Virus record (IMG/VR): IMGVR_UViG_3300042923_000253
Coordinates: 5,455-69,454 of that record
Strand: one strand, 5' to 3'
Source of the DNA: a virus
DNA: 64,000 nucleotides
Positions 1 to 64,000 of the stretch are shown one piece after another. Made by a program: the position numbers and the translations under genes. Under the pieces are notes generated by a model that had not been told where the DNA came from, searched no databases, and saw only the letters and a program-made list of their open reading frames with translations. How positions within the stretch are numbered: position 1 is the first letter of the stretch; every line of letters starts with the position of its first letter.

Positions 1-83
1 ACACATCATTTGAGAAGCTATGGAAGAGTACAACCAGCAACAGTATTACCAATCTTAATAAATTATCTAAGGAGATGAGATAA
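1..83 (+). CDS. 3' end of upstream tail/baseplate gene (probably baseplate hub), partial
   Basis: Open frame from position 3 ends at TAA 81-83, overlapping the next ATG (TAATG). Product inferred from gene order only. Confidence 0.4.
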   Translation, partial: TSFEKLWKSTTSNSITNLNKLSKEMR

Positions 84-532
84 TGAAACAATTCGGCAGA
101 GAGGCTAGCAATATCCATAGTGAGCATAAGCGTGAGGGTTATATTGGACCAACTGCATCTACTGGCAATGGCGGTAAATCAATGAACGTTAACAACCTCA
201 ATAATTCGCAATTGCGTGGATTGTTGACTATGGCACCATATGGTATATCATCACGTGGTAAAGCTGGTATGAAAGCACAGGTGATCGTAAACGATAATAG
301 TAATAATGCTGCTGTTGGTATATATGATCCTAATAAGCCAGAGGTTGAGGTCGGAGAAATTGTGTTATACTCAACTGGTGGTTGTACGATATATCTTGAT
401 AAAGATGGAAATATAACAATGACATCTGGTAGTGCGAAGATTATTATGAATAAGGTGACTCATGGTATAGCAGTTTACGGAGATGTCAGTATAACTGGCA
501 CACTCAAAGTAAATGGTGTGTCTATCGGGTAA
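83..532 (+). CDS. Baseplate spike/assembly protein (Mu gp45/P2 gpV-like)
   Basis: PYG..S, GEIVLYS and a C-terminal beta-helix-like GDVSITGTLKVNG; lies upstream of gp25- and J-like genes. Confidence 0.75.
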   Translation: MKQFGREASNIHSEHKREGYIGPTASTGNGGKSMNVNNLNNSQLRGLLTMAPYGISSRGKAGMKAQVIVNDNSNNAAVGIYDPNKPEVEVGEIVLYSTGGCTIYLDKDGNITMTSGSAKIIMNKVTHGIAVYGDVSITGTLKVNGVSIG

Positions 533-587
533 CTTTAAATTATTGTACAGTTCCCTAACATTTTAGGTGGATAGGAGGTATAGACTT

Positions 588-959
588 ATGCGTGATATAA
601 TAATGATGAATGGTGATCTCGTTGTGACAGAATTTGGAGATATAGCTGTCATATTGTCGGATGATGATGATATCATACAGATGGCTAATAATAATATAGC
701 TACGAGATTAGGTGAGAACATATTCCACCCAGAGATCGGTAATGACGCGTATAATAAGAGGCTGAAGATTACACCATCAAATCTATCCGAAGTAGAATCA
801 GATTGTAAGGATGCAATATTATATGATACACGTGTTAGTGATGTAACGAATATCAAGGCATATGATGGCATCGGATATGGTGAATGTACAATAGGGTATA
901 CATTACTAACAACTGATGGGCATAGTATTGATGGTAGAATATCTATAAATCTATTTTAA
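588..959 (+). CDS. Baseplate wedge / sheath initiator (gpW/gp25-like)
   Basis: GDL, T.LGE..FHPE.G and D.RV motifs. AGGAGG RBS favours the ATG at 588 over the track start at 567. Confidence 0.75.
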   Translation: MRDIIMMNGDLVVTEFGDIAVILSDDDDIIQMANNNIATRLGENIFHPEIGNDAYNKRLKITPSNLSEVESDCKDAILYDTRVSDVTNIKAYDGIGYGECTIGYTLLTTDGHSIDGRISINLF

Positions 960-974
960 GTAAGGGGTGAGGAG

Positions 975-2099
975 ATGGCAACTGATTTATATAGTAAACT
1001 TGGAATGAAGGAATTCGACCAGATGATAGCTGATACATTACAGGCTATTGTCAATTCTGGTACTGGTATAACTAATACTAGTGCTGGTACAGTAATAAGG
1101 ACATTAGTAGAATCGATATTGGATAATAATGATATGTCTAACTACTATATATCATACGTATACGGTGCACTTGGTATTGATGATGCAGAGGGAGAAGATC
1201 TCGATAGGTTGATATCTATACTAGGATTAGCAAGATATAGTGCAACATATTCGACTGGTGTTGTCACGATGTATACTGGCGGTGAACCAGCACAATATGA
1301 TATACCAATACCGTATGGATCGATTGTTAGCACGAGACAAGATTCCAATGGGAATATAATAGAATTTACGGTATCAGATAGCGATGTAATATTGACCGCT
1401 GGTAATACCAGTGTTAATGTGAATATAATAGCTGTTGATGCTGGACATATCTATGTACCAGCTGGAGCATTATCAGTATTAAATTCATCTATTTCTGGGA
1501 TACAGTCTGTAGCAAATACTGCAGAAATAAATAGCGGTACTGATGTCGAAGATGATGAAACATTGAGGATTAGAACTAAAACGATGTCAAAATCATTCGG
1601 TAAGTGTACTGATAGTGCAATCAAATTTGCAGTTGAGGCAATAACTGGTGTTCTTAGCTGTACTATCATCGATATGATGAATGGGATAGGTACAACTGGC
1701 GTTATCGTGTCGACATCTATAGTACCTCCTCCAGCAGAATTGATTACGGAGATTACCAATATTGTAAAGCAGACTAAGGCATCTGGTATTGCAGCATTTA
1801 TAGTATATCCAACTATTAAGGGTATTGATCTCGATATCAATATCAGTGGTATTGAATTTAATGTCGATCTTGTTATTGAGACAATATCGAATTATGTTAA
1901 TAGTCTAGATATAGGACAATCATTCATAATATCTCAGAATGAACGTAAGATATTGAATGCACTCGACTCTAATTATGGAAATAATGATGATGTCGACATA
2001 ATTACGAATGTACCGACATCAAATCAAGTACCAGCATCTACGGAGATAATAAGAATAGATACATTAACTATCAATGGCACATTATATAGTATTAGTTAG
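975..2099 (+). CDS. Baseplate J-like protein
   Basis: AEGEDLD....GL.R, A..AG, G.D.E.DE.LR.R motifs; 374 aa; position. Confidence 0.9.
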   Translation: MATDLYSKLGMKEFDQMIADTLQAIVNSGTGITNTSAGTVIRTLVESILDNNDMSNYYISYVYGALGIDDAEGEDLDRLISILGLARYSATYSTGVVTMYTGGEPAQYDIPIPYGSIVSTRQDSNGNIIEFTVSDSDVILTAGNTSVNVNIIAVDAGHIYVPAGALSVLNSSISGIQSVANTAEINSGTDVEDDETLRIRTKTMSKSFGKCTDSAIKFAVEAITGVLSCTIIDMMNGIGTTGVIVSTSIVPPPAELITEITNIVKQTKASGIAAFIVYPTIKGIDLDINISGIEFNVDLVIETISNYVNSLDIGQSFIISQNERKILNALDSNYGNNDDVDIITNVPTSNQVPASTEIIRIDTLTINGTLYSIS

Positions 2100-2110
2100 G
2101 TGGTGATAAT

Positions 2111-3802
2111 ATGGCAATTAGCAGTTTAGATAATATACAATATAGGCTACCAGCATTCTATGACAAATACAATGAAGATTCTGTATTACATGGTGTGATA
2201 GGTGTATTTGCAGATGTAGATGATTCCAGAAATAGATTGATAGACCGTGTGAATAATGCTATAGGTATCGATACTACACACGATGAAGATCTACAATATA
2301 GATGGGGCAATCTACTATCAATCGACAAGAGATTTAATGAATCTTATGCAGCATATCGTAATAGGTTGAAGATGGCTTATCCGTCTCTGATAGGTGGTAC
2401 AGAAGATGCTATTATATATGCCATAGCATCAGCCATAGGTGTTACTGATAGCCAGAATCTAATAGATGGCTATATAGGAGTATATGATGCATGGGAAAAT
2501 TATAATGGCACAGTCGATGCTAAAACTGGCACTTCAATACAGTCATTGCTGTCACGTAATTCATTTGCACGTATAACGAAGATAGATGGTGCTAGTAGCC
2601 AAGTAGTTACGGTACAGGGCAAGAATTTATTTGACAAATTGAAAACGCAATATATTGGGCAAAGCGTTGCAATTTCAACTGGAAATCTATATGCAGATGC
2701 AACATCATTAACAACATATTACATCCCTATTTCCCCGTCAACAAGCTATATCTTTTCGCACCTTAAATGGGGAGCTATTTATGATGTTAACAAACAGTTT
2801 ATATCTGGCTTTGCAACGGTTAAATTTACAACTCCATCCAATGCTTATTTTGTAAGATACACAATGCTTTTAGCAAGCATAGATACTTTTCAACTTGAAC
2901 TCGGCTCAACAGCAACAGCTTACGCGCCATTTATCCCGAATAGTCCATCGCTAGATTATCAATCACCAATTATAACCGCTAATAATTTTAACATCACTGC
3001 AAGCAACGGAATAGATACAAACTCAATTAATATACCTTATACTATAGGTAGTTTACCGAATGGTACGAAGGATACTATTGAGGCTGTAGATGATGTACTT
3101 AATCATGTTAAAAAGACTAATGTGGCTATATTTGATGGAAGTACTGACGAGAATTGGGTTTTAGCGCAAACATTAACAAATACCTTAAGATTTACATGCA
3201 GTGCTGTTTTGAATGGCTGTGCGGACGTAAATACGCTTAGAATGATTTGTGATAAACTTATATGTACATTAGTGTCTGATCAAAACGATTATGAGCATAT
3301 TAGAAATGCTGCTACTGGTTCCCCAGATTTACTTGTCGTTTATATAAATAAGAGCAGATTAATCACACCCAATGTAACAGGATTACGCACATTGCTTGCA
3401 TCCAATCCATTAACTGTACAATATGAGCTAGCAACCCCAATCTACACCCCGATCACAGAATTAATCTTAGCATCATATAAAGGTATGACCAATATTACCA
3501 CAACAGCTAGTCCACAGGTGAGTATCAGTAGTCAATTTATGGATGATGTATATAGTGCGATACGTAATGTACCAACTAGTGATAGGACATATGGCAATAT
3601 ACTATGTACGATAGATCTAACAATCGGTCAGGATGCAATAGATATTGAGCAGAAGGTCATTGATGCTATCAATATAGTTAAGGCATCTGGCATTAAGCCG
3701 CATATATTATACATCGGTATAAAGGTAGTATCATATATCGATATGTCTAGGTTTAATTATTCTTCATTTAGTATAGTATCATATGATGAGTTGGTTAACT
3801 AA
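2111..3802 (+). CDS. Baseplate I-like wedge protein with a large internal beta-rich insertion
   Basis: N-terminal LP.FY, WG.LL.I.., ES...YR.RL, GGT..AI and C-terminal IN.VKASGI flank a module shared with the tail fibre. Confidence 0.65.
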   Translation: MAISSLDNIQYRLPAFYDKYNEDSVLHGVIGVFADVDDSRNRLIDRVNNAIGIDTTHDEDLQYRWGNLLSIDKRFNESYAAYRNRLKMAYPSLIGGTEDAIIYAIASAIGVTDSQNLIDGYIGVYDAWENYNGTVDAKTGTSIQSLLSRNSFARITKIDGASSQVVTVQGKNLFDKLKTQYIGQSVAISTGNLYADATSLTTYYIPISPSTSYIFSHLKWGAIYDVNKQFISGFATVKFTTPSNAYFVRYTMLLASIDTFQLELGSTATAYAPFIPNSPSLDYQSPIITANNFNITASNGIDTNSINIPYTIGSLPNGTKDTIEAVDDVLNHVKKTNVAIFDGSTDENWVLAQTLTNTLRFTCSAVLNGCADVNTLRMICDKLICTLVSDQNDYEHIRNAATGSPDLLVVYINKSRLITPNVTGLRTLLASNPLTVQYELATPIYTPITELILASYKGMTNITTTASPQVSISSQFMDDVYSAIRNVPTSDRTYGNILCTIDLTIGQDAIDIEQKVIDAINIVKASGIKPHILYIGIKVVSYIDMSRFNYSSFSIVSYDELVN

Positions 3803-3853
3803 CTGTGTTCGATACTGCTCTAAAATTTAAAATAGATAAGGAGGTATATAATA

Positions 3854-6800
3854 ATGGCACATAGTAAAACACAATACGCTCAGTTAAATAAGCCAGATTC
3901 ATTGACTTTAAAGGTTGATCCACAGAAGATGTTTATAGATAATATCAACCAGCAAGAGGCTAATTATCTTAGACTTATCAAGATGATCGATGCATCAGTT
4001 GGTAGTATTAGTGCATTGAGGGCTATATCTACATCAGACACAGTTAGATATGTCGATGGATTGATGATATTAGTGCGTGGTATTGGTATATACCATTTTG
4101 ATGCAGATGCAGTTACAGATGATGATGGTATCAATGTCATAGCACCTACTACTGGTGCTGGTAGATGGTTTGCTATAAATGGTGATATATTGAATAATAT
4201 GAACAGTCTTGATGGTAGGATTAATTCATTAGAAGCTAAGAATATTGCTTCTGGAATAACCTTATCACAGCATAAATCAATTTTTACATCAGGAACTGGT
4301 AAAGATAATCTCAATGTAGACAAAGATTATTCTGATGAAGTTCTAGGACAGAGTACTATTAAGATTGAGGGTAGCACTGCTGTAAACCTTGTAAAGAATG
4401 GTGATTTTAGTAATGGTAGTACTGGATGGACATGGACGCCAACATCAGGTGGAGTGGTTTCAAATAATGAAGCTAAAATAACTCCCACTGTTCAATATGA
4501 TATGTTTTATACATATTTAAAATTTATTGCTAATCATGTTTATTACTTTACAGCAGATATCTATGGAGATGGTTATACAGAATTACTTATGAGTGACAAT
4601 GTTAATTTTACTCAACTTGCGGCTCATAGTCCTGTATTAAGATATGAAAAAATAACAATATATCATAAGCCATTAGTAGTAAATAATTCAAATAATTCAT
4701 TAGGATTTAGGTCGGTGGCAACTAGTGGTTGGATTGAAATTAAAGCGAAAAACTTCATGTTTATTGACCTTACAGCATTATTCGGCGCAGGAAATGAACC
4801 AACAAAAGAACAATGTGACTTCATGTATGACCATTATATCAATGGATTGCAAGGTGTAGGTAGTAGTAAAATTGTAAGTAGGGGAAGTAAAAATTTATTT
4901 GATGGGATTATAGAAAGTGGCACTATAGATATTGGTACTGGAATAGACATAGTGGATATAAATGTTAAAAGAACTAAGAATTATACATTTGTTAATGAAA
5001 ATACTAATTATATTAGTAAGGCATATCCTTCAAGTGATGCTGTTAGGGTATATTATTATGATGTAAATAAGATATTTATTTCTACCATTTATGTGATGTC
5101 TGATACTTTAGCATTTACAACACCAACTAATTGTAGATATGTAAGATTTTCATTTCGTTCAACTACAGAATATTTTCAACTTGAAGAGGGTTCAGTAGCT
5201 ACAGAATATGAACCTTATCAATCCTCTGAATTAGTAACTACAATGCCAACAGGAACACAACTGCATAGATTGCCAAATGGGGTATATGACAGTATTGAAG
5301 AAGTAAACTCTATTAGGACATTGTTTAAGAAGACAAAAGAATACACATTAGTAGCAAGTGATATAACACAATTAGACACCACTTTAGCAAATGTCGATAG
5401 AATTTATATTTTAATTTCATCCTTGACTGGTCTTAAAGATAGTGGTGTTGCTGATGCAATAGGAACTAAGTTTATTACTAGTATATCATGTCCTAGAAAT
5501 GGTGGACTTGATGTAGATATGAAAGCAGGAACTCACTACGCTACAGACGTAGTATTTATATTTAATGTATCAAAAGGTGCTTATGCCAATTTAGCCGCGG
5601 CTCAGACAGCATTAGCTGGAACTAAGATTGTATATGAATTAACAGTCCCATTAATGTTTACAGATGGAGTTATGGTGTTAAAGCAAGAGGGTAACCTAGA
5701 AGTATATGAAGATGGTACCATCTATCAAGAGTCTTCTATCAATCCAAAAGAATATAACAATGCCAAGTTACACATTACCTATAATCTTTCTGATAAGGCG
5801 ATTGAGATGTCTAATAGTGAGAGTATAACTGATATTAATAAGAGAATTATTGGAAGATTGAAGAACTCTTATTTAGTCGAAGAGAGTGGAAATTTTTCTA
5901 ATTCGGAAGGCTCTTACACAAAAGCACTTGGTCAATCTGCGCATGCCGAAGGTGATGGTTCGAAAGCATATAGTCTGTATTCTCATGCTGAGGGTCAAAA
6001 TACTCAAGCAGGTGGAAGTCCTACTGACCCAAACATTGGTATACGTGCCCATGCAGAGGGTCAATTCTCAGAGGCATCAGGAAATAACTCTCATGCTGAA
6101 TGTACAGAGACAATAGCATCAGGAGATAGTTCTCATGCTGAAGGTATGCTAACTCTCGCAAGTGGAGATAATTCTCATGCAGAAGGTAGTAATACTATAG
6201 CAGAGGGAACATCATCCCATGCAGAGGGTGCCAGTAGTTGGGCGAATGGGGACTATTCACACGCAGAGGGTCAAAATACAATTGCTAATGGTAATTATTC
6301 ACATGCAGAGGGAAAAGATACTAGAACAGATAATTGGTATGCTCACGCAGAAGGATTTAATACAATTGCAAGCGGTGTAACTGCACACGGCGAAGGTGAT
6401 AGTACGCTCGCGGCGGGTGCAAGTTCACACGCCGAAGGTCAAAGTACAAAGGCGAATGCTTTACGTTCACACGCTGGTGGATTAGGCACTATTGCAGACG
6501 GCAATGAGCAATTTGTAGGGGGTAGATATAACTCGCCTAATGGGTCTGACCTATTCCAAATAGGTAATGGCTCTTCTGATGCTAATAGAAGTAATGCAAT
6601 GAGAGTAACTGCTGATGGCTCTATGATATTAAGTGGTGGAATTACCCCAAATGATACTTTAGGCGCATTAACCTCCACAAAAGGAACCATAGTCGGTGGG
6701 TATATTAAACGGGGGATAGAGGTTGTTTTTAGTGTAAAGCTTACCCTTACTGCATCCATAGCCATAAATGATGTTATAGTTTCTGGATTTCCTGCAATTG

Positions 6801-6952
6801 TATCAGAATATTCAGCATTTAGAGGATGTGCGCCATTTCTAGGAACATACTTTGATGCAATCATTAGTGAGAACGGGTCGTTAATCACTGGTGGAGCATA
6901 TAATAATGGACAAATATTATATATATCTGGTGTATTTATATCAGCATCTTAA
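3854..6952 (+). CDS. Tail fibre / receptor-binding protein with carbohydrate-binding-like modules and YadA-head-like repeats
   Basis: DDG..VI....GRW head, NLVKNGDF, KNLFD...QLEEGS.AT.YEPY, many SHAEG repeats. Confidence 0.85.
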   Translation: MAHSKTQYAQLNKPDSLTLKVDPQKMFIDNINQQEANYLRLIKMIDASVGSISALRAISTSDTVRYVDGLMILVRGIGIYHFDADAVTDDDGINVIAPTTGAGRWFAINGDILNNMNSLDGRINSLEAKNIASGITLSQHKSIFTSGTGKDNLNVDKDYSDEVLGQSTIKIEGSTAVNLVKNGDFSNGSTGWTWTPTSGGVVSNNEAKITPTVQYDMFYTYLKFIANHVYYFTADIYGDGYTELLMSDNVNFTQLAAHSPVLRYEKITIYHKPLVVNNSNNSLGFRSVATSGWIEIKAKNFMFIDLTALFGAGNEPTKEQCDFMYDHYINGLQGVGSSKIVSRGSKNLFDGIIESGTIDIGTGIDIVDINVKRTKNYTFVNENTNYISKAYPSSDAVRVYYYDVNKIFISTIYVMSDTLAFTTPTNCRYVRFSFRSTTEYFQLEEGSVATEYEPYQSSELVTTMPTGTQLHRLPNGVYDSIEEVNSIRTLFKKTKEYTLVASDITQLDTTLANVDRIYILISSLTGLKDSGVADAIGTKFITSISCPRNGGLDVDMKAGTHYATDVVFIFNVSKGAYANLAAAQTALAGTKIVYELTVPLMFTDGVMVLKQEGNLEVYEDGTIYQESSINPKEYNNAKLHITYNLSDKAIEMSNSESITDINKRIIGRLKNSYLVEESGNFSNSEGSYTKALGQSAHAEGDGSKAYSLYSHAEGQNTQAGGSPTDPNIGIRAHAEGQFSEASGNNSHAECTETIASGDSSHAEGMLTLASGDNSHAEGSNTIAEGTSSHAEGASSWANGDYSHAEGQNTIANGNYSHAEGKDTRTDNWYAHAEGFNTIASGVTAHGEGDSTLAAGASSHAEGQSTKANALRSHAGGLGTIADGNEQFVGGRYNSPNGSDLFQIGNGSSDANRSNAMRVTADGSMILSGGITPNDTLGALTSTKGTIVGGYIKRGIEVVFSVKLTLTASIAINDVIVSGFPAIVSEYSAFRGCAPFLGTYFDAIISENGSLITGGAYNNGQILYISGVFISAS
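5923..6500 (+). repeat. Coding tandem repeat, 14-aa period (S/A-HAEG-x-x-T-x-A-x-G), YadA/Hep-Hag-like
   Basis: About a dozen SHAEG/AHAEG units in the translation; catgcagaagg/catgctgaagg repeated in the DNA. Confidence 0.9.
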
Positions 6953-6973
6953 TAAAATAAAGGAGGAATTAAA

Positions 6974-7351
6974 ATGAGTAGAATAGTATTAAAAACAGCA
7001 GAAGAGTTTCAAGTCTCTTCTGTATTTATGCAAGCAGAAAATCAGCTTTGTATCTCATTCACAGGCATTACAAATTATGATGAGTTAAGAGCAAAATTGA
7101 CAGTTCAAGCTATGAAAGAGGTTAAGGTATATTCGACCGAGACTGATTTCTTGGTGTATGAGGATTATACAAAATTCGTTGACCCATCCAAGATATTCAA
7201 AATAGCAGATGGTACATATGAAGTCTTGGCAGTCTTCGAGAAAGAGGACGAAATGAGTCAGAGAATGAGAACAGCAGAAGAAAACATTCAAACGTTATTT
7301 GATGGATTTAATTTCTTAATGACAGAAGTTATTCCATCATTGATGGTATAG
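6974..7351 (+). CDS. Putative tail fibre assembly/chaperone protein
   Basis: AGGAGG RBS; small acidic protein directly after the fibre gene. Confidence 0.5.
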   Translation: MSRIVLKTAEEFQVSSVFMQAENQLCISFTGITNYDELRAKLTVQAMKEVKVYSTETDFLVYEDYTKFVDPSKIFKIADGTYEVLAVFEKEDEMSQRMRTAEENIQTLFDGFNFLMTEVIPSLMV

Positions 7352-7365
7352 AAAGGAGAAAGGAG

Positions 7366-7548
7366 ATGATAGACATGGCACTTTATATTGCAAAAGCAGT
7401 AATTAATGCAGAGAAACAAAATGTTGGTGGTGGAGCAGTCTTATACAGAGCATATTTCATAAAGATTGACACATGGGATGCATACCAAGCAGATACAAAT
7501 GCAATTCTACTGACCGAAGGTTACGGTCAATGTATCGTAACAGCTTAA
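7366..7548 (+). CDS. Small protein typical of the post-fibre position (XkdX-like position)
   Basis: RBS AAGGAG; MA.YIA..I.....Y...F......Y...(D)AIL..EG pattern. Confidence 0.5.
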   Translation: MIDMALYIAKAVINAEKQNVGGGAVLYRAYFIKIDTWDAYQADTNAILLTEGYGQCIVTA

Positions 7549-7686
7549 TAATTAACAGCATCGATAGTGATTAGTGAGGTGGGAGACCACCTCACCGCTG
7601 TATCATTGTCCGCTGGTAAAAGTTGCCAGCTTTATGCATTCCACTAACATGTTAGTAAATAAAAATGTGGTGGGAGGTATTGATAG

Positions 7687-7977
7687 ATGAATGAGAACAG
7701 TAGAATCTGTGAGGAGAGGCACCGAAATCTTGAAGAGAAGATAGAAATACATGATAAGAGGCTTAATACTCACGGTGAGAAATTAGACAAACTTGAGAAT
7801 AGTCAGATTCGTACGGAGGTTGTCGTTGAGAATTTATGCAAGGAGATAGAATCACTTGTCGTTGCAATAAAGGAGAGTAATAGTAAGACTACCAATATAT
7901 TACTTGGTGTTAGCGGATTCATTATTACAATCCTTGTCGGGTTCTTTATCTGGTATGTGCAGACAATACCGAGATAG
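7687..7977 (+). CDS. XhlA-like haemolysin/holin accessory protein
   Basis: Coiled coil HDKRL..H..LDKLE and a C-terminal TM helix ending GFFIWYVQ. Confidence 0.8.
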   Translation: MNENSRICEERHRNLEEKIEIHDKRLNTHGEKLDKLENSQIRTEVVVENLCKEIESLVVAIKESNSKTTNILLGVSGFIITILVGFFIWYVQTIPR

Positions 7978-7986
7978 GAGTGAGTC

Positions 7987-8229
7987 ATGTTCAAATCCAA
8001 AGGTGTGTTTCTTAAATTATTACTGCTACATAATTTATTATTTATGGACTTATTATTCTTCTGCTGTCTTCTATTATTATGGAGACAAGGAGAATTGCCG
8101 AACACACTCATTAAGTATGCAGCCATATTCTATGGTGGTGAAGGTATATTGAGTGCAGGTATCAAGATCTCGAAGATTGTTAAGGATAAAGGGAAAGGAG
8201 GTAATAGGAATGACGACACGAAAGATTGA
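7987..8229 (+). CDS. Small two-TM membrane protein (holin-like)
   Basis: Two hydrophobic segments, P.TLI...F...GGE, basic tail; inside the lysis cassette. Confidence 0.55.
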   Translation: MFKSKGVFLKLLLLHNLLFMDLLFFCCLLLLWRQGELPNTLIKYAAIFYGGEGILSAGIKISKIVKDKGKGGNRNDDTKD

Positions 8230-8533
8230 TTGGAAACAAAAATTATCGAGCAGGAAATTCTGGGCATTTATTGTCGGCATCATATTGGCATCGGTTGTAT
8301 TCTTTTTCGGCAGTGACTTGACTACTATGCAAGTAGAATTGATCGAGAAGGCTATTTATATAATCATCGCCTATATATTCGGTGAGAGTGCTGTTGATTT
8401 TGCCAGAGTAATCAAGAATGCTGATACGAATAGTGACGGTAAGTTAACCCACAATGAGATCATTGTAGCTGTTGCGCAGTATTTAGCGACACTAGTTGAA
8501 CAGATCTCTGATAAGGATAAAGGTGATGAATAA
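8210..8533 (+). CDS. Holin
   Basis: IDWKQKLSSRKFW...IAYIFGES..D motif. AAGGAGG RBS favours the ATG at 8210. Confidence 0.8.
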   Translation: MTTRKIDWKQKLSSRKFWAFIVGIILASVVFFFGSDLTTMQVELIEKAIYIIIAYIFGESAVDFARVIKNADTNSDGKLTHNEIIVAVAQYLATLVEQISDKDKGDE

Positions 8534-9309
8534 TGGGTATTAAAATTGGGCATGCATCGATAGACGAGAACGGTAAGATTGCTGGTGGTAAAGTCGGTGA
8601 TCAAACAACAAAGGAAATCTGTACACGGATATGGTACGATAAAGACTGGGATTATTACATTGAATGTACCGACACAATAATTGCTAATAAAGCCTCGATA
8701 TTTGTAGAACAGGTATGTGCAAATCCGAACTACGGATACGATCAATCAGATAGGTTGACTGGATATGTGAATATTGTTAAGAATGGTGGCAAGGTATATG
8801 GTGCCAAGGGTGAATTTGATTGCTCGTCATTGATAGCCGCTGCCTATATTCTTGCTGGATTGAAATTATCACCTTCATGTACCACCAGAGATATCAGAAG
8901 AGCACTATTTGCAACAGATAAATTTAAGGTCTACTCGGAAGCAAGATATCTTACTAGTGATAGATATGCTAAGCGTGGAGGCATCTATCTTAAAGAAGGA
9001 TCCCATATAGTAATGGCATTAGAAAATGGTGCATCCAACCCTTATCCACAGCCTACAAGAACTATCTATTATGACAATGAAGATAGGAAGGTTGTCTGTG
9101 ATGGTGATGATGTAAAATTCGTACAGTTCGAATTGCGTGAGGCTGGTATAACGATAGTGACCATTAATGGAGTTAAGAAAGAACTCAAGATTGATGGTAG
9201 CTGTGGACAGATAACTGATGCTGGTATAAGACGATATCAGACGATACGCAGATTAGTGGTAGATGGTAAATGCGGTCCGAAGACGATTGCAGACATGATA
9301 AATAGGTAG
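8533..9309 (+). CDS. Endolysin: NlpC/P60-like catalytic domain plus peptidoglycan-binding domain
   Basis: GYDQ..R, DCSSL (Cys), GSH (His); C-terminal DG..G..T...I..YQ....L.VDG..G..T. Confidence 0.85.
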   Translation: MGIKIGHASIDENGKIAGGKVGDQTTKEICTRIWYDKDWDYYIECTDTIIANKASIFVEQVCANPNYGYDQSDRLTGYVNIVKNGGKVYGAKGEFDCSSLIAAAYILAGLKLSPSCTTRDIRRALFATDKFKVYSEARYLTSDRYAKRGGIYLKEGSHIVMALENGASNPYPQPTRTIYYDNEDRKVVCDGDDVKFVQFELREAGITIVTINGVKKELKIDGSCGQITDAGIRRYQTIRRLVVDGKCGPKTIADMINR

Positions 9310-9454
9310 ATACTCAACAATTGCGAACCGACTTTGAAGAAGCGAAGCCGAGCGATCACCGCAAGCGATTGCGTCGAGTTGACTCGCAATAGCAGAGAAA
9401 AAGCGGAAGACCGCTTCCGATTGACGAGCCGAGAGCGGACGAGAACAGAGAGAA

Positions 9455-9479
9455 AGGCTGGGACTTTATCGCCCAGCCT
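9455..9479. terminator. Hairpin at the convergence of late (+) and replication (-) transcription
   Basis: AGGCTGGG-N9-CCCAGCCT; same stem as 12704-12727. Confidence 0.7.
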
Positions 9480-9503
9480 AAATCTTTGTCTGAACTTATT
9501 CTG

Positions 9504-9698
9504 TTATGCTATCGCACCATTCATTGCTAACTTCATCATTGCCGATTGAAGATTAACATGTTGTGCAGATGCTTGCGCTACTAAATTCATGTCAACAAGT
9601 TCTTCCATTACAGCACCCTTAACATTTGCCACAATAACATCACCCATCTGTCTGCAAGCTACCATCATTGCATCTTTCTCGCCTTGTGTAAATTCCAC
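9504..9698 (-). CDS. Hypothetical protein
   Basis: GGAGG RBS before GTG; co-oriented with neighbours. Confidence 0.55.
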   Translation of the reverse strand: MEFTQGEKDAMMVACRQMGDVIVANVKGAVMEELVDMNLVAQASAQHVNLQSAMMKLAMNGAIA

Positions 9699-9880
9699 GA
9701 TTTTACCTCCTCCCTAATTGATCTAGCAAATCTTCTAAACCATGTATTCTTCTTATAAAATCTGCATTTCTTTATACCAGTATGGTGACATTGTGATAGG
9801 ATATCAATGCCTATCGCATAGTTGCATGCACCACATCCTCCATTGATACACGATTTGCATATACAGTCTTTATCACACAT
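9665..9880 (-). CDS. Cys-rich hypothetical protein
   Basis: Multiple CxxC pairs; coupled to neighbours. Confidence 0.5.
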   Translation of the reverse strand: MCDKDCICKSCINGGCGACNYAIGIDILSQCHHTGIKKCRFYKKNTWFRRFARSIREEVKSWNLHKARKMQ

Positions 9881-9985
9881 TTATTTCTTCCTACCATTTC
9901 TCTCACTCCTGTCTAGCATTACACTCATAATTATGAGTAATACTATCCATTGTGCAAGTTCATTATATATCAATACTAGATCCAT
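9881..9985 (-). CDS. 34-aa membrane peptide (not in ORF track)
   Basis: MDLVLIYNELAQWIVLLIIMSVMLDRSERNGRKK; ATG overlaps the ligase stop. Confidence 0.4.
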   Translation of the reverse strand: MDLVLIYNELAQWIVLLIIMSVMLDRSERNGRKK

Positions 9986-11097
9986 CATATTAAATTCTCC
10001 TTGACTCTGATATTGATTGGTTTACACTCTGTCCAATCCTTATCATCACGCAATCTCAAAAATACCGCATTTCTAAATGACTTAACAGATTCTTGGATAG
10101 CTTCGATCTCAATTACTTGGTGATTTGCAATGAGTGTATCTGCATTGCGATAGATGTAATTTCTGGTTTCATCATTAAGTCCACTCGAACTATCGCCACA
10201 TTTGACCAACTTACCATTTATGATATGACCAAAATTGAAAGATCCGAATAAATTAGCATTCTTGCCAGTACCATTGTTATTTATTCCCATAAGTACGACA
10301 TCATGTGTTATCTTCTTCTTACCTTTAATCCAGTTGTTTGCTGGCTTCTTATCTGGGATATATAATGCGGTCTCCCTTTTGATAATTATACCCTCACCAC
10401 CAGCCTTGACTATTCTGGTAAAATGCTCACAAGGATCACCATTTAAATCCTCTGTAAGGTTGATATACTCGGAGCCATGACATCTCATATGATTTATATA
10501 CTTATGATACACATATGATAGTAATGCACGTCTTACACGGTGTGGCTCATTAATTAATGATTTACCATATATTGCACGTATATCTATCAACATGTAACAT
10601 GGTCTATCACTCCAATTCATTTTGCTAATTCTATATATAGCCTTGTCCTCTGTACAGCCAAGTATCTTGGATACATCATCTGATATACCACCTGGTATGT
10701 AAATTTCTCCATGAAGATCTGCACCACATTGCTCATATACATATCTCAGTAAATCTTTGATATGAGGCATATGACCAGTTTTCTCGACTGGATTGCCCTC
10801 ACTACCTTTGGCTGTCGATAAACGTTTACTAAAGAATTTGCCCTCGGTATTAAGATAACTGAAACCATCATATTTTGTCTCAACTGAATAGTCTGCACAA
10901 TTAATCGGAAACAGATCATCATCTCCGCCAAATACATTTACGAAATCTGGTGCATATAACAAACATCTCTCTAATGTATCACTAAATATTGTGCCATAGT
11001 TCATTATGTGTACATTCTGCTCATTGATCCTTGCTATAATCTTCTTAAGATTTGCTGGGTCGGTGTGTTCCGCACCCTGTGCTAATATTAGATTCAT
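9985..11097 (-). CDS. ATP-dependent DNA ligase
   Basis: Motif I ETKYDG, III LHGE, IV EGIIIK, V WIKGK, and an OB domain ending F.RLRDDK. Confidence 0.9.
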   Translation of the reverse strand: MNLILAQGAEHTDPANLKKIIARINEQNVHIMNYGTIFSDTLERCLLYAPDFVNVFGGDDDLFPINCADYSVETKYDGFSYLNTEGKFFSKRLSTAKGSEGNPVEKTGHMPHIKDLLRYVYEQCGADLHGEIYIPGGISDDVSKILGCTEDKAIYRISKMNWSDRPCYMLIDIRAIYGKSLINEPHRVRRALLSYVYHKYINHMRCHGSEYINLTEDLNGDPCEHFTRIVKAGGEGIIIKRETALYIPDKKPANNWIKGKKKITHDVVLMGINNNGTGKNANLFGSFNFGHIINGKLVKCGDSSSGLNDETRNYIYRNADTLIANHQVIEIEAIQESVKSFRNAVFLRLRDDKDWTECKPINIRVKENLI

Positions 11098-11115
11098 TGC
11101 AATTCCTCCTTATTT

Positions 11116-11424
11116 TTATCTCGAAAATCCTCCACAATTGCCTAATGGCTTCATATCCCTATCACTACATGTCGGAGTAATACATATCTTGCATATATCC
11201 TCACGAACGACTATCTCTGGTAGTTCTACCTCTATACGGTGACGGTGTGGGTCATTCTTCGTCTTGTTCCATTGTGACTCTGTATACTGGAATGCCCATT
11301 TGGCACCATACATACTAATCATCTTGGCTCTAGCAGTATCATAGTCCTTTGCAACTATTGGTTGACAATAACCTTCATATTGCTGATCCCTACCAAATGT
11401 GAAATAGAATTTCTGTCCATCCAT
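11116..11424 (-). CDS. Hypothetical phage protein
   Basis: FYFTFG......AR..M...YG.KWAFQY pattern; RBS. Confidence 0.6.
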   Translation of the reverse strand: MDGQKFYFTFGRDQQYEGYCQPIVAKDYDTARAKMISMYGAKWAFQYTESQWNKTKNDPHRHRIEVELPEIVVREDICKICITPTCSDRDMKPLGNCGGFSR

Positions 11425-12068
11425 TATTTTACCTCCATAACGATATGTACTGTCTCTAGTGGTTGTTCTGGATATACGGACACATCTAGGTCTACACTAG
11501 TGAATTTCTTAGAATTTAGATCATATCGTAGCTTTATAGTAGCTTCTGTATATTTCAAATTACTCATTATATATGTACAGGCTTTGTCACAGATATCATT
11601 CCAGAATGCATGTATTGGGTTCTTGTCCTTATTGTGACCCTTTATCAATGTGAAATTCAATGCTGTATGATACGACAACGCCAGTAATTCCTCCCACAAT
11701 CCACGGTTCAATACTGGCTTATTGGCAGAAGTTTTCCATCCATTGGTTAGCCATCTGTCCAGATAAGCTGGGTTCGTGTATCCTGTCACTATGTATCCGC
11801 TGTCACTCAATATCCAGCAATTCGGATATGTCTCCAATTCCCTCAAATACTTGATACCATTTAATACTGCCAGCATCTCCGTTATATTATTGGTTGAACC
11901 CTCCACATAACCACCATAGATATCAACATATCCTTGTGAGAGATCGGCTGGTTCCAAGAATGCCCAAGATCCTACACCATGGAGTGGGCCATCTGGACCA
12001 TTATGACATCCACCATCGGTGTAGATCTGTCTAATCTTTCCAGTGTTCGACTGCATATTTGAGTTCAT
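11424..12068 (-). CDS. rnhA: Ribonuclease HI
   Basis: IYTDG, TNN..E, SDS.Y, W..NGWKTS..KPV.N..LW, KGH, N..CD. Confidence 0.93.
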   Translation of the reverse strand: MNSNMQSNTGKIRQIYTDGGCHNGPDGPLHGVGSWAFLEPADLSQGYVDIYGGYVEGSTNNITEMLAVLNGIKYLRELETYPNCWILSDSGYIVTGYTNPAYLDRWLTNGWKTSANKPVLNRGLWEELLALSYHTALNFTLIKGHNKDKNPIHAFWNDICDKACTYIMSNLKYTEATIKLRYDLNSKKFTSVDLDVSVYPEQPLETVHIVMEVK

Positions 12069-12567
12069 CTAATATTCTCCTTTCCACATTATATCCATCA
12101 CGTAGTTGATCAACACTTGTATCTACTATAATTGCATCTGCTCCAACTATATCTATGAGGAATTTAGCCATTACCTCCAACATTATGTCGTCACATTCTT
12201 CCCATCCAAATGCCCTATCATCTACGTACATGTGGGCATATACCTTACGACTATTAACATGCCATGGTGAGAATTGTATCGATTTATTTATCGCATCATA
12301 GTGGATGTCATTACCATCAAGGAACTCTATTGCTGGTGTAAGATCGTCGTATATCCTACACTCTTCCTGTACGTATGCCACATCACGTGATGTCCATATT
12401 ACAACCTTTACACCTATCTCATGTAATAAGTTGATTACTTCCTTTGCATACTTTCTGACAGTACCACATACAGGATATATATCTTCGCCATCTACATTAA
12501 TTGTGCCATCCAAATCCCACGCTATTATAGGCACCATTGCACTATCTCGGAATTTCCGCTTCATCAA
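12031..12567 (-). CDS. HAD-superfamily phosphatase
   Basis: DLDGT motif I, WTSR motif II, K...YVDDR motifs III/IV. Confidence 0.85.
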   Translation of the reverse strand: MMKRKFRDSAMVPIIAWDLDGTINVDGEDIYPVCGTVRKYAKEVINLLHEIGVKVVIWTSRDVAYVQEECRIYDDLTPAIEFLDGNDIHYDAINKSIQFSPWHVNSRKVYAHMYVDDRAFGWEECDDIMLEVMAKFLIDIVGADAIIVDTSVDQLRDGYNVERRILDELKYAVEHWKD

Positions 12568-12679
12568 TCTTAGCCTCCTTTTGTGTGTTACTACTGGTTT
12601 GTATCTTCGTTACACGTCCTCCGAATAATTCCAGTATTCTCTTTACTCTTGGCTGTTCCCATGGTTTATTTGCTTCCAT
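12542..12679 (-). CDS. 45-aa protein resembling the DnaX (tau) C-terminal peptide (not in ORF track)
   Basis: AAGGAGG RBS; MEANKPWEQPRVKRILELFGGRVTKIQ... Confidence 0.55.
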   Translation of the reverse strand: MEANKPWEQPRVKRILELFGGRVTKIQTSSNTQKEAKIDEAEIPR

Positions 12680-12703
12680 ATGTTTACCTCCTTATATGAA
12701 TTA

Positions 12704-12727
12704 AGGCTGGGTTATAATGCCCAGCCT
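12704..12727 (-). terminator. Hairpin terminator-like element
   Basis: AGGCTGGG-N8-CCCAGCCT with a weak U tail. Confidence 0.6.
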
Positions 12728-12732
12728 ATTGT

Positions 12733-12882
12733 AATCAGTGGTAAGCTAGGAATGTCACTCAACACAACTATCTTCGCTAAATCAGACATCATCTGACATT
12801 ATAGCTACTTAGTTATTGTGTACAACACACTTACGCATCCATAGCAAGGCGGTTCTTAATCCATAGTAAACCTACACTGATT
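12733..12882 (-). ncRNA. Candidate ~150-nt rod-shaped structured RNA
   Basis: Nested pairings AATCAGTG/CACTGATT, GCTATGGATG/CATTCCTAGC, ACACAAT/GTTGTGT, GCTA/TAGC, TCAGAT/GTCTGA in an ORF-free gap followed by a terminator. Confidence 0.5.
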
Positions 12883-12887
12883 GTTAC

Positions 12888-13547
12888 CTATAATTGGTTA
12901 ATTCTGATTTCGCAATAGGGTTTACTCTTGAATTCTCCATAATCCCTAACTACTGCTGTGAACTGTGTACCAGCATCCATTAATGGAGCCATAATTGATG
13001 CGTACTCCTTGCCGATATAACCGATCTGCTTGTCACCAGTAATAACCTTAATTGCATTGATATCATACTTGTTACTCGGTTCACGGACCAATTCAACTGT
13101 TGATTCGTCGGTCATTTCCATGATTGCCTCACGTCTGCTGGAACCATCTTCATTTGTAAATGTAACACCAACCACCTTAAGATCGACATTACTGATCTTT
13201 GCAACCTCCTGTGGTACTGGTTCTGATGATGTTGCGTAATTCGGATCTGCAACATATCCTGGGATATTATACTGTCCTACGTTCATTTTATTTCTCCTCT
13301 CTAGTTCTTTCTTCATAGATTTTATGTAACCATCTTTTAATGGTGAGTTACCTCTACTTAGCATCCTAATACAATTATTTAGGTGTAATTCTGTCATTTC
13401 TTTTACTTCGTGATTATTGCCATCAACATCAGTCCAAGTGTTAAATATTGGATTAGGATATATTGGAAATTTCTTACAATCTTCCTCGTATCTACGATCA
13501 TCCCAATATGCCATTCTATCCATTTCCATATCTGCGTAATCGCCCAT
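12888..13547 (-). CDS. HIRAN-domain protein (likely second in-frame start at 13286)
   Basis: VVGV.F, L.REP.N.YD.NAI.V, IGYI motifs; internal GAGAGGAG-N7-ATG. Confidence 0.85.
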   Translation of the reverse strand: MGDYADMEMDRMAYWDDRRYEEDCKKFPIYPNPIFNTWTDVDGNNHEVKEMTELHLNNCIRMLSRGNSPLKDGYIKSMKKELERRNKMNVGQYNIPGYVADPNYATSSEPVPQEVAKISNVDLKVVGVTFTNEDGSSRREAIMEMTDESTVELVREPSNKYDINAIKVITGDKQIGYIGKEYASIMAPLMDAGTQFTAVVRDYGEFKSKPYCEIRINQL

Positions 13548-13615
13548 TTTCGCCACCAACCTTTCTAATCTCTTCAGATCGAATATCGAGGTTGGTAGCG
13601 TTTCAATAAACTATA

Positions 13616-13990
13616 TTAATCTCTCATATCTCCGCTACTATTACCGAATATGAGTAGTCCACTATCATGTGGTACACTCATTAATGGTACTACAACCGAT
13701 GGCGGATCTATATAATCATCGCATGTGATCTCACCCAATTTGAATTGTTCGGTATTGTAGTCTGGACGTTTAAATGTGTTATAGTGCTTGCATAACCTCT
13801 GCATTTTTGGGTGACATGTGTAGCATGGTAATCTCTTTAGCCACTCATTATCCAGCCGTTCCTTGCGCTCTTCCTTAGATTCCTCTTTCTTCATATTATC
13901 TCCTCTCATTCTGGAATGCCTCTTACATCCATCTTCGTCAATACAGAAGAAACATTCACTATTATTATTGTATTTACCAAAACAATTCAT
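13616..13990 (-). CDS. Cys-rich hypothetical protein
   Basis: Coupled to the dnaE stop; internal RBS+ATG. Confidence 0.5.
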   Translation of the reverse strand: MNCFGKYNNNSECFFCIDEDGCKRHSRMRGDNMKKEESKEERKERLDNEWLKRLPCYTCHPKMQRLCKHYNTFKRPDYNTEQFKLGEITCDDYIDPPSVVVPLMSVPHDSGLLIFGNSSGDMRD

Positions 13991-16947
13991 TATATACCTA
14001 CCTCCTTATAAGCCAACGTACCTACCGATTCTACAAAATCGATAATGTAATCATTTAGTGCGATGGTCTGTGCACATTCGATTGTGATATCATTATACCC
14101 GTCACGAACGTGTATAAACACCTTTGTATTTCCATAATGTTGGTCGAATATCCCTTTCAATTGCATCAATGAGAATATGTCGTCTGGATTGCTCATTCTA
14201 ATGTGACATTCTGGACAATCTCTTATACCTTGATTAGCCATACTTCTGATATACTCACACTGGATAGTTACCTTACCTTTGTAGTTATCACGTTTGCCTT
14301 TCAGTACAACTGGGTTATCCTTGACAATGTATGGCAGACAAGACTCATATATACCAGGGAACATTGTAGCTTCATATGTTCTGTATGCTGTACCAACCAT
14401 GACAAATCCCATCTTCTTGCCTTTATTTCTACCCTCTTTCTTTATAACTGTCTCATGGCAACTCTCGATGAAACCAGCTATATAGAACTCATTTGGTAGT
14501 GCTTCATCGTCGATATTCTGTATCGCACTCCATCTACGGATTTCGTCGACATAGGCATCGATTGGATGAGCACTGATGTAATACTTGAGTATCTCTTTCT
14601 CCCAGATAGAATATTCTATTGGGTCTTCCTCTACTGTAGTTACTTTATATGTACCAGCACCAGCCTCCCACTTTGAGAGTGCTTCATCCACGGTAGGAGC
14701 CTCTGTAGTCTTATTTTTCTTACGTTTCAATTTACCGAGTGCCTCGCAAAGATCTGGCATTGTTGCAACTAATGATGCACGATTACCAAAATCAGTATCG
14801 CTTGCGTTATTTTGTAATAAACTATCGAATGCACCGCACTTCGCAAGGTTCTCCATTACTGTCTTATTTAGTAGGGTTGATGAGATTCTTAGCCTGAATT
14901 CCTCTACGCAACCATATACACCACGATCAGCCTTATCTTCCACTACAGCAATAAGTGCTTTATCACCAAACTGCTTGATTGCGGCTAATCCAAATCTGAC
15001 CACATTCTTATCAGCCATAATGAAATCCATATCTGACTCGTTTATGTCTGGTGGTATCAATTCGACTCCATGGTTCATCATATCACGAATTATAATTGTC
15101 TGTCGTTCTGGTTTATCAGTCAATGAATTAAGCATTTCAGCATAGAAACAATCTGGATAATGAGCCTTATAGTACGCATTATAGTAACATATGTGTCCAT
15201 ATTCTACTGTATGTGCTTTATTAAAACCGTATCTTGCAAACTTATCAATTTCGTCAGCCGCACGATCAATTATCCTCTTCTTATGATTTGGATCGTCAAA
15301 CATCTGGCTACTTGAGAAACTGTAATTCATTGCACTTTCGATAAACCAATTCATCTGTTCTTCCATTAGGACAGCATCTTTCTTACCCATAGCCTTGCGT
15401 AAGATATCGGCTCTACCGTAAGAACATCCAGTCATTTGTCGTACACGTGCCATAACCTGTTCTTGGTACACTAGTACACCGTATGTCTCTTCGAGGTAAC
15501 TTTTCTCCTCTGGAAATAAATAGACTATCGGTTCTTTGCCAAGTTTACGATCGATTAGATGCTGTACCATTGTCTTGCCCTCGATGATAGCATCTAGGGG
15601 TCCTGGTCTATATAATGCCAATCCAGCAGATATCCACATAAAGTCGTTGATCTCTAGTCCACGCATTCTCTCGATTGTGGTCAATATTTCTTCTTTACGC
15701 TCTTTGAACCTCTGTATCTCATATCCACCGATATCAAGGTCTTCCATCATCTGTGTAAATCCAGTAGATTCAATCTGGAAGATGCCAATAGTATCACCAT
15801 CATTTATCAGCTTAATCGCTTCTGGATCATTATATGGTATTTTCGAAATATCGTGGTCTGGATCATACCATTTACGTACTAGATTACCAGCATTATGGTT
15901 AACATCTACTGTACGCAGACCAAGTGCATCCATCTTTAGATATCCGATTGCCTCAAGTGATCTCATATCATACTGACATGCCAATACACCATCACCCTTT
16001 GCCCTCATTAGTGGCACATTTGATTCCAATTCCACTGGAGCAACTACTACACCAGCCGCATGTGTAGATTCATGCTTATTGAGACCCTCAAGTCTGAGCA
16101 TTATATCCAGTGCCCTCTGCCAAGTCCATGATGATTTAATCTCAATCTGTACTGATGGCACAGCACCCATATATACACTCATAAGCTGTTGGTGGATGAT
16201 CATATCATTGTCTGTCTGACGTTTGTATGATCCATTCTCCAGTATCCTCTGCACATTAGTCCTATCTACTGTTACAGTCGCATCTGGGAACGGTATATTC
16301 TTTAATGCTATCAAGAACTTGTCGCTATCCTTAACATCTTGTAATGTGATTGCTGGATCGTCTGGTATCGTTGCTTTAACTTCATTAATTATTGAATTCG
16401 GAACGTTCGCTGATGCGAGTACGTCATGCACTACTGTTAATTTTGACAATGTTCCGTATGTGATAATCTGCGCCACATGTGCCTCACCATATGTATCAGC
16501 TATGTATGCCAAGCCTATATGGCGATATTTCTGGCTGATATCAAAGTCGATATCTGGGAATGCGATACGCTCTGGATTAAGGAAACGCTCGAAGAATAGA
16601 CCGAACAATAATGGATCGCATTGGGTGATGCCGATACAGTAACATACCATTGACCCTCCAGCACTACCCCTACCTGGTCCCATAGGAATTATGCCATCTG
16701 GTGGCGGTGTGATCCCTTTCATCTTGCAGAATGGTATAACTCGTTCTGGCTTGCGACAGAAATCATGTATATCCCAGATCATCAGAATATAGTCAACGAA
16801 GTGATTTGGTACTATCACATCATATTCGATATCAAGCCTATCATATACATCCTGTGGTATTTTATCACCGTATCTGTCATGTGCACCATCTATTACAAGG
16901 TGCTTTAGATATTTTTCGGCAAGTTCGTCGTGTCCCATGTTTTGCAT
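13990..16947 (-). CDS. dnaE: DNA polymerase III alpha (family C), polymerase part lacking the PHP domain
   Basis: GPGRGSAGGS, FERFLNPER..PDIDFD, HAAGVV, K.D.LGL, YQEQ.M, YGFNK.H, HhH, OB fold and CTD; own RBS AAGGAG. Confidence 0.95.
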   Translation of the reverse strand: MQNMGHDELAEKYLKHLVIDGAHDRYGDKIPQDVYDRLDIEYDVIVPNHFVDYILMIWDIHDFCRKPERVIPFCKMKGITPPPDGIIPMGPGRGSAGGSMVCYCIGITQCDPLLFGLFFERFLNPERIAFPDIDFDISQKYRHIGLAYIADTYGEAHVAQIITYGTLSKLTVVHDVLASANVPNSIINEVKATIPDDPAITLQDVKDSDKFLIALKNIPFPDATVTVDRTNVQRILENGSYKRQTDNDMIIHQQLMSVYMGAVPSVQIEIKSSWTWQRALDIMLRLEGLNKHESTHAAGVVVAPVELESNVPLMRAKGDGVLACQYDMRSLEAIGYLKMDALGLRTVDVNHNAGNLVRKWYDPDHDISKIPYNDPEAIKLINDGDTIGIFQIESTGFTQMMEDLDIGGYEIQRFKERKEEILTTIERMRGLEINDFMWISAGLALYRPGPLDAIIEGKTMVQHLIDRKLGKEPIVYLFPEEKSYLEETYGVLVYQEQVMARVRQMTGCSYGRADILRKAMGKKDAVLMEEQMNWFIESAMNYSFSSSQMFDDPNHKKRIIDRAADEIDKFARYGFNKAHTVEYGHICYYNAYYKAHYPDCFYAEMLNSLTDKPERQTIIIRDMMNHGVELIPPDINESDMDFIMADKNVVRFGLAAIKQFGDKALIAVVEDKADRGVYGCVEEFRLRISSTLLNKTVMENLAKCGAFDSLLQNNASDTDFGNRASLVATMPDLCEALGKLKRKKNKTTEAPTVDEALSKWEAGAGTYKVTTVEEDPIEYSIWEKEILKYYISAHPIDAYVDEIRRWSAIQNIDDEALPNEFYIAGFIESCHETVIKKEGRNKGKKMGFVMVGTAYRTYEATMFPGIYESCLPYIVKDNPVVLKGKRDNYKGKVTIQCEYIRSMANQGIRDCPECHIRMSNPDDIFSLMQLKGIFDQHYGNTKVFIHVRDGYNDITIECAQTIALNDYIIDFVESVGTLAYKEVGI

Positions 16948-17297
16948 ATAATTGATAACTCCTTTCTCATTTGTTCAATATCTACATGAAGAATATAACA
17001 GTCTGGAAAGCGGTCATTAAGTGGACTTGGTGTTGGATTGCCCTCAAGACATTCATATATAATCCTTACACACCTATTCGTTGGATTGTTATTATGTGTC
17101 CAATCAAGATTTACAAACCAATCGATATCCACCCAGTCATTTATTCTGATGTTTGATTGATTTCTGCGTTGTGACCTAATATAGTTCTTTAATAAAGATA
17201 AGTCACTAGCCTTATCATACTGTAGGACTAGTGACTGTCTATCGATATTAGGTCTATCAACTGAAACTACCGTTGAAAACTTCACAATATCGTTCAT
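16905..17297 (-). CDS. Hypothetical protein between the dnaE halves
   Basis: AAGGAG RBS; coupled ORF. Confidence 0.55.
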   Translation of the reverse strand: MNDIVKFSTVVSVDRPNIDRQSLVLQYDKASDLSLLKNYIRSQRRNQSNIRINDWVDIDWFVNLDWTHNNNPTNRCVRIIYECLEGNPTPSPLNDRFPDCYILHVDIEQMRKELSIICKTWDTTNLPKNI

Positions 17298-17497
17298 TAT
17301 TTACTCTCCTTATAATTACTGTGGTTGTCGGTTATACACTCATCACATGGGTAAATCATTGTATGTGATACTCCGAGAGTGGTACTACGATGGAATAATC
17401 TCTTCTGATATAATGAGCATCTATGATTTATGTCTGGGTGACGTCGCTGTATTTCTTCTGTTATATTGATATGACCACACTTATTACAATTTATCAT
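17297..17497 (-). CDS. Small Cys/His-rich hypothetical protein
   Basis: CxxC...HxC...CxxC. Confidence 0.55.
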   Translation of the reverse strand: MINCNKCGHINITEEIQRRHPDINHRCSLYQKRLFHRSTTLGVSHTMIYPCDECITDNHSNYKESK

Positions 17498-17834
17498 CTC
17501 TTATCACCCTCGCTGATGAAGCACCACGTGGTGTTAATGGTACTATATTGTGAAATAATCCACATTTGCATAAACCTTTATCCCTCATTATGACACACGG
17601 GCAGAGGAACTGATCTCCATTGCCACCACATGGACAATGACCATCTTTGCGGTTGAGGGCACTGAGTATACCATCAACCTTTCCACCGTCCTCATTAATA
17701 ATAAATCCAGTGGAGTTTGATATCCTATTCAACCAGAAGCGATTATATGTTGTAACTTGACTGATATTGGCATCAACATCTGGTGTAGTAACTGCTGGAT
17801 TCTTACCTCTAAGTGCATCCATTAATTTTCCCAT
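17484..17834 (-). CDS. Ferredoxin:thioredoxin reductase catalytic-subunit-like protein
   Basis: CPC...CPC...CKCGLF triad matches the FTR CPC/CPC/CHC pattern. Confidence 0.8.
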   Translation of the reverse strand: MGKLMDALRGKNPAVTTPDVDANISQVTTYNRFWLNRISNSTGFIINEDGGKVDGILSALNRKDGHCPCGGNGDQFLCPCVIMRDKGLCKCGLFHNIVPLTPRGASSARVIRDDKL

Positions 17835-18238
17835 TAGAACATCATCCTCCCTAAATTCTGGTGACCCATCCTTGCAAATTCCTCGAATCCTTTTGCCTCT
17901 GGTGGTAAGAATGTAATCTTATCTGGTGCGTGTGTTACTACAGTACCATCATCTAATTCTACTATAGCCACTGTGTAATTACCAGCACCGCTCTCAAACT
18001 CCTCGAAATCATTACCCCATTGGTGGAATAAACCTAATGTCTCTTTATTCTCCCAATATGACTTATTACTGGACATAAAACTTCTCTTCTGTAAACTATC
18101 TATCGTTGGGTCAATCCTTAGACCGATACCTCCTGGTATACCATTATTATACTTCTCAAGTTCATCTTTCCATAGTTCTTGTAATTGTGCATCGGTTCTT
18201 TCTGTTTTGATATTGGTTGTTATTAAGCATTTGCGCAT
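17834..18238 (-). CDS. Hypothetical phage protein
   Basis: GLFHQWG..FEEFE.G.GNYTVAIVE..DG motif; GAGG RBS before the ATG at 18238. Confidence 0.65.
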   Translation of the reverse strand: MRKCLITTNIKTERTDAQLQELWKDELEKYNNGIPGGIGLRIDPTIDSLQKRSFMSSNKSYWENKETLGLFHQWGNDFEEFESGAGNYTVAIVELDDGTVVTHAPDKITFLPPEAKGFEEFARMGHQNLGRMMF

Positions 18239-19176
18239 TTGTTTACCTCTCTTTCTATAAACCATTTAGGAATATTAAAGCTAGGTGGTTTTGTCTCACC
18301 GAACTCAATTATCTTGTCATCAACCCTATCCACTATCAATTGTGTGTTATTGAGATACTCGATTGGATACCGCTCGATCAATTCCTCTTCTGACATCAGC
18401 CAGTAACCATCACCAGAGAAACCATTAAATACTGGATTATCATACCAATTGCCATACTGGATGCTTAGTAGTGTTTTGTGAGCATCACGGTCTTCTTTAT
18501 TGGTGAAATGGGCATCGGTACATGCGATGATCGGTACTCCATGTTTCTTTGCCCACTCCTCCTTGATTTTATTACATCTATCCTCGATCTCTATACCATG
18601 ATTATGATACTCGATGTAGAAATCGTCTTTCAGTAGGTTCAGATACCACATGAACTCATGATATGCTAGTTCGATATTGCCATCAACAATATGACTACAT
18701 ACTGTACCACCAACACAGGCATCTGACCACATTATATTGTGATGATATTGCTCCAACAGTTCCTTGTCAATTCGTGGCACATAATAGAAACCCTCCTCGA
18801 ATGACTTCTTCTGCATTATGCACATGTTCCTATATCCGTCCTTATTCTTTGCCCAAGAATTGATGTGCATATAAGCATCGCCACGCTTTGAGTATGACTT
18901 GTAATGTCTACTGTCCGTTGACATATACCATTCGCATGCTGGTATATACTTAAATCCGAATGTGTTGCACACCGATGCTATTACAGCCTGTCCATACATA
19001 TTGCCATGATCGGTTGCGGTAATTGCTCCAGTACCTCTGCGCTCTGCATTCAGAACTATCTCACCCTTAATGTGTTTCGGATCATCAGCATCCGCTATTC
19101 TTATCATACCATCTTGTAGGCTATATTCTGTGTGTAAGTGTAAGTCGGTGTATGTCAGCTTTCTATTAATATCCAT
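18223..19176 (-). CDS. dnaE: Stand-alone PHP domain of DNA polymerase III alpha (N-terminal half of split DnaE)
   Basis: HLHTEYS..DG, TDHGN, CE.Y, H, GY.N, PRID, AC..G, D.HF; all canonical metal ligands present. Confidence 0.93.
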   Translation of the reverse strand: MDINRKLTYTDLHLHTEYSLQDGMIRIADADDPKHIKGEIVLNAERRGTGAITATDHGNMYGQAVIASVCNTFGFKYIPACEWYMSTDSRHYKSYSKRGDAYMHINSWAKNKDGYRNMCIMQKKSFEEGFYYVPRIDKELLEQYHHNIMWSDACVGGTVCSHIVDGNIELAYHEFMWYLNLLKDDFYIEYHNHGIEIEDRCNKIKEEWAKKHGVPIIACTDAHFTNKEDRDAHKTLLSIQYGNWYDNPVFNGFSGDGYWLMSEEELIERYPIEYLNNTQLIVDRVDDKIIEFGETKPPSFNIPKWFIEREVNKCANA

Positions 19177-19231
19177 AACTTCACTCTCCTTTCACCGTTT
19201 GTATTGTGGTGACATCATACGTTAGTAATTA

Positions 19232-19987
19232 CTATTGCTCATCAAATGGCAAATCAGTTTTACTAACCAAATCCCATATCTCTTCATCGTCATTCATCAG
19301 TCTATATAATTTCGTCTTGATCTTCCTTAGGATCTGTACCACACGTGTCCTTGATATTCCGAGTTCTTTGCCCATTTCCTCCTGTGTCTTGCCATTGTAC
19401 ATTATCTCTTTGAATAGAAGTTTCTCACGATCATTGAAGCACCATTCATTATTATCTACAATTTTGAGTATCTTACGAGCCAGAGCCAACCTACATTCGC
19501 TATCTACGCGGTCTATATAATCATCCTCTATACCATTATCTGCGTGATTCGATGTGTAGTTATATACTACAGTCTCAAACATATCTCCACCATCAGCTTC
19601 GACCGATTTATCTGGATCTGGGAAAATATTGTTCTTATAATATTTCAGTTCGCATTCATAGATATATCTGATACGTTGGTTGATATGATCTGTTATGAAT
19701 TTATTATATGTTGCTCTACCATCAATTGTGTACTTGAATAATGTATAATGTATAAACCAATAATCAGCATCTGCCACCAATTCATTGAATGGCTTTATCT
19801 TATGGCTACTATCATTAAAGTACTCACTCCACTTCTTACAGACACCCAATATCATCGGTTTAAACTGTTTTAGTAGTGCATCCATACTCTCTTCATATGC
19901 ATCACTTTGTGGGTCACTTTTGACAATGACAACGAGATCATTTATCCTATCTATCTTTGGATCCATACCTCTCTCTAATCTCGGCAT
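19232..19987 (-). CDS. Phage sigma70-family sigma factor
   Basis: Region-4 HTH REK......Y.GKTQEEMGKELGISRTRV.QI plus region-2-like helices. Confidence 0.8.
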   Translation of the reverse strand: MPRLERGMDPKIDRINDLVVIVKSDPQSDAYEESMDALLKQFKPMILGVCKKWSEYFNDSSHKIKPFNELVADADYWFIHYTLFKYTIDGRATYNKFITDHINQRIRYIYECELKYYKNNIFPDPDKSVEADGGDMFETVVYNYTSNHADNGIEDDYIDRVDSECRLALARKILKIVDNNEWCFNDREKLLFKEIMYNGKTQEEMGKELGISRTRVVQILRKIKTKLYRLMNDDEEIWDLVSKTDLPFDEQ

Positions 19988-19999
19988 CGGTTTATCCTC

Positions 20000-20596
20000 C
20001 TACTTAATCTTGAGTGAGGATTGACCGCTGGAACCGAAGCCAGTCTCACCACGTAATGATGCCGATAGACTATCAACCTCTTTAATACTGAAACCTTGGA
20101 TAACCCTCTCATGTAGGAGCAGTTGTATTAATCTATCGCCATGATGAATTGTCACTGATTCATTTCCCACGTTGAGGATCTGTGCAAACAACTCACCACG
20201 GTATCCCTCGTCTATTACACCCTTCGGTACTATTAATGATTGTTTGGATGTCGAACTCCTTGCCTCGATTGATGCCCAATATCCTTTTGGTATCTCAAGT
20301 TTAATACCTGTAGGGATAAGGTGTCTCTCGCCAGGATTAATGGTAATATATCCATGTATCAATTCATTAAGATATCCCTGATCTGGCTCCTCATTCATAT
20401 TCATGCATTGTTCATGATAATCGTCTACTGCAGTTTTCCATCCAGATTGATATGGCAATGTTGCTGGTATATCGAGTCCAACATCTCCATCCTTAGCAAT
20501 ACCTATCAGAGGAAACTCCTTTGCCAATTCATTACGTAATACCTTTAATTCCAGTTTATAACTTTTCCCTCTAAATGATAATCCAAATAGCTTCAT
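20000..20596 (-). CDS. dut: Trimeric dUTPase
   Basis: Five motifs: VGLDI, RSS, GVIDEGYRG, GDRLIQ, RGETGFGSSG; ~35-aa insertion after motif I. Confidence 0.88.
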   Translation of the reverse strand: MKLFGLSFRGKSYKLELKVLRNELAKEFPLIGIAKDGDVGLDIPATLPYQSGWKTAVDDYHEQCMNMNEEPDQGYLNELIHGYITINPGERHLIPTGIKLEIPKGYWASIEARSSTSKQSLIVPKGVIDEGYRGELFAQILNVGNESVTIHHGDRLIQLLLHERVIQGFSIKEVDSLSASLRGETGFGSSGQSSLKIK

Positions 20597-20653
20597 CCTA
20601 CTGTTCCTCCATTAACTTTTCAAGATTTTATTTGTTCCTACCTATACACAAAT

Positions 20654-20676
20654 ATAGGGCGGGTAAACCGCCCTAT
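20654..20676 (-). terminator. Intrinsic terminator-like hairpin after nrdD
   Basis: ATAGGGCGG-loop-CCGCCCTAT. Confidence 0.7.
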
Positions 20677-20704
20677 TAAATCTAGTTCTTGTTATATTAT
20701 GTTC

Positions 20705-22663
20705 TCACAGATTTCCAAGTTCGTTTCCGTTCGAATAGAATCTATGCGGTGCATCATGTTTACGTCTAGTTGGGTTCCAATCCTGTTCATCGCTGTAATA
20801 GCCAATTACTCTTGCTCTAGTTCGTGTCAAAGGTTTATGACACACTGGGCATTCATGAACTTCCTGTCCGACAATTGATGCCTTATGCTCATCACACTTA
20901 CCGAACCTATAGCATACTGCAAAGTGCGGTACACCACTCTTAGCGGCAAATTTCATGAGTTCGTACATCTTGCCCTCTGTGTCGATCGGTGCTTCACTAT
21001 TTACATGAACAATACCACCACCGCTGATCAGCTTCATAAATCTACCAGATAATTCGAGTCTAGTAACGATATCAGCCTTATGAACCAATGGGATATATTG
21101 ATTTGAATAAAGGTGAGTTTCGCTGAATAATTCATATACCGATTCACTTACATCTGATGGATCTAACATTAGCTTATCCTTATCGAGCATTGTGACACAT
21201 GCCTGTTCGCCAGGGATTTCCTCTGCATTAAATGTGCACTTGTATTCATTTCTAAGATCCTTGATCTTGCCTTTCAAATACTGCATGAAGTCCATTACGA
21301 ATTCTGTACCATCATCATCGGTGATCTCATATCCCATGAATTGACACATTTCATAGATACCAGTAAGACCGATTGTACTGAACATTGTATCAAGTGAGAA
21401 CCATCCGAGCTTACCGAAAAACTGTAGATATTCTGGTGTTCTCTCTATTCTCTTTTCCAGTATGTCACGTCTGTGTATATTCAATAATTTGCCAGCAACA
21501 TCAAGATAATCATCACATATCTCGATGAATTTGTCATTATCGCCACCAGATAATAGTGCCGCACGTGCAAAGTTAGGGGTAACAACCCTATGACTACCGA
21601 TATTAACTCCACCATTACCAAATGAATCTGGTGTTAGTTCCATATCATCCAAATCATTCTCATATCTACAGCACATTGCAATCTTTGATTTACCACCAAA
21701 ATGCAAATTGAAGTTGCCTAGTTTGATATTAGTACGTGCTGCCCACCTTACTGTTTCATCATCCATGAAATCACCATTCTTATCTGTAGTCGAGTTCATT
21801 GTTACAACTGGAAATCTGTATGGAAATCCAGTAATTGGATCACCTTGTGCAAACCATTCACAGAATACTCTCTGTAGTTTCATGATATACTCCATATCTG
21901 GTTTGGTATAATCTGGGAATGTGATGTGACCGAATAATGACTGTAATCCGATTCTATCATACATGGCTAAGTTGGTGAACGGAGGCTCACCCTCTGCACG
22001 ACCAGGTTCATTAAATAGACATACTAGGCTCTGTAGATCTTGGATTATTTCATCTCTACCCTCTTCTGTATCTGGGTCAATCTTCTCAAGCTTGCAGAAG
22101 TATGAGTACCACAGGAATAGATCTGATGGAGCAGTAGCACCAGCAAATTGCTTTGATAAATCAGAAATCAACTTATCAATCTGTGATAAGAATGATCTCT
22201 TGCGCTTGGGTGGTGTGTTCGGTGATGAACCATAAGGTCTGCCTTCAAATACAATCTTGTCAACACTGAATGCGAAGCAGTATGGCATCTGGATCCTTAG
22301 ACCGTGTGCATCATGGAAGTAAAGGTCGCCATTCCATATCATTGATATAGCCTTATCTGCGAACTCCTTACCATATCTCTTCATAGCATAGTACCATATC
22401 ATGTGATAACCCATCAGCTTCATCTGTCCATTGGATGTATGTGTTCTATACACCGTTGGGTTGATATTTGCGACATAATTCGAATTACCATCGGTCGAGA
22501 TATCTGAGAGTTTCTTCTCGAAGAAATTATGACTCTGTATTCCGATATCCAAATCATCTGGCGCTATACCCTCCATCTTTAATAACTTCAGCAATTTGGG
22601 ATTGTTGGTATATTCGTCATACAATTCCTCAAACTCTGGCATTAAACTAATACCTACATTCAT
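20705..22663 (-). CDS. nrdD: Anaerobic (class III) ribonucleotide reductase, no ATP cone
   Basis: Y.HD, PYC, FP..T.N, MCCR, GS..V.T.N, E.IP.E, C..H/CPVC zinc site, glycyl-radical RVIGY. Confidence 0.95.
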   Translation of the reverse strand: MNVGISLMPEFEELYDEYTNNPKLLKLLKMEGIAPDDLDIGIQSHNFFEKKLSDISTDGNSNYVANINPTVYRTHTSNGQMKLMGYHMIWYYAMKRYGKEFADKAISMIWNGDLYFHDAHGLRIQMPYCFAFSVDKIVFEGRPYGSSPNTPPKRKRSFLSQIDKLISDLSKQFAGATAPSDLFLWYSYFCKLEKIDPDTEEGRDEIIQDLQSLVCLFNEPGRAEGEPPFTNLAMYDRIGLQSLFGHITFPDYTKPDMEYIMKLQRVFCEWFAQGDPITGFPYRFPVVTMNSTTDKNGDFMDDETVRWAARTNIKLGNFNLHFGGKSKIAMCCRYENDLDDMELTPDSFGNGGVNIGSHRVVTPNFARAALLSGGDNDKFIEICDDYLDVAGKLLNIHRRDILEKRIERTPEYLQFFGKLGWFSLDTMFSTIGLTGIYEMCQFMGYEITDDDGTEFVMDFMQYLKGKIKDLRNEYKCTFNAEEIPGEQACVTMLDKDKLMLDPSDVSESVYELFSETHLYSNQYIPLVHKADIVTRLELSGRFMKLISGGGIVHVNSEAPIDTEGKMYELMKFAAKSGVPHFAVCYRFGKCDEHKASIVGQEVHECPVCHKPLTRTRARVIGYYSDEQDWNPTRRKHDAPHRFYSNGNELGNL

Positions 22664-22714
22664 TACACATATCCTCCTGTTATTGATTTATTTATGGTCA
22701 CCAGCATTACCATA

Positions 22715-23188
22715 CTAAACCATTACCCATTCGTCCTTTATCTTATGCCAGAGTTGTTGATTTGATGATGCAAGTTTACCATCACACTTCAAATCCTCTT
22801 CATATCTACCACATTTGATTACACTTATACAATCCCTTATAGCAAATGGTACATCATCGAAGTCATATCCAGTATATAGCCATATTTTGAGACCTTGGCA
22901 GTATAAATCACGACATAATTGATATATGTCCACAATACCTTGGTCTAATGGTTCTCCACCTAATAATACTACAGTATCGAAATCTAACTTCTCCGACTGT
23001 GTTACCACAATAGATACTACATTATCAACTGGTGTCGCAATACCAGAATTGAAATCCCACAATGCCTTATTCTGACAACCATCGCATCTGATTGTACATC
23101 CACTAAACCAGATTGTAAATGATGGCTTATCTTCACCAGCATTATTGACCATATCATATCTGTCATACTTTGCAATCGTTAACATCAC
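22715..23188 (-). CDS. nrdG: Anaerobic RNR activating enzyme (radical SAM)
   Basis: CxxxCxxC (CTIRCDGC), GGEP, W.YTG, SSNQ. Confidence 0.93.
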   Translation of the reverse strand: MMLTIAKYDRYDMVNNAGEDKPSFTIWFSGCTIRCDGCQNKALWDFNSGIATPVDNVVSIVVTQSEKLDFDTVVLLGGEPLDQGIVDIYQLCRDLYCQGLKIWLYTGYDFDDVPFAIRDCISVIKCGRYEEDLKCDGKLASSNQQLWHKIKDEWVMV

Positions 23189-23745
23189 GTTCCTCCTCTT
23201 CTATTGATAATCAGTACCTCATGTATTTTGTTGACAATACCCTGTATAACATCCTTCGGATCATCATCTCCAGCTACTTTATATACATTGTTCGCTGACA
23301 GTATAATCGGCATTGTATCCATCAGATAGTAATTTATTCTCTTCATGAATGAGTAGAGTGAATCATCACTTCTACCCCTTAATCGTGCTCTATCGAACAA
23401 TGTCCCAATGCGTGTATCCACATTTATACATACGAAGTTTATATCATAGAACGAATTAATTAACCATTCGTACTGTTCAACAAACCTTGGGAAACCATCC
23501 AATACCACTACATCGGTGTTCTCACGTTTCGCCTTGAGTAATGCCTTAGCAACTTCACCACGCATAATAACTTCTGGTGCCATTCCACCCTTACTAAGTG
23601 TGTCTGCTACATCAGTATGATCTCTTGCCAGATTACGTGCTATATCACCAGATGATACATATGGTACTTTGAGTCTGTCGCTTATCATCTTTGCAATGGT
23701 TGATTTACCACTACACGGTGCCCCAATAAATATTACAGCTACCAT
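23185..23745 (-). CDS. Adenylate-kinase-like nucleoside monophosphate kinase
   Basis: GAPCSGKST, S.GD..R, LDGFPR..Q, RGR.DD. AGGAGG RBS favours the start at 23745. Confidence 0.88.
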   Translation of the reverse strand: MVAVIFIGAPCSGKSTIAKMISDRLKVPYVSSGDIARNLARDHTDVADTLSKGGMAPEVIMRGEVAKALLKAKRENTDVVVLDGFPRFVEQYEWLINSFYDINFVCINVDTRIGTLFDRARLRGRSDDSLYSFMKRINYYLMDTMPIILSANNVYKVAGDDDPKDVIQGIVNKIHEVLIINRRGGT

Positions 23746-23821
23746 TCTATTATCCCTCCTCTTTCGTGTGTTTACATTTTGTATAGATATAAACACTTAT
23801 CTATGATAAACTACGTCACAG

Positions 23822-26449
23822 TTACACTTCCATCATCTGATAATTTGCTCCAGCAGAGAATACATCGATCAGTATACCCTTCTCACCCATACGATTCTTA
23901 CTGATATTCATTGTCTTATTACCATGCTCAATACCACGCTGGTTTATCTCCTCCTCAGATTTATCCTTGAGTGTGTAGTAATTATCAGCATCCTGTGCAA
24001 TTTCATATGATCCATATCCATGCTCAGCCTCTGCAGTTTCGGCTTCTAATGCTTGTTTACCCAACTGTGAAATTAAGACAACAGCTACGTCCATCTCTTT
24101 CGAGAATTGCTTCCATGCCTTGGATATTACACCTAACTCTCTACTTCTAGTGTCGGTACGTCTATCAGTAACATACTGTAATTGTGCATAATCAATTACA
24201 ATAATCTTAACATGGTTTGTCTGCACATATTTACGTGCTATAGCAAGTGATTCCGACAGATCATGACCACGCTCTGATATGTAGTAGGGTGATTGCATCA
24301 GCATAACTGCGGCTTGATCTAATATCATCTTCTCTTCTATTGTTATGTTGCCAGTAGCCAATGCCTGTGCATCAAGACCACTCAATATGGCGAGATTTCT
24401 GTACGTCATTCTGACTTCATCCATTTCCAACGAGAACCATAATGTAGGAACCTTTAATAGGCATGACCAATGCATACCGAAATTCTCACATAACTGTGTC
24501 TTACCGACTGTCTGATTTGCGGCAATTACTGTCAATGTTTTAGTCTGTAGACCGAGTGTATACCCATCCAACTTCTCAAAGTTCTTGCCGAACGACCAAC
24601 CTATTACTCTTACAGGGTTGTTCATTCTATCCATAATCAACTGCATGGTGGTCTTTACTTGATGACCAGCATCGAATATAAATTCGCTTGATTTATGATG
24701 CATTGTGTCATACATATTGGTCGATGCCTTATCTATTGTCAATGATACATCGGATGATAGGTCATTGAGCCTAAGTTTTGACTCCTCTAGTATTGACAAT
24801 GCCTTACGTCTGATCACCTTATCCTCGACATCTTTCAATGAGAATTCAACATTACCATCATTACTGTGTAGCTTCTCCAACCAACTGTGTGTTACTATGT
24901 TGTCAATGTTCATATTCTTAGCCAATACATACAATGACTCTATATCGGTGTATTCAGCTGATTTTAGTATCCTAAATAGATGCTTATGCTTTAATAGATA
25001 CCAATCATCGTCCTTGAACCTCATGGTCAGTTCTGGTATGAACTGTGGATTACGCATAGCCTCACCCAATAAAACCTCTTCGCCCTCAAGTGAGAATAAC
25101 TTAGCACCAGTAGCCTGTACAGTTGCTTGCATATAGTAATCTTCTATCTGTACTGGGTCTAATCCTATCTTCGATGCTATATGTGTGATCATTATCTGTC
25201 TGGTAACATTGTCGATAACCGCCACCATATATGGCTGTATGTTGAACATAAACTCCATTTTGGCTGTTGGTGTGGTCGCATCATTCCACTTACTGTCAAT
25301 AAGGTACTGGATCGCATATACCGCACTATCTATATATTCCTTGAGACTATCGGCACCGAACTTATTGATATATTCCTCTGGATCGTAACCCTCTGGCATT
25401 GTTGCTATTTTGAGCCTAACATTAGTCTTCAGTCCTAGGTATTTCTCTGCATTCTTGAGTGATTTATTTCTACCAGCCTTATCTCCATCCAATAACATAA
25501 CCAACTCTACAACACGATATTTATCCAATAGATCGAATGTATTCTGATTGATAGCAGTACCCAAGAAGCCGACAGCATTTATACCTTGTTGGACACAGGC
25601 AATTGTATCTGGCGCACCCTCAACTCCGATTAACCTACCCTTTGATGTTGGCAATTTACGTTTTGCAATTGGGAAACCGAATATACGATCTGTTTCATCG
25701 AATAGTGGATGTGTATCATCGCCACCAATGTATTTCATGCCAGGTAGTGGGTGGAAAGGTCTCGATTGGAAGTACCGCATCTTACCCATTGTGTCAGTTA
25801 TAGGGAATAATATCGCATCATTGAATTGACCTTTCCTATCCAGTTGTAATGCTAATGAGTTTGGTATATCACTGAATAAGTGTACTATACCATCGGTCAA
25901 TACTGGTGCATAACCGAGTTTGAATAATTCTATTGACTCATTTGTGATACCTCTACCGTGGAGATAATTAAGTGCATCTGGACTATTCATCAATCTCTGG
26001 TTCGCCTTTTCACGTGCCATATTGTTATCGTTGAATAGCTGGATCTTTACTTGCTCTTCCACTGATAATTCGACATAGTATGGCTGTAAATCGAAACCTT
26101 GTATCTCTGCTACTATCGCTATAGATTCCAAATGGTCTACATTAAATTTCCTACTGATATACTCAAATCTGTCGCCAGATATACCACAACCGAAGCAATG
26201 CCATAATTCTTTCGGTGGACATATAGTAAAGGAGGCGGTACTATCTCTAGTACCGTCCCTATCAACTGGATGCTCGTCGAGGTCACACTTCTTCTTATAT
26301 AAGTGATCACTAATCCTCTCAATTGGGTTTGAAGCATTGCCAGTCTCCTCTGAGTATCTACCATCAGCAAGTGACATAAATTGATCTAATGGCATATTAG
26401 CCTTTAGGTCTTGTCTAACTAAATCTATATCACCAAACTTTTTACTCAT
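23822..26449 (-). CDS. Fused DnaG primase - DnaB helicase
   Basis: Zn finger (C..H...CFGC), YL..RGI, KY, TOPRIM VEG..D and DGD.AG, then DnaB motifs A.QTVGKT, FSLEM, IDY.QL, SQL, QDAD, KNR.G. Confidence 0.92.
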   Translation of the reverse strand: MSKKFGDIDLVRQDLKANMPLDQFMSLADGRYSEETGNASNPIERISDHLYKKKCDLDEHPVDRDGTRDSTASFTICPPKELWHCFGCGISGDRFEYISRKFNVDHLESIAIVAEIQGFDLQPYYVELSVEEQVKIQLFNDNNMAREKANQRLMNSPDALNYLHGRGITNESIELFKLGYAPVLTDGIVHLFSDIPNSLALQLDRKGQFNDAILFPITDTMGKMRYFQSRPFHPLPGMKYIGGDDTHPLFDETDRIFGFPIAKRKLPTSKGRLIGVEGAPDTIACVQQGINAVGFLGTAINQNTFDLLDKYRVVELVMLLDGDKAGRNKSLKNAEKYLGLKTNVRLKIATMPEGYDPEEYINKFGADSLKEYIDSAVYAIQYLIDSKWNDATTPTAKMEFMFNIQPYMVAVIDNVTRQIMITHIASKIGLDPVQIEDYYMQATVQATGAKLFSLEGEEVLLGEAMRNPQFIPELTMRFKDDDWYLLKHKHLFRILKSAEYTDIESLYVLAKNMNIDNIVTHSWLEKLHSNDGNVEFSLKDVEDKVIRRKALSILEESKLRLNDLSSDVSLTIDKASTNMYDTMHHKSSEFIFDAGHQVKTTMQLIMDRMNNPVRVIGWSFGKNFEKLDGYTLGLQTKTLTVIAANQTVGKTQLCENFGMHWSCLLKVPTLWFSLEMDEVRMTYRNLAILSGLDAQALATGNITIEEKMILDQAAVMLMQSPYYISERGHDLSESLAIARKYVQTNHVKIIVIDYAQLQYVTDRRTDTRSRELGVISKAWKQFSKEMDVAVVLISQLGKQALEAETAEAEHGYGSYEIAQDADNYYTLKDKSEEEINQRGIEHGNKTMNISKNRMGEKGILIDVFSAGANYQMMEV

Positions 26450-26655
26450 TTTGTCCTTACCTCCAAACTGAATGACTTAATACTCGGATGTATCATCTGT
26501 TCAAATACTGATACATATATGTCGTCCACTACTATTGCGATACCACTAGGTACACTCGATGCCTTTCCAATTATATTACCTTGGTACGTTACAGGCATAT
26601 TTATCATATCTGAACTAAATGTATCACACACATCTACTATAAATGTTTTGCCCAT
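26446..26655 (-). CDS. Hypothetical protein
   Basis: GGAGG RBS; coupled. Confidence 0.5.
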   Translation of the reverse strand: MGKTFIVDVCDTFSSDMINMPVTYQGNIIGKASSVPSGIAIVVDDIYVSVFEQMIHPSIKSFSLEVRTK

Positions 26656-26667
26656 CTGTACTGCCTC

Positions 26668-27345
26668 CTATTTCATGATCTTATTAAATCTGCGCTCGAG
26701 TTCTGCATCTTCTTGTATCTTCTGCCAACTATATTGAGCCATAGCCATCTCAAGTGGTGTGTGCTGTTTCAATTCTCTATCGAGTATTGATGCCGATGTC
26801 TCCGCTCTGGTAACCAGTTTCTCCATCTTATGTTGCTCGATACCAGCCATTGCCACAGCTTTCTCAAGTATTGCATTAACATACTGGATGTTGTATACTC
26901 CACTCTTCCTAGCAGTATTAATCGCACTCAATATCATAGCCTCTGTGTATTTGTGTACCATGTCATAAATTATCTGTGCATCGCCAAGACTATAATCGGT
27001 TATTAGATATTGCGATATCCATACGAATGATGGATTACTTGTTGTCTCTATAGCCAATATTGGTGATCCCTCACGTCTTGCACTATTATTCATCGAGAAC
27101 ATCTGCTCTAATACTGGCACCCAATACTCAATAGTGAAATGCTTTGATGATTTCGTCCTCATATTCTTGAGCTTACTCTTGATACTGTTAAGTATCGGTG
27201 CGGCGAAATACTTCAATACAAGCTGATCTGCTACGTACATATGGGTTGGTATCACCATAATGCCGATATCATTCTTCTGTGCTTGTGTCTCCAGTTCCTG
27301 TAGTATTTTCCTCGACTCCCGACACATCATTCCCTGTGGTATCAT
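26668..27345 (-). CDS. DnaD/DnaB_2-like replication protein (putative helicase loader/initiator)
   Basis: I..AI..A......N..YV.AIL motif; next to the primase-helicase. Confidence 0.55.
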   Translation of the reverse strand: MIPQGMMCRESRKILQELETQAQKNDIGIMVIPTHMYVADQLVLKYFAAPILNSIKSKLKNMRTKSSKHFTIEYWVPVLEQMFSMNNSARREGSPILAIETTSNPSFVWISQYLITDYSLGDAQIIYDMVHKYTEAMILSAINTARKSGVYNIQYVNAILEKAVAMAGIEQHKMEKLVTRAETSASILDRELKQHTPLEMAMAQYSWQKIQEDAELERRFNKIMK

Positions 27346-27796
27346 TCACTTCATCCTCTCCGCTCCAGTTAGTAACATCCAATCCGAGGTGTTCCTCGAT
27401 TTTATTGATCGCTTGACATACCTTATTAAATCTAGAGTCTGTCATATCATTGGTTGCTCTTATCATACGCAATGTTATTCCATATGAATGTGATACAGCT
27501 TTATCAACATCAAGCATCGTTGCATTGGTACGGTCATGGTCGAATGACTGTTTAGCTTTCATTTTGATGTCTTGATATCTCTGGTATTCCACGATATCGT
27601 CATTATCACTTGATTGCTTACATGTAGTTATCATACGATTAGTTGCGATAGTAAACATATCTCTAATAGCCGCATGACAATCTGATGGATGCATCTTATC
27701 CAAGAAATCGTTCAATTCCTTTATTGTTTTTGCATTCTCGATACCAGTTCTGATTGACTCCATAATCTTCTCTAACTCTGCTCTACTCATTCCCAT
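27269..27796 (-). CDS. Hypothetical protein
   Basis: Coupled ORF in the replication operon. Confidence 0.55.
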   Translation of the reverse strand: MGMSRAELEKIMESIRTGIENAKTIKELNDFLDKMHPSDCHAAIRDMFTIATNRMITTCKQSSDNDDIVEYQRYQDIKMKAKQSFDHDRTNATMLDVDKAVSHSYGITLRMIRATNDMTDSRFNKVCQAINKIEEHLGLDVTNWSGEDEVNDTTGNDVSGVEENTTGTGDTSTEE

Positions 27797-28343
27797 CTCT
27801 CTTTACCTCCATAATTGCGTCTATAAACCAGACTGCATGATTTTTAAGATCATCAAGTGATCCATCATTCTTGATACAATAATCGTATTTATATTCTAAT
27901 ACATTATCGTCTGCTGCATTACCATATTCCTTATCAGCCTCATAACGAGTGACTAATATTGTACATACCTTAATACCGAGTGGCTCAAGTGCCTTCATAG
28001 CATTTCTGAATTTCTCAATCTCTTTCGGCTCACGGATATGTGTGAATATCACCACATCCTCATTCGATGATGTCTTGTCTGTGAGTACATTATTGATGAG
28101 ATATCCAGTTGGACCATTATTGTTACTTGCCCAAAATTCCTTGAGCATTGATAACATTGCTCTTGCACTATTTGTCTTGATTCCGTCCCAACCTAGATCC
28201 TTTAATACCTTTTTGACAGGATCGATTGACGATACCGATTTACAATGAGCGATCTCATTATCATCAATATACTTACAACATTTATTGATGAACGTATCCT
28301 TACCACTCTCTGGCTTACCATTCACTATTACAACGTATTTCAT
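27783..28343 (-). CDS. P-loop kinase (dNMP-kinase-like)
   Basis: NGKPESGKDT, GWDG.K...R..L, HIREP.E, I.NDGSL.DL. Confidence 0.8.
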   Translation of the reverse strand: MKYVVIVNGKPESGKDTFINKCCKYIDDNEIAHCKSVSSIDPVKKVLKDLGWDGIKTNSARAMLSMLKEFWASNNNGPTGYLINNVLTDKTSSNEDVVIFTHIREPKEIEKFRNAMKALEPLGIKVCTILVTRYEADKEYGNAADDNVLEYKYDYCIKNDGSLDDLKNHAVWFIDAIMEVKRDGNE

Positions 28344-28405
28344 GATATATCTCCTTTCTTTTGTCTACGATTTAATATTGATAAACATTGCTAATATAAT
28401 AATTA

Positions 28406-28615
28406 TTAACCATGTCTAACATTCTTCTGCTTGTCCCATCCTCCACCATCCTGTCTATAACAGTTGTAACCACTGTAGTATATCGTCTTTCCATTATCTA
28501 TAATCTTGTATATGCTACTCGGATTATAATAGAATGGTTTACCACAAACTGGGCATATCATCAAACCATTTTCATCACATGCCTGTTTGCTTTTGTTTCT
28601 ACCTAGTGCTGGCAT
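28406..28615 (-). CDS. Small zinc-finger (TRASH/MYM-like) protein
   Basis: CPVCGK.F ... Y..C; GGAGG RBS. Confidence 0.5.
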   Translation of the reverse strand: MPALGRNKSKQACDENGLMICPVCGKPFYYNPSSIYKIIDNGKTIYYSGYNCYRQDGGGWDKQKNVRHG

Positions 28616-30096
28616 TATACTACCTCCACTATATTGAATTCTGACTCTGTTCTCCATATACTTATCTTCTTGTCAATATGGTCTTTAATATGAGGAGCAG
28701 TATCACGATATGTGATGAAGTAACATTCATCTTTATCATCGAAGATTCTCATTATACGACCCAATCTCTGTAATGCGGTAACCGATGATTTACCAGCACC
28801 AGCCTCAACTATACATTGTAATCTCGGTATATCAAGACCTACATCGGCAATAGTTGATGCAATCATAAGCTGTATCTTACCATTACGCATATCTTCTATT
28901 GATTGCCTACGCTTCTTCATACTAGATTTACCAGATATAAATACTGCTGGCATACCTAATGCTGTCATAGCCTCTTGTAGTGCATCACCATGCTTAATCT
29001 GTGTGACGAGTATCAAGGTGTTCATACCCTTCATATAATACTCCATAGCATCGTTGGCTACTTGCAGATTACGTGGAAGATTCTCAACGATATATCTCTT
29101 ATAGATCGCATTGTAATCGCCTTGCCCATTCGTTACTTGATAATTAGGCTTCTTGATTATTATGTTAGGTCTCACAAGATAACCATTACGTATTAATTCA
29201 CTAGCTGTGATGTCCACTATACGCTCACCAAAGGCACTTTCGATCATTAGATCCGATCCATCATCCCTCCATGGTGATGCGGAATAACCAAATGCATAAT
29301 TGGCATGTTCGAATAGGAAACGAACACCATATACCATCTGACTACTCACAATCTGTACTTCATCTATCATAACACATTGTACAGTTGTACGATACCCATG
29401 AAATTGTTTGAACTTATCATTATCTACTTCAATCTTCGCTTCGTCATTATCGCCATCTTCGTCATATTTATTAGATTCTATTTCTACACCACCAAGGATC
29501 GCAAGTGTCTGCATAGTGGCTACCGTTATATCTTGGTAATCTATAATGCCATCACCTATCTGACCTATCTTATTGCTCCCGAATATACTCTCAAATACCT
29601 TCTTGGTCTGATATAATAAGTCACGTGTATGTACTATAAATATCGTCTTCTTACGTAATGCTGATATCGTACGACCAGCTATTACTGTCTTACCTCCACC
29701 AGTTGCACACTTCACTATTCCATTTCCATTTATTATGGATTGTAATATTGCACTATGCTGGTAATCTCTCAATGGGTGAGATAATGTAGGCTGGCACTCG
29801 ATATATCCATAATCCACTATACGCTTATTGATGATGTTAACTCCTATTCCACTACTCTCAAACAACCTACGAACTCTCGGCAGTAGACCTATTGGGAATC
29901 TTCTAGTCTGGATATTAAATAACTTCCTATATCCATCCCATTCATAACCCTTACGTCTACTTCTGAATGCGTTCGCCTTAAAATCTGAACCCTCGACCTT
30001 GAACTGACATTCCTGTTGTACTATTGCCAGCTGGTCTATGGTTAATTTTGTTACCACCTTACAGTATACATTATTTACTTCAATATCAACCGTCAT
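28615..30096 (-). CDS. Superfamily 2 helicase (UvsW/XPB-like)
   Basis: LRDYQ, ATGGGKT, DEVQ, SASP.R.D, G.DIP, QR.GR..R. Confidence 0.92.
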   Translation of the reverse strand: MTVDIEVNNVYCKVVTKLTIDQLAIVQQECQFKVEGSDFKANAFRSRRKGYEWDGYRKLFNIQTRRFPIGLLPRVRRLFESSGIGVNIINKRIVDYGYIECQPTLSHPLRDYQHSAILQSIINGNGIVKCATGGGKTVIAGRTISALRKKTIFIVHTRDLLYQTKKVFESIFGSNKIGQIGDGIIDYQDITVATMQTLAILGGVEIESNKYDEDGDNDEAKIEVDNDKFKQFHGYRTTVQCVMIDEVQIVSSQMVYGVRFLFEHANYAFGYSASPWRDDGSDLMIESAFGERIVDITASELIRNGYLVRPNIIIKKPNYQVTNGQGDYNAIYKRYIVENLPRNLQVANDAMEYYMKGMNTLILVTQIKHGDALQEAMTALGMPAVFISGKSSMKKRRQSIEDMRNGKIQLMIASTIADVGLDIPRLQCIVEAGAGKSSVTALQRLGRIMRIFDDKDECYFITYRDTAPHIKDHIDKKISIWRTESEFNIVEVV

Positions 30097-30358
30097 TCAC
30101 TCTGCCCTCCAAATATTCATCAAATGATACTTCAAAATATCCTTCGATTATTATCCATGCGCACCCAGATTCTGGATGTATAAATGCTCCGAGTATCCTG
30201 CGACCATAGAATAATTCTCCGACTCTTAATACAATCTCAGCATAATCATTATTGAATGAGAATCCATCTAATTCGACAGTAAAGCTATCCACATCCATTA
30301 CACACTGGTCACAAAATTGATCTTCGAAATTATAATTGTCTAATACCCTTATTGTCAT
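30086..30358 (-). CDS. Hypothetical protein
   Basis: RBS; coupled. Confidence 0.5.
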   Translation of the reverse strand: MTIRVLDNYNFEDQFCDQCVMDVDSFTVELDGFSFNNDYAEIVLRVGELFYGRRILGAFIHPESGCAWIIIEGYFEVSFDEYLEGRVNDG

Positions 30359-30909
30359 ATTGTACTCCTCTCACCTTTCATTCTCCTTTCATTGATGGTC
30401 TTCTTGAAGAATTCTATTGTAAGCATATACCACAATTCGTCACCGAATTTCAACCGTACTAAACCGCAATCTGACTTCAAGTGCCTCAAATACGGAGCAT
30501 CTAACTCGACAATCAAGTTGACCGATTTCACTGATGCTTTCTTTATCTCAACCTCCGTATCGGCTCGCATCTCAAGCTTGTTAACTACATCACCGTCCAA
30601 TATAATATACTTGCTAACCCTACCAGCTGGCATCCAAGCTATACATGATAGATGATTTATTGCACTGGCTCTCTCTAGATTCTTGTCAAACCATTCATGA
30701 CGAAGTGTAATCCTATTATTCTCGTCTGGTGAAATATTCTTACATTCTACTAGCCATATGCTATCACGTACATCACCATAACCAAATCTTGCATTAGATC
30801 CACTATACGGTACTACATCCATGTCGAGGTAATCCGCTGTGCGCTTCTCAAATGCTCCACCACGCTTACGATTATTCTTATTTATCTTCTTCTGCTTATC
30901 ACTGGTCAT
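30355..30909 (-). CDS. Holliday junction resolvase-like PD-(D/E)xK nuclease
   Basis: N.KRG..FE, P.SG, GDV, VECK. Confidence 0.8.
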   Translation of the reverse strand: MTSDKQKKINKNNRKRGGAFEKRTADYLDMDVVPYSGSNARFGYGDVRDSIWLVECKNISPDENNRITLRHEWFDKNLERASAINHLSCIAWMPAGRVSKYIILDGDVVNKLEMRADTEVEIKKASVKSVNLIVELDAPYLRHLKSDCGLVRLKFGDELWYMLTIEFFKKTINERRMKGERSTI

Positions 30910-30969
30910 ATCCGATTTCTCCTTTATATTCATTTTTACAATCGTAGATAAACAGAACGGACAAATAAA

Positions 30970-31005
30970 TGAAAGGGCGGTCACCCTATGAGTTCCGCCC
31001 TTTCA
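30970..31005 (-). terminator. Intrinsic terminator-like hairpin
   Basis: TGAAAGGGCGG...CCGCCCTTTCA followed by TTTATTT on the minus strand. Confidence 0.7.
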
Positions 31006-31033
31006 GTATTATCGTATTTGTTATATTAGCCAG

Positions 31034-31264
31034 TTACCATATTACAACGTTGGTTTGGTATTTATAATCTATAAAACGCTGTAAATATTTGATAACTGGC
31101 TTACTAGGCACTGGGTGTAAATACTCAACATGTATACCCTCATTATGTCTACATGTGGGTTTCAGTATCTTGTATATTTTGTATATCAACCACTCGATCG
31201 TCAACCGTATATCGAGTGAGATAAACCCAATGCCAAATATCGTATCATAAGTGAATATGAGCAT
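31034..31264 (-). CDS. Hypothetical membrane-associated protein
   Basis: AAGGAG RBS; hydrophobic N-terminus. Confidence 0.4.
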   Translation of the reverse strand: MLIFTYDTIFGIGFISLDIRLTIEWLIYKIYKILKPTCRHNEGIHVEYLHPVPSKPVIKYLQRFIDYKYQTNVVIW

Positions 31265-31289
31265 TTGGCACTACTCCTTATCTGCTGTA

Positions 31290-32441
31290 TTATGCCTCAC
31301 ATATTACTAACAGTTTATCGAGTTCTGCATCAGTGAGATCAACAATATTGGTCTTACCACCAGATGCCTCTTTCATCGTGTTTATAATTACTTGGAAGCC
31401 ACCCTTAGTGAACTTTTCTTTCGTGGAGAAGATACTATTAAGTTTATTAATCTTATCTTGTCTGCCAGAAGAGATTGGCTCTGCCTTTGTCTGTGTAGGT
31501 GTTGTTACACCAGCATTAGGTGTCTGCATCTGAATACCAGCCGATGGATTAGCAGTATTTGATGGAACCGTAGTACTAACATTAGTCGGAGCACTCATTC
31601 CAGCAGTAACTCCAGCAATTGCGATTCCACCGAGGTTTGCAAGGATAACTTGTGCGGCAGCCTTTTCAGGACTTACCCTATCTGACTTCATACCCAAGAA
31701 GTAGATCATACCACGGTTACTCTTGTCAGCTTCCCACATATCCTTAAACTTCTGGTCTTTACATTTACCATTAGGCATTACATGCTCAAGTGCCTCAGCC
31801 AATGTAGGGAACTGTAATGATGGAAGAATTAAGAGTTTATCCCAGATTGCTCCAGCACCCTCTACAATATCTTTCATCTCTTCAACGTCATGTGGAGCAT
31901 AATCTGCTTCAAGATTATATAAGACAGCAGTATCTGGTAATACGAACGGTACAATTGCACCATTTACCATTGTCGGTCCCATATTGGTTGTTGTATATTC
32001 TGTGTCATTCCTACCCTCGCCAGATTTCATAACAACCCAATCAACTGATGTGATATCAACACCCATCTTGCGTAATGTTGCTATTGGTTTGAATACACTA
32101 TCACCAGCATTCAACTTCTGTACTGCATTAAGATCATAATCCCATACATTAATTGCATGTCTGGTACGTCTACGTACTTGCTGACCATCGCATAATGGAC
32201 AATTAGCATGTGGATTCTTCGTTGTCTGTGGACATCTGATAGTACGGAATGTCTTCACAACCTGTCCATTCTCGATCTTCTCTACCTCAAGGCAATGCTC
32301 AAGATATGAGTATGGCTGATCATTGTTCTCTCCAAATAAGATCCTAAATCTCTTTGGTTTGTCGGTTTCGAAAATAACCTCATTTCCGCCACCACCGCCT
32401 GGTATAATTCTTTCATTTCCTAAAACGTTATCCCAACTCAT
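31290..32441 (-). CDS. Single-stranded DNA-binding protein (T4 gp32-like)
   Basis: RFRIL, H...C.....CPLC, INV.D, K.G.G..T.Y. AAGGAG RBS favours the start at 32441. Confidence 0.7.
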   Translation of the reverse strand: MSWDNVLGNERIIPGGGGGNEVIFETDKPKRFRILFGENNDQPYSYLEHCLEVEKIENGQVVKTFRTIRCPQTTKNPHANCPLCDGQQVRRRTRHAINVWDYDLNAVQKLNAGDSVFKPIATLRKMGVDITSVDWVVMKSGEGRNDTEYTTTNMGPTMVNGAIVPFVLPDTAVLYNLEADYAPHDVEEMKDIVEGAGAIWDKLLILPSLQFPTLAEALEHVMPNGKCKDQKFKDMWEADKSNRGMIYFLGMKSDRVSPEKAAAQVILANLGGIAIAGVTAGMSAPTNVSTTVPSNTANPSAGIQMQTPNAGVTTPTQTKAEPISSGRQDKINKLNSIFSTKEKFTKGGFQVIINTMKEASGGKTNIVDLTDAELDKLLVICEA

Positions 32442-32544
32442 AGTAAATCTCCTTTCGTCTCTCAACGTCATCATTAGTAACGCTTTCTGCGTTCTACATC
32501 CTCTATTGTGTCTTGCATTGTAATCAGTAAGTATCATGAATGCC

Positions 32545-33042
32545 TTATTTTATTATAATGCCCTCGTCCTCACACTCTACGAAACCAGTATTGGATATTG
32601 ACGTATTATACTTAACCCATAGACCGTACATGTCTTTCTTCATCTTCTTACCATTCTTATCTATGGCTGGGTATAGTACGATGCTTGATATTTCTTTCAT
32701 ATCTTTCATCTTCTCGGCTTTACTCTTTGCGATGAAATCTCCATAATTACCGCAGAACCTATAACCTCTCTTATATCTTTTCTTGATGATATCTAGATCG
32801 TAGCATGATGATGTCTGTTGTGATATCCTATACGCTATATCATCTTCCTTGAGATATGTTGCACCATTGTGCATCTCTGAGAAAACCTCATACATCCAGC
32901 ATGGACTATTCTCTTTCTGGTATACCATATTAATCTTAATCCTGTTCGGCATATGCTCACCGAATTTGTGCCCAAGGTCAATTACTGACCCTGGGTTATA
33001 TAATGGTGTTGTAACTATTCCCATCTCTTCTCCTCCGTTCAT
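32545..33042 (-). CDS. Hypothetical protein
   Basis: Co-oriented ORF with RBS, downstream of thyX. Confidence 0.55.
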   Translation of the reverse strand: MNGGEEMGIVTTPLYNPGSVIDLGHKFGEHMPNRIKINMVYQKENSPCWMYEVFSEMHNGATYLKEDDIAYRISQQTSSCYDLDIIKKRYKRGYRFCGNYGDFIAKSKAEKMKDMKEISSIVLYPAIDKNGKKMKKDMYGLWVKYNTSISNTGFVECEDEGIIIK

Positions 33043-33050
33043 AAATCATC

Positions 33051-33743
33051 CTATACCTCTGGCAGTTCGATGTCATCAAACACAACTGGAATACGTGACT
33101 TGAAATCACCGAGTAATGGTATTGTGACTTCACGCATCTGAGGATGCACTGACATTGGTGTACGTAATCTAAAGAAGTTTCTCCAATTACGGAAATCCAT
33201 TGTAATGGCTATATCTGTCTTCAAACTATTGGGCAGTACTGATCTAGCCTCTTGTGCACTCCATCCCATATCCAACAATCTTAGATACGATGCTTCTGCT
33301 GATCCCATCTGCTGTAACCACTCCAACTCTGTATTCTTGAATACTGATACATCTTTCACCTTGTGTTGCAATAATTCTTCGTAATAGCTTGGTACGTATT
33401 CAAACCAACTTGGTACAATAACTGAAATTTCACTACCAAATTTGTCGTTTGAGTAATTACAATATCTAGTACTCTCTTGTGCGAAACTTGCGATCCGATG
33501 TCTCACTAATTCATGAGAAACACCACGATCCACGGTAAACTTGACTGATATCATTGAGTACTCGATCATTGCCTCGTGACCTCTATTGATAAGCATCTTT
33601 ACAAAGGCTTTGGCACTCTCGCCATCATCTGTGATCTTATCCTCTGACTTATAGCACACTCTACCAATCTTCTCGATGTGCTGTAACATTTTGATACCAT
33701 CAATCTCTGTTAGGATTTCATAACTCGGTTTCATTATTTTCAT
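33051..33743 (-). CDS. thyX: Flavin-dependent thymidylate synthase
   Basis: GH...E, R..SHELVRHR.ASFAQESTRY, AR.VLP, LR....HPQ.R. Confidence 0.95.
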   Translation of the reverse strand: MKIMKPSYEILTEIDGIKMLQHIEKIGRVCYKSEDKITDDGESAKAFVKMLINRGHEAMIEYSMISVKFTVDRGVSHELVRHRIASFAQESTRYCNYSNDKFGSEISVIVPSWFEYVPSYYEELLQHKVKDVSVFKNTELEWLQQMGSAEASYLRLLDMGWSAQEARSVLPNSLKTDIAITMDFRNWRNFFRLRTPMSVHPQMREVTIPLLGDFKSRIPVVFDDIELPEV

Positions 33744-33754
33744 ATGTTGCCTCC

Positions 33755-34912
33755 TTATCTTCTGATATCAACGATATCGCAATCACGAGCACCTGTGCCA
33801 ATTAGAGTTACTGGAACACCTGTTACTTCTTCGATCCTAGCAATAGCATCCTTTACTCTCTGTGGCAATTCATTGTATGATGTGGCATTGAGTGCACCCC
33901 AATCAATATATTGTGCGAAGTTTAGTGCGATCTGGGTAGGTCTATTCAGCTTGGTTACATACTTGAGTCTATCCCAATTCATTTCGAACACTCTACGTGT
34001 CTTCTTGGTAACAGTAGTCTTCTCAGCCAGATCTACATCAGATGGTGCTCCACATCTTTCCTTTACGATTTCCCATGATATTTCTGGTGCTCCATCATAT
34101 CCGCCAGAAGATGTACTGAAGCCTAGATTAGTCTCATTGCTGATACGGATTGGATATGGTCTCATTATCATGATGATATCACCCACTAATCTTGGTGATA
34201 TACCACAATCAGCAACTAACTGCCCAGCATGGCATTGTCTACTAGTGGTATGAGGGTAATCGAGTCCATAATTGATATCTAGGTCGCAACCCTGTGAGCC
34301 TTCGACTATTACACTATGACCGTGGTCTATGGCATCATTCACATAATGCATAGTATCCATCACTACAATGTGATCTTTGATAAACTCAATCTTATCATCA
34401 TCGTAATGACACATTTCCATATTGAATGCCCTTACTAGATCATCTTTCCAGAATTCTCCGAATAACACCGCTTGTCTCATAACTTTATCGGCTTGAGCCG
34501 CACCACATCCCTTGAATGTGGAGCCACTGCGTAATAATTGCTGTTCGGTATATTGATGTTTATCGGTAATTACTACAGCTCTTGGATTAATAATTATCTT
34601 GCGATCACTAATGATATCCTTGTAGTTCCATATCTCATCAAATAGGATAGATGGTGTGATAGCAGATCCTGGACCAATTACTAGTGCTGTATCACGGTTG
34701 ACAATAGATGTCGGTAGGTGCTGTGTCATTACCTTATCGCCATCATTATTTACCCATGTATGCCCAGCATTCGACATAAAATTATTGATAGCTACCTCAA
34801 CATTATCCTTCTTCGCTAGGTAGCCAATGAATTTACCCTTACCACAGGAACCAGCCTGTGAGTCCAATACTACTGTTACATTTCCCTTATTAACCTCTCG
34901 TGCATTAATCAT
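33755..34912 (-). CDS. purZ: N6-succino-2-amino-dAMP synthetase (PurZ-type adenylosuccinate synthetase paralog)
   Basis: D.Q.GSCGKG (Ser where PurA has Asp in GDEGKG), NAGHT, EG.QG..L, YP..TSR.C, R.YPIR, E.TTVTKK.RRVF, LNFAQY (PurA TKLD). Start 34912 by RBS. Confidence 0.85.
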   Translation of the reverse strand: MINAREVNKGNVTVVLDSQAGSCGKGKFIGYLAKKDNVEVAINNFMSNAGHTWVNNDGDKVMTQHLPTSIVNRDTALVIGPGSAITPSILFDEIWNYKDIISDRKIIINPRAVVITDKHQYTEQQLLRSGSTFKGCGAAQADKVMRQAVLFGEFWKDDLVRAFNMEMCHYDDDKIEFIKDHIVVMDTMHYVNDAIDHGHSVIVEGSQGCDLDINYGLDYPHTTSRQCHAGQLVADCGISPRLVGDIIMIMRPYPIRISNETNLGFSTSSGGYDGAPEISWEIVKERCGAPSDVDLAEKTTVTKKTRRVFEMNWDRLKYVTKLNRPTQIALNFAQYIDWGALNATSYNELPQRVKDAIARIEEVTGVPVTLIGTGARDCDIVDIRR

Positions 34913-34956
34913 GTTGTAACTTCCTTTCATATGTTTTATCTTCCGTGGTTTATATA

Positions 34957-35718
34957 TCATAGACCATGCTCTTCCATTAATTGTTCTTCTCTGAATATTA
35001 TATCATTATTGTAATAATATCCATATCCGTGGTTCCTGATATAATCGATCATGTTATCTCTACCCTTGTTATAGCTACCTAGAATTGCCATATCAAGTTT
35101 GTCACCTGTCAAACCTCTATCTGTCCAATATTCCTCCTCATAATTGTGAAAAAATATTAACCAATCAATGGCATCATATGGGTCGTATGGATCAATATCT
35201 TTATCCATCAGATCGGAGAAATAATTTAGATATCTACTGTTAATCTGTGCCAGTCCCATATCCCTAGTGCCATTTTTATTATGACCGCATGCTGTCTTAT
35301 CATAGGTACTCTCTTCACAAATCTGTGCCATCACTAGATAGAAATCTACATCATTCTTTTCACATTCCTCCCATAAATACTTCTGTAGTTCGTCATCGAA
35401 TTCTAAATACCCATTCTTCAGTTCATCATAATATTTGTTTATTGGTTCGAACTCCTGTTCAGATTCCTGTTCTTGTTCCTGTTCTATTATTATATTCTCT
35501 TGGTGTATTGTTATAATAGTTGGTGCATAATTTTCATGATCATATGTCTCGTCTGTGATAGTCTCAATGGTTTCAACGCTTATTGATGAAATACTGACAT
35601 CCGCTGATACAGAAATGGGTGGATTCGCATCCACCCTACTGTATCCTATCATAGAACTCAATAACAATATCGTCAGCGGTGCTAGGTATGACATCAATGC
35701 TAATTTCTTCTTTAGCAT
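34957..35718 (-). CDS. Lytic transglycosylase (SLT) with N-terminal signal/anchor
   Basis: ES.Y, D.GL.QIN, YN.G motifs; hydrophobic N-terminus and acidic linker. Confidence 0.85.
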   Translation of the reverse strand: MLKKKLALMSYLAPLTILLLSSMIGYSRVDANPPISVSADVSISSISVETIETITDETYDHENYAPTIITIHQENIIIEQEQEQESEQEFEPINKYYDELKNGYLEFDDELQKYLWEECEKNDVDFYLVMAQICEESTYDKTACGHNKNGTRDMGLAQINSRYLNYFSDLMDKDIDPYDPYDAIDWLIFFHNYEEEYWTDRGLTGDKLDMAILGSYNKGRDNMIDYIRNHGYGYYYNNDIIFREEQLMEEHGL

Positions 35719-35728
35719 TAGTCTCCTC

Positions 35729-37315
35729 CTAACTTTTCCTCTTAACTACGTATGGTGTTGCATAGTTCACATCCATGCAACTTCCCATTTGTTGTTTAAG
35801 ATCTGGGAACATATTTAATTTTCTGTCTAACTTCTGCTTATTGATCGATATGCAATCATCCAATATATTCAGTCTATTATTGACTAATAGTACATTACGT
35901 ACATTGTTATAATTGTATGATTCCATAGCATTTGAATATAAACTCAATTTCTTGCCACCAATCACTAATTCCTGACCACACTTTGAAGCCTCCTCAACTG
36001 CTGTCTTTAGAATGATTTGACAATCATCCTTTCTAGTCTTGGCTATCTTCTCATATGTTGCCATTAGTTCCTTTTGTCTATCTATCTCTCTCAAGTCGGT
36101 TCTCTCTGGCATCATTATTGGGTCGATCATAGTTGATGCATTTTCTAGGAAGTTACGATACGTCTTGCACTTAAATCTGCATTTACGATATCCGCAATAT
36201 GGGTTTAATGTCTCTTCCCAAGTATTATCATTTGATATTTGCTTCCAAATGTTAGCAACGTATTCTTCGGCTGACAATAGCTCGTCCATACTCCATTCTG
36301 GACATTGTTGCCATTTGTGGTAGAACATTTCATATCCAGATATCCATCTATCGATCTGTGGTGCAAGGTGTCTGCGTAATATCAGCTGATAGATCCTTAG
36401 CTGGATACTACTATGTAGGTCGGCTGTGGTGAATGGCATACGATTGGTCTTATAATCCTTTAATAAACCGATGTTCGGCATATCTCTAAATACACCAGCG
36501 TAGTCCATGATTAGACCGAATGTAGTACCACCAAACTCACCTCTCCATTCGGTCTCTATGAATAATGGATCATCTGGTCTTGTATTAACTGGATTACGTG
36601 CAAAATAACTAAGTACAAGTTGTTTGCCCTCATCATATGCATCAAATCCAGTTAACTGATTTCTCTGCCATACATCTTTATATATACCTATCGGATCAAC
36701 TATTATTCCACTGTCACGGTAATATTTGAATGCTAATTCAACTACCTCATGCAAGATCGATCCAAATTTAGTGTAATAATTACTACCATCTTCATCGGCT
36801 GTATCATCACTCAAATACTGATCGAAGAAACACGCTGGGCATTGCTCATATGCTCCCATCTTTGATACCGATAGATAATCCAGCTTATTCTCTCTAGCTT
36901 TCCATAACACTGGTATTCTCTCAATGATGGCGCCAGATGCAATATCGATTATCTGTGCTTCCATTTCGGAACGATTACGGAAGATCTCAAGCTTGATATC
37001 TTCTGTCCTCAGCGCCCTCTGATTTACCACTATTGTATTAATACAGTTATCGCATGGTTTGTTGTTCAGTAATGATTGTACTACATCTGGATTATATAAG
37101 TTGTGTGATACTACTGGGATGGAACCGCATACCATTGCTGGTTCTGTGGTCTTATGTACCGCATTTGATCCATTATTTACCGTTTTTAATACGATGTCGG
37201 TACGGATAGGTGATGGTGGTGTCTTCACCGCACCCACCATTGTTATACCATCTCCACTCTCTGTACACTCATAACATCTCTTGTGTATATCACAGTTTTG
37301 TGAACATTCTTTCAT
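35729..37315 (-). CDS. PD-(D/E)xK exonuclease (RecB/AddB/Cas4-like)
   Basis: LS.S....YEQCP, FG..LH...E, E, G..D, DYKT, QL..Y, C....C...C. Confidence 0.85.
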   Translation of the reverse strand: MKECSQNCDIHKRCYECTESGDGITMVGAVKTPPSPIRTDIVLKTVNNGSNAVHKTTEPAMVCGSIPVVSHNLYNPDVVQSLLNNKPCDNCINTIVVNQRALRTEDIKLEIFRNRSEMEAQIIDIASGAIIERIPVLWKARENKLDYLSVSKMGAYEQCPACFFDQYLSDDTADEDGSNYYTKFGSILHEVVELAFKYYRDSGIIVDPIGIYKDVWQRNQLTGFDAYDEGKQLVLSYFARNPVNTRPDDPLFIETEWRGEFGGTTFGLIMDYAGVFRDMPNIGLLKDYKTNRMPFTTADLHSSIQLRIYQLILRRHLAPQIDRWISGYEMFYHKWQQCPEWSMDELLSAEEYVANIWKQISNDNTWEETLNPYCGYRKCRFKCKTYRNFLENASTMIDPIMMPERTDLREIDRQKELMATYEKIAKTRKDDCQIILKTAVEEASKCGQELVIGGKKLSLYSNAMESYNYNNVRNVLLVNNRLNILDDCISINKQKLDRKLNMFPDLKQQMGSCMDVNYATPYVVKRKS

Positions 37316-37321
37316 TTGTTG

Positions 37322-38287
37322 TTATTCCTCCTTAAGTAAATTTTCTAGCTTATCAGCTAACTCCTTTGCAAGCGTATCGGATATTGTTATATTCCTTGTG
37401 CCCTCTGGATCATCAACATCAGATCCAGTTCTTGGCGCACTTCTAAGTACATTAGCCAATTCACTGATTGTATGAACCCACTTGTCCTCCTCTGGGATTG
37501 TGAACCCTGTCACTACTGGTTTATCATTATTCCAGCGGTATGGAGGGAACTGTGTGTTGTCTAATTTTATATTGTTCTCTCGTAGTTTTTCACTAAGTAG
37601 TATGACAGAATTAGCTAATCTACTATGATCTTTGCTACTCATACCTAATTCTTCTATCTGTACTCCAGTATAATCGAAGCGTAATCCTGGGTTGAATTGT
37701 TTTAACAGATGATTACATTGCTCTGATATTGTCATTGTGAGATAGCACTCGGTGCACTGATATGTAATTATAAGACCAAATTGGCTCCAGTCTATTACCG
37801 ATAGTGGTTTCATATATTCATGACCACATGCTGGGCATTTTACCTCACGGAGTCTTCTATTTGATATTACCGCTTGATTCACCTCATACTCCTCTACTGG
37901 CGGTATCTTCGACCTATCAAGCTTCGACAAGTCCACTGTCAATTTTGGTATTTGACCACTAGTATTAGTATCAATACCTTTGCATTCATCACACAATACT
38001 TTCTTATCTGACATGAATTTAGATACTGTCGCCATCTTACCACATTGGATACATGGTCTGTCTTTTGTTGCACCATCATTACCATTAGTCTCCACCTTAA
38101 CACGTTCCTTGGGTGGATTCTTACCTAATGCCTGTTGCACTATTTCGTTATTAATCGGAATATTATTAGCCTTACAATCGTCACATTTACATGTCTTCTG
38201 TGATGCGAATTTTGTAAGCATTATTGTCTTGCCGCATCCAGTACAGATGAACTCTTTAGTATCTGTATATCCCTTGTTATCAGCCAT
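37322..38287 (-). CDS. Multi-zinc-ribbon hypothetical protein
   Basis: Six CxxC pairs, with two similar C..CGK....(T/S)KF.S.K...CD.CK units. Confidence 0.65.
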   Translation of the reverse strand: MADNKGYTDTKEFICTGCGKTIMLTKFASQKTCKCDDCKANNIPINNEIVQQALGKNPPKERVKVETNGNDGATKDRPCIQCGKMATVSKFMSDKKVLCDECKGIDTNTSGQIPKLTVDLSKLDRSKIPPVEEYEVNQAVISNRRLREVKCPACGHEYMKPLSVIDWSQFGLIITYQCTECYLTMTISEQCNHLLKQFNPGLRFDYTGVQIEELGMSSKDHSRLANSVILLSEKLRENNIKLDNTQFPPYRWNNDKPVVTGFTIPEEDKWVHTISELANVLRSAPRTGSDVDDPEGTRNITISDTLAKELADKLENLLKEE

Positions 38288-38471
38288 TGTTATTACCCTC
38301 CCTCTTTAGTACCTCACCACATTTAGCACATGAGATATTCATCTCAACATCATAATATGTCTTTCCGTAACCGAGATTACCTCTCTTCTGCTTCGAATGC
38401 GCCGATATGTTTACCTCTGTAGATCCACATTTGCATTTCAGTGTACTTGCATCAACCCTTATTGATCTCAT
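38280..38471 (-). CDS. Small zinc-ribbon protein
   Basis: CKCG...CAKCG. Confidence 0.5.
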   Translation of the reverse strand: MRSIRVDASTLKCKCGSTEVNISAHSKQKRGNLGYGKTYYDVEMNISCAKCGEVLKREGNNNG

Positions 38472-38773
38472 TTCATGACCTCCTTACATCCATTACAATA
38501 TATTGGTAATGTACACTTTACTTTCTTCTCTCCATTTATATCGACCACACTGATATCAATGATAACTGTAAACTCCCTACCACATCTATTACATTTTGCT
38601 GTACTGGTAAATTTGTCACCATGGAGGCTGATATCAAATCCGAACATACGTGATTCTCTTATAAATTCTTCGATTATAACGTCTTCCTCGGTTAAATCAT
38701 AATCATCATAATGGAGATCCGTTCCCATCTCCTCTGCTATGACTTCTATTAAATGCTCTGGATATTGTCCCAT
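38468..38773 (-). CDS. Zinc-ribbon hypothetical protein
   Basis: CNRCG...CNGC; AGGAGG RBS. Confidence 0.55.
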   Translation of the reverse strand: MGQYPEHLIEVIAEEMGTDLHYDDYDLTEEDVIIEEFIRESRMFGFDISLHGDKFTSTAKCNRCGREFTVIIDISVVDINGEKKVKCTLPIYCNGCKEVMK

Positions 38774-38916
38774 TATCTCCTCCTAAAATCTGCTGGTACA
38801 TTTACCACGCTGATTATATTTACAATATGTATTCTTGCACTTCTTACCTAATTTCGCACAAGGTTTACTTGGCTTTAATATCTTCTTGAGGTTATATCTA
38901 TCATCACTATACATGT

Positions 38917-39294
38917 TTATATTCCTTTCTCATACCTAGGTATGCTTAGTGAAAAATCTTTGCCAACATATCTTACACGTGGGTTATTATATCTTAAATT
39001 ACCGCATTTTATCTTAGCCTGTGTCCAATCTTCATACCCTCTTGCATTACCTAGGTATTTCGTCCAGTAATGACCACGAAATAGTGTTGATATTGTCTGA
39101 TCCTGTAAATATAATAGTCCTTCATCATTGGCACTATCACACACTATTACATATTTGCCTACCAGATTCCTACGTCTCCTGTTCCTAGCTATATCCAATT
39201 CATAGTCTTCATCGAAATCCATCATCGCCAGATCTCCGCCAATATCACTCGCTCTTTCCCATTCGTCTCCGTTATCTACCTGTCTATAATCCAT
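38917..39294 (-). CDS. Hypothetical protein
   Basis: AGGAGG RBS. Confidence 0.55.
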   Translation of the reverse strand: MDYRQVDNGDEWERASDIGGDLAMMDFDEDYELDIARNRRRRNLVGKYVIVCDSANDEGLLYLQDQTISTLFRGHYWTKYLGNARGYEDWTQAKIKCGNLRYNNPRVRYVGKDFSLSIPRYEKGI

Positions 39295-39302
39295 GCGTCC
39301 TC

Positions 39303-40025
39303 CTATCTTAAATCAACAAACTGGTTGTCTATGATCTTCATTTCATTCTCTCTTGCAAATTTCTCAAGTCTATGTTTAAGCTTATCTATTGCCTGTACCA
39401 CATTCTGCTGTGAGCATCCACCCCAAATCCTTGCTATCTCCTTGATGTAATTATTGACGTTCGGGTTATCACGTATACCGTTCTTTATCAGTATGTAAAC
39501 TTGATATACGTTCGTATTTGGATCTAATGTCTTCTCAAATGTCTCCAGCATCATCTCTGATACGACATCTATATCAAACTCCTTGTTGTCTTCGACATTC
39601 ATCAGAGTTATCTCGTCATAATCGTTTGTCTCTCTAGTTACTATATGATGGCTACCACACTTCTTACATATGTAGTTATTCCCGACCCTATTCAATCTAG
39701 TGACATAACCACATTCCTCACATATCTGTGTAGTACCTTGCAGTATATGTTTTCTAAGGTAAGACCTGACCCTATATACTCCCTGTTGGATGATATATTC
39801 TGTTGGGTCACCTATATCCAATCTCGCCCTACCAATGTTGAGTGCGATGCCTATCATGAATTCTTGCATCAAGTCTTCATCTTCTACTTGTCTATTTTTG
39901 TGTAGGTACCTACCAATACGTCTTCTCATGTAATTATCCTTGATGTAGATGATCAGTTGTTCCTCTGCTATTTTATCACCACTCTGCGCCAACTTCAATA
40001 ATCCGTTGCAATAATCATTCGTCAT
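39303..40025 (-). CDS. Sigma70-like transcription factor with internal zinc ribbon
   Basis: L..AQ.GD..A.E.LI, EDL.QE..IG (region 2), CEEC...CKKC insertion, C-terminal HTH EIA...G.SQQ.V. Confidence 0.7.
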   Translation of the reverse strand: MTNDYCNGLLKLAQSGDKIAEEQLIIYIKDNYMRRRIGRYLHKNRQVEDEDLMQEFMIGIALNIGRARLDIGDPTEYIIQQGVYRVRSYLRKHILQGTTQICEECGYVTRLNRVGNNYICKKCGSHHIVTRETNDYDEITLMNVEDNKEFDIDVVSEMMLETFEKTLDPNTNVYQVYILIKNGIRDNPNVNNYIKEIARIWGGCSQQNVVQAIDKLKHRLEKFARENEMKIIDNQFVDLR

Positions 40026-40072
40026 TTCATTAGATCCTCCTTAGTGTGTTGTTGCTGTTGCCTCTTTCTTCT

Positions 40073-40102
40073 ATTATACCACATCGAGGCACCGACTGTC
40101 AA
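40073..40102 (-). promoter_or_regulatory. sigmaA promoter (extended -10) upstream of the sigma-like gene
   Basis: TTGACA-N18-TATAAT with TG. Confidence 0.9.
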
Positions 40103-40125
40103 TATAAAACCTATATGACAATACC

Positions 40126-40686
40126 CTAGCTATTGGACTTGACCACTTTATTGATATTAGTCACGTTGAAATTAAACTCTGTGTTATTATATATGAAAAC
40201 TTTAGGTCTACATGCCTGACCACTTCTAATCTCAGCACGAACCTTAAATCTGATATTGTATTGTTTTAGTAAGACTTCGAAGTCAACTGTTGCATCTTTA
40301 ATATATTTGTCCTTATATCTGTCGATACTATGTTCTATGTCATTCTGTGTCATATTAAACTCGTATGTATCGCCTACTACACCTGTTATATAATCCTTAC
40401 ATTTATTTCTGAATTCGCTAATTGTATATTTAATCGATGTCGCCTCGGTCTTCGGTTCATAATAGAAGCCTTTAATTCCGCCATTATCGAGCAGATTTAT
40501 TACGACATCCTTACAGTACATCTGGTATGCTTTCACTGATACACCAGATTCCTCAAATGACTCTATATGGAGTTCATCATCGGTCAAAGATCCTAATAAT
40601 TGGTTCGTACGGTATAGTGATATTTTGGTATCGTTATCTTTCGTATCTACACTAACCGTTATCTTGTTAACTCTAATACCTTCCAT
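40126..40686 (-). CDS. Early paralog family member 4 (divergent)
   Basis: R.NK..., LYRT., I.SGQ..RPK shared with three other ORFs. Confidence 0.65.
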   Translation of the reverse strand: MEGIRVNKITVSVDTKDNDTKISLYRTNQLLGSLTDDELHIESFEESGVSVKAYQMYCKDVVINLLDNGGIKGFYYEPKTEATSIKYTISEFRNKCKDYITGVVGDTYEFNMTQNDIEHSIDRYKDKYIKDATVDFEVLLKQYNIRFKVRAEIRSGQACRPKVFIYNNTEFNFNVTNINKVVKSNS

Positions 40687-40865
40687 TATGCTTCCTCCCA
40701 AAGTTCACCCTCGCATTTATTGAAGTTTTCATTTGGTACATAATTATCGATAATTAATGCTGGTATCTCATATGCATCGCAAATATGATCTCCCTCGCCT
40801 ATTGGTAGACAATGCTCACAATGATTACAACAGTAATTTTCACTTGTATTTATTTTTCTACCCAT
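40686..40865 (-). CDS. Small Cys-rich protein
   Basis: GGAGG RBS; CCNHCEHC.PIGEGDHICD. Confidence 0.55.
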   Translation of the reverse strand: MGRKINTSENYCCNHCEHCLPIGEGDHICDAYEIPALIIDNYVPNENFNKCEGELWEEA

Positions 40866-40887
40866 ACTTCCTCCATGATACAGATTG

Positions 40888-40911
40888 GGTGGGTGTAAAT
40901 AACCACCCACC
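40888..40911 (-). terminator. Hairpin after a highly expressed-looking gene
   Basis: GGTGGGTG-N8-CACCCACC; no U tract. Confidence 0.45.
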
Positions 40912-40924
40912 ACACTGTAATTAA

Positions 40925-41698
40925 TTATTCAGCTTGACCAGCAGATTCCTCTGTGGTGGCTGTCTCGTCAGCAACTTCTGCTGTAGCAACAGGTTTCTCG
41001 ATCTTAGGAAGTAATCCTTTTTCGATGAGAAGTGTCTTGATACCAGTCATAGTGATAGCAACTGTATCTGCTAATTCACGAGGTTTCTTTAACTGACCAG
41101 AAACTACTGTAACAATACCAGTGGTCTCATAGTTATTGCCAGCAACTGCGAATACTACAGGGTATGTGACCGTAGCATATTTGATTGATCCGTCGCCATA
41201 GGATTCTGTGATCTCTGAAGTTCCGTCGCCGATACCGAACTGAACCTGTGTACCCTCTGCAAGGTGACCAGCTTTAACCATATTGGTAATAACGTTGTTC
41301 TGAACCTTTTCTAGAGATTCCCCGATAATCTTGTCGAGCATCTTCTTAGAGAACTCTAATACGTTGGAAGCGTCATACTTGTTAGGGAATTTGAACTCGT
41401 CAGCACGTCTATCAACTGGATCATATAGTATGCCAAATGTGGATGCATTCACTGTCAAGAAGATCTTGAATGCCTCAAGTTTCTGTTGTGCAGTAATAGG
41501 TGCTTCATCAGTACCCTCTGCGAATTTGAAACCAGTAGCAATAACTACTTCATCGGTTGATGCTACTTCGGAAATCTTATCATGAGTTCTGTAGAAAACA
41601 CCTACTGCAACTCCCTCACCTTTCCAATATGCTGTAACTTTGTTCGATCTTACTAATGCTACCTTAGGATCGTTCTCTTGTAATTCTTTTCTTGACAT
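40925..41698 (-). CDS. Early paralog family member 3
   Basis: RSNKV, FYRTH, E.F....NA..FG, VSGQLKKP; acidic tail. Confidence 0.8.
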   Translation of the reverse strand: MSRKELQENDPKVALVRSNKVTAYWKGEGVAVGVFYRTHDKISEVASTDEVVIATGFKFAEGTDEAPITAQQKLEAFKIFLTVNASTFGILYDPVDRRADEFKFPNKYDASNVLEFSKKMLDKIIGESLEKVQNNVITNMVKAGHLAEGTQVQFGIGDGTSEITESYGDGSIKYATVTYPVVFAVAGNNYETTGIVTVVSGQLKKPRELADTVAITMTGIKTLLIEKGLLPKIEKPVATAEVADETATTEESAGQAE

Positions 41699-41866
41699 TT
41701 TAATGTCCTCCTTATAATTTGTGTTTAGTTTCTATGATATCCTCCATTGGAGGCTTTCACTCTGAGTATTGTGTAGTCCAATCCTTCAAATAAATCCCTA
41801 TCTCTTTACAATTTATCTCTTTTTATTAGAGTAGCATTCGATAGGGACTTACTTGTCGGCTCTATG

Positions 41867-41928
41867 CAATACGATAAGCTTTTTGAAGCTTTTCAAAAGA
41901 AAAACAGATATAAATAAGAAAAAATAAG
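41867..41928. repeat. ~62-bp A/T-tract element, copy 1 (inverted relative to copy 2)
   Basis: Near-identical to the reverse complement of 55541-55603. Confidence 0.85.
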
Positions 41929-41933
41929 CCGAA

Positions 41934-42266
41934 TTATTCTTCACTACCTCTGGTTATATCACAAATGAAGCTGTGATACATTGCCTGATCCTCTGCTGAC
42001 GGTGTGCCTACTGATTTCTGATACTTGGTCATTATATTATCCATCAATTTTCTGGCTCTTTCTCCCTCTGGAGTCGCACCATCAACATTCTTATAGCAAT
42101 CGAGTACTGCATGAGCCAATCTCATTTGGTCATTCTTGATACTCTTACTAAGGTCTGATGTAAGAGATTTTCTTAATGGTTCTTTGGTAACTGTAGTACC
42201 CTGTAATTCTGCCAAAATCTGTTGCACATTCATTTTCTCACCATTTGCTGTGTAAACTTTACCCAT
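41934..42266 (-). CDS. Hypothetical protein
   Basis: GAGG RBS. Confidence 0.6.
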   Translation of the reverse strand: MGKVYTANGEKMNVQQILAELQGTTVTKEPLRKSLTSDLSKSIKNDQMRLAHAVLDCYKNVDGATPEGERARKLMDNIMTKYQKSVGTPSAEDQAMYHSFICDITRGSEE

Positions 42267-42293
42267 AATCTTTTCCTCCTTAGGATTCTCTCA

Positions 42294-42524
42294 TTAGAGT
42301 AGGTCAATAACATTGTTATTGCCTTCAAATTCCTTAATAAATATTACATTCATTGTGTCGCCATCTTCGTCTGTGCATGCCATAATCCTATGTGTGGATT
42401 CTTCTGGTATACAAATAACGTAGCAACCCTCATTACCATCCCATTTAACCGAGTAAATACCATCAACTCTCATAATTGGGCATAACACGCATGTGTCAAC
42501 ACTAATTTTGTCACCAACGTTCAT
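42294..42524 (-). CDS. Hypothetical protein
   Basis: AGGTGG RBS. Confidence 0.55.
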   Translation of the reverse strand: MNVGDKISVDTCVLCPIMRVDGIYSVKWDGNEGCYVICIPEESTHRIMACTDEDGDTMNVIFIKEFEGNNNVIDLL

Positions 42525-42648
42525 CTAATCTCACCACCTTTCGTATTTACACGTTTGTATGTTTGATGCTCGTTTCTATGTTAATTATGTATTAGCGTGC
42601 ATTTACCGCTTGGGTGCTTACACGCTATATAACAAGTGAAGCCGACTG

Positions 42649-43164
42649 TTATTGATTTTGACGTTTGTATTCTGTCAGTGCTATCTTATTTAACTTGGCT
42701 GTAATTCCATCAGATTGTTTGGTCAATTTGAGCATCTTTTCCTCTATCTTCAACATTTGACCCATTAATTCATTTTTGCTTTCAGATAGTTCCGCTATCT
42801 TTGATTCATATAATTTACTGTTTACGTCCGCATTTGTACCACCGATTTGTGATGTGTAATCCTTGTCAGCATTCTGGTTACGTATGCTTCTCACTATTTC
42901 GTTATATTTATCCTGTAACATGTCGTGCTTATTCATTTGCTGTAGTATCTGTGCGTTGTATACCTCTTGTAGTTGCTTGAGTGTTTGTATTTCCGACACT
43001 AACATTGGGTCTGTGAATTCTATCTCTACGGTGTATTTCTTACTGATTGGTTTGGCATTTCTATTTGCAGTATTTGCTATACCTCTATTAATCCCTAATA
43101 TTAGTCCAATGCCACCACACACCAATAATGTTCCACCGACCATATTGTACAATTCACTAAGCAT
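42649..43164 (-). CDS. Membrane-anchored coiled-coil protein
   Basis: N-terminal TM segment and a long heptad pattern; GAGGAG RBS. Confidence 0.6.
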   Translation of the reverse strand: MLSELYNMVGGTLLVCGGIGLILGINRGIANTANRNAKPISKKYTVEIEFTDPMLVSEIQTLKQLQEVYNAQILQQMNKHDMLQDKYNEIVRSIRNQNADKDYTSQIGGTNADVNSKLYESKIAELSESKNELMGQMLKIEEKMLKLTKQSDGITAKLNKIALTEYKRQNQ

Positions 43165-43330
43165 ATTATTCACTCCTCGATAGTGCGTCATCTAGTATAT
43201 CTAGTATACGAAACCTGTTACTTGCCATGAATCTATCAATTATCTCATCTATGTTCTGTTTCTCTATTTCTGATCCTGATATGAGAGCATTGACAGCTAA
43301 TGACTTCAATTCCTGTACTTTCTCCAGCAT

Positions 43331-43729
43331 CTAATTACCTCCTGTTACTAAATTGTCCTTTAATACTTTGATTATTTCTTCATGTAACCAATTGTCGAAC
43401 TTCACGATATTGAATACTTTACTCCTATCGATATTGCTATTATATTTTGCTACTGCCTCATTATATCTGTCGATCAGATCATTATCTTTAATAATCTTCT
43501 CTGCAAGCTGTGTAGTATTGAGTAGTAATGGGTTATGCATTGCACGGCTCGTGTATTTCTCCCATTCTCTCGACTTCATACATTCGTCTTGTACGTCCTC
43601 AACCAATTCCTCTGCTGTCCATTCACCATCGAGTGTATATCTTACGAATGGTTGGTACATTGCTATCTCCTCACATTTAATAGCAAATTCATCCTCGAAT
43701 GCATGGTCTAATTCGAATATATCACCCAC
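43331..43729 (-). CDS. Hypothetical protein
   Basis: AAGGAGG RBS before GTG. Confidence 0.55.
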   Translation of the reverse strand: MGDIFELDHAFEDEFAIKCEEIAMYQPFVRYTLDGEWTAEELVEDVQDECMKSREWEKYTSRAMHNPLLLNTTQLAEKIIKDNDLIDRYNEAVAKYNSNIDRSKVFNIVKFDNWLHEEIIKVLKDNLVTGGN

Positions 43730-44073
43730 TAGGCTTCCCTCCTTTCGTATACTTCATGCTCAGCCATCTGTGTTATCATCTGTTTCCATCCACAGTATCC
43801 AAGTTCATTGTATGTATCCATGATCCCATGGAGTGAGAATGACTGTACTAGAAACTCGTGTATCTCTTCGTCTGGTGAGTTGGTGTAGTTTACACCACGT
43901 ACTATCTGCTTAATTTTTCTTATTAGATCTCTCTGGGTACGTTTCCCGTCCTTAGTCCTTTCGTCTAGATTTCTGACCTCTAATAATTTTACGAAATGGA
44001 ACTGTATTACTTCTGCTGTCTGTGCCATCTGATCTTTATCCTCCGTATTTGTGTGTTGGTATTCAATTGTCAA
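43729..44073 (-). CDS. Hypothetical protein
   Basis: GAGG RBS before TTG; coupled. Confidence 0.5.
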   Translation of the reverse strand: MTIEYQHTNTEDKDQMAQTAEVIQFHFVKLLEVRNLDERTKDGKRTQRDLIRKIKQIVRGVNYTNSPDEEIHEFLVQSFSLHGIMDTYNELGYCGWKQMITQMAEHEVYERREA

Positions 44074-44165
44074 CGTCCTCGCCTGTCCATTCTAATGTGT
44101 CACTTGTCATGTGTGTTCCTACCGTTTGTATAGCGGTCTGTGGGTGCGTTAGTAATTCTGACTTC

Positions 44166-44432
44166 TTATGATATCTCAAGTCCTCCAGCATCGTATAGAC
44201 CACTTGGATATACATCCTTTATCTCGGTAATGACTGTATTATATTCTGCCTTACCACATTTAGGACATTTGTACCACTTTCTACCTCTCCCATTGATACC
44301 TATACTAACATATTTTCTACGTTCATCTCTATTAACGCATAATTCCTTGGTTACATTATCCCATTCATTCTGTGTTGATATTTCACCACATGCTGGACAT
44401 TTGAAATATCTATCATTTGTATTTACCACCAC
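44166..44432 (-). CDS. Zinc-ribbon protein
   Basis: CPACG...CPKCG. Confidence 0.6.
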   Translation of the reverse strand: MVVNTNDRYFKCPACGEISTQNEWDNVTKELCVNRDERRKYVSIGINGRGRKWYKCPKCGKAEYNTVITEIKDVYPSGLYDAGGLEIS

Positions 44433-44686
44433 TTACCCCTCCTCTTCTTATCTGTACCTTTGGTACAAATTGTCGATACTACTGCCAATACGAACAAGAA
44501 TGCTATTACTACACCCATGTTATACTCCCTTCTTTCTAATTACTGCCAATTGGGCATTCATCAGTACCAGTAAAATTATTATGGCGTACATGCCTTGTTG
44601 TAATGTTATAACTGGCATATTCATTCCTCCTTTCTGTATTGGTACTTATGGAGTGGCACCAGTAATCTGATGCCCTACCATCAATA

Positions 44687-45547
44687 TCAATTCTTCTTAC
44701 CGAGCACCTTACGTTGTCTTCCAGATTTATTCTCGATCTTGGTATCTACAACCTCTGGTTGTGGGTCTTCGTCGATAGACATATCATCTGCAATATATTC
44801 ATTGGTCACACTAGGTTTCACGTCCTCCGCCACAATCTCCTCAACTTTCAATTTAGGTTCCTCCTTGACCTCTGGCTTAGATGCTTCCTTAGGAGGATCT
44901 AATTCCTCTGCTGTCGCAAGACCAGCATTAATTATTTCATTCTTGATATCTTCCGTGAATGCTGTGATGGTAAGTTTAGGTTTTTTGAGTTGCCCAGATA
45001 CCAGTTCGACACCCATGTTATAATATACTTCCTCTTCCTTATAGGTGATAATTGCGATAGTCTTGATGTTTGCCCATGCCCAATTACCAGACTTCTCATA
45101 TTTACCATCCACGATACCAAGTCCACTGAGTAGAGTACCCTTACTGGTCTTCTGCATCGGAACTATTTCGTCCACATCTACTGACTTGAGTGTGATGCCA
45201 TACTTACATTTGTTGACCATCTCCTGTACATCTGGAGTAATCATAGTCAGCACATCTGCCGACAACTGCCCATCATTCTCATATTTTGGCGATCTCCTAT
45301 TCGCCTCGTCTTGCAGATTATCTGGCTTCCATTCGATCCCGAATATATCAGCATTCTTGATTACGTAGCCTCTGAATGACTCCCTCTCACCAGTCTTGGT
45401 GGAATCTGCTGGCTTCTCCCATGCTGTCTCAGCATCTGTGATTGTGGATATCTTCTTGTGTGTTCTGTAGAAGTCTGCAACGTATCTGCCATCCTCGCCC
45501 AATTTCACTGTAACCTTATTCGCTCTAACCAATTTTTTCTCTTCCAT
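44687..45547 (-). CDS. Early paralog family member 2
   Basis: RANKV, ADFYRTH, RESFR..V.KNADIFG, GNWAWA, VSGQLKKP. Start set by the promoter at 45611 and AAGGAGG RBS. Confidence 0.8.
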   Translation of the reverse strand: MEEKKLVRANKVTVKLGEDGRYVADFYRTHKKISTITDAETAWEKPADSTKTGERESFRGYVIKNADIFGIEWKPDNLQDEANRRSPKYENDGQLSADVLTMITPDVQEMVNKCKYGITLKSVDVDEIVPMQKTSKGTLLSGLGIVDGKYEKSGNWAWANIKTIAIITYKEEEVYYNMGVELVSGQLKKPKLTITAFTEDIKNEIINAGLATAEELDPPKEASKPEVKEEPKLKVEEIVAEDVKPSVTNEYIADDMSIDEDPQPEVVDTKIENKSGRQRKVLGKKN

Positions 45548-45610
45548 TTGTATTTCCTCCTTAATATTTGTGGGTCGGCTCACCGCCCTTTGTTGTTGTG
45601 TCCTAAAACC

Positions 45611-45640
45611 ATTATACCACACTGACGGTATCAGTGTCAA
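45611..45640 (-). promoter_or_regulatory. sigmaA promoter (extended -10)
   Basis: TTGACA-N18-TATAAT, TG, followed by GGTTTTAGGAC. Confidence 0.9.
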
Positions 45641-45641
45641 T

Positions 45642-45890
45642 CTAATATTTACTAGGTAATTCGATCGAACATCCACTCACACTACCAACTATCTCTTCGA
45701 TGTTGATGTGGTATCCTACTTCTTCTACCCTCGATACATTGAACGTGTATCCCTCACTTGATGGAAACTTCTCCATTAGTACAGGTAGCTTTCCCTTAAG
45801 ATCTGCCAGTGATGTTATACTTCTCGGTGCGGTAGCTATGTAGTGCCTACCATTTAGTGCGATGTTTACATCGTAGTACATTTGTAACAC
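45642..45890 (-). CDS. Hypothetical protein
   Basis: YY..N.ALNG.HY.ATA..S motif; RBS. Confidence 0.6.
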   Translation of the reverse strand: MLQMYYDVNIALNGRHYIATAPRSITSLADLKGKLPVLMEKFPSSEGYTFNVSRVEEVGYHINIEEIVGSVSGCSIELPSKY

Positions 45891-46087
45891 CTCCTATTTC
45901 CTATCCATTCCTTACATCTCTCAAGTGCATCTCCATTACCATTACCAGCGGTGAAAAGTGTTCTCCAGTAGGTTCCTTGGTATACCCTAAACATCGATGC
46001 GTATACCGTGGATTTCGTTTCCGTTACGAAATACTCGTCTCTGACGAACACTACCTCACCATTCTTTGTTTGATCACCTATCTTCAT
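45866..46087 (-). CDS. Hypothetical protein
   Basis: GAAAGG RBS. Confidence 0.5.
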   Translation of the reverse strand: MKIGDQTKNGEVVFVRDEYFVTETKSTVYASMFRVYQGTYWRTLFTAGNGNGDALERCKEWIGNRRCYKCTTM

Positions 46088-46129
46088 TAGTACCTTTCTT
46101 CCCTAAACTCTGGGAGCCGAGTATTTAAT

Positions 46130-46172
46130 GATCGGGATGGGACTCGAACCCATCCAAACTCACCATACGACC
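46130..46172 (-). ncRNA. tRNA-elbow-like element A
   Basis: GGTCG-TATGGTGAGTTT-GGATGGG-TTCGAGT-CCCATCC-CGATC (5+7 bp, 7-nt T-loop). Confidence 0.65.
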
Positions 46173-46366
46173 TAGTATTCAGCTATCATACCATTATCAT
46201 CGATTATAGCCATAAGATTACTATCCATTATAATCCATCCATGATATATTCCCTTGTCTGTTGCAAATCCGAATGGTTCAACATCCGCTCCCAATTCGAA
46301 TTGTACTACTATTGCATCGCCATCATCACCAGTTGCTAATCCATATACTAAATACTTGTAATCCAT
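46172..46366 (-). CDS. Hypothetical acidic protein
   Basis: AGGAGG RBS downstream of the promoter at 46415. Confidence 0.6.
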   Translation of the reverse strand: MDYKYLVYGLATGDDGDAIVVQFELGADVEPFGFATDKGIYHGWIIMDSNLMAIIDDNGMIAEY

Positions 46367-46414
46367 ATCAAATTCCTCCTGTTGGACTGGCTCATTGTCC
46401 GTTGTCCTAATACC

Positions 46415-46444
46415 ATTATAACACATCAGCTATATTGCTGTCAA
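46415..46444 (-). promoter_or_regulatory. sigmaA promoter (extended -10)
   Basis: TTGACA-N18-TATAAT, TG, followed by GGTATTAGGAC. Confidence 0.9.
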
Positions 46445-46460
46445 GTATAATATTTCCTAA

Positions 46461-46823
46461 TTACTTATGGCTATCTAATATCACATCCAACTTCTTCAAT
46501 ATTTCCTGTATATCCCTGTGATGTTCTATATATTCTGGGCAAGTCGGTGATGCTATATCCTTACCCCATACTAGATCCCTCAATTCCTCTAGTTCGGCAC
46601 GTAGTGATTCATCCATAATTACCTCATATTTATTGAACAATGCCTCACATGAATAAGTATCAAATGATAATGAGTATTCGACACATTTGCCATCATTGTC
46701 ATATACGCTATATTCGCGACCTTCTAATTCTGGATGTGATGTTAGTATATTATCGACATCCTCCTGTGTGTTGATATCGAATTCCTTTACCTCTTCATTA
46801 TAATATATTTTCAATTCGTACAT
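46461..46823 (-). CDS. Hypothetical acidic protein
   Basis: AGGAGG RBS. Confidence 0.6.
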   Translation of the reverse strand: MYELKIYYNEEVKEFDINTQEDVDNILTSHPELEGREYSVYDNDGKCVEYSLSFDTYSCEALFNKYEVIMDESLRAELEELRDLVWGKDIASPTCPEYIEHHRDIQEILKKLDVILDSHK

Positions 46824-46833
46824 TTATACCCTC

Positions 46834-47013
46834 CTATTTCTTGCGCTTCTCTATTATAAGATCCTCTATGTCCTTAATCTTCCATATCTTCCTCATTGAT
46901 AATTCATCATATATCTCATGTGCCATATTTAAATTGAAGTCTAGTCCATTCTCAACCATCACATCCCTAATTGTTCCCATTAGGAACGGTTCTCTGAATT
47001 TCTGCTGTGCCAT
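46834..47013 (-). CDS. 59-aa hypothetical protein (not in ORF track)
   Basis: GGAGG RBS; MAQQKFREPFLMGTIRDVMVE... Confidence 0.5.
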   Translation of the reverse strand: MAQQKFREPFLMGTIRDVMVENGLDFNLNMAHEIYDELSMRKIWKIKDIEDLIIEKRKK

Positions 47014-47109
47014 CTGTTACCTCCAATTCTCCACTACATGTGGTACCTGTCCAACATGAACATTGTTCGCATGTCGGATGGATGCACTCTAATTCTTCGT
47101 ATGCCATTC

Positions 47110-47418
47110 TTAGATCCTTCCAACGTTCGAATTCTTCTTCGCTATCTTCTGCAATTCCTTGACCATATCATCACTTGACATTTCACCATTCTCACGCTTA
47201 ATGAATACTGCTAATACGGTATTGCCTCCATCTTCATTTGGTGACCATCTCTCATTAAGATCCTTAACCATCATCTTGTGTGCATCCTCCAATTTCTTTG
47301 CCACCACATCAAGACCAACATCCTTAAGTGTCTGGATTCCCTCGTACATTCTGCCAAGATGAAACTCCATTCTACCTGTTGTATCTCCCTTAACCTCTGT
47401 CCATGTTGTATCTGCCAT
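47110..47418 (-). CDS. Hypothetical protein
   Basis: AAGGAGG RBS downstream of the promoter at 47478. Confidence 0.65.
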   Translation of the reverse strand: MADTTWTEVKGDTTGRMEFHLGRMYEGIQTLKDVGLDVVAKKLEDAHKMMVKDLNERWSPNEDGGNTVLAVFIKRENGEMSSDDMVKELQKIAKKNSNVGRI

Positions 47419-47477
47419 CTTAATTTCCTCCTTAGAATTGTATGTTGTGACCGAGCCTCTCGCCCTGTCCTAAAACC

Positions 47478-47507
47478 ATTATACCACATCGAGCCTATTC
47501 GTGTCAA
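47478..47507 (-). promoter_or_regulatory. sigmaA promoter (extended -10)
   Basis: TTGACA-N18-TATAAT, TG, followed by GGTTTTAGGAC. Confidence 0.9.
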
Positions 47508-47525
47508 TATAGGATCTCTTAACTA

Positions 47526-48056
47526 CTATAGCTCATTATTCCTAATCTTCTTGATCCACTGTGCCAGTATTTCAATCCTTGCTACTTCCTCTTCATACTC
47601 TACTAGATATTGATCCTTATTGCTATAGCAGTATCTGTTATGCTTTGCCATTTCTAGATCTTCATGTAGTATCGCCAACCTCCTTACCCTATCCACGTGG
47701 TATTTGAACCAGAACTCCAGTGCTCTATTACCTATACAACCAAGTGATTCACCAACCTCTTCACCATCTTTATCGTAAGCCACGATATCATATGTTGGTA
47801 GTTCCTTAATTAGCTTTGTATTCCATCCATCATATTTCTGCTTCTCGGATTGGTGTGATACCACTATCCACCCACCCTTAATCGATATACTTCTGTCTGG
47901 TTGTATCACGTACATTGGATTGACAATTATATGTGCTTGATTGTCTGCATCCAGTGTCCTACATGTATCATTGTCACAAACCCATTCTCCATCGACTGTG
48001 GTTATCCCATCATTTTCGTCGATCATCTTACCGCATTCCATACATCTGTATTCCAT
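47526..48056 (-). CDS. Hypothetical protein with N-terminal zinc finger
   Basis: CMECG...CDNDTC; GAAAGG RBS. Confidence 0.6.
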   Translation of the reverse strand: MEYRCMECGKMIDENDGITTVDGEWVCDNDTCRTLDADNQAHIIVNPMYVIQPDRSISIKGGWIVVSHQSEKQKYDGWNTKLIKELPTYDIVAYDKDGEEVGESLGCIGNRALEFWFKYHVDRVRRLAILHEDLEMAKHNRYCYSNKDQYLVEYEEEVARIEILAQWIKKIRNNEL

Positions 48057-48112
48057 TTGTATCCTTTCATCCCTATCTCTGGGAGCCGAGTATTTACGGA
48101 CACTTGTCCGAG

Positions 48113-48155
48113 TGGTTGGAGGAGAGTCGGACTCCTCCTATGCACCATGCAACCA
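48113..48155 (-). ncRNA. tRNA-elbow-like element B
   Basis: TGGTTG-CATGGTGCATAG-GAGGAG-TCCGACT-CTCCTC-CAACCA (6+6 bp). Confidence 0.6.
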
Positions 48156-48156
48156 A

Positions 48157-48372
48157 TTAACTGATATATTCCATCACTCCCTCTGATGTTCTGAATACTC
48201 TATATACCTCTGTATTACCGTGTGTGAATACCTCATATTCACCGTTATTCATATAAGGATTCCATGTGATGTGATACCACTTGTCTGTATTCGCACCTAC
48301 CTCCAGTGAATCTATCTGCTGGCATACCTCCAACGATAACATATCGATCATAATCTTAATCGCATTATTCAT
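48157..48372 (-). CDS. Hypothetical protein
   Basis: AGGAGG RBS downstream of the promoter at 48416. Confidence 0.6.
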   Translation of the reverse strand: MNNAIKIMIDMLSLEVCQQIDSLEVGANTDKWYHITWNPYMNNGEYEVFTHGNTEVYRVFRTSEGVMEYIS

Positions 48373-48415
48373 AATTCCTACCTCCTATTGATCGGCTGTC
48401 TGCTGATCTACCTCC

Positions 48416-48445
48416 ATTATACCACATTTGATACCCTCCTGTCAA
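48416..48445 (-). promoter_or_regulatory. sigmaA promoter (extended -10)
   Basis: TTGACA-N18-TATAAT with TG. Confidence 0.9.
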
Positions 48446-48465
48446 GTACCTATTCATCCAGTATT

Positions 48466-48918
48466 CTAATCGAACATCTTTTGTGCCATTTCATTGATCG
48501 CATCTACTATATCTAGATATTCCTTGAGTTGCATCTTGTCGATTATTATATCTTTTAGTATTTCTACTATTCCAGTGCCAACATCGTCTATATTCATTCT
48601 GCCAGCAAGTTCAAAGTATAACCAATTCACTTGGGTAACGGATAGTTCGACCATTATCTTACTGTCGATATGATACTTGTCCCATACTTCATCATCGATC
48701 TCTCTTATCTTTTCTAGGATTATCCCAGATGCTGTCCTTAGATCATCGTCTGATAATCCTCCATCCATTCCATTTCTCTTGAGCCAGTCCATACCATCTT
48801 CCACTGTATCTATGCCCACTGGTCTCTCACCATTCTTGGCTAGATTTACCACATAGTCATAATCCTCATGCTTGTACACATCCACTACTTGAGTTACTAA
48901 ACTATTTATTGCATCCAT
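48466..48918 (-). CDS. Hypothetical acidic protein
   Basis: GGAGG RBS. Confidence 0.6.
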   Translation of the reverse strand: MDAINSLVTQVVDVYKHEDYDYVVNLAKNGERPVGIDTVEDGMDWLKRNGMDGGLSDDDLRTASGIILEKIREIDDEVWDKYHIDSKIMVELSVTQVNWLYFELAGRMNIDDVGTGIVEILKDIIIDKMQLKEYLDIVDAINEMAQKMFD

Positions 48919-48919
48919 T

Positions 48920-49336
48920 CTATTTACCCTCCATCTTTTCTAGTGCCTCGACGAATACATCCAGCAGTATGCTATAGAGGCATTCTATCATTTTATCATC
49001 TTCGATGTATTCTTCTATTAGTCCATCAACCTCTGCTATGCAATTCTTAAACATATAACCTTCTCTTATTAGGTCCTCTATGTCGCCATCTCCTGTCTGT
49101 AGCATTTCATTGATCGCATCCAGATCCATACGGTAGAAACCTCCGTCATTTGCCTGTTGGTATGCCACCCAATTCTTAATCACAATACGTTGAGCGATGA
49201 ACTTTGGATTTAGCATGTTATCCAATGCCTCTAAGAGGTCTTCCTCTTCTGGGCATTCCCACGTCCTAAACCATTCGCTGATGTACTCAATCTGTTCCTC
49301 ATTAAGATTCTTTGATTTGTATCCTCTGTCTGCCAT
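48920..49336 (-). CDS. Highly acidic hypothetical protein
   Basis: AAGGAGG RBS; D/E-rich. Confidence 0.65.
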   Translation of the reverse strand: MADRGYKSKNLNEEQIEYISEWFRTWECPEEEDLLEALDNMLNPKFIAQRIVIKNWVAYQQANDGGFYRMDLDAINEMLQTGDGDIEDLIREGYMFKNCIAEVDGLIEEYIEDDKMIECLYSILLDVFVEALEKMEGK

Positions 49337-49624
49337 GTCTATTCCTCCTTGTATTTGCCCGCCTATTTCAGCGACTATTTCCTCTATTGCATTAGGTGTT
49401 CAACTAGCACTCCTACCCGACTTGACGGTTTCAGTGCTCAATACTCCATTTGGCTGTCCTACCCTTAGTTCATTCTAAGTCCTTTTGTAGTCCTATTCCA
49501 GTCCGTGCGAGTCCTTGTATTTCCTTACCCATAAATCCCAGTCCTATGTGGTTGGTACTTATACTACTTGTGATCGATTTGGAGGTAGGATAGAAGGCTA
49601 CTCCACTAACCCTCAAATCTTGCG

Positions 49625-49732
49625 TCATATAACTCCATTTGCTATAGCCATCGAACCAAGTATCAGTACTATGCATACTATCACTATAAGTACTAGTCCT
49701 AAGCATTCCCTAACTGTCATTGTGTTGTCCAT
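49625..49732 (-). CDS. 35-aa membrane peptide (not in ORF track)
   Basis: AGGAGG RBS; MDNTMTVRECLGLVLIVIVCIVLILGSMAIANGVI. Confidence 0.5.
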   Translation of the reverse strand: MDNTMTVRECLGLVLIVIVCIVLILGSMAIANGVI

Positions 49733-49781
49733 AAATCCTCCTCTCTTACATTTATCATAAATCCTCCTCTCTTACATTTAT
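49730..49781. repeat. Perfect 2 x 26-bp tandem duplication containing RBS+ATG
   Basis: cataaatcctcctctcttacatttat occurs twice in tandem. Confidence 0.95.
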
Positions 49782-49785
49782 TAAC

Positions 49786-49829
49786 TGGTGGTTGGGGACT
49801 TGAACCCCTAAGTGTGTGCCACTCCACCA
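49786..49829 (-). ncRNA. tRNA-elbow-like element C
   Basis: TGGTGG-AGTGGCACACACT-TAGGGG-TTCAAGT-CCCCAA-CCACCA. Confidence 0.65.
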
Positions 49830-49843
49830 TTTCTGTCTATGTC

Positions 49844-50026
49844 CTAGTTGTCCTTAAATTCTGAATTGATGAATTCCTGTAATTTGGTGCCTTTTGCATG
49901 ATACTCGTCCAAATTCTCTGGCTCAATATTTATGTCTGGTAGTAGTGCGCACCAATCCTCTGCAGTATCTCTGCATGCTTCCTCTACCAATTTGTATACC
50001 TCGTCTGTCATAATTAGCTTCTTCAT
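49844..50026 (-). CDS. Hypothetical protein
   Basis: AAAGGTAGG RBS. Confidence 0.55.
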   Translation of the reverse strand: MKKLIMTDEVYKLVEEACRDTAEDWCALLPDINIEPENLDEYHAKGTKLQEFINSEFKDN

Positions 50027-50086
50027 ACATTCCTACCTTTCTGCCTCTGTGGGCGAGGGAGGAGTGCCCTCCCTCAGAATTTCTAT

Positions 50087-50761
50087 TTATGCTGTGATTT
50101 CTACATCGTTGGATTCCTCTGCCACGGTGTCCTTGGTCTCGTCAACTGGCTGATATCCTGCATCCTTGATCATCTGGTCGATATCGGATTTGGAGAGAGT
50201 GATTTTCTTAATCTGACCACTGATGATCTGCATAGGGTATACGATGTCGATATCCGCACCGTTGATCTCCATGTGTACTTCCATCTGGAGGTCTGCCCAT
50301 GCCCAGTTACCATTCTTGTCGTACTTACCCTCGGTGCAATAAGCTATCGGATTTCCCTTGGTGGTTGTGTGCATCGGGATGATGCTATCCAAGGAGATTT
50401 TCTTGAGGGTTGCCCTGTACTTGCATTTCTCTGCCAAGGATGCTACCGTCCACCACATTAACTCTGATGCATCCTCTTCAACTTGTGCATCTGTCGAATA
50501 CTTGTCGTATTTGCGGTTCCATGCTTGTGGTTGTAGTTCTGGTTGCCAATTCACACCGTAGATGTCGGCATTCTTGACTACCCATGCTCTGAATGATTCC
50601 CTGTCCGCTGTCTGGCTCAATCCCTCGGCTTTCCAGTCCGTATTCTTGCTGTCTGCTGAACCCACGATATCGTGTGTCTTGAAGAAATCTGCATGCCATC
50701 CATCTTCTGTCTTGCTGATTGCTACTCTGTTTGCTCTCTTCATCTCGTCTGTATTCTTCAT
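50087..50761 (-). CDS. Early paralog family member 1
   Basis: RANRV, ADFFKTH, RESFR..V.KNADIYG, GNWAWA, ISGQIKK. Confidence 0.8.
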   Translation of the reverse strand: MKNTDEMKRANRVAISKTEDGWHADFFKTHDIVGSADSKNTDWKAEGLSQTADRESFRAWVVKNADIYGVNWQPELQPQAWNRKYDKYSTDAQVEEDASELMWWTVASLAEKCKYRATLKKISLDSIIPMHTTTKGNPIAYCTEGKYDKNGNWAWADLQMEVHMEINGADIDIVYPMQIISGQIKKITLSKSDIDQMIKDAGYQPVDETKDTVAEESNDVEITA

Positions 50762-50822
50762 GGTTGTATCTCTCTCCCCTTATCCCTTGGGGGCTGGGTA
50801 TTGGGTCGCTATGCGCCCTATT

Positions 50823-50865
50823 GACGGTGGTGGGAGTTGCACCCACCCAGATGCCCTGTGTCGCC
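50823..50865 (-). ncRNA. tRNA-elbow-like element D
   Basis: GGCGAC-ACAGGGCATCTG-GGTGGG-TGCAACT-CCCACC-ACCGTC; same 43-nt geometry, two mismatches in the outer stem. Confidence 0.55.
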
Positions 50866-51059
50866 TAGTATGTCTTGTATGCATCGGTGTACCATACGTC
50901 CTCCTCTATCTCGTGTCTATACTGCTGTCTATCCTTGTCCCATGCTATGACTTCGATGTGCTTGGTCGTATCGTGGTTGGCTCTGTGTTCTGCACATACC
51001 CTGTCTATCTCCTTGTCGTGTGCTATGTCCTCTGTGCTATGTCTCTGTATTCTGCTCAT
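50865..51059 (-). CDS. First ORF of the early transcript, hypothetical
   Basis: AGGAGG RBS after a long structured leader. Confidence 0.55.
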   Translation of the reverse strand: MSRIQRHSTEDIAHDKEIDRVCAEHRANHDTTKHIEVIAWDKDRQQYRHEIEEDVWYTDAYKTY

Positions 51060-51175
51060 TGTGTTGCCCTCCTATTGCCCGACACCATCTGTGTCTGTCG
51101 GCTCTGCCCATCGTGGGCGAAGGGATGTCTGGGTCTCGCTCCCAGATGTCGGCTGACCGATCATCCCGTGGTACG

Positions 51176-51209
51176 TATTCAGTTGTCAAGGTGCGGAGCC
51201 TGTCACTCC
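51176..51209 (-). promoter_or_regulatory. rrn-like boxB hairpin + boxA candidate antitermination site
   Basis: GGAGT-GACAG-GCTCC hairpin directly followed by GCACCTTGACAACTGAATA. Confidence 0.45.
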
Positions 51210-51299
51210 AAGACGGAACCGAACCCCCTCGGCTTGAACCTCCGAACCGAGCACTTTAATCTGCGAAAGTGTGGCTCCTTGTTCCCTCGTCCTAAGACC

Positions 51300-51328
51300 A
51301 TTATACCACATGGAGGGCGAGCTGTCAA
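51300..51328 (-). promoter_or_regulatory. Outermost early sigmaA promoter
   Basis: TTGACA-N17-TATAAT with TG, followed by GGTCTTAGGAC. Confidence 0.9.
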
Positions 51329-51568
51329 GATAGGAGACACCCAGACGGAAAATAATCTATTCTACTTCGAAATATAATATAACATGAGGCTAAATAGTAT
51401 ACGTATCGACTCAAAAGTCATCAACAAGAAGAGTATATAATATATAATATAGATTTACACACGAGTCAAAATACCTATAATTACAATGTAGTACAAGTTT
51501 CAATCAAGACCTAGAAGTGTAAAGCACTAGATGGTCTAAACATACTTATCGAGGAAGGAGGTGAATAA

Positions 51569-52195
51569 ATGGCACAAAATATGGGCGGTACAGGGATGTA
51601 TCAATTAGCGTGTGAGGCTAGTCCACATAAGGATCAAATTGATATCTGGCTGAACGAAAATAAGCCTAATAAATTCATATCTGACAGCCTAAGAGAAATG
51701 GGAGACGAGTTCTATATATCTACCAATTCGATCGCAAAATATCGGCAATATAGGGAAGATATGATAAAAGAAGAACTCGAAGAACTACCAGAATTCAAGG
51801 CTAAGAAACAGGAAATACAGGCACAATTGAATGCATCAGTAGGTAAAGTACAAGTAGTTGATCTTATTGGCAGATTAGGAAATGTTATCGAAGATAGTGC
51901 GGTACTACTACAGCAAGCAAAATATGATGACATTAGAATTAATAACGTCAAAGATCTACGTATGGTACAACAGACTATGATCGAGGCAGTGAAGGTATAT
52001 AGTGAGACTATGCTGAATGCACAGAAGTTCAAGGCAATAGAGGATAATCCAGACTTACTGACAACAAATAATACCACAATAAATATAAATATCAAGAATG
52101 CATTATCTGATATTTTGAAAGGAGCAATAACTGATGGCGGAGATGGATTCGGACTTATTGACAGGCTTAGAAGTGGCATTGGAAAGTCTAACTGA
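51569..52195 (+). CDS. Terminase small subunit (putative)
   Basis: N-terminal HTH-like segment and coiled coil; overlaps the large terminase; AAGGAGG RBS. Confidence 0.7.
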   Translation: MAQNMGGTGMYQLACEASPHKDQIDIWLNENKPNKFISDSLREMGDEFYISTNSIAKYRQYREDMIKEELEELPEFKAKKQEIQAQLNASVGKVQVVDLIGRLGNVIEDSAVLLQQAKYDDIRINNVKDLRMVQQTMIEAVKVYSETMLNAQKFKAIEDNPDLLTTNNTTININIKNALSDILKGAITDGGDGFGLIDRLRSGIGKSN

Positions 52196-53924
52196 GAATG
52201 ATATAAAAGAAATATTGGCTACTATAGATCCCGTAAGCTGGATCGAGAATAGACGTATATTGAAGGGTAAACCTTTCTCATTCGAAAATAGAAATTACCT
52301 ACTTCAACCATATCGGGATGAAAGTAAGAATATCATATTTATGAAGGGCAGACAGGTGGAGATGTCAGAATTTAGTATGAACTGGTTGCTAAATAAACTG
52401 GATGTACATCCGTACACAACTGGTATACATGCATTTCCTCGTACTGGACAGGCTGAGAAGTTTACTAAACAGAGATTAAATAGTGCTATAAGCGATAGTG
52501 AATATATAAGGAACTGGAACGATGCTAGGAATTCTGAACAGGTAATGAGAAAATTTGTCAAGAAAGCCGATGCAAGAGGACTAGAACCATACAACTTCTA
52601 CATATTGGGTGGTACTTGGGAGTCGAGAAAAGATACAGTGGGTGATGCAGCCCGTGGTATCTCATTAGATTTCATAGTATACGATGAACGACAAGATCAT
52701 CCAGATGATGTAGAGACAGTAATCGGTGAGGGTGCATCCCATAGTGAATTCAAACAGACAATTACACTTGGTACACCTAAATTACCAGGTATACAGTTTG
52801 ACCAGCAATGGAATGTAAGCGATAAGAATTATTGGCACGTAACATGCGTACATTGTGGGTATACAGCACCAATCACCATGGACAATATATTGGATTCTGG
52901 TGACGAAGAGTTGGGATACTATTATGGATGCCCACATTGTAAGACACCACTTGATCGCAATAATGGAGTATGGATGGCTACAAATCCTCAAAAACGTCCA
53001 GAATATCGTGGGTATCACATCAATCAGTTGATGGTATGTTGGCTAGATCCGAATGAGATTATGACTAAGAAGAATAGTCCGACTTTCAGTAGGAGAAGAT
53101 TCTACAACGAGGTTCTAGGAGAATCCTATGGTGGCGATGATATACCTATTACGATAGCGATGATGGAAGAATGTGGTAAGAATGAATATCGGCTAGGACA
53201 ATTGGGTGAGAAAGAGCGAATATATTGCGGTGTCGATTGGGGTGCAAAATCGTATCTATGGATACACAATAAAAATCACAGATTAATTGACTTATATATT
53301 GCAGAAGAATCTGACCCACGTGAGCATCCAAAGACATTTGCCAAGCATATAGCTAAGTACAAACAATATGTGAAAAAGGTAGTATGTGATGCTGGTCCAG
53401 ATATAACTAGATACTATGCACTCCGTGATGAACTTGCTAGATTAAATGTAACCAGCCAAGTATTTGCATGCTACTATGCTACTCCACCAGCCAAAACTGA
53501 TGTATCATGGGATGATAAGAAGATGATCGTAACAGTTGGTAGATCGGAAGCAATAGAATGTATCATTGACGAGGTATCTGATACCAAGCTTATACTCCCA
53601 GGCTATGATTTAAGCAATGATAAGGTCGATACAGCAATTGAGCACTTCACTAATATAGCCGCAGAAAAGACAACAAACAAGTCTGGTAATGCATTTATAA
53701 TGTACGTTGATACTGGTCCAGATCATTTCTTACATGCAAAACTATATGCGGATATAGCAAGTGGAGGAGCAGAATACTTACCTATTGGTAAGAGTGCCGC
53801 ACCTATCACCAATCCAAGAGAAAGAACAAAATCTGGTATATGGTTACCATCTGGTGGGAATAGAACATTTCCAAAGACTAATACTGGAAGAAATAGGATA
53901 GGAAATAAGAGTAAAAGGAGGTAA
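52134..53924 (+). CDS. Terminase large subunit (lambda gpA-like with zinc finger)
   Basis: K.RQ..MSE Walker A, YDE Walker B, TP, CxxC...CxxC, FYN.VLG, GVDWG nuclease, DHF.H. Confidence 0.92.
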   Translation: MAEMDSDLLTGLEVALESLTENDIKEILATIDPVSWIENRRILKGKPFSFENRNYLLQPYRDESKNIIFMKGRQVEMSEFSMNWLLNKLDVHPYTTGIHAFPRTGQAEKFTKQRLNSAISDSEYIRNWNDARNSEQVMRKFVKKADARGLEPYNFYILGGTWESRKDTVGDAARGISLDFIVYDERQDHPDDVETVIGEGASHSEFKQTITLGTPKLPGIQFDQQWNVSDKNYWHVTCVHCGYTAPITMDNILDSGDEELGYYYGCPHCKTPLDRNNGVWMATNPQKRPEYRGYHINQLMVCWLDPNEIMTKKNSPTFSRRRFYNEVLGESYGGDDIPITIAMMEECGKNEYRLGQLGEKERIYCGVDWGAKSYLWIHNKNHRLIDLYIAEESDPREHPKTFAKHIAKYKQYVKKVVCDAGPDITRYYALRDELARLNVTSQVFACYYATPPAKTDVSWDDKKMIVTVGRSEAIECIIDEVSDTKLILPGYDLSNDKVDTAIEHFTNIAAEKTTNKSGNAFIMYVDTGPDHFLHAKLYADIASGGAEYLPIGKSAAPITNPRERTKSGIWLPSGGNRTFPKTNTGRNRIGNKSKRR

Positions 53925-53928
53925 TACA

Positions 53929-55494
53929 ATGTCAGCGGAAGAAAGAGGAATTACAGAACATGAGAGAATGACACCATATAAAGTCGTACTTGGTGGAACA
54001 CACGTTGTCGGATCATTGGGACTTGATGGCAAGATCAATTATGATACTAAAGCCATCACAGAAATGATCGCTGGACAATCTGGTAAAACTACTGGTCATT
54101 TCAGTACAACTGCACAGGTAGTATACAGATACAATTCATCTAGGAAGACAAGCCATAATAATATGTGGACATTATGGAAGAATAATCCCATAATGAACAA
54201 TCGTATAACCCAGCTAAACTCTCTAATATTCGGTACTGGACTTAAGTGGATCTACGATGAAAGCACACAGAAATTAATTGACAGGTTCTGGAGGGTAAAC
54301 CGACTTAGAAGTAAGCTCAATTCTATCGGTACAGATGGTCAGATTTACGGTGAAATATTCTTAGGTCTTTATCCACAAAGTAGTGGTGATGTATTAATGT
54401 CGGTCTACGAATCAAGACAGGTAGATATTGACTTTGATCCTGGCGATGTTAATAAGATCAATCGTTATATCATAACCTATAAGAATGAGGAAACTGGCAA
54501 GGAAGAGCAGTTCGATATGATGCCCATCGAGACATACCTTAATAACATCGAGTTCTCACAGGGTGTAAATACAGGTATTATAGGTAAAGTACGTAAAGCA
54601 TTAGGATTAACTGGTGCTTCCAAAGTGACTGGTAAAGGTGTAATGTGTCATATCAAATTCAATAATTCCAGTGGTGAGGTTTATGGTACATCTGATTTCT
54701 ATCAGGTATCAGATCTATTACAGGATTATATGGATTTCGTTGGAGATAGGTTAACCGTCCATCAATTATATGGTAGTCCAGCATATGATATCGAAATCGA
54801 TAGTGATGACCCACAGGTAATACAAGACAGAATTGAGGAACTCGCAAGCTTTACACTCGGTAGCAATCCAGTGCATAATAAGCAAGAGAAGTGGACACCA
54901 CTTGAGTTCAAGAGTGGGGCATTAGCACCAAGTGAAGATGATAAATTACTGCGCGGTCTATTAAGTGCTGGTACGAACTTTCCAGAGTTTATGCTTTTCA
55001 ACCAGATAGAAGCTGGTGGCGACGATAATACATTCTCTGTAACCAAGTTGGCACAGGATAGACAAGGAGCATTCAGGGATGCACTTGTTGATGTACACAA
55101 ATTTGTAGTTGCTATTGGCGGTGGAGATATAATGGCAGTTGATGATGGACAGATAGTATTTCCTGAAATTGACACTATGTCAGAGAAATCTAAAGCAGAG
55201 ACATACGTACTCAAGGTTGGTGCTAATATCTGTTCTAGACGTACTGCGGCTATGAATATGGGACATAACTACGATATCGAATTGGAACGTATACAAGAAG
55301 AGTCAAAGATATTGTCACCATTATTGGAAGACCCAGATTTTGCGGGTGCGGCTGGTGGGTATACTTCGAATAGACTAAATAATTCAGCATCACAGGATCC
55401 TGGCGATAATGGTACTAGTGACAGGAAGAACAGAAATGATGCAACAAAGGTTAAGACAACACAGGTAATGTCATCAAATAAGATAAAAGATTAG
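53929..55494 (+). CDS. Portal protein
   Basis: Follows the terminase; I.GE.F and YG.SD motifs; 521 aa. Confidence 0.85.
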   Translation: MSAEERGITEHERMTPYKVVLGGTHVVGSLGLDGKINYDTKAITEMIAGQSGKTTGHFSTTAQVVYRYNSSRKTSHNNMWTLWKNNPIMNNRITQLNSLIFGTGLKWIYDESTQKLIDRFWRVNRLRSKLNSIGTDGQIYGEIFLGLYPQSSGDVLMSVYESRQVDIDFDPGDVNKINRYIITYKNEETGKEEQFDMMPIETYLNNIEFSQGVNTGIIGKVRKALGLTGASKVTGKGVMCHIKFNNSSGEVYGTSDFYQVSDLLQDYMDFVGDRLTVHQLYGSPAYDIEIDSDDPQVIQDRIEELASFTLGSNPVHNKQEKWTPLEFKSGALAPSEDDKLLRGLLSAGTNFPEFMLFNQIEAGGDDNTFSVTKLAQDRQGAFRDALVDVHKFVVAIGGGDIMAVDDGQIVFPEIDTMSEKSKAETYVLKVGANICSRRTAAMNMGHNYDIELERIQEESKILSPLLEDPDFAGAAGGYTSNRLNNSASQDPGDNGTSDRKNRNDATKVKTTQVMSSNKIKD

Positions 55495-55540
55495 AAATAA
55501 ATTAATGGAATGAACAGGATCAGTAAAAGCTTATCTCGTC

Positions 55541-55603
55541 TTTATTTTTCTTTTACTTATATCTGTTTTTCTTTTGAAAAGCTTCATAAAGCTTATCGTA
55601 TTG
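55541..55603. repeat. ~62-bp A/T-tract element, copy 2
   Basis: Reverse complement of 41867-41928. Confidence 0.85.
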
Positions 55604-55677
55604 TAACCGCCTCTCTAAAAATTATTTGTTTCGCAATAGTTAGATGAGGCGGTGAATTTAAATCAGGAGGCTCTAAT

Positions 55678-56910
55678 ATGGACGAACGCAATTCAGTGAT
55701 GGACTACATAATCCAACAAGCAAATAGGTACGATATAAATAATATGCAATTTGAGCAAGACATAATCCAGACAGTGAAGAGAAATAGAGTGCTATTAATG
55801 GCTAAGATATCTAATCTGGTAAAGAACGATATCGATACTCAATTGAGACTTGAACAACTATTAATGGAGATAAATAAGGTATACACTGGATTTAATATTG
55901 CATACAAGAAACTACTATTAGATAAGTTCAGTATATATGCTACCAAGGGATATGAGAATACAGCAGATCTTATTGAGTTAGGTAGAGAGGTATCTGGTAA
56001 GCTTAATGGAAAGCTTAAGGAATTGAAGAACGGATCTGATTATGATGAGTCTACCATTGATTATATCAGACAACATGCATTCGAACAGGTGTCTGACCTC
56101 AGTTATCAGAAGGTATCAAAGCTGAGATCTGATATCGCCGATATGATGCTTAATGGTCGTGCTAATAAGGCAAATGTCAGGGCATCTATAGAGAAGATAT
56201 TGGGAGTTGATAAGAGCAAGGCAGAAGAGATTACCCAATATGAGCTGAGTCGTGCATATAACTATGGCACAATGACAAGAATGAAAGAATACTCAAGAGT
56301 TTCTGGTGAGAAAGTTAGGAAATATTGGCATGGCTTCAAGTATTCTGATGTAACATGTGAATATTGTAGAGATCGTATTGGCGGAGTATATGATATGGAT
56401 GATGAAGAAGAGGTACTACCAGCACATATTAGATGTAGATGTGTATGGCTACCAGTGTTGGAATCATGGGATACACCAGTATCTAAGTCACTTATTGCTA
56501 AGGCTAATATGCTAAATACCGCATATTCAACAGATATGATTTATCAGAGGATTAATACTAGACTTGACATAAATTATGCTGAATACTTAAAACAAGATGC
56601 TGCTATAGATTATTTGAGTGGTGACCGATCGCAAAAGGTCATGAATGCATTAGGCAATGCAAGGGCAGAATATATCAACGATATAAAGAACTCATACGGT
56701 ATAACACCAGACACGAGGAATGGGTATATGTCAAATGAATTCAACTCACAGATGAGATTCTGGAAGGATATTACAGCAAGTGCGATAGCAGATAAAAATA
56801 GTGATTTATTATCGAGATCATCGGAAGCATTAAAGGGTGTGATGATATTACCATGGGACGTTGAGCAATTGGAAAAGTGGAACATATTATTATCTAGAAT
56901 ACATAGATGA
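55678..56910 (+). CDS. Minor head protein (SPP1 gp7 / Mu gpF-like)
   Basis: A..I...E..RAYN, K.W, TC..C, P.H..CRC. Confidence 0.85.
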   Translation: MDERNSVMDYIIQQANRYDINNMQFEQDIIQTVKRNRVLLMAKISNLVKNDIDTQLRLEQLLMEINKVYTGFNIAYKKLLLDKFSIYATKGYENTADLIELGREVSGKLNGKLKELKNGSDYDESTIDYIRQHAFEQVSDLSYQKVSKLRSDIADMMLNGRANKANVRASIEKILGVDKSKAEEITQYELSRAYNYGTMTRMKEYSRVSGEKVRKYWHGFKYSDVTCEYCRDRIGGVYDMDDEEEVLPAHIRCRCVWLPVLESWDTPVSKSLIAKANMLNTAYSTDMIYQRINTRLDINYAEYLKQDAAIDYLSGDRSQKVMNALGNARAEYINDIKNSYGITPDTRNGYMSNEFNSQMRFWKDITASAIADKNSDLLSRSSEALKGVMILPWDVEQLEKWNILLSRIHR

Positions 56911-56975
56911 TATTATGTATAATTACACACGGTGCATAAGACTCTAGTATTTGCTACGTAAAGGTGGTGAATTAA

Positions 56976-58160
56976 ATGGCAATTCCAGCAACGCAAATCA
57001 CAAAGCAGATTATCACAGACATAATGAATGAGAAGACCAGATTATGTGAGATGGTAGGTGTAACCACTGTCGGTACTAGTAATATTGATGTTCCTGTCAA
57101 TGCTAGGATAGATATTGCCACAATTATATCTGACGATGATGATCCAAAATTCGTTAATGTTGAGGTAATCAGAGCTGGCATATCAAAGGGCAACAATAGA
57201 CGATATAATAACAATCTCGTCAAGGAAGTCAATGATATGGTGCCAGGAGTTCAAGGTTTCTTTGGACACCCAGATCCATCAAAGTTTGGGTTTGAATTTA
57301 GGGAACCACAGTCCATATTTGTAGGTTCAATGATTGATCACATGCCAGATGGATTAGATAGGTGTATTGCCAAAGCTTACCTATTTAAGACATCACTGTT
57401 GAGAGAATGGGTACCTAAGAGTATTGCTGTTGGTAACCCTATGACGGTATCAATTAATGGTACTGGTGATATCATGAGAAATGGCGATCTCTTAGATGTT
57501 ATTCATATGAGCGATCTGCAATCTATTGATTGGGCAAATCCTGGTACAGAGGGTATGGAAACATCCAAGGCAATGTCTGTAGTAACGGAAATGCAAGACA
57601 ACAATAAAGGAGGAATTACAATGAGCGAAGTATTAACAGTTCAAGATGTTATGAAAAATGCCACTGTAACCGAATTTAAGGCTTTCAATCCAACTGGTTA
57701 TGAAGGCATCTTAAAAGGAATTACAGTAACAGAGTTACAGGCAATGAATCCTGCTCTGGTTAGCCAGATTATGGAGAGTGGCAAGATTACAGAACTTGCA
57801 TACAATGTAGGTTCAGAGAAAAAGACAGTGAAGATTACTGAACTCCAGTCATTAGTTGATGGATATGAGAGTAAAATCACAGAAATGACAGAAAAGGCTG
57901 AAACAGCCAAAATCACAGAGTACAAAAATGTACAGTTAGTGAAATTAGTACCAGAGAGTATTCGTGAGAAGATCAGTGGCAGAGTTTCTGGTAAGACAAC
58001 TGCTGATATCGACAAATCTATTGAGACAGAAATTGCTTACGTTCGTGAGATGGGTGGATTTAACAATCTACCAGCACCTAGAACACCACAAGGTAATAGC
58101 GGTACTGATAGCGCAGAAGCTATTATGAAGAATATGTTCGGTGTTAAAGAGAAGAAATAA
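56976..58160 (+). CDS. Prohead protease fused to scaffold
   Basis: S..N.R.Y, F.GHP (His), VSI.G.G (Ser), SIDW...G, then a helical scaffold with repeated (I/V)TE. Confidence 0.8.
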   Translation: MAIPATQITKQIITDIMNEKTRLCEMVGVTTVGTSNIDVPVNARIDIATIISDDDDPKFVNVEVIRAGISKGNNRRYNNNLVKEVNDMVPGVQGFFGHPDPSKFGFEFREPQSIFVGSMIDHMPDGLDRCIAKAYLFKTSLLREWVPKSIAVGNPMTVSINGTGDIMRNGDLLDVIHMSDLQSIDWANPGTEGMETSKAMSVVTEMQDNNKGGITMSEVLTVQDVMKNATVTEFKAFNPTGYEGILKGITVTELQAMNPALVSQIMESGKITELAYNVGSEKKTVKITELQSLVDGYESKITEMTEKAETAKITEYKNVQLVKLVPESIREKISGRVSGKTTADIDKSIETEIAYVREMGGFNNLPAPRTPQGNSGTDSAEAIMKNMFGVKEKK

Positions 58161-58195
58161 TTAACCCAAAATAAATTAATAAGGAGGAATAACCA

Positions 58196-58603
58196 ATGGG
58201 AAAAGATTACTTTATTGGTGAAGGTAATAAGATCGGATACTTACCTACCGAGTTCGGTTCTAATTTAGCACTATCAGAAAAAACTCTCAAAGCTGGTGCG
58301 GATTTAGTTAAGGGACAGGTAGTTATCCTTAGTGATGCGTTGACAGTAGTTCCGTCAACTGCACCTAGTAAATTCGTACTCGGCGTGGCAATGTTTGATG
58401 CTAAAATTAACGAACCAGTTTCAATTGAGACAGAAGGATTATTCAAATTAACAGCAAGTGCGGCTATTACTGCACCAGCGGAAATTGAAGCATCCACAGC
58501 TGGCAAGGTTGTTACTGCTGGTGGTACACCAGTTAAGGTTATCGGTATTGCATTAACAGATGCTTCCACCGATGGCGATGTTTACGTAAAATTTAGTATC
58601 TAA
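58196..58603 (+). CDS. Capsid cement/decoration protein (DUF2190-like)
   Basis: G..V, GVA..DA, EG.F.L, IG.A..DA pattern; precedes the major capsid gene. Confidence 0.75.
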   Translation: MGKDYFIGEGNKIGYLPTEFGSNLALSEKTLKAGADLVKGQVVILSDALTVVPSTAPSKFVLGVAMFDAKINEPVSIETEGLFKLTASAAITAPAEIEASTAGKVVTAGGTPVKVIGIALTDASTDGDVYVKFSI

Positions 58604-58632
58604 TAAAATATATTGAAGAGGAGGAATAACCA

Positions 58633-59496
58633 ATGGCAGATTTGACATTACAAAAGGGTGTAAGAATTTCCGAGTTACAGGGTAGAGCCGATTTCGGTGA
58701 CCTTATGACATACGGACTTAACCCATTATTATTAGATGGTGCTAATGAAGAACCATCACAGTTTGAGACGATCTTCCAGAGATTCGAGCTTACTAGAAAC
58801 AACATCCCATTCCCTACATTTAAAGGTTTGGTTGTTGGTAAGATCTCTGAGGGACAAGAAATTCCATTCATTAGCCTTGGGACTGGTACACAGACAATCA
58901 AAGCTGAAGATTATGGTGTTCGTTGTGGATTCACACATCAGATGATTCGTGATGATGAAGTTGATGTTATCAGATTCACCACTATGGAATTAGGTAAGGC
59001 TCATATCAGAACCAAGAATAAAGTGGCATTCGGTGCTCTTGAAGCTGGTGCTGGGCATAGTATCGCTGCGACCACTCCTGGTATTTTAGCAATCAAGGAT
59101 ATTCGTGATGCTAAGAAGGCTGGAGCACAGTTCAAGGAAGATGGAACTAACATTCCTCGTCCTGTTCACTTCACACATCTTGTAATGAATCCTGATCAAC
59201 AGGACGATTTGATCCCATCTACGATGGACACATTACCACCTGGTATTGTACTTGATCCTACGACTGGTGATATCAAAGGTGTTGCTGGTCTATCAGTGAT
59301 CATCACAGCATGGATTACTCCTGGTGTAGCAGTTCTCGTACGTGCTAAGGACAAACTGTTGTACTGCGTAAGAGAGGAACTCAAATTAGACCGTACAGAG
59401 AACTTCTCTACTGCGGCTGAGGAAGTTAGAACTCTCGAAGCTTATACATTTGCCATCCTTTATGGTGACAACGTTTATAAGATTACTGGTTGCTAA
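58633..59496 (+). CDS. Major capsid protein (HK97 fold)
   Basis: V.EG.EIP, YG....T..MI.DD, L.MNP; position. Confidence 0.88.
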   Translation: MADLTLQKGVRISELQGRADFGDLMTYGLNPLLLDGANEEPSQFETIFQRFELTRNNIPFPTFKGLVVGKISEGQEIPFISLGTGTQTIKAEDYGVRCGFTHQMIRDDEVDVIRFTTMELGKAHIRTKNKVAFGALEAGAGHSIAATTPGILAIKDIRDAKKAGAQFKEDGTNIPRPVHFTHLVMNPDQQDDLIPSTMDTLPPGIVLDPTTGDIKGVAGLSVIITAWITPGVAVLVRAKDKLLYCVREELKLDRTENFSTAAEEVRTLEAYTFAILYGDNVYKITGC

Positions 59497-59533
59497 TCAA
59501 GAGGTCACCAGCATGACTGTTTAACTATACATT

Positions 59534-59568
59534 TGGGTGGGTTTATAGATTAGCTATGGACTCACCCA
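59534..59568 (+). terminator. Hairpin downstream of the major capsid gene
   Basis: TGGGTGGGTTTATAG-loop-CTATGGACTCACCCA followed by TTT. Confidence 0.65.
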
Positions 59569-59613
59569 TTTAATTATCCAAACATTAAAATTTATCCCAA
59601 GGAGGAAATAAAT

Positions 59614-60039
59614 ATGAAAAGCGATCTTAAATTAAATCCAGTAGGTGCAGAGGTAAAACCTGTAGTAGAAACACCAGTAGAAACAGTTGTTGAAGATACC
59701 GTCAATTCAACAGAAACCGAACAATTAGAAACATCAACCGATACAGAAGCGCCAATCAATACGCAAGATGAATTAGCTAATACATCAGCGCAATCGGAAA
59801 ACACAGAAGGAACCGAGCCAACGGAAGAGCAGACAAGCGGAGTGACAAAACATATCGTAACATATATTGGTGGTGGTCATTGGATTGGTTCTGATGGTAA
59901 GGTCTGGGCGAGAGAATCTATGAGTGGCACAGACATCAAGAACATTCGTGAGTATGATGATGAAGATTTCAAATCACGTGAAGATCTCAAATTCATGATA
60001 GGATATGGTGCAATGACAGTTACAACAGTTACTTTATAA
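59614..60039 (+). CDS. Hypothetical virion-associated protein with acidic low-complexity N-terminus
   Basis: AAGGAGG RBS; E/T-rich. Confidence 0.6.
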   Translation: MKSDLKLNPVGAEVKPVVETPVETVVEDTVNSTETEQLETSTDTEAPINTQDELANTSAQSENTEGTEPTEEQTSGVTKHIVTYIGGGHWIGSDGKVWARESMSGTDIKNIREYDDEDFKSREDLKFMIGYGAMTVTTVTL

Positions 60040-60056
60040 GATTGGAGTGATATCAG

Positions 60057-60467
60057 ATGGCAGATAGAGATAAAATATTACGTAATGTATATAGAAAGCT
60101 GGATAGTCTGCCATTAGGTTTTGGTATCCAAGCTTATAATAAGGATCTAACTTCTACGGTCATTGAAGATACATTCGGTGCGGACTTGGATGATGCATTA
60201 CGTGAGATACGTAAGAAAATTGGAGATATTGAAGCAGATTCCTATGACGAATTAGCTATAGAGTCTAGAACAATCTATTATGCATTATGCAGATTTAGGC
60301 TATCGGCTTCAATATTCTTCAAATTTAGTACCGCTGTCGATGGTAAGACTGTCGATAAGAGTATGATACCGAAGATGATGTCAACAATCATAGCAGAATA
60401 TGATGCCAATTTTAAGAAGTGGAGAAGTGGTAGTGTAGCCAACACATGGAATAGGAGCGTGAATTAA
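60057..60467 (+). CDS. Head-tail adaptor (putative)
   Basis: Helical, ~135 aa; neck position. Confidence 0.55.
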   Translation: MADRDKILRNVYRKLDSLPLGFGIQAYNKDLTSTVIEDTFGADLDDALREIRKKIGDIEADSYDELAIESRTIYYALCRFRLSASIFFKFSTAVDGKTVDKSMIPKMMSTIIAEYDANFKKWRSGSVANTWNRSVN

Positions 60468-60946
60468 TGCTTAATGGATGGGATATTGAGTTTATGAAAG
60501 AGTCTGTACATGAAGTTATAACAGCATGGAACACAACTCTAACCGTGTTAACTCCATTACCAATTGACCAACAACCTAATTACAACAAGCTTATGTGTGA
60601 GTATACTGGTGATATAGAGTACACAAAACTCATAATACCAGCAGAGCGCAAGGATATAGTGAACAACCAGACTAATGATATCAAACAGGACGAAGTTGAA
60701 TATGGTGAGAAGAATGCTGGTGTTATGCTATACGCAATACCAGATATGATACCGACATATGACACAAACAATGTTAAGACTGGTATGAGAGCATATAAAC
60801 CAGCCAAAGATGATATATTCATAGTTGATGCTACAGATGATAGGTATTATATCAGATCAATGCGTGATCGTATGGGTGAGACACTTGTAACATTACATCG
60901 ATACGTTGGTGGTACACCTAATGGCAATGGAACTACGGAGGAGTGA
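60467..60946 (+). CDS. Head closure protein (putative)
   Basis: Beta-rich; position. Confidence 0.55.
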   Translation: MLNGWDIEFMKESVHEVITAWNTTLTVLTPLPIDQQPNYNKLMCEYTGDIEYTKLIIPAERKDIVNNQTNDIKQDEVEYGEKNAGVMLYAIPDMIPTYDTNNVKTGMRAYKPAKDDIFIVDATDDRYYIRSMRDRMGETLVTLHRYVGGTPNGNGTTEE

Positions 60947-60968
60947 TAAGAATGGATGGTGACTAGTT

Positions 60969-61448
60969 ATGATAAGAGCGCATTTAAGTGGTTTCGATAA
61001 GTTTATCAGAACATTTGATAGAACAAATCAAGATGTTGAGGATGCCTTGTATGAGGGTACTGAGGATGCGGCTAATTATTTGCGTGAGCGTATTGAAGAG
61101 AAATTCGGAGTATACCAGTCAACTGGTGGTACTGGCAATGGACCATGGGCAAAATTGAAATATAAGACGATTGCTCAAAAGAGGAAACGAGGACATGGTG
61201 CAAATGCTACTAAACCATTGGTTGAGACTGGTGATATGATGTTCTCATTCGATATACAGACATCCAATAGAACCAGAAAGCATACTGCGACAATCACATC
61301 AGATGATGAGAAATTGTTATATCACATCTATGGAGCACCAGAAGCTGGGTTACCAAGACGTGATCCAGTAAGACCCACATTTGAGGAAGAACGTCAGAAT
61401 TGCTTTGATATAATAGTTGAGTCTGTCAGAAAGAGGGTATTTAAATAA
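60969..61448 (+). CDS. Neck/virion morphogenesis protein (HK97 gp10/Mu gpG-like)
   Basis: W..L...T..K...G...PL.ETG, H.YG....P.R...RP. Confidence 0.75.
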   Translation: MIRAHLSGFDKFIRTFDRTNQDVEDALYEGTEDAANYLRERIEEKFGVYQSTGGTGNGPWAKLKYKTIAQKRKRGHGANATKPLVETGDMMFSFDIQTSNRTRKHTATITSDDEKLLYHIYGAPEAGLPRRDPVRPTFEEERQNCFDIIVESVRKRVFK

Positions 61449-62071
61449 TGGTGAAAATGAGGGCAATAGAATATAACCTATGGATGACGTTACTCAAATT
61501 AATGACTGATAGGTTACCAGCGATCGTGCAAGGATATAATATCAAGTATAGTAGACTGGATGTATTGCCTGCATATCCACGTGACCTAACTGACATTAAT
61601 AAACCATCTATAATTGTGAGGAAGGTAGGTACATCACAGTATAAGATAAGCATGGATGGGTTTATCGGACAGAGTTATGACGAAGCCACGAGTACGTATA
61701 CTGATGTTAAGGGAGTAGGGCATGACTCTACGATCCAATTCGACATAGTGGCAGATAGTAACACACAGTCAACACTATTAGCATCAATAATATCTGAAGA
61801 GATATTGAATGATATACTATTGAGCGACATAGATAGAGGTAAATTCACGCTATATGACTTCACTGTTGATGATGCCAATCCTACACCAATGGGACTGGTA
61901 ACGATAATAGACACATCGGACATTACTAACTTCAAGATAGCACCGAATAAGAATAATGATTATGTTAGTGCAATCAGAAGTAGATTCGATATTCTACAAA
62001 CTATCGTGCCGACACAAGAGTATGTTGACCTATCCAAATGGATTAAGGTAACACAAACTATAAATATTTAA
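61448..62071 (+). CDS. Tail terminator/completion protein (putative)
   Basis: YP.......P.I.V, QFDI; directly before the sheath gene. Confidence 0.6.
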   Translation: MVKMRAIEYNLWMTLLKLMTDRLPAIVQGYNIKYSRLDVLPAYPRDLTDINKPSIIVRKVGTSQYKISMDGFIGQSYDEATSTYTDVKGVGHDSTIQFDIVADSNTQSTLLASIISEEILNDILLSDIDRGKFTLYDFTVDDANPTPMGLVTIIDTSDITNFKIAPNKNNDYVSAIRSRFDILQTIVPTQEYVDLSKWIKVTQTINI

Positions 62072-62084
62072 AGGAGGAATTAAG

Positions 62085-63152
62085 ATGGCAAATAAAGTAA
62101 CAGGTTCTACCGATATAACTGGTGCTATTTCTGTTGCACCTAAGGTAGCAAAATGTGTTCTTCTTATTGGCAAGGCTGTTGGTACACCTAGTGATCCAGC
62201 AGTAGCCGATACAATATTCACTATTGGTGGTACTGCAGATGTGAAGGGTAAATTTGGAGATGGTTCCGATTTAGTAAAGATGACTAAGATCCTAATATCA
62301 AATGGTGTCACCTACATCAAGGGTATGGTAGTTGGTACCACGGGTACAACTGATGCAGAGAAGTATGAGACATCACTCGCCGCATCACTATTAGAGAAAG
62401 ACGTCAAATGTATCTTATTAGATACAAATGATGCAACGGTCGTAGTTAAGCTTAAAGGGCACTTAGCAATAGCAGAGGGTGAAGATATGTTTAGATATGC
62501 AGTTATCGCACCGACAAAATCAACTGTTTCACAGACAGATCTTACAACACTATCAGCTACGATAGATAGTAATCGTATATTTATCCCTGGTCCAGCATTC
62601 CTAGATGATGCTGGTGTATTATTAGATGCACAATTTGCACAAGCTGGACTTACTTCAGCTATTATGACAGAGACAGATGATCCAGCATTGCCTCTCAATG
62701 GTGTACATATCTATGGATTCGGTGGAGTGAGTCGTGCTATGTTAGAATCAGAAATGCAGATTCTGGTTAGCAAAGGAATTACACCTATCTATAGTGAGGG
62801 TGGAATACCTACTATCTACAGACTAGTAACATCTGATCAGGATGTAGGTCTAGTATGGCAAGAGGGTACAACAAGATTTATTGCAGATCATGTACTTGAG
62901 ACAGTTGAGAATACATTACGTGCAAACTTCAAACGTACCAAGAATGTTGCGAGAATTCTGGATGCTATTAAGACCAGTGTTAAGACAGTATTAGAAACAT
63001 TGAATGGTCTTGAGATCATCGAGAACTTCGATGCAACCACTCTAAGTGTTATAAAGGATCCTACTGATTTATATGGCGCATTGGTTGATTACGAATTCGA
63101 TGTAGTTACGCCATTATACACTATCACAATTAACCAACATATGAAGCTCTAG
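62085..63152 (+). CDS. Contractile tail sheath protein (short type)
   Basis: FG..S.L, DP..PL, L...G.TP, VT, R..D, V..P...I.I. Confidence 0.88.
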   Translation: MANKVTGSTDITGAISVAPKVAKCVLLIGKAVGTPSDPAVADTIFTIGGTADVKGKFGDGSDLVKMTKILISNGVTYIKGMVVGTTGTTDAEKYETSLAASLLEKDVKCILLDTNDATVVVKLKGHLAIAEGEDMFRYAVIAPTKSTVSQTDLTTLSATIDSNRIFIPGPAFLDDAGVLLDAQFAQAGLTSAIMTETDDPALPLNGVHIYGFGGVSRAMLESEMQILVSKGITPIYSEGGIPTIYRLVTSDQDVGLVWQEGTTRFIADHVLETVENTLRANFKRTKNVARILDAIKTSVKTVLETLNGLEIIENFDATTLSVIKDPTDLYGALVDYEFDVVTPLYTITINQHMKL

Positions 63153-63198
63153 ACTGTTAGGTTTCATAATACTAATACAAATATAAGGAGGTAATAAC

Positions 63199-63600
63199 AT
63201 GGCAGATATTGCAGTAGGAGTTGCTGTAACCACCAGTAATGATATTTTCATCGAAGTTGGTGGTAAAAGAGTTGCTGGTGTTCAGTCATACAACACCAAA
63301 TATACTAACGAAACAAAGCTGGTAGATGCATTCGGACAGGATACACCAATCGGTTACACACTCGGTAAGAAGAAATATACACTCGATGTCCAGAGAGTAT
63401 ATCTAGAGGATACAGCTATTGCAGATGGTGTTGACTTCTATACACTTGCAAATAGTGATTTTAATACTGTAATTGTGAAGAATGGTAGGAGAATTGTTTA
63501 CAAGAACTGTATTGTATCTGATATTTCCGAGGATGGCTCACTCAATGATAAAGTAGTTGAGAAGATGTCATTAATGGCTCTCAACAGAGTTAAGGAATAG
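63199..63600 (+). CDS. Tail tube protein
   Basis: I...G..VA.VQS, Y..C.......G......V.E; follows the sheath. Confidence 0.8.
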   Translation: MADIAVGVAVTTSNDIFIEVGGKRVAGVQSYNTKYTNETKLVDAFGQDTPIGYTLGKKKYTLDVQRVYLEDTAIADGVDFYTLANSDFNTVIVKNGRRIVYKNCIVSDISEDGSLNDKVVEKMSLMALNRVKE

Positions 63601-63617
63601 TATGAGGAGGAATTGTC

Positions 63618-64000
63618 ATGGCTGGTGGCAAGATAAGTCAATTAAGACGTGGTGTTAAACCACATAAATTGGTAACATTAGGAGGTAACGGTGCTACTGT
63701 GGATGTCATGGTAGTACTGTTATCATCCGATATAATGCAACAGATTGAGGAGGAGACAGAGGAATATTGTCAAACTAACTCGAAGAGAGTAAACACAAAG
63801 GTACGTGCTAAGTACCACAATAAGCTGTTATGCCACTACTGTATGAGGGATCCAGAAGATCCAAAATACGAGGAATTTATGACCGACTCTATCGAAGAAG
63901 TCGGACGAAGCCTCGACGATGAAGATATAAAGAGGGTATGTGAGGCATACAGCGAGTTATTGGTAAATAGGGCACCAAAATTAGAGATGCTCAAGCAAGA
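63618..64000 (+). CDS. Tail assembly chaperone, partial (runs off window)
   Basis: AGGAGG RBS, ATG 63618, open to the end; follows the tail tube gene. Confidence 0.6.
   Translation, partial: MAGGKISQLRRGVKPHKLVTLGGNGATVDVMVVLLSSDIMQQIEEETEEYCQTNSKRVNTKVRAKYHNKLLCHYCMRDPEDPKYEEFMTDSIEEVGRSLDDEDIKRVCEAYSELLVNRAPKLEMLKQ

Follow-up and report, generated by a model that had tools for sequence, protein, structure and literature searches.

What does a gut phage do with a PurZ-like synthetase when its genome encodes no DatZ, no MazZ and no DpoZ of family A? This question is raised by P0001, a Ser-type homologue of adenylosuccinate synthetase encoded in a window of 64,000 nucleotides (positions 5,455 to 69,454 of IMG/VR record IMGVR_UViG_3300042923_000253). 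The whole record is 69,454 bp long with a 127-bp terminal repeat, is rated 100% complete, and has a GC content of 38.5% (61% A+T). In our judgement the chances are evenly balanced that the clade of P0001 is an uncharacterised PurZ lineage making dZ precursors. Two other readings are weighed alongside it. The first, which we hold to be rather unlikely, is that a dGMP- or GMP-using enzyme serves as a device on the nucleotide pool, draining dGTP/dGMP or dATP or yielding a purine nucleotide, succinylated or 2-amino, that has some other fate, so that any Z in the DNA would be low and partial. The second, which we consider unlikely, is that P0001 is an ordinary purine auxiliary that uses IMP and, together with ThyX, NrdDG, Dut and the kinases, lifts dATP and dTTP for an A+T-rich genome of canonical DNA. 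The genes concerned are the following, in window coordinates.

13990..19176, minus strand: split DnaE replicase, core at 13990-16947 (PF07733, 4.7e-65) and PHP protein at 18223-19176 (PF02811, 8.5e-28)
20000..20596, minus strand: dUTPase-family protein (Dut), 198 aa with a 35-residue insert (PF00692, 2.4e-20; PHROG 135, 2e-37)
20705..23188, minus strand: anaerobic ribonucleotide reductase NrdD (20705-22663; PF13597, 8.3e-76) and its activase NrdG (22715-23188; PF13353, 1.2e-18)
23185..23796, minus strand: adenylate-kinase-like NMP kinase (PF00406, 1.6e-14)
23822..26449, minus strand: DnaG-DnaB primase-helicase fusion
27783..28343, minus strand: dNMP-kinase-like protein (PHROG 139, 9.6e-11; weak PF21448)
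32545..33042, minus strand: conserved 165-aa protein (orf50), direct neighbour of purZ in relatives
33051..33743, minus strand: ThyX thymidylate synthase (PF02511, 1.6e-41), immediately downstream of purZ
33755..34912, minus strand: P0001, Ser-type adenylosuccinate-synthetase homologue, PurZ-like (PF00709, PHROG 1211, PDB matches)
34957..35718, minus strand: SLT-domain transglycosylase (orf53; PF01464, 7e-06), upstream of purZ
35729..37315, minus strand: PD-(D/E)XK nuclease (PF12705, 4.4e-10), conserved upstream neighbour of purZ by synteny

Motifs and phylogeny of the synthetase

The open reading frame of P0001 had been proposed in a first-pass annotation of the sequence and is real. It encodes 385 aa, with a Shine-Dalgarno-like stretch (AAAGGAAG) 7 nt 5' of the ATG at 34912; starting instead at an ATG further upstream (34960) would lengthen the protein to 401 aa. 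P0001 matches Pfam PF00709 (E 1.5e-44) and PHROG 1211, '2-aminooxy adenylosuccinate synthetase' (4.5e-65), and its sequence matches in the PDB are the adenylosuccinate synthetase 5k7x (2.6e-44), phiVC8 PurZ 6fm1 (4.5e-37) and S-2L PurZ 7odx (1e-26). That the top match is an adenylosuccinate synthetase and not a PurZ favours an ordinary PurA, as do the NCBIfam models, in which P0001 stands as close to archaeal-type PurA (NF003295, 218.6 bits, cut-off 368) as to PurZ (NF038379, a slightly lower 209.7 bits, cut-off 300). With 167.3 bits on TIGR00184 (cut-off 395.55), P0001 nevertheless falls below every curated PurA cut-off, which speaks against that reading. The proteins of phiVC8, S-2L, SH-Ab 15497, Wayne and Ghobes all pass NF038379 (five of five, 346-421.5 bits) and reach just 131-189 bits on NF003295.

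The motifs lie where they had been seen, GSCGKG at residues 21-26, RPYPIR at 251-256, TTVTKKTRRVF at 299-309 and LNFAQY at 330-335. S22 of GSCGKG occupies the position of the catalytic Asp13 of PurA, and its counterparts are S23 in S-2L and S14 in phiVC8; Ser is found there in 128 of the 132 aligned rows and Asp in all three PurA outgroups. S23, T273 and Q308, which the S-2L structure paper calls PurZ-specific substrate contacts (PMC8342488), are all kept in P0001 as S22, T299 and Q334. Of the phiVC8 residues flagged in a recent preprint (bioRxiv 10.1101/2025.10.22.683976), 9 of 13 are identical in P0001, and the adenine-stacking F295 and Y298 named there correspond to F332 and Y335. The LNFAQY motif is the S-2L donor motif letter for letter. 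Elsewhere the aromatic residue beside the 2-amino pocket (S-2L Y21, phiVC8 F12) has become Ala, which counts against the PurZ reading, and Ile stands in place of V241. The PurZ-type pocket residues that P0001 keeps are also what a pool device acting on dGMP or GMP would have. In comparison with PurA, Gln334, flanked by Phe and Tyr, takes the place of the Asp that specifies guanine in the (N/T)KxD motif, and the Gly of the GTTT loop is Thr; together with the change of the catalytic Asp to Ser, this argues against an IMP-using enzyme. Gln334 with its aromatic neighbours is predicted from sequence to give P0001 an ATP-type pocket, where the PurZ0 proteins of Wayne and Ghobes carry Asp.

P0001 thus resembles the Z-cluster PurZ of phiVC8, S-2L and SH-Ab 15497 in its Ser for the catalytic Asp, in having a TTVT loop and an N-F-x-(N/Q)-Y donor motif of the ATP/dATP type, and in its side of the PurZ0 split; its tblastn identity to phiVC8 and SH-Ab 15497 PurZ is 31-33%. 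It differs from them in forming a separate clade, in failing the NF038379 cut-off that those three pass, and in keeping an archaeal-PurA-like C-terminal tail. The archaeal-type short PurA (NF003295; 5k7x, 2d7u), which provides both the best-scoring solved relative and the best-scoring NCBIfam model, is similar to P0001 in length and in the C-terminal region, whereas it keeps GDEGKG.

A PurA/PurZ0/PurZ phylogeny, which the first-pass annotation had named as a check, upholds the PurZ assignment in part: P0001 belongs to the Ser-type group and to the PurZ side, and stands outside the clades of characterised PurZ. The trees were rooted on three Asp-type PurA sequences that are bacterial and long-branched, archaeal PurA being left out. 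Within them, P0001 is placed inside the Ser-type group (support 99 in FastTree, 95 in IQ-TREE). The characterised PurZ form clades of 37 rows (99) and 12 rows (96), and P0001 is found elsewhere, in a separate Ser-type clade of 58 rows (96) and 36 rows (94) that also includes Bacillus phage vB_BpsS-140. In both trees P0001 is on the PurZ side of the PurZ0 split, and it is therefore bracketed by dGMP-using enzymes. In all, 1369 proteins match P0001 at E<=1e-10, and identity to P0001 is 65-77% among the 119 matches listed, its own protein excluded. The gene is present in all eight IMG/VR relatives defined by their helicase, which were found by an alignment-seeded helicase scan (a single-sequence helicase seed gave no relatives), and purZ is a core gene of this phage lineage.

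Replication genes, neighbours and partner genes

The position of purZ between thyX and a transglycosylase gene is as first described. Among the relatives examined, the transglycosylase orf53 has a match in one locus only (L138). The adjoining thyX counts in favour of an ordinary purine auxiliary. The protein orf50, which adjoins purZ directly in relatives, gave zero matches in Pfam, PHROG and NCBIfam and no usable match in an ESM Atlas search, and no PDB fold matched its AF2 model (pLDDT 82.1) at E<=0.001, by which a hidden HD, MazG or NUDIX fold was ruled out. Another protein, orf40 (26668-27345), likewise has zero Pfam or PHROG matches, and a replication role for it is a mere guess from position. 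The split DnaE, whose core and PHP protein are separated by three small ORFs, was correctly recognised as the sole polymerase; the tail sheath and baseplate wedge support the assignment to the myoviruses, and NrdD with NrdG fits an anaerobic host.

The claimed absence of DatZ, MazZ/DUF550 and a family-A DpoZ holds across the complete genome, also beyond the window. In six frames of the whole record, PF01966, PF03819, PF04447, PF05014, PF18909, PF00476 and PF12917 gave zero matches at E<=1, and phmmer with 21 queries (including DatZ, MazZ, DUF5664-DUF550, DmtZ, DpoZ, PrimPol and NUDIX) against 639 six-frame ORFs matched the Dut ORF alone. For DatZ, three queries gave no match below E 0.26, next to the empty HD searches with PF01966 and PF12917. 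For MazG-like/DUF550 proteins (PF03819, PF04447), the S-2L MazZ and SH-Ab DUF5664-DUF550 queries were unmatched, as were phiVC8 DpoZ and S-2L PrimPol for a family-A polymerase or PrimPol (PF00476), and the DmtZ queries for NDT/DUF5664 (PF05014, PF18909). Four near-complete relatives and vB_BpsS-140 lack DatZ, MazZ/DUF550 and family-A DpoZ as well. Unlike the Z-cluster phages, this phage has no datZ, mazZ/DUF550 or dpoZ beside purZ or genome-wide. The absence of DatZ, MazZ and a Z-selective polymerase fits a pool device. Among the families with demonstrated dATP removal, none turned up in profile and phmmer searches of the genome, which fits an ordinary PurA and counts against the PurZ reading.

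To say that the known partners are lacking was nevertheless an overstatement, as a dUTPase-family gene is present, and this family replaces DatZ and MazZ in the PurZ0 (Wayne-like) phages (PMC12884076). The PurZ0 systems of these actinophages, in which PurZ0 and DutZ are joined optionally by DmtZ and DUF5664-1 (PMC12884076), resemble this phage in having neither DatZ nor MazZ, and here too a dUTPase-family gene is the sole recognisable dNTP hydrolase. The two differ in that P0001 has Gln and not Asp in the donor motif and lies outside the PurZ0 clade, in that NDT/DmtZ, DUF5664, PolA and a primase-polymerase are missing from this phage, and in that its Dut gene is 13 kb from purZ and differs from PurZ0 DutZ in grouping; the hosts, moreover, are likely anaerobic Firmicutes, against Actinomycetota for the PurZ0 systems.

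Dut scores 99.6 bits on TIGR00576, just under the cut-off of 102.55, keeps all canonical dUTPase motifs, and is matched by the DutZ of Ghobes and Wayne at 7.6e-18 and 6e-17. It shares with both characterised DutZ the sequence GYRGELFA/S in the motif-3 hairpin, found in none of six other phage Duts. In a 13-row tree, in which DutZ and the other Duts are poorly separated, it does not group with DutZ. Chromosomal Duts of 12 bacterial genomes were dropped as controls, being of a different subfamily. From its sequence, Dut is a candidate dNTP pyrophosphohydrolase partner or else an ordinary Dut, for which there is an obvious role beside ThyX. The adenylate-kinase-like protein (76.4 bits on TIGR01351, under the cut-off) is conserved in all four relatives and in vB_BpsS-140, and is a candidate dZMP kinase. 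The genes for Dut, this kinase and the dNMP-kinase-like protein had all been missed at first.

Bacillus phage vB_BpsS-140 and a chromosomal sister clade

The nearest named relative is vB_BpsS-140 (MH884512; DSM 29700), whose PurZ-like protein and Dut are 41.5% and 39.6% identical to those of this phage. The two phages have 13 colinear genes in common, in the order sigma, orf55, PD-(D/E)XK, PurZ, SSB-like, HJ resolvase, helicase, primase, Adk, Dut, sigma, PHP and DnaE, with a homologous split DnaE and two sigma factors. Both are without DatZ, MazZ, DmtZ, DpoZ and NUDIX, and CCGG, GGCC and CGCG are purged from both. In contrast to this phage, vB_BpsS-140 is a siphovirus of an aerobic alkaliphile (Bacillus pseudalcaliphilus) with a genome of 55 kb, and its synthetase has GSEGKG and LNFANY where P0001 has GSCGKG and LNFAQY, and Ala at the position of S-2L T273. 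The core status of purZ in all eight relatives, together with its retention alongside the same replisome in two distant phage lineages, is better explained by a genome-wide commitment than by a pool device.

The DNA of vB_BpsS-140 was reported to be uncut by DraI (PMC6483233), which tells against canonical DNA and an ordinary PurA, and the genome contains 21 TTTAAA sites. If Z is the cause, resistance across all 21 sites implies high substitution, which a pool device would not give; the cutting of the same DNA by EcoRI (PMC6483233) counts against the PurZ reading and is in keeping with such a device. In the literature consulted, we found no statement calling vB_BpsS-140 a Z-phage, and the main text of PMC12944874 gives no single-enzyme results (DraI, EcoRI or GATC cutters) on dZ-DNA.

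Site composition had been offered as an independent hint of Z. The A-tract avoidance is weak (observed/expected 0.82 for AAAA, 0.92 for AAAAA) and was rejected as evidence (0.76-0.92). The retention of A-containing sites is true of 12 A/T palindromes (0.64-1.28) and fails for GCWGC (12 observed against 63 expected), GGWCC (15 against 45) and CCWGG (29 against 55); the depletion of GCWGC and GGWCC is of the kind expected without modification, which suits an ordinary PurA and tells against the PurZ reading. GC-only 4-bp palindromes are nearly purged (CCGG 0 against 53, GGCC 1 against 73), and this may reflect host restriction enzymes alone. One relative (G006) has 64 GATC against 294 expected. 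These compositional hints are ambiguous and fail to discriminate.

The sister clade of the clade of P0001 is a chromosomal gene of low-GC gut Firmicutes. In 20 of 47 full-length loci it lies immediately after a MutT-like NUDIX gene or forms a fusion with it. By analogy, this link may follow the logic of MazZ feeding PurZ, and an enzyme working on IMP would have little use for a fused NUDIX domain. The bacterial gene is the sole PF00709 member in three of the five genomes checked (G003-G005), and one of them, G003, also has purB, as one would expect of an ordinary PurA. A search with TIGR00928 found PurB in just five of 12 genomes with the bacterial form, which weighs against that reading; the Pfam ADSL_C model was judged insensitive, with hits in none of five genomes, and missed even G002, which has a canonical purA. 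A pool device would be consistent with NUDIX-PurZ-like fusions on chromosomes, with the absence of purB from the other seven of the 12 bacteria, and with one NUDIX-fused copy that adjoins KilA-N and recombinase genes. The sister clade shows that the clade can fill a cellular role not necessarily involving Z-DNA. These bacteria were also considered as hosts of this phage and rejected, their contigs having about 26% GC against 38.5%. Only unrelated papers came up when the literature was searched for PurZ in combination with DnaE or with NUDIX. If truly of PurZ type, the NUDIX-linked chromosomal genes would provide the first example, as far as our literature search went, of such an enzyme serving a cell.

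A possible route to dZ

We infer PurZ activity for P0001, and this is not secure because the protein scores below the NF038379 cut-off and has its sister clade on bacterial chromosomes. If P0001 works as a member of a third Ser-type ('PurZ-group') synthetase lineage, it would most likely join dGMP and aspartate, with ATP or dATP as donor, into N6-succino-2-amino-2'-deoxyadenylate. Host PurB would then release dZMP, phosphorylation by the phage Adk-like or dNMP kinase and by a host NDP kinase would yield dZTP, and the split DnaE would insert dZTP opposite T, placing Z in the virion DNA. The lowering of dATP and the supply of dGMP might fall to Dut, in the role that DutZ has in PurZ0 phages, to the dATP use of PurZ itself, or to neither, in which case substitution would be partial. 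S-2L PurZ is reported to consume dATP too (PMC8342488), which a pool device could also exploit.

A wider form of this proposal is more tentative, and we regard it as possible rather than probable. In it, a third PurZ lineage, common among gut Firmicutes myoviruses and found also in vB_BpsS-140, would make Z-DNA through a split DnaE, without enzymes of the DatZ, MazZ or DpoZ types and with a Dut variant and an Adk-like kinase as the sole phage helpers, while a domesticated NUDIX-linked bacterial branch would lead from dGTP through dGMP to succino-aminodeoxyadenylate, either for a nucleotide-depleting defence or for a cellular 2-aminoadenine pathway. It is very improbable that another modification (e.g. 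of thymine) or host methylation explains the DraI resistance of vB_BpsS-140 and the site avoidance, the PurZ-like gene being unrelated: ThyX and Dut occur in both phages and many ORFs have no assigned function, but the product of ThyX is ordinary dTMP, and the 50 ORFs besides P0001 that were scanned with Pfam hold no hydroxymethylase or glucosyl- or amino-transferase domain. Thymidine hypermodification would also block DraI (TTTAAA).

If the PurZ reading is true, the Z-DNA trait would extend to phages that infect Firmicutes in the animal gut and to a DnaE-type replicase with a minimal partner set. According to the introduction of a NAR 2026 paper, Z-genome phages infect Pseudomonadota, Cyanobacteriota and Actinomycetota, and the Z-phage polymerases described so far in the sources consulted are of family A or PrimPol. 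If P0001 is instead a PurA, the criterion that a recent preprint uses for a dZ genome, a 'PurZ homologue with S14', over-calls. The question is testable, as vB_BpsS-140 is cultured and deposited and its DraI resistance and PacBio RSII data are published. Three long PurZ-like representatives showed no partner domains in a PDB sequence search, the sole extra being an intron-endonuclease match in P0203.

The PurZ-like enzyme and its position in the family

The PurZ-like protein P0001, a Ser-type homologue of adenylosuccinate synthetase (PurA), has 385 amino acids and is encoded at window 33755–34912 (minus strand), with a AAAGGAAG stretch 7 nt upstream of the ATG at 34912; an alternative in-frame ATG at 34960, which shares bases with the stop codon of the gene before it, would give 401 amino acids. 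It matches Pfam Adenylsucc_synt (1.5e-44), PHROG 1211, “2-aminooxy adenylosuccinate synthetase” (4.5e-65), and the solved structures of adenylosuccinate synthetase (5k7x, 2.6e-44), phiVC8 PurZ (6fm1, 4.5e-37) and S-2L PurZ (7odx, 1e-26). The presence of a PurZ-like gene in this phage, reported in the first-pass annotation, was confirmed, and the motifs named there were found at residues 21–26 (GSCGKG), 251–256, 299–309 and 330–335 (LNFAQY).

P0001 was aligned with PurZ of S-2L, phiVC8 and SH-Ab, with PurZ0 of the Wayne-like actinophages Wayne and Ghobes, and with three Asp-type PurA from bacterial genomes. S22 occupies the position of PurA Asp13, T299 (S-2L T273) stands where canonical PurA has Gly, and Q334 aligns with S-2L Q308, where both PurZ0 and PurA have Asp. 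Passages of the S-2L structure paper name S23, T273 and Q308 as PurZ-unique substrate-touching residues and state that V241, the position of which is Ile in P0001, clashes with the ribose 2'-OH (PMC8342488). F332 and Y335 align with phiVC8 F295 and Y298, given as adenine-ring contacts in an excerpt of the metaGPA preprint (bioRxiv 10.1101/2025.10.22.683976). Nine of the 13 flagged phiVC8 residues are identical in P0001; of the other four, F12 and P144 are replaced by Ala, G256 by Lys and S273 by Glu. We give about an even chance that P0001 belongs to an uncharacterised PurZ lineage feeding synthesis of dZTP (Z, 2-aminoadenine) to a DnaE replisome, with a dUTPase-family protein (Dut) and an adenylate-kinase-like protein (Adk) as candidate helpers. 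The same residues could serve a nucleotide-pool device that acts on dGMP and leaves the genome unrecoded, which we consider unlikely.

The model scores count against PurZ. P0001 reaches 209.7 bits with the PurZ model NF038379 (cut-off 300) and 218.6 bits with the archaeal-type PurA model NF003295 (cut-off 368), vs 397 (phiVC8), 350 (S-2L), 421.5 (SH-Ab), 367 (Wayne) and 346 bits (Ghobes) with the former and 131–189 bits for the same five with the latter. Similar scores are obtained for the PurZ-like protein of the cultured Bacillus phage vB_BpsS-140 (211.5 and 233.9 bits) and for the bacterial homologues (about 207 and 236–238 bits). A PurA-like supply gene would fit such scores; set beside the PurZ-type residues it appears slightly less probable again than the pool device.

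An exhaustive protein search with P0001 gave 4548 clusters at 50% identity (E<=0.001). Among 132 aligned rows (126 of the best 150 of the 4548 representatives, 300–480 aa, plus P0001 and five named references), the catalytic position is Ser in 128, Gly in two, Asp in one and a gap in one. Trees from FastTree (170 rows) and IQ-TREE (83 rows; LG+C20+F+G4, SH-aLRT), both rooted on three GDEGKG PurA, agree in placing every Ser-type sequence in one clade (99 and 95, both starred), with a root that is provisional because the outgroup branches are long and no archaeal PurA is among the rows. PurZ0 forms one subclade (FastTree 96, IQ-TREE 95, both starred) and the characterised PurZ enzymes another (FastTree 99, IQ-TREE 96, both starred), and P0001 and vB_BpsS-140 fall in a third (96, starred, 58 rows; 94, 36 rows). 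The N-F-x-(N/Q)-Y donor motif is common only to the PurZ side, which agrees with this topology. In the clade next to that of P0001, the representative P0193 carries GDCGKG, thus a catalytic Asp within an otherwise Ser-type group. PurZ-like proteins of 700–800 aa also exist (P0136, P0147, P0171, P0188, P0203, P0230); in P0147 the match to PurZ begins anew at residue 460, and P0203 weakly matches an intron-encoded endonuclease (6x1j, 3.3e-5), which suggests inteins or homing endonucleases within some purZ genes.

Gene content and candidate partners

The IMG/VR record, of which the window is bases 5455–69454, is 69,454 bp long, carries a terminal direct repeat of 127 bp and has a completeness rating of 100%; the 5.4 kb outside the window hold plus-strand tail genes, including that of a 1023-aa tape measure. 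Genes annotated as tail sheath and baseplate wedge support a probable myovirus, and no tRNA genes were found in the genome. Replication and nucleotide genes form a minus-strand block at window 9985–49336.

Features of the minus-strand block (window coordinates)
12031–12567, minus, HAD-like phosphatase (PHROG 1238)
12888–13559, minus, HIRAN-domain protein
13990–16947, minus, DnaE core (replication)
18223–19176, minus, PHP-domain protein, separate from the DnaE core (replication)
20000–20596, minus, Dut (nucleotide module)
23185–23796, minus, Adk (nucleotide module)
27783–28343, minus, dNMP-kinase-like protein (nucleotide module)
33051–33743, minus, ThyX (nucleotide module)
Within the replication block: sigma factor; NrdD and NrdG; DnaG-DnaB primase-helicase; SF2 helicase and Holliday-junction resolvase
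With the PurZ-like gene: SLT transglycosylase and PD-(D/E)XK nuclease

The HIRAN protein and the phosphatase adjoin an ATP-dependent ligase and RNase H, and four relatives keep every one of these. The replicase is split and interrupted, with three short ORFs at window 16905–18265, which encode 130, 116 and 143 aa and have no Pfam match, between the PHP gene and the DnaE core, unlike in vB_BpsS-140, where the two parts are adjacent. Two sigma-factor-like genes (19232–19987 and 39303–40025) both have colinear counterparts in that phage. The 165-aa protein at 32545–33042 is a conserved direct neighbour of purZ in relatives; its structure, predicted with confidence (pLDDT 82, pTM 0.73), resembled no PDB fold at E<=0.001, and no family matched its sequence.

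Searches of the entire record, in six frames, for the families HD, YfbR-like, MazG, DUF550, NDT, DUF5664 and PolA found nothing at E<=1, nor did these families occur in Pfam scans of 51 ORFs. In a phmmer search of all 639 six-frame ORFs of at least 40 aa, 21 queries from phiVC8, S-2L, SH-Ab 15497, Wayne, Ghobes and the bacterial NUDIX (three DatZ, MazZ, DUF5664-DUF550, DmtZ, DutZ, DpoZ, PrimPol, their small neighbours, and the NUDIX) matched one ORF only, Dut (Ghobes DutZ 7.6e-18; Wayne DmtZ-DutZ 6e-17). Apart from Dut, the partners likewise have no homologue in four relatives rated 97–100% complete or in vB_BpsS-140. The first-pass claim that known partners are lacking therefore stands for DatZ, MazZ, DUF550 and PolA-type homologues by sequence, but it overlooked Dut, and this matters because DutZ of the dUTPase family hydrolyses dATP and dGTP and replaces DatZ and MazZ in the PurZ0 phages, which have neither (NAR 2026, PMC12884076). 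The interpretation built on that claim is partly supported: the PurZ-type residues and the missing partners favour it, whereas the unnoticed Dut and the score below the NCBIfam PurZ cut-off do not. The PurZ0 phages provide a precedent for the partner set here, and S-2L, which uses a non-PolA polymerase, provides one for the polymerase; each unusual element has a precedent. Nothing relevant was found in the literature on PurZ with DnaE or PurZ with NUDIX.

Dut has all five dUTPase motifs and scores just below the NCBI dut cut-off (99.6 vs 102.55 bits), and by default it is read as an ordinary enzyme that makes dUMP from dUTP for ThyX. It has a 35-residue insert (residues 46–80), placed after motif 1 and before the strand that follows, which is present in the relative L086 and missing in L085, L087 and L088; vB_BpsS-140 Dut has a different insert further along. 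Four relatives and vB_BpsS-140 share the motif-3 hairpin GYRGELFA, a position at which the two DutZ enzymes read ELFA or ELFS; six other phage Duts and the two PDB Duts shown lack this motif. Dut did not join DutZ in a 13-row tree. A dUTPase homologue also lies within 10 kb of purZ in two IMG/VR loci (L014, L015) of another, distant Ser-type clade, so that Dut-PurZ linkage recurs in several lineages; the L014 hairpin is GELEV, not ELFA.

The phage lineage and its DNA

A word-indexed search gave 1369 protein matches to P0001 at E<=1e-10; among those listed, the window's own protein aside, identities are 65–77% and many lie on 60–69-kb contigs. IMG/VR loci retrieved through PurZ are syntenic. 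Because loci seeded with PurZ would be circular, the helicase was used as scan seed: purZ is present in all eight module-sharing loci, one of them a contig not retrieved through PurZ, and seven loci with helicase identity <=32% have neither synteny nor purZ within 10 kb. purZ is a core gene of a large phage lineage. Four complete or near-complete relatives (GC 36–48%) retain PurZ, Dut, Adk, dNMP kinase, ThyX, NrdDG, PHP and DnaE.

vB_BpsS-140 (MH884512) is the best named match for both the PurZ-like protein (41.5%) and Dut (39.6%), and 13 genes are colinear with it (sigma, orf55, PD-(D/E)XK, PurZ, SSB-like, resolvase, helicase, primase-helicase, Adk, Dut, sigma, PHP, DnaE core); an excerpt of its authors' paper lists a split dnaE (PMC6375668). 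Its 55,091-bp genome has 21 TTTAAA and 24 GAATTC sites, and its DNA resists DraI and is cut by EcoRI, according to a published passage (PMC6483233). DraI resistance is as Z would give, although it would also follow from other modifications of A or T, and EcoRI cutting is not clearly expected of Z-DNA. That a modification unrelated to the PurZ-like gene explains the DraI result is quite improbable.

Expected site counts came from a maximal-order Markov model. The phage genome is poor in CCGG (0 vs 53 expected), GGCC (1 vs 73) and CGCG (8 vs 30), with no avoidance of GCGC, whereas the 12 four-base palindromes containing A/T have observed/expected ratios of 0.64–1.28; three of the four GC-only palindromes have ratios below 0.5 and none of the 12 containing A/T does, a difference with p=0.007 in a post-hoc Fisher test. 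The purge of CCGG, GGCC and CGCG recurs in vB_BpsS-140. Avoidance extends to sites that hold a single A:T pair (GCWGC 12 vs 63; GGWCC 15 vs 45; CCWGG 29 vs 55) but not to GCSGC (31 vs 23), and relatives avoid GATC (64 vs 294 in G006, one of them) and differ in the GC-only sites avoided. The pattern fits shielded A/T-rich sites and host-specific restriction avoidance equally well. The proposed hint of A-tract avoidance was not borne out, A-tracts being barely depleted (0.76–0.92).

A bacterial sister clade

A scan of GTDB genome contigs, with each prokaryotic species represented by a single genome, found 53 chromosomal loci (L022–L074; e.g., L038:9533–11071, L042:9989–11080) in low-GC Firmicutes MAGs from the gut with the labels Clostridia, Bacilli, “Tenericutes”, Clostridium sp. 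CAG:575 and CAG:440, on contigs of up to 430 kb and about 26% GC. These homologues are 50–56% identical to P0001; GSCGKG is present in 46 of 47 full-length copies, most of which were also found to have LNFAQYID. They are monophyletic (99, starred, FastTree; 92, IQ-TREE) and share one starred clade with P0001's phage clade (99, 42 rows; 98, 24 rows), to which they are sister at lower support (85 in FastTree, no resolution in IQ-TREE). No other gene of the phage was found within 10 kb on either side, save one 31% NrdG match; neighbours include FtsY, UPF0182, a dicarboxylate symporter and, in one case, KilA-N with a recombinase. Three of five genomes checked have no other PF00709 gene, and purB was found in five of 12, of unknown completeness; its frequent lack argues against a plain AMP-synthesis role of the bacterial form. 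Ten copies carry an N-terminal NUDIX fusion and ten more have NUDIX directly upstream, MutT-like and below the NCBI cut-off in both cases, a link that mirrors MazZ feeding PurZ.
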